A stretch of 58,166 nucleotides of DNA, the filler included, from Catajapyx aquilonaris (Eukaryota), in NCBI GenBank assembly GCA_000934665.2. It is 2 parts of 2 records of this genome, joined end to end, with 100 filler letters (N's around TTAATTAATTAA, not from the genome) between each part and the next. Parts side by side here need not be neighbours in the genome. Positions count along the whole stretch, not along the records: positions 1 to 29,165 come from JYFJ02004845.1; 1 more part is not named here. One strand, 5' to 3'. A program made the translations under genes and the position numbers. Below, one piece after another: positions 1 to 58,166 of the stretch (position 1 is the stretch's first letter; the number at the start of each line of letters is the position of its first letter). The notes under the pieces were generated by a model that had not been told where the DNA came from, searched no databases, and saw only the letters and a list, made by a program, of their open reading frames with translations.

Positions 1-686
1 TGGCAACGACTAGGATTGGCACTGTTAGCAAAGGGTGAAATTGAAGTAGTTTACACAAAATGTTCCTCCATCTCCAACAGATTAATAGAAATGGTGTTGA
101 ATAAGAAACCAACCTTACGGCACGTTGCAGTTATGGCTTTCTTGCATATGACGGCAATTTACATGCAAAAAGGCCGCTCTGCAATGTAAGGGGCCGGGAT
201 TTGCGGCTCCCGTGGAGGTTTTCTTCTAAGTTTTGTTCCAAACTCATGAGTCATTACCATTTGTTGCTAATTGCTGCCCGACAACTAACCAAGTGTGGAC
301 ACTATCAGGTGTGAAATCCCGTTTTTGAAGTGCGGCAACCCTGGTGGGCGGCACGCTCCCAGGATCTGGAGCCAATGGGAGGCTGCGTGTGTATGTCCTG
401 GCACCGTGTGTAGGCAGGTGCTCGTCCGTTAATCGCCGTCTTGACGGTGTGCAAATAAGCAAGGGGGGGAGGGTGTCACCCTTCATCAGAGCAGCACGAC
501 CTTGGTACATCCCCCCGTACAAAAGGGGTGGAAGAGATGGTGTTGCCAGCTGGACCCATCCCAAGACTTCTTCCTTTTGACCGTGCTTCTCTGTCACTAT
601 ATCCCTTTTCAACAATGACAAAGAGGAGCAACCGCCACGTCTTACTAATGGCTCCTTCCTCATGTCGTCACCTCTCTTTACCGCAG

Positions 687-2397
687 GGCAAGGAATGGCC
701 CCGGACATGCCCATGGACGGCAGCGAATCCGGCATGATGGACGACAGGTCCCTTCCGGACATGGCGTGGAAGATGCCCACAAACAATGGCAGCACCACGA
801 CGCAACAATCGCAGGTAGGCACTCTCAACACTCTACAGGTTGATGAACTGTATTCGGGGCATTATATTAGTGGGCACTTACTCATCATGCAGCAACATGA
901 GATGAACAAGATGAAGACCCTAAAGCTGGTGATGAACCCGAGCGGGAAGGTGATCGACCTCCAGACCCTTCGCACCTCTGGACTCTACAACGAACACGGC
1001 TCACTCAGCCCGGACATCTGCTTCGATCTAGTCAAGGACCTCAACGCACCCACCGGAAAAGGTCAGTGTGCCTTTGACCTCTCCTGAGATGGATCTTAGC
1101 GCATCATGCTGAACTTGACTATTCTAGGCGCCCAGTTGTTCGCCAAGAGACGCAAGAAGTCCGAGAAATGGGTGGTGGACGAGAACAGCGTGAAGCAGTT
1201 CCAGTCGTCCGCTTCTGACATGGGTGACCAGATGACCCCTGCCAGCGTCGGAGGGGGGTCAACAGTCTCGTCCACGGGACAGGCGCTGCCCCCACCTTCA
1301 TTCATCGACAGGGGAAGGGTCGAGCACGTGCACAAGATGAACCAAATACAGGTACACCCTATACACGCGCATGAACTGTTATATAATTATTACGAGCGCA
1401 ACCGAGTGCGCACCCACATTCGCGCAGCCTCTAAGGTTCGTGCCTTGGCAACGTCGCAAAAGTCGACCATCCCTCTCAAGCGTAGTGTTGGAACTACTTG
1501 TTGCGCTGATATAAAAATTCATCTATAATATGAATGACCTTTTTTAAATGTCCAGGAGCAATTCACGAAGCCCCGACTGAGGATGATAAAGTCCCCATGG
1601 GAAGCAGCCTTAGAGACAGGCTCCGTGGAGACGGCCTTCGAGGAGCTGAGGACCAATAGGAAGCAGCAGTCTCCTGGTCAGTTCTCGCTGCTGGACACTT
1701 CCTCCTATCAGCCACCACCGCTGGACACCAGTTTCCAGCAGGAACAACCCGCACTTCTCCAGTGCTGGGACTCATACGGTACGCCCTTCTCATAATATTA
1801 TAAGTGAGCCGAGTCCAGAACGGATCCGGTCATCAGCAGGGTGAACTATAACAATCCGCTTGTTTTGCTTCCATTGCTGCTTTTTTTTTTGGCTTCGAAC
1901 AATCTAAGGCGCCCCCCAAAAACCCCTCCAAGAGGAAGATGTCCCCCCTTTCCGGTCCCTTGTGGACCAGTTCGAGACCCGGACCAGACCGCACCCGCAA
2001 CAAACAGCAGCTTTCTTCACCTCCGGTTGTGGATCACCCACAGCCATGGCCACCATGCAGACTCAACTACCAATGTCACCAGCACCTCGCCAAGGCAAGA
2101 AGACACCCTCCCTCCCTCCCAACAACCCCCCAATTATTTTGCTATATATGCTTCTCGCTGCTGGACACTGCACTGTACATCTGGAAGAGAGTGACCAATA
2201 ATATTATTCCTTGTTGCGTGCACCTTGCAGATGTGCAGCTTCCTCCACTGAGCACGTGCAAGTCTGCCGGCCACATCCCTTCGTCGTACCTGGTCGGTCG
2301 GAACCACCAGCCGATCGGATTCGCCCAGAACTACAACACGGCTCCAAGAGGCTGGAGCCAGCAACTCAACTTCTACCGTCCCGTCACCTTCTCATGA
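687..2397 (+). CDS. Synaptopodin-2/myozenin(calsarcin)-like muscle Z-disc protein (Drosophila CG1674-like), 5'-incomplete, at least 6 exons
   Basis: Inferred exons 687-814, 893-1061, 1128-1351, 1556-1778, 1909-2094 and 2231-2397 (stop TGA), all with consistent phases. The spliced protein carries family motifs [21 protein letters not shown] (spanning the 1061/1128 junction), [14 protein letters not shown] and C-terminal NYNTAPRGW. The first visible exon starts in phase 1, so upstream exon(s) were not identified. Confidence 0.8.
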
Positions 2398-2610
2398 AGA
2401 TGCTCCTGTCGCCGTTTCGAACCCCACCCCACCAACGCCTATATACATACTGTATGGAGTTGCAAGTCCCTCCCTCTGATCACACGACGAAAAGGAGAGA
2501 GAGAGAAAAGAGAGAGCGCTTTGTATTGCATGGAACCAAGACTTATGTGAATAATAATAAATAAAGAAAATAATGGCGTTTCATGCTCGATTCCGTGATG
2601 GCTGTACACA

Positions 2611-4503
2611 CTACAACTCGTAGTCGTCTCCGATCTTCGGGATGCCCGGTGCGTATATCCCGACCACGGCCGAGTGGTAGTTGGTCGCGTTCACTCGTCT
2701 GGTCACGTTCTTGGCGATCAGGGAGCGGGTCCTGGTGGTCTTGGTCCACGGCTGCGGGTAGAAGGGCTTCACCTCTTCGCCCTTCCTGCGCCTCTTGCTC
2801 ACCACCGGCACTCCTGTCCGGTCCAGGATCAGGTACGGGTCGTCCTTCCACACAGGGAACTTGCTCAGGCACCCGTCCTTGCAGTTGCCCGGCTGGAAAC
2901 AAAAGAGCACACGCATTTTCACCTAGCTTCTCCGGCAGCACAATAAGAGCGCGATTCGAGTACACTTTTTCTCATCGCCAAAGAAATTGGACAACAACGA
3001 AATGTTAATTTCTCGCTGCCGGACAGAGCCGTTCTACAGCGTAAAATATTTTCTTTTCGATGAGAAAAAGTCTAAAACCACAGTCAGCATGGCCACAAGG
3101 TCAGTTGCGCCTGACCTTTTTGCCCGGATTGGACGGGACCCAGGGCTTGAAGTCTTTGGTCGGGAGCTTGGTATGCCTGTAGGTGGCCATACCCTCGTAC
3201 TTGTCCGGCAGGTACGGGTTGGGTCCGAAGTTGTCCCTCATCGAGCTTGCAACCAGGAAGGCATTCTGGGACACCATGGCCTGCTTCCTCTTTGCTCTCT
3301 CGGCCTGGCGGAGCCTCTTCTCGTGATCGGCTGGCTCCTCACTGATTCACACCAACAAAAAACACATCGTTAATGGAGGAGGGGTCCTACCCTCGTCCTT
3401 ATCTGTAAATGAATTTTGGTGTTTCTTTCTCGTTTGAAGAATTGCCTACTGACGTCACTGAGGCTAAACAGATCGGTGCAGAGGCAGGAACGCACCTGGG
3501 CTGCTTTCCCCCCCTTGTTTGCTTTGTTGGCTACCCAGCTACTAACGAACCACCGCCAAGCAGGTGCACCGGTCTGCTGACGTCAGTGTGGTCAGGCAGG
3601 AGTAGGAATGAGCCCTTTAGGCCACGCCCTCTTTTTCCCGCCAATTTATTGAGGGTGACTTTTAAACCCGCGTTGAAAAGTAGGTGTTGAAAAGTGGTTG
3701 AGGTATATTAGTGTACAAAATGTCCCAAATCCCTGACCAAGGCTATAGGACCCCATCGCAGTGTTGATGAGTGACTGACCTGTGCGTCGGGTATTTGTCG
3801 ATGCCGACGTCGGGGTATCCGTACCCGGTGCCCTTCTTGGGAGGGTTGGTGAATATGCCCCGCCTCTCAACCTCGCGGCGACCCTTCGGTTGGGGCCTCG
3901 GGTCGAAAGCTGAACGAATGAAAGAGACACGCGTGTCATTTTTAAATCTGGTATGGGCAATACCACGCAACTCTTCCAGAGTACCTTTGTAGTCCTTGGG
4001 CGCGATGAAGGTGCCGAAGAGGGTGCCGTATCCTCCCATCTTCTTAATGGATTGCATGCCATAGAAGGGACCTCCCAAGTTCCTCTGCTTCTCTCCGATC
4101 CTATACAGATCATCCACAGGCATCGGTCAGTCATCGGATACTCTCGGAGTCAACAATGAGAGGTCCTTACCTGAACCTGCGTTTGACTGCCAAGGGGTCC
4201 ACATACTTGTCCGCATCCAGGATGCGGACGAACTTTCCGAAGTATCCATCCGACGTGCCGCACTTGGTCTTGGGTATGGACCCTAGGAACTGCGCCTTCT
4301 TGTACGCGCTCTCCCTCAGGATTGCTGCCAGTCGCAGCAGGTCAGAGGTCAATCACACTGTGCAAAGGTGTGTGTAAAATACCGGACATACCTTGGTTTC
4401 CTGGGAGGAGCTTTCCGACCGGCAGGTAACCGAGGTCGCTGAACAGTCCGAGCCTATCGAAGGCCGGAGTGTCCGCCTTTCCGGGCAGCAGCTTAGAAGG
4501 CAT
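2611..4503 (-). CDS. CFAP96: Cilia- and flagella-associated protein 96 (UPF0602/C4orf47 homolog), about 339 aa, 6 exons
   Basis: Exons 4503-4392, 4324-4171, 4100-3985, 3909-3780, 3341-3116 and 2892-2611. All introns are GT-AG with matching phases; total 1020 nt. Motifs DRLGLFSDLGY, GYFGKFVRIL, FTNPPKKGTGYGYP, RDNFGPNPY, PSNPGKKPGNCKDG and NVTRRVNATNY are colinear with C4orf47 as I recall it. Confidence 0.9.
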
Positions 4504-4693
4504 CCCGACTCGCAATAGTTAGAGGCAGAACAAAATCACGTCTCAAATTTGACACCGTTATACTTTATCTAAATCGCGGTACACCAAATCCGACAGCTAG
4601 CACATCTCCTAATTTTACTTGCAATGAAAAGAACGCTTCCGGAAGTGCGTCGAGGGCGCGTCGTCGTTCCCATTCGAAGCTTGTTGCCGCCTC

Positions 4694-4707
4694 GTTTCCA
4701 TGGTATA
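4694..4707. promoter_or_regulatory. Candidate RFX X-box upstream of CFAP96
   Basis: GTTTCCATGGTATA, about 190 bp upstream of the ATG of a ciliary gene. One strong half-site against consensus GTNNCCATGGNAAC, the other degenerate. A palindromic ETS-like CTTCCGGAAG lies at about 4636-4645. Confidence 0.35.
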
Positions 4708-5365
4708 TATAGTCTCAACAAAGCTCAACAACAAATGGTCGCTTGTAGGCCATTCACACAACCGCAATCTTTTCCTCCCAAATGCGCTTTAAATAATTCA
4801 ACGCGTTATAATAAGAATAAAAAAGTTATCTCCTCTGGTACGGGATACCTCACACGACATAGCTTTTAAAAATCTCTCTTTGCATGGCGGTGGCTTGTGG
4901 CTTCTGGTTTATTTTTCAGAATATGACCAGGCGGGCAATCCTAGTTCAAGTGATAGAAAATATATTTGCATTATTCGTTGTTATTAAATTTCCACTTTAC
5001 TGCATAGACCGACCACAAATTGAGCGCAGTTGTTGTTTGCTATAAAATATTCATTGCGGTCGGAGTTACAGAAAATTATTGATTGCTTGAATAAGCGGAG
5101 TTCACTTCCGTGATGGTTAATGAGATATCAGGATTTAAATTGCAGTGTCATAAATGATTTAAAACTGGTGCTCGTGGCTCATCGATCAGCTTGAGGCAGC
5201 CCATTATCGGATTGAGAGTGCCAGAAGCGGGGGTGATGTGTATGGAAATGTGAGGCATATTGCGCAGAACTACTGTAAGTGGGTCTAATAACTGTGGATA
5301 ACAAGAACATTAGCTATTAATTGCATGGGCGGAAGTGAGGCCTCTGTTCAGTTTAGGTTGCCAAC

Positions 5366-7501
5366 ATGTGCAGGTTACAAGTGCTGGCCTTGTGCTCCAT
5401 CGCCTTGTTTGGTGACTGTCTCTTCGTCGAAGGAAATGTGTCCGTCATCCATCAGAAGGCAAAAGGAGATCAGGAAAGCATGATGGTGTCCAGACTGGTC
5501 ATGGACACTCTGGACAGGGAGGACCTGAGGGAATGCGGTCTGGTCCTGTCCACTGACTCATCCCAACTGGTGGGGACAGAGGTGTGGGGTCTGTTGAAGA
5601 GGCAGTCGGACAAGTACCTCCCGTCCTTCTCCCTCCGGACGACCTCCTTCCCACACTCCTTCACAGACTACCCCTGGCTCAAGGGTCAAGCTGACCTCCT
5701 GGACTTCACCACCGTCCCTCCTGACCTCCTCGTCACCTCCGCCTGGTCAGCCTCTGGCTGCACCCTCCACCTCCTCCTCCCCTCCTCCCCGGCCTCCCTC
5801 CCACAACTGGTCATGTCCACCGCCTTCAAGGTCAAGGTCAGTCCACTCGACGACCGCTTCATCGTCCACTTCCTCTCAGACCATCCCGAGGAGAGAGAGG
5901 TCCATCGGGTGCTGACCTCGCCCCCTGCCAGTGCCCTCAGGCTGAAGGTGTCCACCAGGATGGAAGGAAGTGCCATGAGGGTGGAGACTGCCTGCTTCTT
6001 CTGCGGGGAAGGAGGTCAACAGGCGGTCATCAATCTCGGGCATTTTCGCCAAGAGAATTCAGAAGCACACAACTTCTTCAGGAACCAGGATAAGTACGGG
6101 ATGAACAAAAGAGAGGCGGTGTTTGGTATGTACATGTTTCCTGCTGATATGGCTTACATCCGAAAGAAAAGGGAGGAGGAAGGGGAGGTCTACCTCACTT
6201 ATTACGAGCGATTATATCTTATTGGTGAGAAGTCACTCAATTGCACATCCCACATACATGTGAGCGAGCCTAAAAATGGCGAGTTCGAACGTCTCCTGGA
6301 CAACGGGACGTGGCTGGGACTCACTGGGGATTTGATCTCGGGCAGAATAGATCGGGCGTCCTTCATGATAATTACAGAGGACACCTACAGGCATGTCCTC
6401 CATCCTCACCCACACGTGTATGGACACGGGACATTCATTACGAGGAAACCCAGGGGAGTGGTCAGTTGGAGAGTCATTCACAGGCCTTACGTCTTCACCT
6501 TCTGGGTGTCCATGGCAGCCACCCTTCTTCTTGTCCCATTCGCAATGAGCAGAATCGACAGATACCATCTCTCCGGAAGAGGGTCAGAGGTCGTCCCCCT
6601 CTCTCCTCTGGGATCCCTCCACGTCCTGGCCAGACACCTGATAGACCAGCCCGTTCCCTTCCCCACATCCCGCCGCTTTCTCTTCCTGGCCTCCTCTTTC
6701 CTCTTCTTCGCAATGGTTGTGGTCACTGGCTACAAGGCCAAGATGGTCTCCTTCCTCACCTTCCCTCCCAGAGAGTTTGTCCCTCGGGACTGCTTCGAAC
6801 TGGTGGATTCGGGCTGGGCCATCAAAGCAGACTTTCTCAACTTCCTCCTCCTGCAAAAGTACCTCTCCTTTGTCGACGATCCACTGAACACAGCTATAGT
6901 AGAGAAGATGACCATGGCCGATAGTGTCCAGAGTTGCCTGGAGAGGACCCAAGAAGAGCAGCTGGTCTGTGCTGGAGTCAACATCCTCATGAACCAGCAC
7001 ATGTACCTCTTCAGAGACATGTCTGGACAGCCAACCATCCTGTACTCGGAAGAGAAGAAGTACTCTAGTTACGGAGTGATAGGCATCCCTCGGGGGCAGA
7101 CCCTGCACTTTTACATGACAGCCAAGTACATTAGGATGACCAGCGAGAGTGATTTATTCTCCAAATTCCACGCAGACTACATGCACCTGATGTTCCTCCG
7201 CTCACTGAAGGAGATCAGAGCCAGGGAGAGGGACAGCCCCCCAAAGGCGGAGGAAGTGCTGACCAGGGCCAAGCTCTCGGCCATATTCTACATCTGGTTG
7301 ACGGGACTTGCCTTGTCATTCCTTCACTTCATTCCCGAAATGGTGTGGAAAGACTACTGTGGTCAGTGGAACTGTGCCGGGGATGTCGACAGCAATAGTG
7401 ATTTCATGAAAGCGTCGTGGATCCGGAGAGCTTTTGACCGCCTCATGACAGTAATCAAGGCCAAGCAAGGCGTGCTCGAGACAGGAAGAGAGATCAAGTA
7501 G
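5366..7501 (+). CDS. Divergent ionotropic receptor (variant iGluR chemoreceptor), intronless, 711 aa
   Basis: Single long ORF with a signal peptide, S1 lobe (NGTWLGLTGDLISGRID...FITRKP), TM1 after RPY, M3-like YKAKMVSFLTFP, S2 lobe and a C-terminal TM (AIFYIWLTGLALSFLHF). The canonical S1 ligand-binding Arg context (ITxER) is not conserved, as is typical of divergent IRs. Confidence 0.9.
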   Translation: MCRLQVLALCSIALFGDCLFVEGNVSVIHQKAKGDQESMMVSRLVMDTLDREDLRECGLVLSTDSSQLVGTEVWGLLKRQSDKYLPSFSLRTTSFPHSFTDYPWLKGQADLLDFTTVPPDLLVTSAWSASGCTLHLLLPSSPASLPQLVMSTAFKVKVSPLDDRFIVHFLSDHPEEREVHRVLTSPPASALRLKVSTRMEGSAMRVETACFFCGEGGQQAVINLGHFRQENSEAHNFFRNQDKYGMNKREAVFGMYMFPADMAYIRKKREEEGEVYLTYYERLYLIGEKSLNCTSHIHVSEPKNGEFERLLDNGTWLGLTGDLISGRIDRASFMIITEDTYRHVLHPHPHVYGHGTFITRKPRGVVSWRVIHRPYVFTFWVSMAATLLLVPFAMSRIDRYHLSGRGSEVVPLSPLGSLHVLARHLIDQPVPFPTSRRFLFLASSFLFFAMVVVTGYKAKMVSFLTFPPREFVPRDCFELVDSGWAIKADFLNFLLLQKYLSFVDDPLNTAIVEKMTMADSVQSCLERTQEEQLVCAGVNILMNQHMYLFRDMSGQPTILYSEEKKYSSYGVIGIPRGQTLHFYMTAKYIRMTSESDLFSKFHADYMHLMFLRSLKEIRARERDSPPKAEEVLTRAKLSAIFYIWLTGLALSFLHFIPEMVWKDYCGQWNCAGDVDSNSDFMKASWIRRAFDRLMTVIKAKQGVLETGREIK

Positions 7502-7993
7502 GAAACAGAACTCACATAAGTAAGGGGATAAAAGTTGATGGGTTTGGACAATGGAAGGAAACGAGAGAATCAGGCCAAAGACAATGTTGAGAAAATTAAT
7601 CGACATTATTTGTCAATACTGTTATCCACCTTCCCAGTTCGTCTGACTATATCCTTTGTGGCTTTCCCACCTCTGCTTTTCTCGCCCCCTTGAGTTTAGC
7701 ATCGAGAGGAATGTAAACAGTCCCAGGTCACCAGTGACAAGCTGGGCGTGAAGCGTGTAATTTCCAGAACATATTATTGTCAGGTTAAAAACACAAAATA
7801 TTAATATAATGACCCACAAAATAAATTGACAATATAAAGTGTACCAATATTGACTTTTACTTATCCTGGGGAGAATCCCCTCCTGACTGTCTATAGTGTA
7901 GCCTAGCTCTAAAGAAACAGCGAACCCCATTGGAAGGCACTTAACCCTCAACTATACTCAGGTGGCGCCTGAGAGGCCCCAACCACTATTTAA

Positions 7994-9143
7994 GGTGGAA
8001 ATGAAGCGACTTGCTAATCAAATGAGAGTCTAGAATTTGAATGTTAATAAGAAGGGCTAAAATCAGGGAAACATACGCAACCGATGCAGCAGGAAATGCT
8101 GTTCAATCCTATGCATTCCATTCGAATCTGCGTTTTAAACTCGATTTAATATGGGCCCATTACCGGCTGCAAGTTTTTGTGCGCAGGCGCAATTGTCACG
8201 GCTGCCAACTTAAACATGGTATTTGGAGGTGTGCTTAATATTTTTTTATTTTTGATGGAAATCAATTTTATTCGGTCGTAATTACCAGGTCCCAATTTGT
8301 CGAGGAATTTTTAAATATTTAGTTCCGAAAGGGGAGCCTGTAGCTCTTCATTTGTGTCGGATTTGGAACACGTTCAGTTGGTATGCGTGTGACAGATAGA
8401 AGTGGCAACGCAGCAAATTTCCACTAATAATTCGATTCGCAAAACCTGCTTATAAATAGGATTTACTTTAACGCTGCGTGTAATTAAAGTGATAATAAAG
8501 TCTAATTGCACGTGTAATTTTGTAAAGTATTACTAATTAAATGGACATTACGTCCGTGATTGCGTCACGTGACATGGCGCGCTGCATTTGTCACGCAATT
8601 TTTGTTCCAAACCCCGGGGTCATCGACCTTTGCCCATTGCGTATTGAAGATTCGAACGAAGACGGGGGTTTTCTTCCAGCACACTGACAGAGTGCTGCAA
8701 TAATATTATCATGGCACACCATCTCACTTGCACTCACATTATTTCGCGGTCGTATGCAACCGTATCTCGCTACCGTAAACAACGCTGTGTTGCCACTTCC
8801 TCACTCGCATGAGGCAATGTGACGTCACTGGATCATTTTCGGATCGTTTTTCAGCAATACAAATTGAAAGATCACGGTGAGGTAGGTTTCTCTTTTTGCG
8901 GTTACGATCAGTATGTAATTCCCGACATGTTCCACATTTAATTTTAAAATTCTCATTTACTTATGATTTTTTTGTGGACTATTGAAAATTCTGCCATAAG
9001 GGCCCATGTTCAATCGCGAACTTCTGAGCCCTCCAGTTCGCTAATTTGCACGGTGACGTGTATTTTTCTTTGCACCATTGATATGAGGACACGAAAAATA
9101 TGTTTTTTTTTCATAAAACTCTCATTAAGTGACTCTAGCTTCA
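7994..9143 (+). mobile_element. Non-autonomous TTAA-targeting DNA transposon (Kolobok-like), right terminus clipped
   Basis: Starts TTAA|GGTGGAAATGAAGC. It is a near-identical inverted copy of 21525-22679 but lacks the last ~8 bp of the other TIR. Confidence 0.8.
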
Positions 9144-10589
9144 CGTGATGTAACTACTATGTAAATCTCCACACACACAAAAATTTGTAATCGGCTGAAG
9201 GTAGAGAGGGTAGAGAATCTGGTGGCAATAAAGAGCACCTTCAGCACTGCAAGAGCACAGCTCCCCATTCTTCAGCCCAAGCTGACTCAAGTGGTGACGA
9301 GGAGGACTCTAGTTGTGACAGTGACACCCAGGAGTGAGAGAGTGACTTTTGTAATGTGGCAGGCTGGCAGTAACAGTGGCATTATTTTGATGTTAAAAAG
9401 CACATTAATATGAGCATAACTGGATAAGAATATATATGTGTCAAGCTGTCAGCGTATCGCTAATAAAAATATGTAGATTGAAATTGCGCCTAAGGATTTA
9501 TATGTGTCGGCGTATCGCCCTGGTATCGCTAATAGAAATATGCAGATTTAAAGTATGCATAAGGTTTTTTTTAAAAAAATGTGCGTAGCAACTGACCCGC
9601 TAAAAATGCAAGATAAAAAACAAAGCCAAATTCCCAATTGTTCCGAGACCTCGAGAAGAAACCGAGAAAAACGCGTCCCCCCCCCCCCCCCCCCCNNNNN
9701 NGGTTTTCCCCCACGGCCCCACCTTCCCATCTCTATAGACAAGCCCGACAAGGCCCACCTAGATTATTTTATTATTGTCGTCTGGGAGTTGAACAAGCAC
9801 ATTATTTCTTTTACCTGACCTCTGCGCCGGAAGCTCGTACTTGTTCCAAAATATAGTAAATAGGTCTATGGGCTTAGACTCGACACAATAGTCACCTTGT
9901 TCGTAACGTAACCCTAACGGACTGATAATTTTGCTTTTATTATTTAACCCTAAGACCAGGCGTAAACGGGGGGAATAATAATTAGGGAGTCACTTGTTGA
10001 CCGCAGGTCAACCTGGGGCCATGCCTGAAACGCATACAGCGCGCGGGCTTGAGTCACAGCCAGGCAGGTCAATTATACAAGTAGCCTACATGTATGCATG
10101 CAGAATATTTGGCGGGTTCCAAGCTACCATACTGCAAAGGTCAACCGTTTGCGCATGTCGGGGGGTATAGCCATGTAGACTCATTGGCAGCAGAAGGATT
10201 ACTTCCTCCTGGTCAGGGGGGCACAAAAGTGAAAGTTCCTTCCCCCTCCTTGCCAGAGGGGGGGTCCGGGGGATAGTCTTTCTTGCCCACGCTGCGTTGT
10301 AGGGGGGCAGAAACCAGCTCTCTTGGTTGGACCCGCGTCGCCTGCCTCATTCCGGCATACAGCTCACCACCTATATAGTGCACGTGTGGACTAGGGTCAG
10401 ACCACAACAACATTGGAAGGTGAGCACATTACTCTGTGGGGCTTGGTCTGCTGGTTGGGTCGGGTGGGGAATGAAGAGAGAATAAGGGAATCAGACTGGA
10501 GACTGTGGCCTCATGCACTCTTCTTATTCCAGACAAAGGGGTGCAGAGTTGAGAGGAGAGAGAGAGACCCATCCCCCTTATCCGCAGCC

Positions 10590-13500
10590 ATGGAGATGAT
10601 GAGATTGGGGAGGTTCCGCTGTCCCCAGTGCCCCAACAACGTCTTCAAGAGGAAGATTGACCTGTTGGCGCACAGCTTCACTCACTCCCAGTGGGACAGG
10701 GTCAAGGTGGAGCCAGAGGAGGAGGAGCCAGTGGAGGTCACCATCAGGTGCACCAAGGAGGATGAGGAGAAGGTCAGGGAGTGTTGGAAAGGAAGGCTGG
10801 AGGTCAAAGGGGAGACAGGGGAGGAGGAGGGCAACAGCAGCCATCAGGAAAGTGACCCCGGGTCAGCAGCAGAGGCGGAGGGCAGGGACAGGCAGGAGGC
10901 TGGTGACACTGATCCAGACGGGGAGGAGGGGGCAGGAGGAGGAAGCGATGGAGGCGGAGGAAGGCAAATCCAGGTGAGATAACCATACATGTTGTGCATG
11001 TTCCCACGATGGGGTCGGAAATTGTGGGACAAAAAAGATCTAAAAAATAAAATATTCAGACAGTCTACAGTTGTAACGCAGGGTCTGCTCATAAATATTG
11101 ACTAATTTTTAGTGCAGCAGGTTGTTCCTAATAGTAGGCCAGTCGGACTAAAAAGTGACAATTTGTTTCATCATCCCTGTTTATTGATATGTGCTAATCA
11201 AGTTTGAAATTCTACATTCTTCGTCTTTCAAATGTCCACTATAAGTGCTAATAATCCCCGGAATTTAAATTTCAATGGCAATGGGAAATGAAACTTGGTT
11301 TTATGAGTCATGTATTATACATTGAAACTGTTTTTTGCCACAGAAGTTGCTTGCACAGAGATGAGACAATGTAACTATGGCCAATGCTAAAGGTGACCAG
11401 ATTTCCAAGCCCCAAATTCGGGGTAAGTTACCTAAAAATGTCGAGTGAGGAGCAGGTGATGATAAAAGACCATTGCAAGCTTGCTTTTATTTGATTTAAA
11501 CATGAAGATAATAGTAGGCCTACTTAGTTTTTGCCGCCATGAGAATGATGTTGTGGTGGTTTGGATCTTCCCTGGTCTCCCCCAGATGCATCATCCACAT
11601 CGCTTGCTAACCACCCACCTCGGCTTGTAATCATATTTACCCTAACTTACTATACTTACTGCACTGACGCTGCCATTACCGTGACAAACGGGCGTCCCGA
11701 ATGACCCTTGACAAAAACCGGGAGAACGGGTGAAATTCCGGAAACGTCTGTTCGCCTTATTACCGAAACCGGCAATTAGATTGAATAGGGGCATGCGTCC
11801 CTCCATCCAAATGGAGGCTGGCGTTGAGTTGCGCAGAAGGCCGGTAGCCGCTAATTGGCATTTAGGAACATTATTTATTTATTTTAAAGCTATCGAATCA
11901 TCTTTTGCACTAATTTAGCGTGCAATCTCTTGAGGAGGTTTGGGGGCAACTATGTATGCCAAAAATTTGCCGGGAAAGGTCGTATTTTTTTTTTCAGCGG
12001 CCGCAAAAAGATGATTTCGTTTAAGTTAATCTGGTTAATCCGGTTTATTTACGCAAGATTTTGTAGTCCAAAACTCGCGATTTTTTACGCGAGAGAAAAT
12101 TTAAAAAGCCACACAGAAACCACGTTACATAGTGGGAAAACGCTATAGTTTCGCCAGCTGAATTTTTTAAAGCCACCGTATCTGCATATGATACGCCCGT
12201 CTTATTAGAAACCTGTCAGGAAAAATCAAGTCTCACTTTTGAGTAGAACGTTTTTAGGAACAACTTTTGCTGCTCATTTCGAAATTTCTCAATTTGCAAC
12301 AGTATGTTGTAGTGTTGCAGTCGTGTTGCATGAATGACCTATTCTCAGACCTCTATAGCTAGAGTGGATTCTTGTTCCTCCCAGTGACTAATAATTCCAT
12401 CCAGCAACAGATGTGCTTGAATGTGATTGGACTGTTCTAGGCAGAGGCTTTATAATTACGGAAGGAGCATGTCACCCAAGTAACCAGTGTATGTTGAGGG
12501 TGTGTCTAATTTTTTTTGTAGTACATGTGGATTGCCAGGACCATTTCCACCTGTCTTGCTTAGAGTGACATTTCGGGACTCACAACGGAAGTGTAAGTGT
12601 TGTCCTTGGAGTTTCTGAATGAAACTTGGTAGGGATGAAAAACGCACCCAAAGTGACCTGTTCAAAATGACCCAGTGACCCCTTTTTGGGGGCTATCAAT
12701 GCACCGAATTTCAAAAAAATGGATGAGTTTTCGGCATTTAAGAGTTGACCTCTGCCCCCCCCCCCCCCAAACAGGGGTCATTTTGAGCAGGTCACCTTAG
12801 GTGCGTTTTTCATCTCTTGGGGTGGCCTACCAATGTACCGAATTTCAAGAAAATCGGTGAGGCCTTGAAAGTGTCCCTTGTGAGTTCGAGAGGTCATAAC
12901 CTTTGACATTGTGGGCATTCGCCTAAATTGTTTGCATTTCGGGGAGATGAAGTGGCGTCGCGGTAACGCGTGGGCCCACGGATATGAAGGTCCCGGGTTC
13001 AATCCCCACCCGGGGTTCCCTCTTTATCCGTGCAGAGTTGGGCCATCTCTGGCTTCATTTCGGGTGGCAATTTTCGACAGACTAAGCCACCCGGGGGAGT
13101 TCACAAAATGACCGTCCGTCCGTTAGAGACATTGCACATGCACTTTGCACATCCCCTCCCACACCCTTGGAGTACACTAATAAGATTCTTCTTAACTCGC
13201 TCCAACAAATCCCGATGGTGGTAGTTTCACCCCCCCCCCCCCCCCCCCCAAGNATAGCTCCCCCCATGGGGTAATGTAAAAAAGTTTGTGTTTTCTTTAA
13301 TACGAGGGGGGTTCCGAAAGTCTTTACACTTTTTTTTTTGGCACAATGAATTTTTATTTTACGAATTTGACACCTTCATCTTCTCCACATAATCTCCCTT
13401 CAAAGCGATACACTTTTCCCAACGTTTTGGCATCTTCCTGATACCTTCTGCGAACCAACTTTTTGGAACACTGCGCACCCACTGCCGGACAGCTGCGTCC

Positions 13501-15447
13501 AGGGATTCCGCATCACTGAAGTGGTGGCCTCGCAATGGCTACTTCATAGCCCCGAACAAGTGGAAGTCACTGGGGACGAGGTCTGGGGAGTAAGGAGGGT
13601 GTACTTGCTAGTGTGGGGACGGGCATTGTCATGCTGCAGCAAAACCCCCAAAGCCCACTTTCCTGGCCTCTTTTTCTGGATGGCACGTCGTAGACGCTTG
13701 AGTGTCTCCACGTACGCTGGTCCATTAACAATCCTTGTCCGCAACTACCTGAACCTCCGTGTCTTCCAAATCGCACACCTACGGCGCTATTGCTCGGATC
13801 AGTCCCCGGACACTTATTGTCTTATACTACGTTCTGGTGTTATCACCTGCCGAGGCATTTCGCAGCGGGTGCTCACCTGAGAGCGCCATGAGACATTTAG
13901 GGGGCCACAGTAAGTGGCGACCCCACCGGACTAGACTGAACTTTATAGGTACTAAAGGGGAGGGCTACATCGGGCTACACGCTGGCCCAACATGGCCGCC
14001 GGCGGCCAAGTTGGGCCCCCCAATGTAGCCCTCCCCTTTCGTACCTATAAAGTTCAGTCTAGTCCGGTAGGGTCGCCACTACTGTGGCCCCCTAAATGTC
14101 TCATGGCGCTCTCAGGTGAGCACCCGCTGCAAAACGCCCCGGCAGGGGGTGGGTGGGAGTGACCAGACCTTACTTATATGACCGTGGCTCGGATCGAAAA
14201 GTAACGCCACCTATCGGTTCACAATACAACTAGAGACCAGTCCCTGAAATTGGTGGCAATACGAACATCATACCTCCTGTGAAAAAAATTAAGTGTAAAG
14301 ACTTTCGGAACCCCCTCGTAACTTACCTGCCTATATTATTGTGCCAAGTTTCATTCAGAAACTCCACGGACAACACTTACACTTCCCTTGTCAGATGGGT
14401 CACTGTGACTCCTATTGACACCTCATCATGAAAATAATTAAGTCAATCCTGGAAGCCATCTGGACATTGACAACACCTTGTCCTGAATAGAGGAAAAATC
14501 ATGCCAAACAGGTTCTGGCGGATTGTGGGGAGGAGGCCAGGGGGGTTGGGGTCAAGGGATGGGGGCTTTACGCCAAGAATTTAACGAGCTCATACCCATT
14601 TCAGGCAAACGATGATCAAGAAAATGTGAAGGATGGAAACCAGCAAGACATGCAGAGAAGGAAACACTTGGAGGGGAAGGTAATTTGTCAGATTTGTAAG
14701 AAGAAATTCACTTCCCGGAGTCATTTGAGGATTCACATGAGAATCCATTCTGGGGAGAAGCCATTCAGGTGCAAGGTTTGCAAGAGAAAGTTTAGTCAGG
14801 CAGGGAGTTTGAATACACACATGAGAACCCACACAGGGGAGAAGCCATACAGTTGCGAGGTTTGTGAGAGAAAGTTTAGTGAGTCAGGAAGTTTGAATAA
14901 TCACATGAGAACCCACACCGGGGAGAAGCCATTCAGTTGCAAGGTTTGCAAGAGAAAGTTTAGCCGGTCAGGGGATTTGAATTTGCACATGAGGACCCAC
15001 ACAGGGGAGAAGCCATTCAGTTGCATAATTTGTAAGAGAAAGTTTCGTCACTCAGCAGGTTTGAATTCGCACATGAGGACCCACACAGGGGAGAAGCCAT
15101 TCAGTCGTATAATTTGTAAGAGAAAGTTTAGTCACTCAGGTGATTTGAATAGCCACATGAGGACCCACACAGGGGAGAAGCCACTCAGTTGCATTATTTG
15201 CAAGAGAAAGTTTAGTGAGTCAGGAACTTTGAATAGACACATGAGGACCCACACAGGGGAGAAGCCATTCAGTTGCATAATTTGCAAGAGAAAGTTTAGT
15301 CACTCAGGAAGTTTGAATGTCCACGTGAGAACCCACACAGGGGAGAAGCCATTCAGCTGTCAGATTTGCAAGAAAAGGTTTAGTCAGTCAGGAGGTTTGA
15401 ATATTCATATGAGAACCCACAAGGTCATAAGCCATTCAGTTGCCTGA
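10590..15447 (+). CDS. Tandem C2H2 zinc-finger protein (copy 1), 2 coding exons, about 408 aa
   Basis: Exon 10590-10973 has an ATG, a lone C2H2-like CPQC...H...H, VKVE and an acidic linker, ending at donor CAG|GTGAGA (phase 0). It joins exon 14605-15447 (acceptor tttcag, phase 0), which has 9 fingers with TGEKP linkers; finger 6 has C->R (FSRIIC). Confidence 0.8.
11020..11610 (+). repeat. Zinc-finger intron segment, locally triplicated
   Basis: Direct copies at about 19455-20030 (full) and about 18907-19260 (partial), sharing for example taggccagtcggactaaaaagtgaca...ggtgaccagatttccaagccccaaa. Confidence 0.85.
12941..13225 (+). mobile_element. tRNA-derived SINE, family A (tRNA-Arg(ACG)-like head)
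   Basis: GGGGAG start, A box TGGCGTCGCGG and B box GGTTCAATCC. Body shared with copies at 24480-24877, 25332, 34956 and 51760. Confidence 0.85.
13303..14318 (-). mobile_element. Deleted mariner element with intact TIRs
   Basis: TA|CGAGGGGG(G)TTCCGAAAGTCTTTACACTT TIRs at both ends with TA TSD. Minus-strand remnant YVETLKRLRRAIQKKRPGK...LLQHDNARPH is the mariner catalytic motif. Confidence 0.9.
13846..14146. repeat. About 300-bp near-perfect palindrome (foldback MITE) inside the mariner
   Basis: The left arm cctgccg...ggtgctcacctgagagcgccatgagacatttagggggccacag...ctttataggtac is mirrored on the right; centre ggccgccggcggcc. Confidence 0.85.
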
Positions 15448-16430
15448 TTTGCATGCTGATGCTTGCAGACTCCGGGAAAAGGCATGTGAAAACACACAAA
15501 AGAAAAGTAATTTTGGCATGTTACCTGGATCAACCATGTCATGTGCAATGTTTAGTTATTATGAACTGGTCGGGGCACCCTTGATGAGGATTTAGATTGG
15601 GAATGTTCAGGGAGAGACCATTAGTGTCAGGGATGCGAAAGACCCCCCCTGAAACCGATTTTTTTCCTATCCTACTATAGGTTTTGCATAAACAAAACTA
15701 GTGCAGATACAAGCTAATAAAGCTAAGCTAATGTGATTTTTAATCTTCAATTTTGCAAATAGAAAAGGAATATATTGTATGTTCACTTTCTTATGGACTT
15801 TTCGCAATCTTCCAAGTGTGTGGGGAGGCAGGCGGGGCGGGGGTTGGGCGGGGAGGGACCGCTGCTGTAGTTCTGGCTGNGTAGTTCTCGCTGTCCGAAA
15901 CTGTTGCCAGAATGACACTTAGAGATGAAAGGACGGAGGAAGTGAAAACTTGGGGACAACGTCCGACTCAACAGATGACAGGGCTGGTTTTCTCGGGTTT
16001 TCCCTCCCCCTGCGGCCATCTCCCCTCCCCGTCTCACCTGTCCTCCCCACCCACTTAGACTTGCAAGGCGGAATCTAAAAAGGGAACGCGACAATATTGA
16101 ATGGAAATGAGACATCTGGCATCATTTCACATCCCTTTGGCGTTGACTGATCGCAACATGTGTACCATTCATCGCGTACTTACATGTGAACACGTCATCT
16201 CCAATTTTTTCCTTGAAATGGTGCTTTTCTTAAGCGGATTCGGTAAGAGGCACGTAGAATGTAAAACCTTGCATATAAATAAGTGGAAGAGTTACTTCGG
16301 GCACTAGCAGAAAAATGTTTCTAATTCCCCAAAATTGATGGTCTTTTGCGTCATATTTATGTGCAGAAAGTTTTAGCTGGGGTGTTCACTACTGGACCCA
16401 AAAAACGTTGACGTTCCAAATCTCCTTCAG

Positions 16431-16920
16431 TCTCGATGTCTCTCTCGATGTCTCCTCGATGTCTCTCTCGATGTCTCCTTCAGTCTCGATGTCTCCGGTC
16501 GGCTGTTGTGGCGAGGACAAGGGGTTATTCACTAAATGTAGTCCTGGTACACCTTCGTATCTGGTCCGGGGGTAGTCCAAGGGTAGTCCGAGGTAGTCCG
16601 AGAAGTAGTCCGGGGGTAGTCCCAGTAGTGCGTGCACGCAAAAAATGTCAGTGCATGACCCTTCGGTCCCAGAAGGAGACACTCGAGACTGGGAAGGTAA
16701 AAAAAAAAGTACTCGGCATCCTGGCAATGAATTACTGAACATGGCTCCACAAAGCCCTTCACCCGAGAGATTATTCAGTTACATTTTTTTTGCGTACACG
16801 GACTACCCCGGACTACCCTTGGACTATCCCCGGACTACCTACGAAGATGTACAGTACACGGACTACCCTGAGTGAATAACCTCTCTCCCCCGCCACCACA
16901 GCCGGCCGGAGACATCGAGA
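16431..16920. mobile_element. Foldback-type MITE with tandem subrepeats in the arms
   Basis: Inverted arms tctcgatgtctccgg...gtagtcc(n)...cgcaaaaaatgt and acattttttttgcg...ggactac(n)...ccggagacatcgaga. Tandem tctcgatgtc units at 16431-16495. Confidence 0.7.
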
Positions 16921-19900
16921 TCAAGGCTGTCGATACTCGTACAGTCATCATTTTGGGTGTCCATAATAACTGGAACATTTGCACACTTGCGCGCATAACA
17001 ATTATTTAACTCAAAGTTAACCTGTATAACGTGGCACGAATGCGCACCTGATGATAGAGTAAGTCTCCACGATTCGAACGATATTTTTACTTGATGATTT
17101 CTTAAGCTATTCCCCTGGGAAGAGTGTCCGACGTGAATATTTTTTCCTTACCCTGTCGACCACTGGGACCTTACTTATAGTCGGTGTGGCTAAGGGAGCA
17201 CTCTGCCACATACTGTACCTTTAAATGGGATCTCCTCATACTGCAGGAGCTTCTGAAGGGCCAATTTAATACAATGGCAGGTACCTCCAACCTCGAAAGT
17301 GACTGTTTAAAATTGAGGGTAAATCGAAGGCCATATAAACAAAATAACTGAATGTAATTCAGCTCACGGCTCTGTATAACTCATTTGGACTATAGCTCTT
17401 CAATATGCCACTGGTTGAGAGAATATTTCCCCATATATTATGAATTAATATATTGTATTGTAGACAAAATAATTTGGGCCTTTTTAGTCTGTGTAGAGAG
17501 CAGTTTGTAATGTGTCGAGAAAGTAGTTGAATAATCATTCGTTGGCTGCTCACTCATTTCGTTATGATATTGATCAAAAATATGGCTGTTGATGTGTCCA
17601 CCTTGCAATATCCTTAATCCTAAATGTCCGATTACTTCTATATGACAGCTATGACAGTTGGAAATCATATTTCCGAAATCCAGGGGAACAAGATAGCTTT
17701 CGCCTTTTGGAATAAAGAATTCTCAGCTGTATTTTAAAATATTATGTGGTTATGGAATTATATACTGTATGTTCTTTGGGAGTGAACCTGCTGTGTACGT
17801 ACTGTGGTTGCTAAACCTGTAACATGCTTGATTACTAGAAAAATAAAAAAAACCTGTCGTGATGATTGCAGAATTCTTATATTTTTGTCTGTCGGCAGTG
17901 ATCCAACAAAGGGACCCAAAATTTCGGTTCTCATTGCATCATTAGAACTGGTTCACTCGGTTGATCAGATGGTGACCCAATAATATGACCCAATAATTTA
18001 GGCACAAAATTGTGACTTAATTATTGGGTCACTGCGAACCTCGTCATAGCTGCATCAGCTGAAGCCCCAGTTTTCTTCAAATTTTCATCTAAAATCAACC
18101 GTTTCATTTACATCTTTAATTATTATGTCAGATAACGTTAATATCGCTACTTCAAAGGGTTTTCTATGGGGTGTCGTTTCAAAATTAATATATTTAACAC
18201 GATTAAACCTGCCGCAAAGTAAGCTCTGAAATAAATTTTGGCTCAATATCTATGCTGAACAATTTATGAGAAAAAAGTCCCGATAGTGTCGTTGAGTAAG
18301 GAAAGCTGTTCTTAAGGGTTTGTAAGGTATATTGTAACATATATCAACTTATTAAAATTATTAAAAAATGAAAACCAATTTCCTAGCCAATTAAGATGAA
18401 ATGTTTTTTCTACAAGTTTTTGTACAAGTTGAAACAATGCGAACCCTTGGCGACGACCTAAACAAACTCGCTTATGCATGGGCAGCATATGGGGATTCGA
18501 CATGTCTACGCTTCTGCGGCCGTACGGCCGCAAAAATGGTGCGATCGACACAACAATTGCACCAAAAAGTAATAGATGATCTGGCGCAGGGCACCTTTTT
18601 CGTCTTTTTTCCATTTTCGGCCTAGGCATAACCTTTTCATCAAGTTGAAGTGAGAGGAAAATGGCGTCTCCGAAGAGTCCATTTGATTAACATGGCGGAA
18701 GGAATCGCGTGAAAATCGGTCACATTTCTGCACCCGTATGTCCACAATTTTACTGCAATCATGTCGAGTATGGTGCCATTGTAAAGGCGAAACCTTTGCG
18801 CAAGGCACCTTATTCGTGATTTTTCAGATTAAGGGCGCGTTTCGCGACAAAAAAATAAAGTTCCCTAAAAAATGCGCCTACCGTATTTTTGCTAATGCGC
18901 CGCCTTAATATTGACTCGTTTTTAGTGGAGGTTTTCTTAATTGTAGGCCTATCGGACTAAAAAGTGACAATAATTGCTTTTTCATCCCTGTTTATTGAGT
19001 TGTGCTAATCAAGTTTGATATTCTACATTCTTCTTGTTTCAAGTGTCCACTGTAAGTGCTAATAATCCCCGCAATTTAAATTTCAATGGCAATGGCAAGT
19101 GAAACTTGGTTTCATGAGTCGTGTATTATACACTGAAACTGTTTGTTTTTTGAAATACTGTAGTAGCCTATAGTTGCTTGCATAGAGATTACACAATGCA
19201 ACAATGGCCAATGCTAAAGGTGACCAGATTGCCAAGCCCCAAATTTGGGACACATACCTCAAAAACGTATTATGACAATACGTATTGCATTGGGAATCCT
19301 AATGATTGATTGGGAATTGAATGGCGCGAAAGCAGCAACGACTGCACTGACTATAAGGCTAACGATGTTACATGGTACATTATACACATGCTAATGGACT
19401 TTTATACTCCAACCTTTAGAAAGTTACACATATTATAAGGATAAGGACCCTGTGTATTGTGGGACAAAAGAGATCTAACATTCCGACAGTTGTAACGCAG
19501 GGTCTGCTCATGAATATTGACTAATTTTTAGTGCAGCAGGTTGTTCCTAATAGTAGGCCAGTCGGACTAAAAAGTGACAATTTGTTTCATCATCCCTGTT
19601 TATTGATATGTGCTAATCAAGTATGAAATTCTACATTCTTCTTCTTTCAAGTGTCCACAATAAGTACTAATAATCCCTGGAATTTTAATTTCAATGGCAA
19701 TGGCAAATGAAACTTGGTTTTATTAGTCATGTATTATACACTGAATCTGTTTTTTGCCAGTACGTAGCTGCGTGCAGAGATTCAGCAAAGTAACAATGGC
19801 AAATACTAAGGTGACCAGATTTCCAAGCCCCAAAATTCGGGATACGTACCTCAAAAATGCCGAGTGAACAGGAGGAGATGATGAAAGACCATTGCTAGCT

Positions 19901-20812
19901 TGCTTTTATTTTATTTAAATATGAAGATAATAGTACTTAGTTTTTGCCGCCATGAGAATGATGTTATGGTGGTTTGGATGGATCTTCCCTGCTGGTCTCC
20001 CCAGATACATAATCCAAGTCGCTTGCTAACCAGTCATGTTGCATAGAGGGACGCCGGAACCATCGCCCCCACTATTTTTTGAGTGGGGGGGGGGGAGTGG
20101 TTACCATTTGCGCCCGCAGTTTGAAATGGTCGCATACATTAATTAACCCCCCACTTTGTTTATCTTCTAAAACTAAAAATTTGAAGAAGAAAAATCGACT
20201 CAACCGGAATTTGTGAATGCACCATTAGCGACGGGCCCTTACTAGGAGAGAGGGGGCTAGCCGAGGGTTTGAAACGGGACTCTTTATTTTAGCTGAAGCT
20301 ATACCGCCGGGCATCGGCTACTTCTGTAGGCAGGGATGCCGCGAAGCTTTGATATAGGAAGAAAGGCACGCTATAAAATCATCAAGAATCCCGTTAAAAG
20401 GGGCCCAACAGTGTTTCTGGAAAAATAAGGGAAATACTTGAAAGAGTCCCTCTCTCTCAGTTTCGGTGTGAACTCGGGGCCTCTGGTATCGTCGGTGTTT
20501 TTCCGCATTCCGTATGGGACATTTTGCATCTGGTCGTCCCCTTGCTCGTACTCCCCCCCTCCCACTCCCGCCAGCCATGAATTAGTAGCATACCGGTATG
20601 TGTTGTGATGAGGTGTGCATAAGTGCCCAAGAATGAAGAGACAGCGAAATACGCTCTTCACATACTTTGGAAAGAAACAGGATGGCGATTCAGTCGTCGC
20701 CCGTAAAATTCCAAAGGCGATTGAAGGTCCGCATTGCATTGTTTTACAATGTTTCATCGCTTGCCACATTAGTACATTTAATCGACTTGAACTTTCGGAT
20801 AATATGGAAGTG

Positions 20813-20815
<3 letters not shown>

Positions 20816-20890
<75 letters not shown>
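20816..20890. repeat. (GA)n microsatellite
   Basis: Pure GA dinucleotide run. Confidence 0.95.
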
Positions 20891-20892
<2 letters not shown>

Positions 20893-21031
20893 GAGGGTTG
20901 CGTACACATTCATCCGCTTTACGTGTATAATGTACGATCATATTTAAATATTTACTGAACCGCCCTCGTATATTTCATTGAACCTAGCTACCCCCCCCCC
21001 CTCCGAAAATTGTTTACTTAATTTAGGCTCC

Positions 21032-21149
21032 TAGTCTGGTGACCCCGGGTAAGCTTTCCCGGGGGCAATCACCATGGCAGCATATGTAAAAGGATAGCAG
21101 TAAACAACAAGTTACCCAAGGGGGCAAGCTACCCGGGGTCACCAGACTA
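21032..21149. mobile_element. Small MITE
   Basis: TIR tagtctggtgaccccgggt / acccggggtcaccagacta. Confidence 0.65.
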
Positions 21150-21524
21150 TATACCTAGATGGCCATTTCAACAATATGCAGTAGCTGATTACCTGCCAAC
21201 CTTGAGGGATAAAGAATATTTCGTATGCAGATGTATTGTTACTGAATTCTTTAATGGCCTGTTTCCACCGTCACTATTTTAAAGGACAATACAAAACCAA
21301 AATTCGATGCAAATCCACACTGAAAAAGAGATCAAATACGAGTAATGAAGAACAATTATAGTAGATTATTCCTAGAATATGTTCTAGTTTTACAAATTGT
21401 GCTCGTCAAAAATGGGAATCCAACTGAATCCGAGAGAAGGAGAGAACCTAACCTCGAAAGGCTGTGAAATTGTGTAATTATCATAATTATTTAGCGATAA
21501 TTCAAGCAGATTATTGACGGTTAA

Positions 21525-22679
21525 GGTGGAAATGAAGCTAGAGTCACTTAATGAGAATTTTATGAAAAAACATATGTCACGCAGTTTTGTCCTCATATCA
21601 ATGGTGCAAAGAAAAATACACGTCACCGTGCAAATTAGCGAACTGGAGGGCTCAGAAGTTCGCGATTTAACATGGGCCCTTATGGAAGAATTTTCAATAG
21701 TCCACAAAAAATCATAAGTAAATGAGAATTTTAAAATTAAATGTGGAACATGTCGGGAATTACATACTGATCGCAACCGCAAAAAGAAAACCCTACCTCA
21801 CCGTGCTCTTTCAATTTGTATTGCGGAAAAACGATCCGAAAATGATCCAGTGACGTCACATTGCCTCGTGCGAGGAAGGAAGTGGCAACACAGCGTTGTT
21901 TACGGTAGCGAGATACGGTTGCATACGACCGCGAAATAATGTGAGTGCAAGTGAGATGGTGTGCCATGATAATATTATTGCGGCACTCTGTCAGTGTATG
22001 TGCTGGAAGAACCCCCGTCTTCGTTCGAATCTTCAATACGCAATGGGCAAAGGTCGATGACCCCGGGGTTTGGAACAAAAATTGCGTGACAAATGAAGCG
22101 CGCCATGTCACGTGACGCAATCACTGACGTAATGTCCATTTAATTAGTAATACTTTACAAAATTACATTTGTAATTAGACTTTATTATCACTTAATTACA
22201 CGCAGCGGTATAGTAAGTCCTATTTATTAGCGGGTTTTGCGAATCGAATAGTGGAAATTTGCTGCATTGCCACTTCTATCTGTCACACGCATACCAACTG
22301 AACGTGTTCCAAATCCGGCCCAAATGAAGAGCTACAGGCTCTCCCTTTCGGAAGTAAACTTTTAAAAATGCCTCGACAAATTGGGACCTGGTAATTACGA
22401 CCGAATAAAATTGATTTCCATCCAAAATAAAACATTAAGCACACCTCCAAATATCATGTTTAAGTTGGCAGTCGTGAAAATTGCGCCGGCGCACAAAAAC
22501 ATCCAGCCGGTAATAGGCCCATATTAAATCGAGATTAAAACGCAGATTCGAATGGAATGCATAGGATTGAACAGCATTTCCTGCTGCATCGGTTGCGTAT
22601 GTTTCCCTGATTTTAGCCCTTATTATTAACATTCCAATTCTAGACTCTCATTTGATTAGCAAGTCGCTTCATTTCCACC
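21525..22679 (-). mobile_element. Complete non-autonomous Kolobok-like DNA transposon, 1155 bp
   Basis: TTAA TSD on both sides (21521-21524 and 22680-22683) and 14-bp TIR GGTGGAAATGAAGC. Purine-purine termini with TTAA fit Kolobok rather than piggyBac. Confidence 0.85.
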
Positions 22680-22844
22680 TTAAGGGCGCACGATCACGAC
22701 GATTTTTCCCACTCGCGGAGTAATGAATATGGGAAAACTAATGCCAAGCAGGTTCTGCCGGGTTGTGGGGAGGAGGCCAGGGGAGTTGGGGTCAAGGGAT
22801 GGGGGCTTTACGCCAAAAATTTAACGAGATCATTCCCTTTTCAG

Positions 22845-23924
22845 GCAAACGATGCTCAAGAAAATGTGAAGAAGGGAAACCAGCAAGACATGCAGAGAAG
22901 GAAACACTTGGAGGGGAAGGTTTGTCAGATTTGCAAGAAGAAATTCACTTCCGGGAGTCATTTGAGGATTCACATGAGAATCCATGCAGGGGATTGGTTC
23001 AGCCAATTCAGTTGCAAGGTTTGCAAAAAAAAGTTTAATCAGTCAGGAATTTTGAATACACACATGAAGACGCACACAGGGGAGAAGCCATTCAGTTGCA
23101 TAATTTGCAAGAGAAAGTTTAGTGAGTCACGAAATTTGAATAATCATCTGAGAACCCACACAGGAGAGAAGCCATTCAGTTGCGAGGTTTGCAAGAGAAA
23201 GTTTAGTGAGCCAGGAAATTTGAATAGACATATGAGGATCCACACAGGGGAAAAGCCATTCAGTTGCGAGGTTTGTGAAAGAAAGTTTAGCCGATCAGAA
23301 CATTTGAATGACCACATGAATACCCACACAGGGGAGAAGCAATTCAGTTGCGAGGTTTGCAAGAGAAAGTTTAGTGAGTCAGGAAGTTTGAATGTCCACA
23401 TGAGGACCCACACAGGTGAAAATCTATTCAGTTGCTCAATCTGCAAGAAAATGTTAAGTCGGTCAGGAGATTTGGATAGACATATGAGGACCCACACAGG
23501 GGAGAAGCCATTCAGTTGCTCAATTTGCAAGAAAAGGTTTAGTGAGTCAGGAAGTTTGAATAAGCACATGAGAACCCACACAGGGGAGAAGCCATTCAGT
23601 TGCAAGGTTTGTGACAGAAAGTTTACTCTGTCAGGAAGTTTGAATACACACATGAAGACCCACACAGAAGAGAAGCCATACAGTTGCGAGGTTTGCAAGA
23701 GGAAGTTTAGTGAGCCAGGAAATTTGAATAGACACATGAGGACCCACACAGGGAAGAAGCCATTCAGCTGCAAGTTATGTGAGAGAAAGTTTAGCCAGGC
23801 AGGAACTTTGAATATCCACATGAGGACCCACACAGGGGAGAAGCCATTCAGTTGCTCAATTTGCAAGAGAAAGTTTAGTCACTCAGGAAGTTTGAATGCA
23901 CACATGAGGACCCACAGTGGGTAG
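22845..23924 (+). CDS. Tandem C2H2 zinc-finger array exon (copy 2), 12 fingers; no own 5' coding exon seen
   Basis: The acceptor tttcag|GCAAAC and about 100 bp of upstream intron are paralogous to those at 14605. The open frame has 12 intact C2H2 fingers and ends at a TAG within the linker SG*KP. Confidence 0.8.
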   Translation, partial: ANDAQENVKKGNQQDMQRRKHLEGKVCQICKKKFTSGSHLRIHMRIHAGDWFSQFSCKVCKKKFNQSGILNTHMKTHTGEKPFSCIICKRKFSESRNLNNHLRTHTGEKPFSCEVCKRKFSEPGNLNRHMRIHTGEKPFSCEVCERKFSRSEHLNDHMNTHTGEKQFSCEVCKRKFSESGSLNVHMRTHTGENLFSCSICKKMLSRSGDLDRHMRTHTGEKPFSCSICKKRFSESGSLNKHMRTHTGEKPFSCKVCDRKFTLSGSLNTHMKTHTEEKPYSCEVCKRKFSEPGNLNRHMRTHTGKKPFSCKLCERKFSQAGTLNIHMRTHTGEKPFSCSICKRKFSHSGSLNAHMRTHSG

Positions 23925-24063
23925 AAGCCATTCAGTTGCCTGATTTGCAAGATGATGTTTGCAGACTCCGAAAATTTGAAAAGGCGTGTGAAAACACACA
24001 CAAAAGAAAATTAATTTTGGTATGTTATCTTGATCAACCCTGTCCTGTGCAATGTTTATTAGT

Positions 24064-24065
<2 letters not shown>

Positions 24066-24135
<70 letters not shown>

Positions 24136-24479
24136 TTTTTACGTTACCCCGTGCTATGGCCATAGGCCCTTATAGGTTGGTGGAATACCACCATTTTTCC
24201 TTCAATTTTGCTGCTTTTTCCTTCGAACTCCGGTGCAAGGATGAAAGGACATGAGGTAAGGATATAGGGATTTTTGGGGAGGGAACATTGGTGCAAGTGC
24301 AATGTCGGTAAAGGGGACATGTGCTGTTCCCCAGGAGGTTAGGTTGCCAGACACCTCCTTGGTGCAGGTTAGAGACCCTCCTGACGCAGGTGAAAAGAAA
24401 GTTCCCGAGGCGGGGATCGAACCTATGGCCTTTCACACAGCAAGCCGTGACGTTACCATCACGGCCACCACACCTCCCC
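24066..24479 (-). mobile_element. tRNA-derived SINE (family B) with (TTA)n tail
   Basis: Minus-strand head GGGGAGGTGTGGTGGCCGTGATGG...GGTTCGATCCCC and an (AAT)n run at about 24066-24136. Confidence 0.8.
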
Positions 24480-24558
<79 letters not shown>

Positions 24559-24877
24559 GTGGGGGTAGTGCTCACCCAGAAGGTGTTTTGCACGGACCTT
24601 TATTCTCAATTCGTACGTTTGGAGCCTCGAACGAAGCGCCCGGGCCCACGGGCAGGATGACAGAAGGGGATGTGCAAGGTGCAGTGCGACTGACGCGGTG
24701 GCCATTTTTAGTGAACTCCCCCGGGTGGTTTAGTCTGTAGGAAACACCACCCGAGACGAAGCCAGAGGTGACCCTGACCTCTGCGCGACATGAAGGGGGT
24801 GTCCCCGGGCTGGGATTGAACCCGGGACCTTAACATCCGTGAGCGCGCACGTTACCGCGGCGCCACTCCGTCTCCCC
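24480..24877 (-). mobile_element. SINE family A with (TTA)n tail
   Basis: Homologous to the 12941 copy. TSD tttattagtta (24055-24065 / 24878-24888) encloses both this SINE and the adjacent family-B SINE. Confidence 0.85.
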
Positions 24878-24888
24878 TTTATTAGTTA

Positions 24889-25874
24889 CTAGCTGGTTAC
24901 CCGGCGTTGCCCGGGTATGTTGGGGTGCGGGTAAAGGTAGGGGTACATTTATACAGTATATATTAGGAAGTGTGTTTGTTTGTAAAAATTTCCCGTCCAT
25001 ACACTCGAAACTCGATACGTCTTAAAATAGGCCTTATAAGTTACAATCACACCCCCACCTCGTTCTCTGTTTGCTCTGAATAACCTTAGAAATGTACGTA
25101 CAGATGCATGGTGGAAAATTTTGTTTTCAACACGGAGTAATATTTGCAAATTCTGTATTATTTAATTGTATTTACTTTTGTCTGGAAGTCTACTTTCAAA
25201 TCCCACAAAATCCCGGAATTACCATAAGATACGAAGTCACGTGAGGTGGCCAATTAGCGTAATTGGTGGATGCGCTGAATTTACGGCGATGGTTTAACTT
25301 GCTAGGTGTTGTTGCATAAGGGCCATTCGTAGGGGAGACGAAGTGGCGCTGCGGAAATGTGCCCACGGATGTTAAGGTCCCGGGTTCGATCCCAGCCCGG
25401 GGTTCCGCCCTTCATCTCGTGCAGAGTTGGGTCGTCTCTGGCTTCGTTTCGGGTGGAATCTCCGCAGACTAATCCACCCGGGGGAGTTCACAAAATGTAC
25501 CCTTTGAGAATTGCACTTGCACCTTAGTCACCCTGCCCGTGGGTCCAGGCCCTACGTCAAAAAGGTTTCATCAACACGAAATAAAGGTCCCTCCCTGCGG
25601 TACGATGCAGGGAGGAAAATAGCCATATTTTTAAAAAGGCATTTCCATGAGAATGCAAATTGATATTGTTATCGAGTAAGAAGTGAGAAGTGGAATATGC
25701 GTGTTGTGGGAGTTAGGTTCATTTTCGGAAGCTGAAACATGCGGAGTTAGATTCCTTGGAAAAAGTAACCCCCGATATGCTAATTTAAGGCGGTGTAGGG
25801 GCCTTCCCCTGGATTTCTATAAGGGACAAACATCCAAACTCACAAACTCACAAACAAACGAACTAAAATATAGA
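24889..25874 (-). mobile_element. Non-autonomous Helitron-like element containing a nested SINE A (25332 to about 25590, +)
   Basis: On the minus strand: 5' A|TC start with a (TGAG/TTTG) microsatellite, and a 3' hairpin CCCGGGCAACGCCGGG followed by CTAG|T. Same end architecture as 31404-31777. Absent from the paralogous 3' region at about 15555. Confidence 0.7.
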
Positions 25875-26559
25875 TTAAGATAATGAACATTACTGATCGG
25901 GGCACCCTTGATGCGGATTTAGATTGAGTATGTTGAGGGAAAGATCATTATTGTGAGGGACCTAACCTTGTTATTCTTATGAAAACCCTATATAAGAGTC
26001 TCACTTTTGCAAAAATGTGACGCTTATTTTAGGGATAACTTTGTTATACATAAAACATAAATAACTGCGCTACACTTATGAAATGCCTATATAAGCGTAA
26101 CAGTTTGAATAAGTTGTGACACTTATTTAAATAATAGCCTCGTTACGCCTGATATAGTCGGTAGAGTCATTGCTGCTTTCGCTCCATTAAATTCCGAATC
26201 AAAAAAATTGCATTAGAAATCCTAATGATTGATTGGGAATTGAATGGCGCAAAAGCAGCAACGACTGCACAGACCATAAGGCTAACAATGTTGTGGTACA
26301 TTATATACAGGGTTATGGACTTTTATACTCCAAACTTTGTCGAGTTACGCGTATTATAAGGAATAAAAAAATTGATTACCAACTTTTTATTTTACCTTTG
26401 ACTTCCATCCACTTTGACCATTTTTAATGCAACAGTGCGGAAAATAGTGACTTACATGATTTCTTATTTACCTGCTGTTCTTATTGGGAAGCACGGCAGT
26501 GCGTCCGCCAAGGCTCCTCCCGGCTCCCACTCTCCCTCCGCCCTCCTCCCTCCCACCAC

Positions 26560-26791
26560 CCGTGGCGGATCCAGCAATTTTTTTCTAGGGGAGGGGGGGG
26601 GGGCGCAGTGCCCGCCGCAGGGATTTTTTTTTCTCGATTCAAGGTCACAACCCTTCCTCGTGACCTCATATTTGGGGTAAAAAGGAAAAGAACCCGCAAC
26701 TTTGCACTGTTCTAGAGGATTTTTGCGAGTTTTTCCCTCCGTTTTTTTNGGCGATCGCCCTTACGCCCCCTCCCCCCTGGATCCGCCCCTG
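26560..26791. mobile_element. hAT-like MITE
   Basis: TIR ccgtggcggatccag / ctggatccgcccctg with a near 8-bp TSD (cccaccac / ccctccac). Confidence 0.6.
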
Positions 26792-27892
26792 CCCTCCACC
26801 CTCCACCCGAACTGCCCCTTCCTTTACAGGAACCCATAGTTACTCTACACACGAGCCCCTTGTAACTCGGGACTGGGTAAGGCTGGAGGTCTGATATTTG
26901 CATGGGCTGGTCTTACAGCGGGAAAGACCCCATATTTTTTTAAAAAATCATGCAATTTGGACAAACGGTCTCCGGTTTATAAGGGCCCAAACAAGACTAT
27001 TTTCCTGGGTATAACAATATAGGATTTGGGACGCAAATGTTTTGGTACTTCCAGCTATGCTGGACGCACCAAATTTGGCACAAAAATAGGTCCTGCTTTC
27101 AAACCTCCGGGAAAATTCCAATGTTTCAAGTAGGTCATCCTGGTTCAGGATGGTGGCCATTATAACCAGAAAAAAATTCCGACTTCATCCAGAAACAATG
27201 ACAACAATGTGAAGTGTTGCATAGACTCTTTGACTAGCACAACACTGTAGCCTATATTATAGAACAGAAGGAGTTATCCTGTGCTCCTCATTTCCCTGCC
27301 CACCTACGCCTTCGGCAGGGATTACAACAGTGACTGGGCCGCAAAAGAGGTAGCCATTTTGCCATAGAGTAATTCCACGCCGGAAGAGTCATTATCCAAA
27401 AATGAAGTCACGCATTGTGATGCCCTCAAAGTTCACCGATACGCACCCCCGACCCACACTTTTACACCTTCTGAGGTGCATAACTCCCAGTGGAATGATG
27501 TAATCGGAACCAAACTTGGTGGTAGTAACAAGGATGGGTGTCACAACAATGTGGTGTAAGGACGTTGCTGTAGGTCATCTCCATCCACGTCACGCGCTGG
27601 ACATGTAACTCGAAAACTGGACGTAGTAGGAGATTTTCAATGCCATTTTCGTAATCTGCAGAGAAAATAGGTTCAGATAGACATATCCATTTCAAAACAA
27701 CAAAACCTTGCGTATTAGTGTAATAATTAGTTAATGACTTAATTTAGTCTCTCACTTCAAGGAAAGGCAGCAAATCGTGTTGGTGTCAGTGATAAAGTAC
27801 GAGGTGTGATAGAAAAATTCCCGGATTTTCGATATACTCGTCCCGAGGAGTTGGGTTTTGAGGGGGCTCCCCTCTTTTATCGCCCCTCCCCC

Positions 27893-28145
27893 GCCCTCAG
27901 GCTGAAGGTGTCCACCAGGACGGAAGGAAGAGGAGGGCTCTTGAGGGTGGAGACTGCCTGCTTCTTCTGCGGAGAAGGAGGTCAACCTGAGGTGGCAGCC
28001 ACCCTTCTCCTTTTCCAATTTGCAATGAGCAGAATCGACAGATGTCATCACTCCCGAAGAGGGTCAGAGGTCGCTCCCCTCTCTCCGATATCCTCTGGGA
28101 TCCCTTCACATCTTGACTAGACACACTGATAGAACAGCCCGATTC
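27893..28145 (+). pseudogene. Fragmentary pseudogene copy of the ionotropic receptor
   Basis: Matches IR nt about 5933-6020 fused to about 6513-6656 (ALRLKVSTR...RVETACFFCGEGGQ / AATLLL..FAMSRIDR), then frameshifts. The IR downstream flank (about 7790-7993) is also duplicated at about 28590-29068. Confidence 0.9.
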
Positions 28146-28769
28146 TTATTGTGGGTGAAGGGACCAGGTGACCAGGTGAATGTCAGATAAATATTCCTAT
28201 TAAGATGGAAGGAAGTCACCAGGCACCAACCAGGCAGTATTTTAATGCGTATTTTTGAAAGATATTCACTACGTACCTGTTCATTCACTAAGCATTTGAA
28301 GAGGTGTCCTATCCCTTTTTTCATGGTAATTTCATTTTCAGAACTTCTGCCTCAGGGTTCAGGCACTCTTAAGAAATTATTACACAATCTACTACCGACA
28401 AGGCTAGAGTTGTAAAATAGCCGGAAATTTTGAATGACGGAAAAAATTGGGGGTTTCCCCTGCTTTTTTGGAAAAAAAACGATTTTTTTTTTGGGGGGGG
28501 GGGGGGGAAATATTTTTTTCTCGCAGGAATTCAGATATTTCCACAAAACAGTTCGCATATTATGGAGTCCTCTTTATATTGTGGAATTTAAAAACACAAA
28601 ACATTAATATTATAACCCACAATATAAATCGACAAGATAAAGTGTACCATTATTGACTTTTACCTTGCTTTTACTTATCCTGGGGAGAATCCCCTCCTCA
28701 TTGTCTAGTATAGTCTAGCTCTAAAGAAACAGCTATAGCGAGCCCCATTGGAAGGCACATAACCCTTAA

Positions 28770-29023
28770 CCCTGGAACAGTGCCGGGCCTGAAAGTTACG
28801 GCAACCGTGCCGTTGGGTCTTTTAGGACCCCATCCATATTTTAATTTTTATTAATTTTTATACGATACTTTTCAATGCATTGACTATAGACAATCATTCT
28901 TTTAACAATGCTTAAAATGACCGCTAATTCAAAATAAACATGCACTTCCTATTATATACTCTAAAAAATGGCAAAAGTTCATTGAATTGTGGTCCAAAAA
29001 GGCCCCACGGCACGCTTCCAGGG
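28770..29023. mobile_element. piggyBac-type MITE, 254 bp
   Basis: TTAA|CCCTGGAACAGTGCCG ... CGGCACGCTTCCAGGG|TTAA. The paralogous flank at about 7945-7955 is empty. Confidence 0.9.
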
Positions 29024-29165
29024 TTAACTGCTGAGGTGGCAGCTGAGAGGCGCCAAGCACTATTTAAACCAGGGATGTGATCCGAAATGAAATTGTATTA
29101 TTTGGTACGATTCTTCGACAGTTCTGGATCACCACAGTGTTTCGTGATCCGAAATTAAACCGGCA

Positions 29166-29265
29166 NNNNNNNNNNNNNNNNNNNNNNNNNNNNNNNNNNN
29201 NNNNNNNNNTTAATTAATTAANNNNNNNNNNNNNNNNNNNNNNNNNNNNNNNNNNNNNNNNNNNN
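29166..29265. other. Artificial assembly spacer
   Basis: 44 N + TTAATTAATTAA (stops in all six frames) + 44 N = exactly 100 nt. Confidence 0.9.
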
Positions 29266-30976
29266 TGCAACACTATCACATATTAATTATTTTTAGTAAA
29301 GTTATTAGTGACATACAAAATGAGTAAGTTCCATTGTGTGGGCAACAATGTGCTTTATACATAGACAGTTTCACATGTTGAAAACATGAACAACTTTACT
29401 AAATAAAAATAAATGTTGAAAAAGTGTTCCATGGTACAGCACTCTCCCCTAGTATTTAAGTTGAACTTGGTGTTGGTCAATGTAAGTAGAATTGATTGAA
29501 AGCAGAGGAATAATTATAAATTTTCTATCCCGGGAGCCTTGGGAGCCCGTTTGTAAGTACAGATCACTGTAAGTCGGGTCATTCGTAAACCGGGGACTAC
29601 CTGTACTGCTAAGTTACTGTAACTAGCAGTGGGACCAAAATTCGACCGAAGCCTGTTTTCAAAAATCCTCAAAATTAATGGCCTAATTACAGTTGAAAAA
29701 GTGACAATGACTTTTACCTCACTGAATTCCGCCGCCTTAGCTAATTTGCGTGAAGACATCACAAGTTGTCACCAGATCCTGCCTAACTGTCAAGCAACCA
29801 AATAAGAGGACTGTCTACCTTCTCGGACCTTTGCCCTCTTACGTAAATAACAAGAGCATCTAATAATCTAGTGTTGTGATAACCGGATTCCTTCTTGGGA
29901 GCATGACAACAGTCATGGACATGAAAACAGATCAGTGAGGTCACATGGACCTGTTATCTCATAATTTTTATCACAAGATACCCACGTGCCATTATTTTTC
30001 AACACAAAGCACGTGGCTCGACCTTTGCACCTGGATATACTCAAGACATGGTAGATATTACCTCAGATCGAATCATCAGCAAGGGTTCCTCCAGCATTCG
30101 TCTGTGTCTGCGAGGTTGCCCCAGGTCCCACCATGCCTGCCACACCCAAGTCGCTGCTTGCTGAATGAAGCTCATTCTTTTCACTTCACCTGAAAAATAT
30201 GTATCTTAATGATGATGTTCACGATTATACTTGGAGTTTCTGAAATAAGTGCTACATTCGCAAAAATTCTTTAAGTGTGGAGTTGAGGGCCATAGGCAAC
30301 ACATGGTTGAATGGCAGCACACTCCTATATATTGCGCTTGTTTTTTAATAGCCGAGATTGCGAGATATGTCACCTGTAATTCGGAAGAAGACCTGGCTCG
30401 GATGTACCAACAGGGAGAGCCCTGTGTTTGAATGGGCCTGTAAAGGGTGGGAATGCTAACAGCAGTGTCCTGAAGAGAAGCAGAATCCTAGCGAATGAAC
30501 AGATGAGAAGGGATAACTGAGATTTGGGAGTGAACTTCGGACCTCTGTTCATGGGCACCCATAAAACGGTAGCTCCACTTCACATTTTGTTTTTATAGGT
30601 AGTATTTGTATTTCACAATCTTTCCTGATCTTGGGGTATAAGGGAAAAAATAGTTTATGATCTGAACTGTCACCGTAGATAAAGTATTATGAACTCCTAT
30701 CAATGTCATTAACTTTTCAAGTACTTTTATCACAAATATAATATCTGGTTCAAGATATTTCCATCATAATTTCCCAACGTAATTTAGTATATCGCTAAAT
30801 GAGCACAACTGGGATTGTCCTGACAAGTAGACTCCCCGACCGTCATGGGTGTCCGTACCCCTAGGATATGCCCTAACTGAATGTAAATAAGGGAGATACT
30901 GACCCTCTGGAACATAAGGGCAAATTCAGGTGTCTGTGGGAATTAATTATATATGGACAGTGGAAGGACACAACTG

Positions 30977-31210
30977 AAGCAGGTTGGCATGGTGAATATA
31001 AGGCGTCCAACTGCTAATCGGGAGGTCCTGGGTTCAAATATCGGGGCAGACGATCCTGACCGTGGTTTTCTGTGGTCTTCCACGGTCTTCCTAGGATAAT
31101 TCCGGGGTCGCTTCTGTATAATAGGCCACAGCCGCTTCCTTCCTTCCCTATCCTTGGAGGTTGAAGAGGCAATGCCAGGCCAACCTCCCTAATATCAATT
31201 ATAAAGTGGA
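30977..31210 (+). mobile_element. tRNA-derived SINE family C (tRNA-Ser(GCT)-like ACTGCTAATC loop)
   Basis: gaagcaggttgg...taaggcgtcc..ctgctaatcgggaggtcctgggttc. Further copies at about 37400-37620 and 56376-56560. Confidence 0.8.
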
Positions 31211-31403
31211 AGGACGCAGAAGAACACCAAGTAAACCCACACCCACACGGAGAGGGAACCTCCTGAATATCTTTCCAATCCTTTTCCGGACCTGGGAATC
31301 GAACGTGGGAGCTCAGAGGTGACAGGGTGGCTGTTGCTGTTATGCCACAGTGTCACCCTTGGAACTACAGGTATCAGTCTACTGACAATGCACAAAACTG
31401 ACA

Positions 31404-31777
31404 TCTATGTAAATAAAACCGTTTGTGAGTCTGTCTGTCTTTCTGTCTGTCTGTCCGCCTGCCAACCGTCATTTGCCTGCCATCTGCGGTCCGGGTGGGA
31501 AGGACGGGAGGGGTTGCAGCTGAGGTGGGATTAGAGTAGATCCAGATTGTGAGCAGGTGGGAGGAGGGAGCGCCGGAGAGGAGCTATTGTTCTCCGGCGG
31601 CTTAATCAGGAGCAGATGGACAAGGTGGCACGTGCAAAAGTCCACTTTTTGCCAAGTCCAAAACGTCTGGGAAAACTGTCATGGCAGCTCTCTGTGCGTG
31701 AAAATTTTGACGGGGCTACTGGCAGGTGTTTTCCCTTCATTCATTTCTTCCCGGGCAACTCCGGGTGCTGCAGCTAG
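31404..31777 (+). mobile_element. Non-autonomous Helitron-like element
   Basis: A|TCTAT start, (CTGT)n microsatellite, 3' hairpin cccgggcaactccggg, then CTAG|T. Confidence 0.75.
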
Positions 31778-33666
31778 TGTACACATAAATTGCATTTAAA
31801 AATTCATGAATTGACTCCATATAACAAGCATGCAGAAAACATACACACCTGACACGTAGGGAACACACACGACTCTGTTGAGCAACTTTCTGAGATAATA
31901 ATCCAACTTCATAATACACACCTGCAATATATTGCGTTGTATGGTGTTTAAAAAGCTGTTCCACTAAAATTGTCATTATTGCAACAGATGAGTCATTACT
32001 GTATAATTATCTTGAGCCACTTCCAATGTTCGAGGGCCATATGTATTCAAATAATTGACGAAATAATCATTTACTTGAATAGCATAATAATTATATTTAC
32101 GCAAGAGTGACACTAAAATGATTCCAAATGGCATGTGGAATTACATCCGATGCTGCAACATTGTTCTCTCCCGTAATTTAGAAAACAACCATGTGAACCA
32201 GTAATTTGACACAAATTTTATGTTAAACACCATATTTAATACTTGCAAGTGTGTAATATTATGAAGATTCCCGCATTGTGAAGATGTGGGAAATACTGTA
32301 CTCTTATAACATTGATCTAATAAAAGATAGTAATGTTTTAACACATGCAAAAATTTCAAAAAATCAGTAGTTACAATAATGACATAGAAATTATGATCCC
32401 TTCAATATGGCCACAAAATATAAATCAGAGAGCACCTGCAATAAAGAAACCTACCACTCACTCAATATCCATGGCAAGCACTTTTCCTGTGAAATGGGGA
32501 CTTTTTTCTCTATACCCTGTACCAAGCTTGTACTTGTGTGGGACTTTTCTTCCTCCTTCTCAGAGGGTGTGTCAAGGGTCGTCACACTCATAGATTTAGA
32601 ATGAGGAGGTAAAACAAGCGAAACCAGAAAAGTGACACAAAGATAGTGGCTATCATATTGCTCCATGTTAGGTCAATAAGCTTAACAGGAATGGACTGCA
32701 TTATTACTGATACTCTTGCTCCTTTGGCCCTTCATACCTTCCCTCAATACCATCTTCAGACATTCATCTCCCTGTAGCCAAGTATTCCCACAAATACAAT
32801 ATACATATTGAGTCTTAACTGCAGATAATTCAGCTGCCATTGGTTAGATTGACCTAATACAAGTCAAAAATATAGCTGTGAGAAATGTCGTATCACTAAC
32901 CGGGAACAATGTGGATGTCGGTGAACGTTACTCACAACTGCGGCTATTCTTGGGGTCTCATCTGTGCATACGTTCCCAGATAAGGTGCAATGCTGTTGGG
33001 CATGTGCATGTAAAGGCCACTCAAACGTACATCATCGTCTGTGTCGTTACTGGTTATTGCCTGGACATTTCTCACCCTACATTTTAGACTTGTTTTGAGC
33101 CAACCTAGACACTGGCAGCTAGATGCCCTAGAGTTCTGACTCACCCTGTGTATCAGTATAATTCTGAAAGTGTGTAAATGATTGCACTCTGCGCAAAGAA
33201 AATTCTAAAATACACACGCCATTCTGCTTGTAGAGGGTCCAGCTTCTCACCTCTGCCTCCTTTAATGACTGTGTTTTATGGCTGTACACTTAGTACAGAT
33301 GTATTACAGAAGCTCAATTAAACTTGTTTACTGATCCTAGAAAAGCGTGTGTTCGCCCATAGAAGACGATTCCCTTCTACCAAAAATAGCATGAAAGTCA
33401 AGGTTGGAGTATTTCAAAAAATTAATTTTCTATTTTCCAATTTTCCAAACAAAACGAAATTTTTGATGGTCTAAGTCTCATCGTTGCACTTTTACGATTA
33501 ATTTCAGCTCTCGTGTAGCATTCATCAACAGTTGATATTTGAGGAGATACAGCCACTTTTCAGATACCATTCAGCATCTTGATCGTAAATTCCACCTGTC
33601 CTCGTAACATCCCTTTTTAAACAATCAGAGGAATATCTCATAAGCATGGTTGTTTACAGAGTACTA

Positions 33667-34116
33667 CAGGGTGGGGCAAAAGTCATGGGCGGATTAAAAC
33701 AACGCAGCATAGCGTAAGTAACGAATGATTATATTTTAAAAAAATTACACTACACAGAGAAAGATATATGCCATTTAAGGATCAAGGTCCAAAGAAGTCA
33801 CTTCTTGAACACCGGATAGATGTCCACCTTTGCGGGCAACACATTGTTCCCTGAAGCACCAGACAAAACCCTTCATGACGCGCTCCAGCATGTCCAGGGA
33901 AATGTTTCTCACGGTGTGTCTTATCTGATCCTTAAGATCAGCCAATGACTGAGGATGTGTGGTTCCAGTGTTGTTTTCATAAAGTGACTTTTTTAGACCT
34001 TGATCCATAAATGGCATATCTTTCTCTGTGTAGTGTAATTTTTTAAATATATAATCGTTCGTTACTTACGCCATACTGCGTCATTTTAATCCGCCCATGA
34101 CTTTTGCCCCACCCTG
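33667..34116. mobile_element. Tc1/mariner-superfamily MITE with about 140-bp TIRs and a transposase C-terminal remnant
   Basis: TA|CAGGGTGGGGCAAAAGTCATG TIRs. Internal minus-strand LKKSLYEN...PQSLADLKDQIR...MLERVM...QCVARKGGHL resembles the C-terminus of a DD37D/maT-like transposase. Confidence 0.85.
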
Positions 34117-34527
34117 TGTGTTCATTGCAAAACTGGTTTTAACAATATCCTTCATACCAAGAGCTAATCATGGTACGACCTGACATGGAATGACCCATAA
34201 GCATATTATTATTGCAATATTGATAACCGCACTGGTCACTTCAATATTGGAACACGCATTCAGCATGGACGATGTCAGAGCACAAAACGAAATCCATTGT
34301 TGGGAATGAAGAACCATTTTTTACATTAAGCAAATTATCACTGCAACTAGACTAGTTTAAGTAGCTAGCACTTGAAACTTGAAAGTCATGTCGAGCACTC
34401 TCTTTTTGTTCCAACCCTTTCACAACCAGTTGCTGGCCTCCCTACAGATTCCTGTTCTTTCAGTGTACTGAGCTATTGAAGTACTACAACTAGTTGCAGT
34501 GATAAGCTGCCAAGTGTACACAATACA

Positions 34528-34807
34528 GCAGGCGCTGGTGGTCTGGAGGTTAGCGCGCTCGCCTCTAGTCCCAAAGTTATGGGTTCGAACCCGGCTGAGG
34601 TTGATGACTTTTCTCCGGGTGGTAGAAAAGTGAGAGTGCGCCTTCCTTCGCAGGGGAAGTAAAGCCGTCGGTCCCGTGTGCTTGTGACATTGCGTGAGTG
34701 CACATTAAAGAGCCCCAGAGTGGCCAATGTTCCAGGAGGAGGACCACCCCCTGGCATTGGTGGTGAGCCTTGTGGCAGAAATAGGCCAACGTTAAGCCCC
34801 ACTGATC
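34528..34807 (+). mobile_element. tRNA-derived SINE with Deu/Nin-like central domain, 280 bp
   Basis: A/B boxes (TGGTCTGGAGG, GGTTCGAACCC), core ggaagtaaagccgtcggtcccg...cacattaaagagccc, and a perfect 15-bp TSD agtgtacacaataca (34513-34527 / 34808-34822). Confidence 0.85.
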
Positions 34808-34955
34808 AGTGTACACAATACAAAGTTCATTCTGGCAGCTTCAATGCAGTGATATAACTTCACCACACCCAATGGTTTCTCTCATTATCAGTATGTCAGA
34901 TGCTTTTGATTGTGTGGAATTTTGTGGACAATTTAAATCCTTTTGTGCCCATATA

Positions 34956-35343
34956 AAAAAAAATTAATAATAATAAAAAAATACAAAAATAAATAAAAAT
35001 AATAACAATAATAATCTTGGGGTAGTGCTTTCACCCCCTGATGGGGGGATATCACACAGACCTTTATTTTGATATTGGTACAGCTGGTGCCTATTCATTG
35101 AAGCACCCGGGCCCACGGGCAGGATGACAGGAGGGGATGTGCAAAGTGCAGTGCACGGACTGATATGGGTACATTTTGTGAACTCCCCCGGGTGGTTTAG
35201 TCTATTGGAAATACCACCCGAGACGAAGCCAGAGATGACCTAAACTCTGCACGAGATGAAGGGAGTGTCCCCGGGCTGGGATTGAACCCGGGACCTTAAC
35301 ATCCGTGGGCGCGTACGTTACCGCAACGCCACTCCGCCTCTCC
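34956..35343 (-). mobile_element. SINE family A
   Basis: Full-length copy with an A/T-rich tail and 15-bp TSD ttttgtgcccatata (34941-34955 / 35344-35358). Confidence 0.9.
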
Positions 35344-35409
35344 TTTTGTGCCCATATATCCTAATGTCAGCCTCCATCCTTGCACTCTAGTGATGCAGGC
35401 CCCACGAGA

Positions 35410-36280
35410 TATTCCAGAGGGGCTCCTTCTGGCAGTATCTCTTGACTCCGCTGCTCAACCCCAGGACTGCCGCAGAACAGGCCTACAACACTGCCCACAT
35501 ATCGACGAGGAACTGTGTTGAGAGAGCCTTCGGGGTGCTGAAGAGGCGCTTTCCAGTGCTCAAGTATGGTCTTCGCATTAAACTGAAGATAATTCCCCCT
35601 GTGGTTGTTGCTGCTGCAGTTCTGCACAACCTAGCATCCATTTTGGGGGAAGAGGAACGACCTGAAGACGTGGAGCTCACGGAATTCATTGATCAGTTGC
35701 GTCGACAAGGTGTCATGGTTGATTTTGAGGACCCCAATGTGACCCCACCCCCAAGCAATGTTCCCCAGGGTGGTACAAACGTGAGGGACGCAATCATTCG
35801 CCTGTTTGAATAAAACATCTAGTCCTAATGTCATTGGTTTTATTTCTGTGCAAAGACAGGTTCAACGCTCTGTCCAGTCAGCGATGCCAACTTGGCCTTA
35901 CGAATTGCTATTTGTAAGCGAAGTGATTCTGCTTGCAGGTCGTGCTCTCGCTCCATAGCGGCCATCTTGAGGTCATGTTCCTTTTGCCTGCACTCTGCCA
36001 TGACTTCATAGTATTTGGTCTTGGCCTGCGAGCAGCTCACAAGACCTTTCGTTGTGTCTGTCCACAGCTCTATTGCTGATGCTACAATCCGAGGCCGGTG
36101 GCGGTGTACTGGACCTACCTTCCATTTCTTGGTCACTGGCAAGGAGGCTGCTGTTGTTGCTGTGGCTGAAGTTGCTGCGGCTGTCACAGCTGCAGGTGCC
36201 TTCGAGGAGCTCTTGTTGGCAGGTGTCCCCAGCAGGGAGTTGGTCGCAAGGTTGGTCGTGTCCACAGCATTTACAGACTA
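35410..36280. mobile_element. PIF/Harbinger transposon remnant (3' ends of both genes, tail to tail)
   Basis: The + ORF ending at 35813 (YLLTPLLNPRTAAEQAYNTAHISTRNCVERAFGVLKRRF...AAAVLHN) is a HARBI1/DDE_Tnp_4 C-terminus. The convergent - ORF 35840-36265, with coiled coil KEHDLKMAAMEREHDLQ, fits the tail of the Myb/SANT partner. Confidence 0.85.
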
Positions 36281-38408
36281 ATCACAAGAGGTTCACGGGA
36301 ACACAAGTGAGACACATTTACGTAATGTACAAGTGCATGCATGCCGAGCTTTCACTACAAGTGAATTTGGCGGCAGTCAAATCCCATGCAGACGTCAGAT
36401 CATTACGTCATGGACCAATTCGGCCAATGATATGGCTTTCAGATTTGCCGATTTGACAACTCTGCATGTTACCGCTCCGTTAGTTGCAGGAGGGGGAAAG
36501 AGGGACATGTGCAACCTGTATCTCCTAAAGGTGTCTGTAACCGGTAACGGCCGTTTGTTATTGGGAGCTGTAAGGCAGCGAGGTGGATTTTTGGTGCAAC
36601 CGGGCACTAATCACAATATGTGGGAACAACTAAGTCGACTGTTATCATTGACTGCATAGATAACATCCCCTATAGCACACGTGGCATGACCTGTAGGAGA
36701 TTACCAACACTGCCAACACTAACAAAATCCTAACTTAATTTCAGCTGTACACCATAATTAAGCCTTGCTAGGAAAACTGATGTCGAGAAGTTTTGCCTAG
36801 AAATAGGTCAAGAGATTACATTACCTGAAGAAAATGATGAGTTACTAACCACCCTGTATCAAATTAATCAGGGAGAACATTAGAAGTAGGACTTGCATTT
36901 CCTCAACTGAATCATAATCCTAATTGTACCAGTTCATTTGTGACAGGGCTCCAAGTCCATCTAATATGGCAAGAAATTGGTTAAGATTGAATGAAGTTGC
37001 AAAAAACTCAGACTTACGAAACATGTCTGCAAGAGTAAAATGATTAGTCTGCAGCACACAAGGCATGACAATGCATTTAATTTTATTCATGAGTGCAAAA
37101 GTACTACATGAACAGTGGCAATCACGCCTGTGATCACTTGCACAGGAAAAGTCAGTTGTAATAAATCACTTGCACAAAGATAATGGCTATGGCATGAGCT
37201 TAACAATTGCAATCAAGTGAAATTATGGATGTGGAAGTAGAAAACTTAAGATAAACAGGGTCACAAACTGGAATGAAAAGAGGATTATGAAAATTCCAGC
37301 TCACAAGTCAGATGTAAGAAAACTTCACTTTGGCCAAACATGATACCACAAAGGAATAACCACTTCTCATGAAAATTGTATGCTGACAGCAGGAATACCG
37401 AAGCAGGTTGGTGTAGTGGATAAGGCGTCCGACTGCTAATTGGGAGGTCCTGGGTTCGAATCCCAGGGCCGACGATCCTGACCGTGGTTTTCTACAGTCT
37501 TCCTAGGATAATTCCGGGGTCGCTTTCATATAATAGGCCACAGCCGCTTCCTTCCTTCCCTATCCTTGGAGGTTGAAGAGGCAATGCCGGGCCAACCTCC
37601 CTAATATCAATTATAAAGTAGGAATGGTAATTTCCACTTGTTTCCTGCACCAAATCTGCCAGTTTTGTCTTGGCTGTCAATTCTACCTTACTTCCACACG
37701 GGCAACATACATCAATTCCTGAGGTAGTAACTCCTTCAATTACAAAATTAAACACAAAATATATCAATCATAACATGATTAAGTGCAGCACCAATTATAC
37801 TAGAAAGACACATTTGTACACCATTCATTGATGGTGGACGGTCCAAGTAACTTATAAACCCACAAGCTAATACACATTGGAGGTAGACTAGAAAAAATAT
37901 GTGACATGATCATGCATTCATAGTACTGTGAAGACTGAGGATGACACTCACTTGATTATCTTGTGAACCTGAGTCACTCCAACCTTTATACTATTCCAGT
38001 CTTCACAGCCGTATAATGAACCACAAGTACTGACTTCCCAAAATGACTTTCCCAACATTTGCCTTCCAACTGACTAGTTGTCTAACACCTACGGAATATC
38101 ATAGATGAAAGGCAACTGCATCCACACACTTTGACTCAACTTGTGTCACATCCAATGCAGTTCTTAATCATTCTTCTGGAACCCACTGGCATTATTAATA
38201 AAAGCATTATAAAACAACTCACTCAAATTAAATAAATTCACTGTTGGTCCCAATATAACAAATAAAAATTATTGAAATTGGCACCATGTCACTGTGAGAA
38301 TATTCTCGACTTACAGCACGCCTTGATGGACAATTATCCATGTCCATTACAATCAAAATAAAAAAATGTTCGTCGATACGATCAAAATCTGCCAGCATTT
38401 TGTAAATA

Positions 38409-39300
38409 CAAGGCTCATCCAGAAGGTAAGTTCCGTTTTTAAATTAGAAATACTACGAAGCACCCCCAGAATTAATATTATGCACATCTGATAGGTTCAA
38501 CTATCTACTTTTTTTTCAACATAGGTTCCCGCCAAATCTAGGCATTTGTCATAGAGTTACAGAAGATTTTGTATGTGTAGAGGAGTTTGCTGCCAGCCAT
38601 TCCTCTGCTGGACTGCAACTCCTCATCATTGTCAAACCTCTGCTTTGCATGCCATTTCTTCTTGATTGATGGAAAGGTAATCACGAGGTTCCAAATCCCT
38701 GCTCTGAGGAGGGTGATCGAGCAAATCTCCCTTGAATTGTTGGGGTAGGGTTCCAGTGCGCAAGGCAGTATGCAGGCAGGCATTGTTATGTAATAAAAAC
38801 ACAACGGAATCAACATGCCACGGAATTGGTTCAAACCAAAGGTTTACTGTGAGACATTAGAGGTTAGGGCTGGGCATTCAAAAGAAACGTAGTGGCATGT
38901 TGAATTCCAGGTGTGTTTCTTGCGCGACAATGCGGCCCGCACACTGCCTTTCGCAATGAAACCCTGCCGCAACAATTCAAGGGAGAATTGCTCGATCACC
39001 CTCCTTAGAGCAGGGATTTAGAGCCTCGTGATTACCACCTGTCCATCAATCAAGTAGAAATGGCCCGCAAAGCAGAGGTTTGGCAACAACAAGGAGTTGC
39101 AGTCCAGCAGAGAAATGGCTGGCGGCCAACTCCTATGACGTACCCAAACAAAATCTTATGACAAATGCCTAGATTTGGTGGGAAACTATGTTGAAAAAAA
39201 ATAGACAGTTGAACCTTCCAGATGTGCATAATATTAATTCTGGCAGTGCTTGTAGTTTTTCTAATAAAAAAAACGGAACTTACTTTCTGGATGAACCTCG
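38409..39300. mobile_element. Foldback mariner derivative (3' end duplicated as an inverted repeat), 892 bp
   Basis: TA|CAAGGCTCATCCAGAAGGTAAG ... CTTACTTTCTGGATGAACCTCG|TA. Both arms (about 360 bp) carry decayed sequence for the mariner HPPYSPDLAPSDYHLF / QRFDNDEEL region. Confidence 0.8.
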
Positions 39301-39610
39301 TAGCTTCGTAGGTCCTTGTGCACTTTAAAATAGTGAATAGTTTATCAAAAACCTGTTGCATACATACTGCACAGCCCATCTCATTTTGCCCCTAGCAACC
39401 GGTATCACTGGCAAGTCAATTATATGACCTTGTTAACAGAGTGAGTATCAACCATGTCATTTTAACTTAAAAGTTTATGTATTGCAAAAGGGCAACTATG
39501 TATGTCATGTGAAACAACAGCAATGAAACACGATTCTCTTGTAAAAGACAACAAAAAACACAGGTAGCTTTGTTGAATGCTGGTTGTCAATAGAACTGAC
39601 ACAGCAGACA

Positions 39611-42600
39611 TCACAACGCCCCATCCTTCAAACCTCTGGCAAATTTCCGAAGGTGCACCAAAGAGTCCAGCATAACTCCACCTAGCACCGAATCAACAAG
39701 AGTCTGTGGCAGCCAACCTTTGATGTCTGTGTCCAGCAACCATTGCACAGTGCAGCGCGATGTATCTCCATGGATGGGTTGGATAGCCCATGCTCCTGGG
39801 CCATTTTCTCCCCTGCAAAGGTTAATTTGTTCATACTGTAAAATCAGTCCATTCTCCTTTCTTGCAAACTAGCTTGCTACTTCTTAGCTATCCTAAAAGC
39901 AGGTTTTAAAATACTTTTTGATACTATACGGGGCATTCAAATGAAAATGAGCCATAAGGTCATAGCAAATTGCCGAATTAGTTTCTCATGGCATCTTCTC
40001 CACAAAATAGAAGGTGGTACAGTACCGTTCATAAAGAATGGTCCAACTCTATATGGACGAAATGTTTATTCTGTTCCCAACCCCTGGGTCGCCAGCATGT
40101 TTTTAGGGGTCACGAGGAAGTCCAGGAAAAGGGAATCAAAATAAAATAAAAAAGAGAAGAGAAAAACAAATCAAAGTAGGAAAATTTTACGGGAAAATTC
40201 ACATCAAATCTACATAAGCATTGCTCCGGGTTGAATACTTTGGTCATTAAAATTTTTATTTAAATATCGGGATGGGTCATACAAGTCACCAGAGGTCCAG
40301 AAAAGGTTGTCCATAGGGCAGGGGTATTCAACTAGTTTCTGACAAGGTCCAGTATTTACCTTTCCTGGGCCATTGAAGGTCCGGACACCCCCCCTGGACT
40401 ACACAATGCTGTTGGAACGCATTGTACAGTAGAGAGAACTATATCTTACTACCGTAGACGCGTAGAATCTTGCGAGTCCACAAGCAAGAAGTAAGCAGGG
40501 GTGATCGTCATTGATCATAATAGAGGAAATTAATTTTTTTAAAAAAAATCATATTAACCAAACTGATCACTGATTTGTATGTCTATGACACAAACACACT
40601 AATCAGTGATTAGTTTGGTTAATATTTTATATATTTTTAAAAATTTTAAAATTTTGCTAGATTAATTTAAGATCAATGACGATCACGGGAGTTTACTGCC
40701 TACTTATAGCCTTGGAAGATTCGGCGCGTCTGCGGCATTGATTGTGAAAGTATAGAATATTTATTTCTGCTGTATAGACCAGGGGTATTCAACTAGTTTA
40801 TGACTTTTATATGGTACCACAGGGTTCATTTTTGAAAATAGAAACATGTCCAGCAAGGGTAGAAGGGCCTATTAAGACATTTTCGCCCTTTATGAAGTCC
40901 TAGTAAAGAATTTTTTTCGGAGGGGCCCCGATTTCATAAGCACAAGGGGAACAAGCCGTAAAGGGCAGGGAGCCAGCCCGCCGCATGCGAAATTTTTTGT
41001 GGGGGTTCAAAGAGATTTGAAGCACTTTTTCCAAAAAAATCATGAATTAGTAACTTCGAATGCTATTTCAAACTGTCCTGTATATCGTCGCGGTCCGGAC
41101 AAAATTGCGTCGCGGTCCGGATCCGGACCGCGGTCCGCCAGTTGAATAGCCCTGCCATAGGGTTTTGTCGAATAAGGGGGCACTACAGTCAAAATCAAGG
41201 GTTTTGTAAAAAAATCGCAAAAAAAAACCATTAGAGACGAGAAGTTGGGACTTCATTTTCATGAATGTAGGCCCCTACATAAGTCAAAGACCTATTGGCC
41301 CCTATAATTGAATCGCATTCGTGTGTCAAAGGGCCTCCAGGGCAGCGTGACGTCACGCCACTGTCGACACGATTTCGGACGCTGGGATCAACCTACAACC
41401 GTCAGATTGGACCTCAGGCTTCCTTGAGCATGTAGTTTTCCATTGACCTTGAATTATAATTTTTGAAATCGTTTTAGTATTTTTTTGACAATTTCAGAAA
41501 GATAACTCAGTTTTGAGAAAACATTTAATTAAAGTTAAAATAGAAGTAGTTCGAGAAGGTTAAATCGTTTAGTCCACTGGATAGCGCCATGAGTGAGGAT
41601 AAATCTGGGGAAGTGGGAAGTTCGCAGCTAAATTTTTGTGGCCTGGGCGATGTCGACAGTGTCCAAATCCGGCAAACTGAGAAAAACGCGTTTAAAGTAA
41701 AAAGTAGGGTAACAGCGATAATGCTATTTAAAAAACGCCTGCTCCTGTCCCGCCAATTTTTTGAATTACGGAACGCTGTTTGCTGCGTTCGACGCAGGAA
41801 AAGACGCTTGATAAAAATAATAAAAAAACACTAATTTTTGAAGGTCGATGACTGTAGTGCCCCCTTAAGGTTGAGAATAATGCTTGATAATCAGGATAAA
41901 CATTTCGTACATAGAGTCATACCATTCTTTATGAGCGGGACTGTACCCCTGTTGTGCTATGATGCACTGACGGATGGAGATGCACTTGCATAACACAGTG
42001 GCAGTGTGCCTTTGTTGAGGACCTTGTGTCAAAAATCCATTCAGTCAGGATGAAAGCAACGAATGTGTGAGATTACTCAGAGGATTACTTTTTACCAGTA
42101 TAACTCACCTGACATATTTCTTGGAGGGTGGTGCAGCAGGATGTTCAACAGACTTGGTTGCTGCAAGAAAAATTCCGTCACGAGAATCGATGCGACTCAC
42201 AGTGACAAAATCCCTTGAAGCGACAACACCTCCTCCACTCTCTGCTGAGACTTGATAGGACACTTGGGTGCAGTCATCAATATGCTGCAACATGAAAAGG
42301 TAATAAGTAATGAATGTTATGACGACATAATCTTAAAAGGTGGGAAGGAGGAGGTGGGATTGCCAAACCTGGATTAGGTGACATTCCAAAACAGCAGGAT
42401 TCCATACTGTCACATGCTCAACCCGATGAAACATTGCTTCTTTCAATATCCTTGCAGGAATGTCTATAGTTCCCTAAAACAGATAATTTTTGTTTTAAGA
42501 AATTGTACATTGCACTCGGCACTCAATATTACAACATTCATGATCAAGCGCAGTGGACATAGGAGAGGTACATGATTCACTACTAATGACAAATGTGTTT

Positions 42601-45600
42601 TGGTCCACTTGGATGATTTGGCAGTGTCACCTAGACATTCTTAGGTTGCTTTTAAGGCTCATTCAATAATATTTAAATGAGCCTAATACCATATTTTAAG
42701 CATAAACATATTTTTTGGTATCATTTTTGAAAGGTGTGTAGCAAAAGACATGTGGAGAAAGAGCATTACAAAACTTTGGATGTATCATTTAGTAGCACTG
42801 AATGGGATTTACAGGTCCTCTCTGGCTCCAAGATAATTATGGCTTGCACATGAATATGGCAATACCATCTGCACCTCTAAAGTACTTTTTGAGCTGCTGC
42901 TGACAAAGGGTGTTATTCTAAGACTGATTATAATGTGCAAGTGAAAAATATTACTCTTTTGCAAATGTAAGTACTGCTGGACTGTAAAAACCCTTTACAG
43001 ATCATTATTCCTCTACAGTCAGCCTACCTACATGATGGTACAGATCTTTAGTTACTACTCCAGACAAATCCATGCTGACAAAAACATTTTTCACATGTTT
43101 CCAGATGTTGTAAGACCATGTTGACCATTTTCTCCACCAGACCTATTTCTTAGTCTTTTGGCCACCCTTTAGGCTCTTGCATGTCACAAATTTTCTGGAG
43201 GTGGCAAAGCAAGTTAAGGCCACTCACTGTCAGTGAAAGGTCTGAACCATAGCCTAGGCACTCAAAGATGCAATACTCATATAGTTTGAGACTCTGAGTA
43301 ATGTGCATAAGTCCTTTTCCAACAATTAAAGTCTTTGAGCATCATCCATTGATGCAAACCAGACCACAGTCTACACCAGCTCCCTCATACTCGTATCCCA
43401 CTAAGTGGAAATCCTCGTGCAGCTAACGTGGATGTGTGTTGGATGGCTGCTACAGCTCTGCTCAGGGGTCAGAAGCTTGTCGCAATCCAGTGAGGCTCCT
43501 CTGCACTTAGAAAAAGAGACGCGCTCACTAGGATCGCGAAAAGCTCTGACCCCTGAGCAGAGTTGTAGCACCACCCAACGCACTACCAACCTGTCAGCCC
43601 CCTGTACGAGATAAGTGGGGGAGTGACCAGGCCTGTATATTCTAGGACTGTGGTCTACACTGTGCGCCAAGTGAGCTTCACTTGTTTTACCACTCCTAGA
43701 AGGTTTTCTGCAGGCGAGAGCTTGTGAACATGAAGAGAGTCTTGGTTGGAAGTGAGTATGTTCAGCATTAGTTTACGAAATCTGGTACCACAGTGTGAAA
43801 AAGCCTCTGCCGATATAGTGTTTGTATTCAAGAGTAGCTAGAAGTATGTGCCAACATACTGCTATGCAGATTTTTCGAGGGCTTTCTTAAAAAAATCTAT
43901 ATCCCTAAATGGTTCTTTCATTCCAGATGTGGTAACACATCTTGGAATGATTTATGGCAGATATTACAAACAAGGGGGTGTCATGTACTTATCGCATATT
44001 TGGACACAAATGGCTGATCTATGTACCGCTGGTTGGGTCATGACCCTAGGGTTGGGAACCACTGATCTAGACCTACTTGAAGCTTTGAAATGTACAGTCG
44101 CCGACATATTGATTGAATCACTTGCGAGCCGATTTCTAACGTTATCCAGGATAACGTTAGAAATCGGCTCGCAAGTGATTCAATCAATATGTCGGCGACT
44201 GTACATCTTCAATGTCACTGATGAAGTCCTCTATGTCATTATTCAGATTTAGAATAATCTGCCATGCAAGTTCCCACGATCCTCACACGTTTTCAAAACA
44301 CTTTGGTCAAAAGTGTGGCCTTATGTTTCTCTCCCTCTCTCGTGATTTTTGCGTCATCTGCATACCTCGACAAATGTACATCGACAGAGCTTCAAAACCC
44401 AGTAAAAGTCCTATTTGTAACTTATCCAGTTTTCGAACAAAACAGATGCAAAGTTTCAACCGTTCTTTGCAGGGGGCCCTATTATTTTGTCTAACCCCTG
44501 TATATAAAAATTAGATAATATGGTAGACAATGTGGTTTCCACTACACTGCCACTAATATTCTCAAGGTCTTACATATATTTCAAAGTCTCATTCGAGAGA
44601 ATACAAAAATAGCACTGGATTGCTTACAATCTAGACTAGAAACTCACATTGACCATGTACACTTTTTTGCCTTTGGAGACAGTGCGGCTTACAACACTGT
44701 CACCATTTTCTTTTCCCTTCTCCAGCCTCCAGTCACGTGCATTAAGAAGTTTCCATACAGATTCAAAAGCATCTTTTCCATGGCACACATAGTCTTGTTC
44801 CTGTAATTATAATGCTTCATAAGTTGCAATTGCATACAAACAGCAACTTTGCATGAAATGAGACCACTCTCTCTCTCTGTCATGGATGCTGGGAAAATAA
44901 AATTACCAATAGCCTATGTTTTTAAAGATTTAAGAGTCCACTGACTGCAAGAAGATGAAGATGGGAAACTGGGATACAAGACTAGAACAGAAGTTACGAC
45001 CCATATTTTTACTTTCAAATCTGTTGTAGTGGAAAAGGAGTAGCTTTGCATTTTTTAGTGCAAATTATGACAATTTCAACATTTTGAAAAAGCATCTTAG
45101 GTTGTAATAATCGTGCATTAGTCAGGTCTAACTGTAATCCTCAACTACTAAAATCAAGTTCCCATCAATCAAATTCCTACCAATATTTTGCTCTCACCAT
45201 CAGACCAAATTTTATTACAACCTACTTGGGAAGACAGCGGTTTTCGCCCATGGGCACCTCTCTGGAGATCATCTTCATCATCAGACCCTGTAGAAAAGTA
45301 ACTTCTTAGTTAACTATAAGAGACCCAAACCACCAACTATGTAACACGTTATCTTCAAATGTAATCACTGAATCACTAATATGATTTCACCCAATATGAT
45401 CTTAAAAATGTAAAATGGACATAGCATCCTTCATTACATGTTCACAAGCCAACAAAAACTATAGTTTAGTGGAATACACGTCTCTGAACTTGTAACTCAC
45501 ATAACTTTTCTAGAACAGTTTCCACATATTACTATCCTACTCTTGTTACACACTGATCCGTCGGTCACTACAGTCAGAGTGAAAGGCACAATATTACTGA

Positions 45601-48600
45601 GACAACCTTCCACCAAAAATATACACAATGTACCGTACAAAGAAAGATACGCTGCATTATCTTGACAACAGTGCAACTGCCACAGCTAATAACCTACATA
45701 GCTGAAGTAATTTAAAAGACTACATAAGTGAATTCAATATTACAACTTCACAGAGCTTAGCTAAATATTACTTGTGTGCACTGTGCATTAACAATTGCTG
45801 AAGAGTGGCATCCCTACCTACAGAGAAACTTGAGTAGTACACAACCTATACCATCATACAGGGTGTATCTTACTTGTAGACCATCTGGCCACCGGCATAA
45901 TCTTTGGCACAAAAACAAGTCAAAAATGTAGAGATAAGAAATCTTGAGACACCAACAGGTAAAGATGCAAGTGATGACAAACACTTGGGTGTACCTCAGA
46001 CAAACACAGCCCCCCACATTGCAGCTTTTTAATGGTGGAAAAATCAGCAGGCAGCACCGCATGCATGTACTGTATACATTGGTTACCCATGGAGCAGGAT
46101 ATGATCGTGACATTGATACAATTTTCCGGGTCACCTTACGCACAGTAATCAGTACTCGACTCATACGTGCGCCCTATGTAACCACTTTATATGCATAGGT
46201 AGCTGCATGACAATCTTATCATTAAAGAGCTGGTGCTAGCATTCATTTAAGGGGTACCAAAATGTTCAACTTTAACTAGGTCTTTACCAGTTGGTCCCTT
46301 GACATTTCTTGCCCCTACATTTCAGCCTCTTCTGGGAACCTATTCTGTTGCCACAGCAGCAACAGCCTTTGTTGATTATTTTGCAGTGATTCTAGGTAAT
46401 TGATATGGGTGGGTTTTACCCAAAGAGTTCTGCTATTATATAATATAATACCTAGAGGAGGTACTCCCTATCCTTTTCCATTAGACAGGCTGAGGAAGCC
46501 GCCATCTTGTTGGAGGTAATATTGTTGTTCTAACAGTTGTCTAGCAACTGGGACAACAACCAATAATGACAACTGGGACGACAATTAGTTCAATAATGTC
46601 AGGCATCCGCCATCTTGTTGGAGGTAATATTGTTGCCTGCCTCACATTTCAGCCCGAGTGCCTCCTCTAGGTATATATATAATATAGCAGAACTCTTTGG
46701 TTTTACCATGTATGGTGCATGAAACCTTCAGAAATCAACACACCAAATCATGAAATCAGTTGATTTCAGAGTGGGCTGACTTAGTATCGGAACAAACAGA
46801 CAATTTGAGGACTTTTTATTTTATTTATTAAAATAAGTATAAGTAATTATTACTGCATGGATAGTAGTGTTTACTCTCCAATTGATGTAATTTCAAAATA
46901 TTTACTATTTTATGCAAAAGAATTAACATTTTTTATGAGGGTCAGTTGGAAAATCCGTTTTGCGGTACTACAGTTTCGATGCCATGTGACGAGCATGAGC
47001 AGGTATGTCAATCCTTCCGGTACTTTATAGGACGGGTAGGCTCAATCTTGCAGCTTATGCACAGGCGCGGCAGCTGTCAGACAAGACCGAGTGGCGAGCA
47101 GAGCTTGCCCGCCCATGTGTCGCCAGGAGAAGTCATGGCAGAGAGAAAGTATTGGTCACATGGACTAAGGCACAAGTTAGGACACTTGAGGACACTGTCG
47201 GAAGTTGAGGGTTTCCAGTCTATCTGGCCAGTAGTCCGGGTCTCTGGTTGTCCTTCACTCTCGCAAGATTATTCCGGAATTGCTGGCACCATATCGCCAC
47301 ACCATTTGCTCAGACATGACATGTCTGGACCATCCACCTCTACTAGCTGGTGATGAATGTCATATGTCCTATGTCGAATGTCAACCACTGGTCGAAAACA
47401 TCTGCCCTCACTTCTACCTTAGTCCAACACTGTCAGTCTGGCATGACTTTTCCTGGAGGCATGAGCTTGGCTCGCCGATCGGTCTCGTTCGATGGCTGCC
47501 GGACCCACGCATAAGCTACATGATGGCGCCTAGCTGCCTACCAGTCCTATAAAGTACCGGTAGGATGAACATTCCTGAGCATGCTCGTCTTTACCCTGTC
47601 TGTTGCACGGTGTCGAAACTGTAGCATCTCGAACCTTATTTTCTAATTGCCCCTCATATCTTTCAGTCAGCACATTCTGATTGGCTGCTGCCTGCCACCA
47701 AGTGCTCCCTTGCTCATTCCCCTCAGGCTCCCCCAATTCCCAGTTGTATGTACTTTTCACTTATACCACATGTCTAAGTCCATGACTGCACTTGGCATGA
47801 TCAAGATATGATAATAATATTGAACTGTTATAGTAAAGATTGCACTCTCTCTTTAAGACACCTGCCCACAAAACAGCATATCCTTGACCCTCACTTTTTG
47901 TGCATCAGATGTCACTATTGGATAATGTGCTTGATACCCAAGAGGGGTAGTTTGCCTCTGGACAAGCCTATGAAGTTGATTGGTCATGAGGATGTTTGTA
48001 TTTTGCAAATGTAAAAGGAGGTGGAAAACTCCAATTTTACTGAAATTAGGTCTGGCAGCCATTCACTTACTTGTTACCAAGCCATAAACAACATGAAAAA
48101 AAAACAACTGTGAACCAACTTGTGGGAATTACATCCCACACTTGTCACAACTTCTGATAATAATTGTATCCTATGCAAAAAAATGACACAAAATCTTCAA
48201 AATGTAACAAGTAGTCCTAGAACTGATTGAACAGTGTTTTTATTTGTTATTTCAAGTATTTATTGACGTACCTCCAGGAGAATCTAGTGGAGAGTAGAAG
48301 CTCCCTACTGTTTCAGTTGCATTATCATTAAACTGAAAGAAGCGCTGATGCCTGAACATCAGGTCTCGCCCCATGTTGGAAGTTGGCAACACACCACCTG
48401 CCAAAAAAAGAAGCACATAATTCAGCACATAATTTGTATTTTCCATAGAATAGGACAGGCAGCCGGTTTCTTACTATCTTTTTTTTTTTTGGGGGGGGGG
48501 GATGAGGTGGGAGNNNNNNNNNNNNNNNNNNNNNNNNNNNNNNNNNNNNNNNNNNNNNNNNNNNNNNNNNNNNNNNNNNNNNNNNNNNNNNNNNNNNNNN

Positions 48601-51600
48601 NNNNNNNNNNNNNNNNNNNNNNNNNNNNNNNNNNNNNNNNNNNNNNNNNNNNNNNNNNNNNNNNNNNNNNNNNNNNNNNNNNNNNNNNNNNNNNNNNNNN
48701 NNNNNNNNNNNNNNNNNNNNNNNNNNNNNNNNNNNNNNNNNNNNNNNNNNNNNNNNNNNTCCCCCCCCCCCCCCTCCCGCCATCGGAATTCAGCACTTAT
48801 TAATTCACTCCAATGATCTCCTGACTAATAGGCCAGGTTTCTAAAAATACCACCCCTTGCACAAAGGCGTATTGGGAAACATGTAGAAGTTATTCAGGTA
48901 TTCATGTGGACTAACACTCTTACGGTCATAGATTGCACGAGAAAAATACAATGAAAGTGCTTGCTTGGCTTCGTAAATGAAATGGACCATATTCTGTAAT
49001 GTTCTGTATTGTGCCAAAAAGTGCAGGAGCACAGATGTGAAACTAAACTGGGTTTTGCAGGCGGAAGCGATCTTCCAGGGACTCCCATTTGATATAAGGA
49101 ACCCATCGTCGAATGACCTCAATATGTCACTGTCCCAGTTGGGGGCAGCTTTGAAAACGAATGATTTAGAACGACTTAATATCTCTGAACGATATAAACC
49201 ATACATTGGGTTAAATTTGTGCGACTCTGCAGAGTACTTGCATTCTATGCTACCAATGAACGTTCAACGATGCCTAATAAGCCTGCGACACCCAGGAAAG
49301 TATATTCGTATAGCAAACCGATCAATCGAACTTACCCCCCAAGAACGCTGTTCCCACTGTAACCTCGAGCAAACTTTCTCCCTCTACCACATTCTACATG
49401 AGTGTTTGCTTTTTCGAAACCTCCGTAAAAAGTGGCTGTTTAATATTCCCAAAGTTCCGCCAGAACATATACTGTTAAATTTTGCGAACATGAATGCCAC
49501 TGACTGCTACAAAATGTACAAATTTTGGCTGGGTGTATTAGGCTACATGGAACATTACTGACCCCTCGTGGCGGAGTGGACGAAGATAAAGATTCCCCCC
49601 CCCCCCCCNNNNNNNNNNNNNNNNNNNNNNNNNNNNNNNNNNNNNNNNNNNNNNNNNNNNNNNNNNNNNNNNNNNNNNNNNNNNNNNNNNNNNNNNNNNN
49701 NNNNNNNNNNNNNNNNNNNNNNNNNNNNNNNNNNNNNNNNNNNNNNNNNNNNNNNNNNNNNNNNNNNNNNNNNNNNNNNNNNNNNNNNNNNNNNNNNNNN
49801 NNNNNNNNNNNNNNNNNNNNNNNGGGGGGGGGGGGGGCGTAGGTGGCGACAACCCCGGTTGGTTTTATAAAACAATTAGAAATATGGCAGTAATCAATTT
49901 ATTTATTTAATACAGCCATACGGCGTGACGTCACATCATACTTTCTGTTCGAATCGAGTGGCGCGGTCAGACAGGTGCACTTGCTTGAACCTGTTGAGCA
50001 GCTTTTTAGCCTTGCGGGTTGCACTGAAAAAGGTGCTCTCATGCTCCACTGGTAGGGTACATGGTAGTGTACTACTGTACAGTAGTGTGGTCAGTACACT
50101 GCCGGTGTAGCAGGAGAGCGCCTTTTTCAGTGCAACCCGCAAGGTTAAAAACCCGTTCAACCAGGTTCAAACAAGTGCATCTGTCAGTCCGCGCCACTCG
50201 ATTTGAACGGAAAGTAGGATGTGACGTCACGCCGTAGGCCCCAATAAATAAATTGTTTACTGCCGTATTTCTAATTGTTTTATAAAACTGACCGGGGTTG
50301 TCACCACCTACGATTTTTCCCCTCCCCCTCGTGCGCGCTTGACCCGTGACTCTGAAACGCCCTGTATAATTGCGTCAGCCAGAAATTGGACAGATTTTTA
50401 ACTGATAGCACTACATGCAAATGTGAAGATTTGCAAATTCAGTGTTCATTTCTCGAACGGGTAAATAAGACTTGTGACACGGCTATCCATCTCGCACGAC
50501 CAAAAAGGTGAAATTGGAGCACTGGTCGAGATACTGCCAATGGAAATTTCAAAGTGTAACCAAGGGTTGTTTGCTTATAGATAGAGCAAGTGATGTAGAG
50601 TTAATTAAGGATTTGTAATCAGTGGGGATCACTTCTCGCTAACTATTACTATATTATCCATTTGGTCAGATGTGCACGATGCCGTGTTGCCAAACGCCCG
50701 ATGGCTGTCCACATGAAGCATTTTTTCTTTGTTTTGCAAGATATGAATCATGTTAGCATATCTGGTGATAGGCTAATGTGTGTGTTTTTTTAAAACAATG
50801 GTTTTTGTGTGTGTGCTGTGTCTATTATTTGAGACTCCTATTGTCACTGAATGCCCCTAGTTTGACATTGTTGTTGGTAGGGGTGGTGGTGGTGGTGTCT
50901 GAACTGATTAACACTATGGAGGAGATAATGGCATGAACCGCTTTTTGTGTTAGGCGTATATTGAAACTTTTAAAATCTGCATATATAGTACATATTCCGT
51001 ACATGTTAAAACCAAACATACGGTATGCCCATGTCCTAGAAAACACAATACATTCAAATAGTGCAAATTAGGACATGTGGTGTTACGTATGTGGTGTCCT
51101 TCTTCAGGGTTGAGTTGATTATCAAATCATCATATAGTTCCCATTGCCCGTCAAAGCGACGGCAATAAGCTGTGTAGTGTGTCCCACGCCAGTTGGTGTG
51201 GCTGGTGCAACAAAAGCAATTGCTGACTGCAAGTGTGGAGTGACCAATCAAAACGCAACAAGCGCCAAAATTTTTTAAATTGAGTAGTAGTAGTAGTAGT
51301 AGGTGGTAGCACGTCCTTGAGGCTCGGGTCTCCATGTGTGTTAGATTGTGACAGCTCTAAATGCAATACCTACCGTATTATAAGGGCTGGAAAATGGAGT
51401 GTTGTTTCAAAACGCAATATGTGACCCATAACGGCTACTTCAAAATGCAACATGCGCCAAACAGCCAATGGGAGAGTGCGATGCGCGACCGTTACAAATG
51501 GCCACCGATATCTTACCAACCCCATAGAGTAAGCTAACCAACCCACACAGTACTACAGTAGTACATATGTTGTTCTCGTCGACTCGCTCCAACCCCGAGG

Positions 51601-51761
51601 CTGAGGGGCGTATAAGTAATAAAATTTGAAGACTAATAGCTAATAATGTTCTCATGATTAGCATTGTGTTTAGATAATAATTAGTGTCAAGGATATGGTA
51701 TCATGGTTCCTGCTGATAGAAGATACTAAGAATTTATCACAGTCCAATAATACGGCAAATG

Positions 51762-51823
<62 letters not shown>

Positions 51824-54800
51824 TTGGTTGGGTAATGCTTTCACCCATCAGGGTTTATCGCATGGACCTTTATTATTAGCTGTTGGTGTATACATAGTAC
51901 ATGGTACCTATTTAGCGTATCGCCCGGGCCCTCCGGCAGGATGACAGGAGGGGATGTGCAAGGTGCAGTGCATCTGACGCTGTGGCCATTTTTAGTGAAC
52001 TCCCCCGGGTGGTTTAGTCTATAGGAAATACCACCCGAGACGAAGCCAGAGGTGACCCTGAACTCTGCACGAGATGAAGGGGGTGTCCCCGGGCTGGGAT
52101 CGAACCCGGGACCTTAATATCTGTGGGCGTGTGCATTACCGCAGCACCACTCCGCCTCCCCACCAATGATAATAATCGATCAAAACGCAACATCTGACAC
52201 ATGTACCCAAGCAAAATGCAATATGTGAAATTTTGATTAATTTTTTTCTCGTGACTAGGCAATTCCTGATGTCATTAACATACACCATTAACCACCTCTG
52301 CATATGGGCATAATGTACTGCACATTTGGTTTCTTGGTCGCATTCCATTTTGGGGGCAATAGGTTTTTGTTGAATATCTCGAAATGGCTTTGTTGGTGGA
52401 TGTTGCATTTTGAATGGTCACTCCACAAGTAATATGTCATGTTCTTAAATCTTACTTCCTTATGAATGTCTCTCAGGATGACTTTATAATGCCTTTCACT
52501 CATGCTGTTATTATAGCCTGTCTCATCCCATTTTTCAATAATTAATATCTCGAGATTGGTGACATCTAGAGAGGAGGGGTTACCGGCACAAACGAAGCAC
52601 TAACGAATGGTGCCTCCGAAATTGCGGAATTACGTTGGTGGGGGGTGGGGGTGGGGGGCTGGCCCCAAAAAAGGAAAAATTAATATCTCGCTAACTAAGG
52701 AAGCACAAACGATGGGGTTTATGGCTCAAACAGGCATTAATGAAGCACTAACCAGCCAGCATGTATGTTGTGACCAAAGGGTAACAGTTACAAGTGCATT
52801 TGAAGTACCCCGTGTGGGTTGATCTGGATGCCTGTGGCAGTTGACAGCAAAATTTGCAGACTAAATTTGTGTCATATTTTCCAGTCAAAATGCTGAAATT
52901 GAAGGGTATGGTGCAAGAAGGGGGTAAGTCCATTTTTGATCCGCGGGCATTCATTTAATAGGTAGACACTATTAATAACAAATTGCTGGATTGTTCGGTA
53001 CAGGAACAAAAATCAGCCTGTGCCAGATGAGACCCGGCACAGGTCGATGAATCCAGTTCTTGTACCAAACAATCCAGCAATTTTTAATCAATAAAGTCTA
53101 TCTCTGCTTTCTCCACATTAGATTGGTAAATGAGTGTCTCTCAAGCCACAAAATAATGATAATAATCCAGGTAGCGCTTCACCACCTTGATTGGAACCTT
53201 TTTGCAAAGCGCCCGGGTCTGCAGGCCGGGTCATTGGGAGAGGAGGTGCAAGTGCAATGTCATTAGTTGGCCATTTTGCGAGTTCCCCCATGTGGTTAGT
53301 CTCAAGGAGTCCCACCCAAGCTAGGCTTGGGATTGAACCCATGACCCTTCCATCCATGGTCATTAGGGCGGCTCCATAGGGTTTCATCGAAATAAGGTTG
53401 GGAATAATGCTGGATAATCAGGATAAACATTTCGTCCATAGTCATACCATTCTTCAGAAATGAGACTGTACATTACCACAGCGCCACTCTTCCTCCCCTC
53501 CTCAGACCATGTACAGGGTGGGCGAAAAGTCCCAGGACACCTGGCTTTTTTTGCCTGCAAAACAAATCTGTGCATGGAAAATGTGTCGGATTTGCTGGTG
53601 TAACATCTTCTGGACACTGACGGAACTGTTTGATGAGGGGAGACATCTGGGGACCCCCAACAACACCCACAATAAATTAACAATGTTAACAGTGCAAGAT
53701 GGAGGATACGAGCGGGTTCACTGTGGAGGAGAGACTTGTGGCTACCACAAGAGGCCTCATACTGGAAAGAACCTAACGCACATCATGCAGGATATCAGGG
53801 CTCGTTTTGGTAAGGCGCCACTGAGAAGAAGTAACTTGTTCAAGTGGGAGAAAAAAGCATTCAGCTTGTGAAATGTGAAAGACGGGAAGCGTGAAAGACA
53901 CTTCCCTTGCTAAATGCTTTTTTCTCCCATTTGAACAAGTTACTTCTTCTCAGTGGCGCCTTACCAAAACGAGCCCTGATATCCTGCATGATGTGCGTTA
54001 GGTTCTTTCCCGTATAAGGCCTCTCGTGGACCCACACAGTAGCCACAAGTCTCTCCTCCACAGTAAACCCGCTTGTATCCGCCATCTTGCACTGTTAACA
54101 TTGTTAATTTATTGTGGGTTATGTTGGGGGTCCCCAGATGTCTCCTCTCATCAAACAGTTCCGTCAGTGTCCAGAAGATGTTACACCAGCAAATCCGACA
54201 CATTTTCCATGCACAGATTTGTTTTGCAGGCAAAAAAAGCCAGGTGTCCTGGGACTTTTCGCCCACCCTGTACAGTTGTGAGCATAAAGATGTTGATGGT
54301 AGACCAGAGCTCTTCCTCTGCCTCTTACCAACAGCACCAGCCGATAAGCCTACTAGTCTAGGACATGCCGAGAACACTATGTTGACAGTGTAATGGTGAC
54401 ATTGGAACCTCCTCTACTAGCAGGGGGAGTGCAGTGCTGGACATTAATTCCGTCTCACTGCTAGCAACATTTGCTGTGACGGTAGAAGAGTAGGCCTACA
54501 TCGAAGTGATGAAGTGCGAGCCTTGCGAGTAAGAAGTGATAGACCTTGCTAATGACGTCAACCACTCCCTCCAAAGTGTTTTGACCTATTGCGAGCAACC
54601 GATGACATCACCAGCAGTGTCTATCACTTCTTACTCGCAAGGCTCGCACTTAATCACTTCGATGTACTCTTCTTCCACCGCGGCAAACGCCGCTAGCAGT
54701 GAGACAGAATTAATGTCTAGCACTGTACTACAGTCCACATCTTTATGATTTATGCTCGCAACTGTACATACATGATTGGCTGTCAGGTAGAGAAAGGGAG

Positions 54801-55529
54801 GGTGGTGGAAGGACTTCACTGCAATCTACCAGGAGACAGGCCACAACATAAGTGATAAATACAGGATATTCCAATCCATTTTAGTTAGTGATTTTTGGCA
54901 CTAAGCTGCTTATTTTAGACAATTACTTTTGAATAGTTAGTACTTTAGGAGTTTAGGTGGTTATCATATGTACTAGCTGGTAATATGTTGCATGAACCCA
55001 TTCTTTTAAATATATGTAAAGGGATGTAGCCTGTTAAGTATGGGTTCTATGTTCCAATGAGAAATCAGAAATTCTATGTATGTTCTACTGGGGACAGCCA
55101 ACAAGCTTTCTAATCTGTTGTTAGCATATAACACTTCAAATAGCCCATAAAAGAAGTTTAAAAGTAAGCATCATAGCATCAAAAGTGGCTAACTAAAAGG
55201 GACAATTCAATTGGATCACCCTATATTTCACGTTTTTAGAAGCAAAAAAGATAACCATAAATTCACAAAAAACAAACCAGGCAATCATGTAATCTAAAGT
55301 CAGTTACCATAAAATGTTGCAATGGCACACAAGAGCATCTTCCATTTTGGACAAAAGACACAAGTAATTTGTTCTACTCACCCACAGGCCATTGAGCCGA
55401 AAGGAATTCTTGTGCCCTCTGTTCTTGTGGAAGCACCCTGAAGTCCAAAAACCATGCCTCTCCCCAGGATAATACAAAGGATATCAAGAGCAGAAGAACA
55501 GCAAATGTGTTGTTTTTGTCTGCCTGCCA
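39611..55529 (-). CDS. STARD3: StAR-related lipid transfer protein 3 (MLN64 / insect Start1), 5'-incomplete, 7 exons in window
   Basis: Exons 55529-55382 (SFVLSWGEAWFLDFRVLPQE, end of MENTAL), 48397-48272 (FFAT-like GSFYSPLDSP), 45287-45226 (GSDDED...KPLSSQ), 44800-44648 (DWRLEK), 42473-42369 (VWNPAV), 42284-42109 (GGGVVASRDFV...KKYVR) and 39812-39611 (GENGPG...WLLDTDIKGWLP, stop TGA). All GT-AG with matching phases. Confidence 0.93.
40319..41155. mobile_element. hAT-like MITE(s) with a nested TA-flanked palindromic MITE (40427-40772)
   Basis: Left ends caggggtattcaactag at about 40319 and 40780; right end agttgaatagccctg at 41155. The inner element TA|CAGTAGA...TCTGCTG|TA has mirrored gtgatcgtcattgatc and tattaaccaaact arms. 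Confidence 0.65.
41176..41864. mobile_element. Kolobok-like non-autonomous element
   Basis: TIR GGGGGCACTACAGTC with flanks ATAA / TTAA. The host repeat is present uninterrupted at about 53376-53470. Confidence 0.8.
43395..43621. repeat. Imperfect palindrome, old MITE
   Basis: gctacagctctgctcaggggtcaga mirrored by tctgacccctgagcagagttgtagc. Confidence 0.65.
44090..44206. repeat. Perfect 117-bp palindrome (TA-flanked mini-MITE, core 44095-44201)
   Basis: 58-bp arms around a single A at 44148; TA|CAGTCGCCGAC...GTCGGCGACTG|TA. Confidence 0.9.
44290..44502 (-). mobile_element. Tc1-like terminal fragment, 3 copies in window
   Basis: End TA|CAGGGGTTAGACAAAA is shared with about 55781-55960 (+) and 57650-57949 (-). 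Confidence 0.7.
46421..46699. mobile_element. MITE with 8-bp TSD (P-element-like termini), 279 bp
   Basis: TIR CAAAGAGTTCTGCTA...TACCTAGAGGAGG and TSD gttttacc (46413-46420 / 46700-46707). Confidence 0.8.
46971..47621. mobile_element. TA-flanked MITE (Tc1/mariner/pogo type)
   Basis: TA|CAGTTTCGA ... TCGAAACTG|TA, with subterminal inverted ccggtactttatagga. Confidence 0.75.
48820..49600 (+). mobile_element. 3' end of a non-LTR retrotransposon (LINE) ORF2
   Basis: ORF 48977-49561 ends with the CCHC knuckle CSHCNLEQTFSLYHILHECLLFRNLR typical of LINE ORF2 C-termini. Flanked by assembly gaps. Confidence 0.75.
49838..50364. mobile_element. Palindromic Tc1-type MITE (left end lost in gap)
   Basis: Inverted arms of about 230 bp centred near 50075; right end ...CGCCCTG|TA. 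Confidence 0.8.
51054..51230 (-). pseudogene. Fragment encoding a USP-like cysteine-protease His box, probably transposon-derived
   Basis: THYTAYCRRFDGQWELYDDL...TPHVLICTI* matches the HY.AY.R...W..YDD His-box pattern. No upstream catalytic Cys region is visible. Confidence 0.5.
51760..52161 (-). mobile_element. SINE family A with (TTA)n tail
   Basis: Full-length copy with TSD-like aatgataataat on both sides. A diverged relative lies at about 53150-53375. Confidence 0.9.
52963..53100. mobile_element. Small palindromic MITE
   Basis: aattgctggattgttcggtacaggaac mirrored by gttcttgtaccaaacaatccagcaatt. Confidence 0.65.
53514..54270. mobile_element. Foldback Tc1/mariner derivative (5' end duplicated as an inverted repeat), 757 bp
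   Basis: TA|CAGGGTGGGCGAAAAGTCCC termini. Each arm (about 350 bp) encodes the transposase N-terminal HTH (MADTSGFTVEERL...DIRARFGKAPLRRSNLFKWEKKAF); loop about 45 bp. Confidence 0.9.
54432..54725. mobile_element. Palindromic MITE
   Basis: CAGTGCTGGACATTAATT ... AATTAATGTCTAGCACTG|TA, arms about 110 bp. Confidence 0.75.
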
Positions 55530-58166
55530 CTAGATGAGAAAGAGTGCTATTAATGCTATTACATTCAAGCTTTTCTAAATATATCAAATTATAAATACAA
55601 AATCACACACTTGAAAATTAAATAACCTTGTGTTTTTATTTGTAAGCATAAAGGAATCCAACCCTACATCAGTCACCGAAGAAATATTTTATCTAGCAAG
55701 AATGATCCTTATAACCCAATGCATACACGAGCCAACTGCCTGAGGGAAACTCTGTAGATTTCCACATATGTCTCAGAACATACAGGGGTTAGACAAAATA
55801 ATAGGAACACCTGCAAAAAGTGGTTAAAACTTCGCATCTGCTTTATTCGAAAACTGGAAAAGTTACAATGATGACTTTTACCAGGGTTTGAATCTCTGTC
55901 GATGTGCATTTGTCAAAGTATGCAGATGATGCAAAAATCACCAGGAAGAGAGAGAAGGGCAATTCCACGAAAGAGCCGACATGGGGTGCGGTTCTTACAT
56001 CTTAGATGCAGTTGGAATCTGAGTGACTAAAACCGATAGCATGTGGACCATGGTTTCCTTAGCCATGTTAGTTTGTGACAGTATCATTCCCAACAACACA
56101 GTATTATTCCCAGAGTATCTAAGTGTGCGCTCTGTGATATCCGTTCGGCTAATGCGCATTGCCAGCTGGTTATTCCCTGTACCAATATGTGAAAGGAAGA
56201 GAGACAGACGTCTTCATATAATTCAAGGGCACAAAATGCAACATCGATCTGTGCAATCACTTTGCTCTATTCATGAATGTGTGACCTTCCACAGCCACAC
56301 CAAAAGGTATCCAAAGGGCAAAAACTGACCTAGTTCCTATGTCAGTGCAGCGGAGCCATTATAAGATTATAAACGAAGCAGTGGTGGCGGAGGGGATATG
56401 GTATCCGACTGCTAATCGGGAGGTCCTGGGTTTGAATCCCGGTGCCGGCAACTCTAACCGTGGTTTTCTGTGGTTTCCCACGGTTCCTCCAGGAGAATTC
56501 CGGAGTTGTTTCCTAAACTAATAGGTCACAGCCGCCTCCTTCCTTTCCTATCCTATCCCAAAAAGCGCAGTAAAAACGAAACGAAGAGTTCCAGTAAAAA
56601 AAAAATATCCCCCCTAAAGAGCCGCCGGCTGATAACGGGGTATGAATTATTATTATAAGATTATGAATTCACAGACATTCCAATCTCCAAAAATTTTTGC
56701 TACTCCCAGTAAATCGATGTAGGTTGTACGTAACGATGCCGGGTGGTACGTAACGGGGGTGGATATCTCAAATGTTTTCATGTTCAAAATGAGACACCTC
56801 CCCAGCAGCGCACCCAGTATGTAGGCAACCAGACAGAAATTCTCGATTTGTGTCGAAACTGTACCTGATAGAAGTTTTTGTGTGTTTTTCCTGAAATCAG
56901 CATCAAAAAATACATAAGAAACACCTCTCATTTTGAAGAAAAAAATTTCATCGCAGGCCTATGATATATATTATAATATATATTATTATCTATTATTTTC
57001 TCGCGAACCATGCATGACCAAGGCCTCTAACTTAACATACTGAACCTTGTGCCAGTCACAACTAGTGTCACCAAATATGACTGATGTAACGCAAACACAT
57101 CACTAATTGTTGAGGTCACAATATTCTTCGGCATGTGACTGAGCAAGTGACCAATGAAATGCTATAAAAATTTATTTTTGCATTTTAGAGGAAAACTCAT
57201 TCCAGCGACGCATTCTCCTGGTGTTTTTCTTTTGATGTATATGTTCGTTGGGTTCTGAACACTTACACTAACTGAGAAAAATTCTCCCAAAAAGGCCTCA
57301 TTTTCAGTCATTTCCAGATTTTTACGATTTTTTTACCTCGTCATGGTTTTGCGCAATATGGCGTAAATTTTATAAGCAGCATTAACGAATAGTTGAGTAC
57401 TTCTTCGATTATTTGGACCAAGATCCGAGACGGTCTAGCAACATTTAGGCCCACTTGATTCGGAAAGACCCCTAGTAAATCGCTCAAGTTTTGAAACGAT
57501 ATATATCAAAAACTGTGGGCGATAGAAGATTTTGCGTATTTTCCCCGAAATCAGCATTAAAAAATACATAAGAAACACCTCTCACTTTGAAGAAAAAAAT
57601 TTCATCGCAGGCCTGTGTTATTGGTCCATCTCTATACCTCACAAAGTGACATCAATAGAGCTTCAAAATCCAGCAAAGTTCATATCCATAACTCTTTTAG
57701 TTTTCAAATGACAAGTCTGGAACACTTTGGTCAAAGATGGGGTCTGGGGGGTGGGGGGGTGTCGTTCGTCTTTTGTTTCTCTCCCTCCCTCGTGATTTTT
57801 GCATCATCTGCATTCCTTGACAAATGTACATTGACAGCTCTTCAAAACTGGTAAAAGTCATATTTGTAACTTCCAGTTTTCGAATAAAACAGACGCGAAG
57901 TTTCAACCGCTTTTTGCAGGTGTTCCTATTCTTTTGTCTAACCCCTGTATTTGTCATCATCGCTCAGTTAATCCCTCAAATGTAACACCTACATTTTACA
58001 CTTGTCTTTGACAAAGGAAACCACTGGTGGGTCCATGTGATTCCATTAACTCCAGGAATGTATGGTCAGGGGCCGGCCCTAGGTGGGTGCGGGGCCTAGG
58101 GCAAGAACTAAATGCGGGGCCTATTCTCCGTGAGTGAATTTCTGTACAACACGAATTGCGTATCCA

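Follow-up and report, generated by a model that had tools for sequence, protein, structure and literature searches.

The FiNZ-ZNF genes of cyprinid fish, as Wells et al. 2023 (PMC10547256) describe them, are split between an exon for an acidic, uncatalogued N-terminal module and a following exon for the whole finger array, and number about 700 copies; the FiNZ domain itself is 28 residues long. For mouse KRAB units, PMC5363842 places a KRAB sequence no more than 30 kb upstream of 517 out of 518; from this number one cannot tell whether each array has a KRAB of its own. Drosophila lola is described as having 20 isoforms on a constant BTB part (bioRxiv 10.1101/132027). The ZF271-like/APEZ expansions of Hemiptera are presented in the account in PMC6444547 as having no domain besides their arrays.

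We analyzed a window of 58,166 nucleotides (the whole stretch of DNA presented here) from the genome of Catajapyx aquilonaris, assembly GCA_000934665.2. Window positions 1-29165 are a single contig (C2738), and both zinc-finger arrays of interest lie on it. The original prediction had proposed that these two arrays are interchangeable endings of one gene, sharing a single 5' exon in the manner of lola or mod(mdg4). Compared by the description in PMC10547256, the family to which the locus belongs resembles FiNZ-ZNF in being lineage-specific, in pairing an acidic module exon with one array exon, in having many recent paralogues and in its diversified contact residues. It differs from FiNZ-ZNF as described in that its module has an atypical C2H2 finger and about 70 copies were detected versus about 700. 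Tandem clusters, duplication, recombination and shifting finger arrays are likenesses to the mouse KRAB zinc-finger clusters as presented in PMC5363842. The effector exon and single array exon in tandem clusters are shared with KRAB-ZFP genes, and here too the contact residues appear to diversify while the finger framework is kept; unlike KRAB-ZFP genes, the Catajapyx first exon has no KRAB domain, and unlike ZAD-ZNF genes, it has no N-terminal zf-AD (four-cysteine) domain. As in the ZF271-like/APEZ genes, long C2H2 arrays form clusters that are still expanding in tandem in a lineage-specific way; by the description in PMC6444547, those genes differ from the Catajapyx family in that the latter has a conserved N-terminal module.

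The likeness to lola and mod(mdg4), as those genes are presented in 10.1101/132027 and PMC13490949, depends on whether array 2 is a working alternative last exon; if it is, the locus would combine a constant N-terminal part with alternative 3' DNA-binding exons. As in those genes, the array exons are frame-compatible with the constant exon, and array 2 has no 5' exon of its own. In contrast to the published descriptions, there is no BTB domain, there are 2 candidate exons rather than 20-30 or more, the arrays are long tandem ones, and the arrangement is young and not the family norm. Going by sequence, the locus does not appear to be a member of either lola or KRAB, and could at most work like lola.

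Results

Gene 1, which like every stranded feature reported here lies on the plus strand, is a complete gene. Its front consists of a predicted promoter region and non-coding leader exon (10290..10419), which form a conserved upstream block, and a predicted 5'-UTR intron of 113 nt (10420..10532) with a conserved pyrimidine tract. Because the acceptor of that intron (AG at 10531-10532) is kept in 34 of 35 paralogues and its donor (GT at 10420) in 21 of 35, the coding exon taken to be exon 1 is probably a second exon behind the non-coding leader. This first coding exon (10533..10973) encodes an atypical C-x2-C-x13-H-x3-H finger and an acidic linker, and its 384 nt from the ATG at 10590 to the donor at 10973 (CAG/GTGAG) end in phase 0. 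The intron that follows (10974..14604) has a family 5' part, then transposon insertions, then a family 3' part. Acceptors end at 14604 and 22844, and the frame continues into both, giving 408 aa with array 1 and 487 aa with array 2; the phase-0 donor at 10973 thus fits the exons starting at 14605 and 22845, as the original prediction had stated. The coding part of the array 1 exon (14605..15447) has 9 units, 8 of them intact; one unit has a Cys to Arg change, and a frameshift ahead of the terminal finger gives a tail that is also present in contig C8076. The 3' UTR and flank of array 1, designated X type (15448..18032), have AATAAA at 15716 and are 86% colinear with C8076, in which the hexamer is at the same place. 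On the other side of gene 1 is an intronless ionotropic-receptor-like open frame of 714 codons (5357..7498), which duplicates together with the zinc-finger genes. Its match to Lig_chan was weak (E 0.001, under the Pfam cut-off), and a 94% copy sits behind the array of contig C7437.

The genome-wide search for the same architecture, suggested originally as a check, recovered a family: a first-exon pattern matched 69 places and an array-head pattern 66, with 0 matches for reversed controls; the two marker patterns differ in tolerance, and their recall is uncalibrated. A family sample of 58 contigs, whole or in part (777,904 bases with the window's own contig counted in), was picked by match to the window and is therefore biased toward close relatives. 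In this sample, 34 of 37 placeable arrays have their own first exon upstream, and a further 16 arrays were unplaceable, the contig stretch ending first. One exon per array is the family norm, which speaks against the proposed lola-like cassette design. The three arrays with no exon of their own, each of which comes after another array instead, are array 2, C4732:4354 and C3469:2259. A fourth candidate, C2944:10468, was dropped because it belongs to another zinc-finger family and has an acidic front of its own. There were also 9 surplus first exons with no array, several of them partial or broken; these are what was left of 18 matches with one exon before another, the other 9 having been dropped as split or internally repeated matches. 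The donor was in phase 0 in 32 of the 36 family first exons in which one was found. Since phase 0 is nearly universal in the family, frame compatibility of exon and array is expected and is uninformative on splicing from 10973 to 22845. An in-frame ATG in the spacer before finger 1, present in array 2, is common across the family, and of the 49 array heads that could be scored, 34 are followed by an intact array.

Substitutions at the helix positions, another check suggested originally, were compared between internal fingers in 4000 pairs, drawn at random with the two members taken from different arrays. The pN was 0.55 at contact positions -1, 2, 3 and 6, 0.02 at ligand and core positions and 0.06 in linkers, with an overall pS of 0.41; these values are descriptive and uncorrected, and the pairs are non-independent. 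Saturation of synonymous states defeated a rare-variant dN/dS test, in which all arrays together gave 2 synonymous events. In the first exon, pN/pS over codons 2-40 was 0.31 (38 of 41 paralogue rows), and 30 of 32 open first exons have at least 2 V/I/L-K-x-E motifs, which we take to be the SUMO consensus. Judged by these substitution patterns, the family is a rapidly changing KRAB-like system. The original suggestion of a KRAB/ZAD-ZNF-like rapidly evolving system stands as to the contact residues, whose pN exceeds the overall pS, and fails as to the domains. Against Pfam, the first coding exon gave nothing above cut-off, only sub-threshold C2H2-type and unrelated matches, and KRAB, BTB and zf-AD were absent among families at E up to 1. 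Protein collections gave no evidence on the junction: no relative of the first exon was found among longer proteins, and 1.84 billion cluster representatives gave only two weak finger matches. The head of array 2 matched generic finger proteins that were at most 58% identical among 120 listed of 284, and the Atlas protein search returned only generic C2H2 and unnamed clusters. Searches of open-licence papers brought up no description of the family or of a non-BTB finger-array gene with a shared first exon.

The 3' end of the array 2 intron (22724..22844) is 90% identical to 14484-14604 and includes the acceptor and a branch-point-like TTAAC. The coding part of the array 2 exon (22845..23924) has 359 codons, with the stop at 23922-23924 and all 48 zinc ligands present in its 12 fingers; a terminal 13th finger (23925..24010) is stranded behind the stop and has a His to Arg change. 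Arrays 1 and 2 are approximately 84% alike and have different flanks, and their residues at -1, 2, 3 and 6 are identical in finger 1 only (1 of 12). The 12 intact fingers and the different recognition helices originally reported were thus both recovered. Array 2 has a different type of 3' flank, designated Y (25880..26485, AATAAA at 26362), which microsatellites and repeats have displaced by about 1.8 kb. Behind it, an internally deleted remnant of a receptor-like gene (27893..28141; 88% and 84% to two parts of 5357-7498) is the start of the next tandem unit.

Between the arrays, tblastn, DNA profiles from 41 and 46 paralogous exons and a protein profile found no first-exon remnant, and a profile of 35 paralogous upstream regions found no copy of the family promoter. 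A diverged first exon or promoter hidden in the interval was rejected on these empty searches. The claim that array 2 has no 5' exon of its own is therefore upheld, and no family donor on the contig other than 10973 could reach 22845.

Beyond the array 1 flank, which runs to 18032, the order is a repeat, an intron piece (a), a piece of 3' flank, a second intron piece (b), 2.6 kb of repeats and the acceptor, with seven AATAAA hexamers between the arrays. The high-copy repeat (18433..18910, given no strand; 587 candidates, most scored ones at 85-87% and one at 91%) abuts the first truncated intron copy, and its counterpart in C8076 is 97% identical with the same junction, which marks a shared insertion. 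Intron remnant a (18907..19268), spanning intron positions of about +121 to +449, represents a third gene that lacks its first exon and, here, its array. A 164-nt piece of Y-type flank (19284..19447), the end of gene a, is nearer to the C7437 flank (92%) than to array 2's own flank (87% to 26207-26362), and split from C7437 at 0.031 substitutions per site. Intron remnant b (19456..20036), which belongs to array 2, spans +48 to +640 and is 86% identical to 11021-11613; the original observation of a duplicated intron copy beginning about 45 bp past the donor matches this piece, placed at 19456-20032. That copy was also considered as a transposon, an idea rejected because the long ones of its 30 genome matches lie mostly just behind paralogous first exons. 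In place of the middle of intron b is an interspersed repeat block (20063..22683, given no strand; multi-copy matches at 74-97%), in which 21533-22683 is an inverted copy of 7990-9143 at 94%. The junction 19447/19456, at which flank and intron start adjoin, was found in no other contig among 25 matches. Remnant a, the flank piece, the stop that strands the 13th finger, the probable leader exon and the genome-wide family are all additions to the original prediction.

Contig C8076 mirrors the first part of the window, with the frameshifted tail, the repeat, an intron with no first exon, and a flank that aligns to the window's over 3166 columns with 223 mismatches. Its intron is the sister of copy a (support 100/98, branches 0.044 and 0.031) and extends beyond the point where the window's copy a stops. 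The likeness of the two contigs and the sister introns indicate that the third gene's front end was gone before the two copies split, and that its array was lost later in the window. Intron copies a and b as sisters were rejected (p-AU 0.015), so b is no recent duplicate of a; a clade of a, C8076 and b was unrejected (p-AU 0.21). No branch was starred in the trees built for the tail, for the acceptor region or for the Y flank, and only their branch lengths were used.

Survival of array 2 in the state observed, open and with all 48 ligands, was simulated under neutrality, with gene conversion between fingers outside the model. The simulated survival was 0.06-0.21 at 0.01 substitutions per site, 0.004-0.05 at 0.02 and less than 0.01 at 0.03, the ranges reflecting indel rate. 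Averaged over 0-0.03 at the middle indel rate, survival was approximately 0.18, a level at which neutral persistence is possible, and which compared with the proportion of intact family arrays (34/49) gives a likelihood ratio near 4 favoring continued selection. Had array 2 been exon-less since its birth, its neutral survival would be at most approximately 0.0005. Non-canonical linkers made up 5 of 11 in array 2 versus 24 of 103 in 13 close arrays, a difference that was not significant (p 0.11); the altered first linker of array 2, near 22990, is diagnostic for it. The C7437 array is fully open, with a neutral survival of 0.07-0.25 at 0.012 and at most 0.03 at 0.03. The orphan C4732:4354 has a clean, open frame; C3469:2259 has lost one ligand, and the changes private to it, 8 at 272 nonsynonymous sites and 3 at 64 synonymous sites, are not separable from neutral ones. 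The parts of the family intron present in C8076 and in C7437 do not overlap, the two contigs diverged from the window at a similar depth, and C7437 may be an exon-less array that belongs behind C8076.

Discussion

On balance, array 2 appears to be a recently stranded orphan, the end of a neighboring gene copy that has lost its promoter and first exons. Counted in favor of this are the 19447/19456 junction, the nearness of its flank piece to C7437, the rejection of a and b as sisters, the norm of one exon per array, debris of both kinds in the family (3 arrays and 9 surplus exons), the commonness of intact arrays (34 of 49) and, though not significant, the share of non-canonical linkers in array 2. 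The original prediction held that exon 1 was not duplicated with the rest. The junction, which joins the third gene's flank to an intron, points instead to a later deletion, and it is most likely that array 2 once had a first exon, removed no more than approximately 0.03 substitutions per site ago, rather than never having had one. Array 2 has no close source gene for a recent duplication, the terminal branches being 0.044-0.079. Against a deletion, intron b groups weakly with the gene 1 intron (66/74), as a partial duplication of gene 1 would predict.

The window would hold the edge of a cluster in which lineage-specific genes arise and are lost by birth and death, each made of a leader, an exon for the N-terminal module and a zinc-finger-array exon, with at least 2 further gene copies (a and b) once behind gene 1. 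Copy a would have lost its front end at the transposon junction and its array later. In copy b, a deletion would have taken the promoter, leader and first coding exon, and joined the 3' flank of copy a to intron position +48. C7437 has a receptor-like gene behind its Y flank, and this, together with the placement of the receptor-like gene and remnant in the window, suggests that the deleted stretch probably held a receptor gene as well as the first exons of gene b. Array 2 would be the residue of copy b, intact since the loss was recent and selection acted until then; given the low neutral survival, a stranded array would confine the loss to the most recent part of the time allowed. Gene 1 would splice normally to array 1 and end at the AATAAA at 15716, producing a 408-residue protein whose array sits on a conserved finger-plus-acidic module that, by analogy, is probably partner-recruiting. 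Any splicing beyond array 1 to 22845 would then be leakage and no selected switch, and array 2 would presumably have no present function.

A different outcome, possible but in our estimation not the probable one, is that array 2 is a working alternative last exon. The donor at 10973 would be spliced to 22845, with array 1 skipped and its polyadenylation signals read through, to give a 487-aa product with 12 different fingers after an unchanged N-terminal module, and selection would keep array 2 intact; the locus would be an incipient lola with two choices, produced by a deletion within a cluster of tandem genes. Read-through transcripts between neighboring human ZNF genes are a precedent. The frame-compatible donor and intact acceptor agree with such use, and the intactness of the acceptor and branch region counts against a stranded array. 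So do the clean frame of C4732:4354, one of two more orphan arrays with open frames, and the fully open array of C7437 if it belongs behind C8076. The low neutral survival beyond 0.01-0.02 and the likelihood ratio near 4 argue the same way, as do an exon-less arrangement behind an array-1-type gene in two copies (the window and C8076) and the non-overlapping intron parts and similar split depths of C8076 and C7437. However, C8076-C7437 adjacency is conjecture, and splicing to array 2 would have to skip a near-identical acceptor 8 kb upstream and pass all seven AATAAA hexamers. Orphans are only 3 of 37 and surplus first exons are commoner, the C3469 orphan is minus one ligand with changes not distinct from neutral, and the other exon-less array at this locus, that of gene a, was deleted, which counts against use of array 2.

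Array 2 could also be expressed from another start and translated from its spacer ATG as a finger-only protein with no N-terminal module, starting either at a transposon-borne promoter within 20063-22683 or at the leader exon that ends at 10419, joined directly to array 2. The ATG being common in the family, the 2.6 kb ahead of the acceptor being all repeats, and the predicted leader exon are consistent with this; with no family promoter copy between the arrays and nothing to mark a specific start, we consider it improbable. It is more improbable still that array 2 does have a first exon on the real chromosome, collapsed or lost in assembly at 19268-19456. The assembly is fragmented (20,583 contigs) and the junctions 19268/19284 and 19447/19456 have no second witness, but both arrays are on one contig, the junctions join non-homologous sequence, and the order from array 1 to intron copy a recurs in C8076 as independent confirmation. 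An artefact of haplotypes, named originally as a possible refutation, is unlikely for arrays on one contig that have different flanks and have diverged too far to be tandemly collapsed alleles.

A broader form of the alternative-ending idea is that deletions removing the front end of a downstream paralogue repeatedly turn tandem genes into one gene with alternative array endings, which we regard as rather unlikely. The cases that would fall under it are the window, C8076 with C7437, C4732 and C3469. If true, it would be a lola-like switch at its birth, lacking BTB, built on a finger-plus-acidic module with no catalogued counterpart, and arising by loss and not by exon duplication.

The Catajapyx family would be a further independent family of the KRAB/FiNZ-like kind, with an N-terminal module that had no catalogued relative in the searches made, and would be useful for the question of how partners are brought to rapidly evolving finger arrays in animals that have no KRAB. 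If the 10973/22845 junction is not real, array 2 would be ordinary cluster turnover. If the junction is real and selected, it would show how simply a cluster of tandem genes can become a lola-like gene with several endings.

Surroundings of the Cluster

The zinc-finger cluster lies just after a CFAP96-like gene exon at 3746-4126 on the minus strand (PF15239, E 1e-13). Two ORFs, 581-1525 and 2546-2971, resemble exons of host genes; Pfam gave no match for the two pieces of them that were scanned. The tandem unit in which the zinc-finger genes duplicate also includes an intronless, ionotropic-receptor-like gene (5357-7498). A 94% copy of it is present at C7437:1-756, on another contig, 3' of another array, and a remnant was found 3' of array 2 (27893-28141). 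No finger arrays were seen from 29166 onward, past the gap and off contig C2738. That second part of the window contains a DDE_Tnp_4 transposase piece (match E 9e-11) and a second ORF, placed tail to tail at 35394-35810 and 35843-36277; the transposase and second ORF of Harbinger-type elements are likewise tail to tail.

Flank Piece and Breakpoints

The retained part of the third gene copy's 3' flank (19284-19447) belongs to an inverted repeat, and the breakpoints may be due to that repeat. Candidate polyadenylation hexamers at 26186 and 26362 in the array-2 copy (26134-26362) bracket the piece, neither being inside it.

Family Members on Other Contigs

Degenerate first exons were present at C2045:12601-13659, 24511-25280, and 36083-36985, with the 3' end and donor in two or three tandem repeats. 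An array at C4883:12776-14098 (minus strand) has seven fingers in a row of identical protein sequence; either the array expanded internally only very recently, or the assembly is responsible. On C3469, each of the two tandem arrays has an inverted, broken copy of the start of the array exon in its 3' flank (688-799 and 5720-5831), and the 14 kb preceding the first array contain no family first exon. A broken family member on C2944 is followed directly by a zinc-finger gene from outside the family (10300-11500, minus strand), which carries an acidic front of its own.

N-Terminal Finger Module

The first 40 codons of the first coding exon (10590-10720) encode an atypical finger, C-x2-C-x13-H-x3-H, for which the searches made gave no catalogued relative. 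These codons are under purifying selection (pN/pS 0.31). The atypical N-terminal finger is possibly an interaction module.
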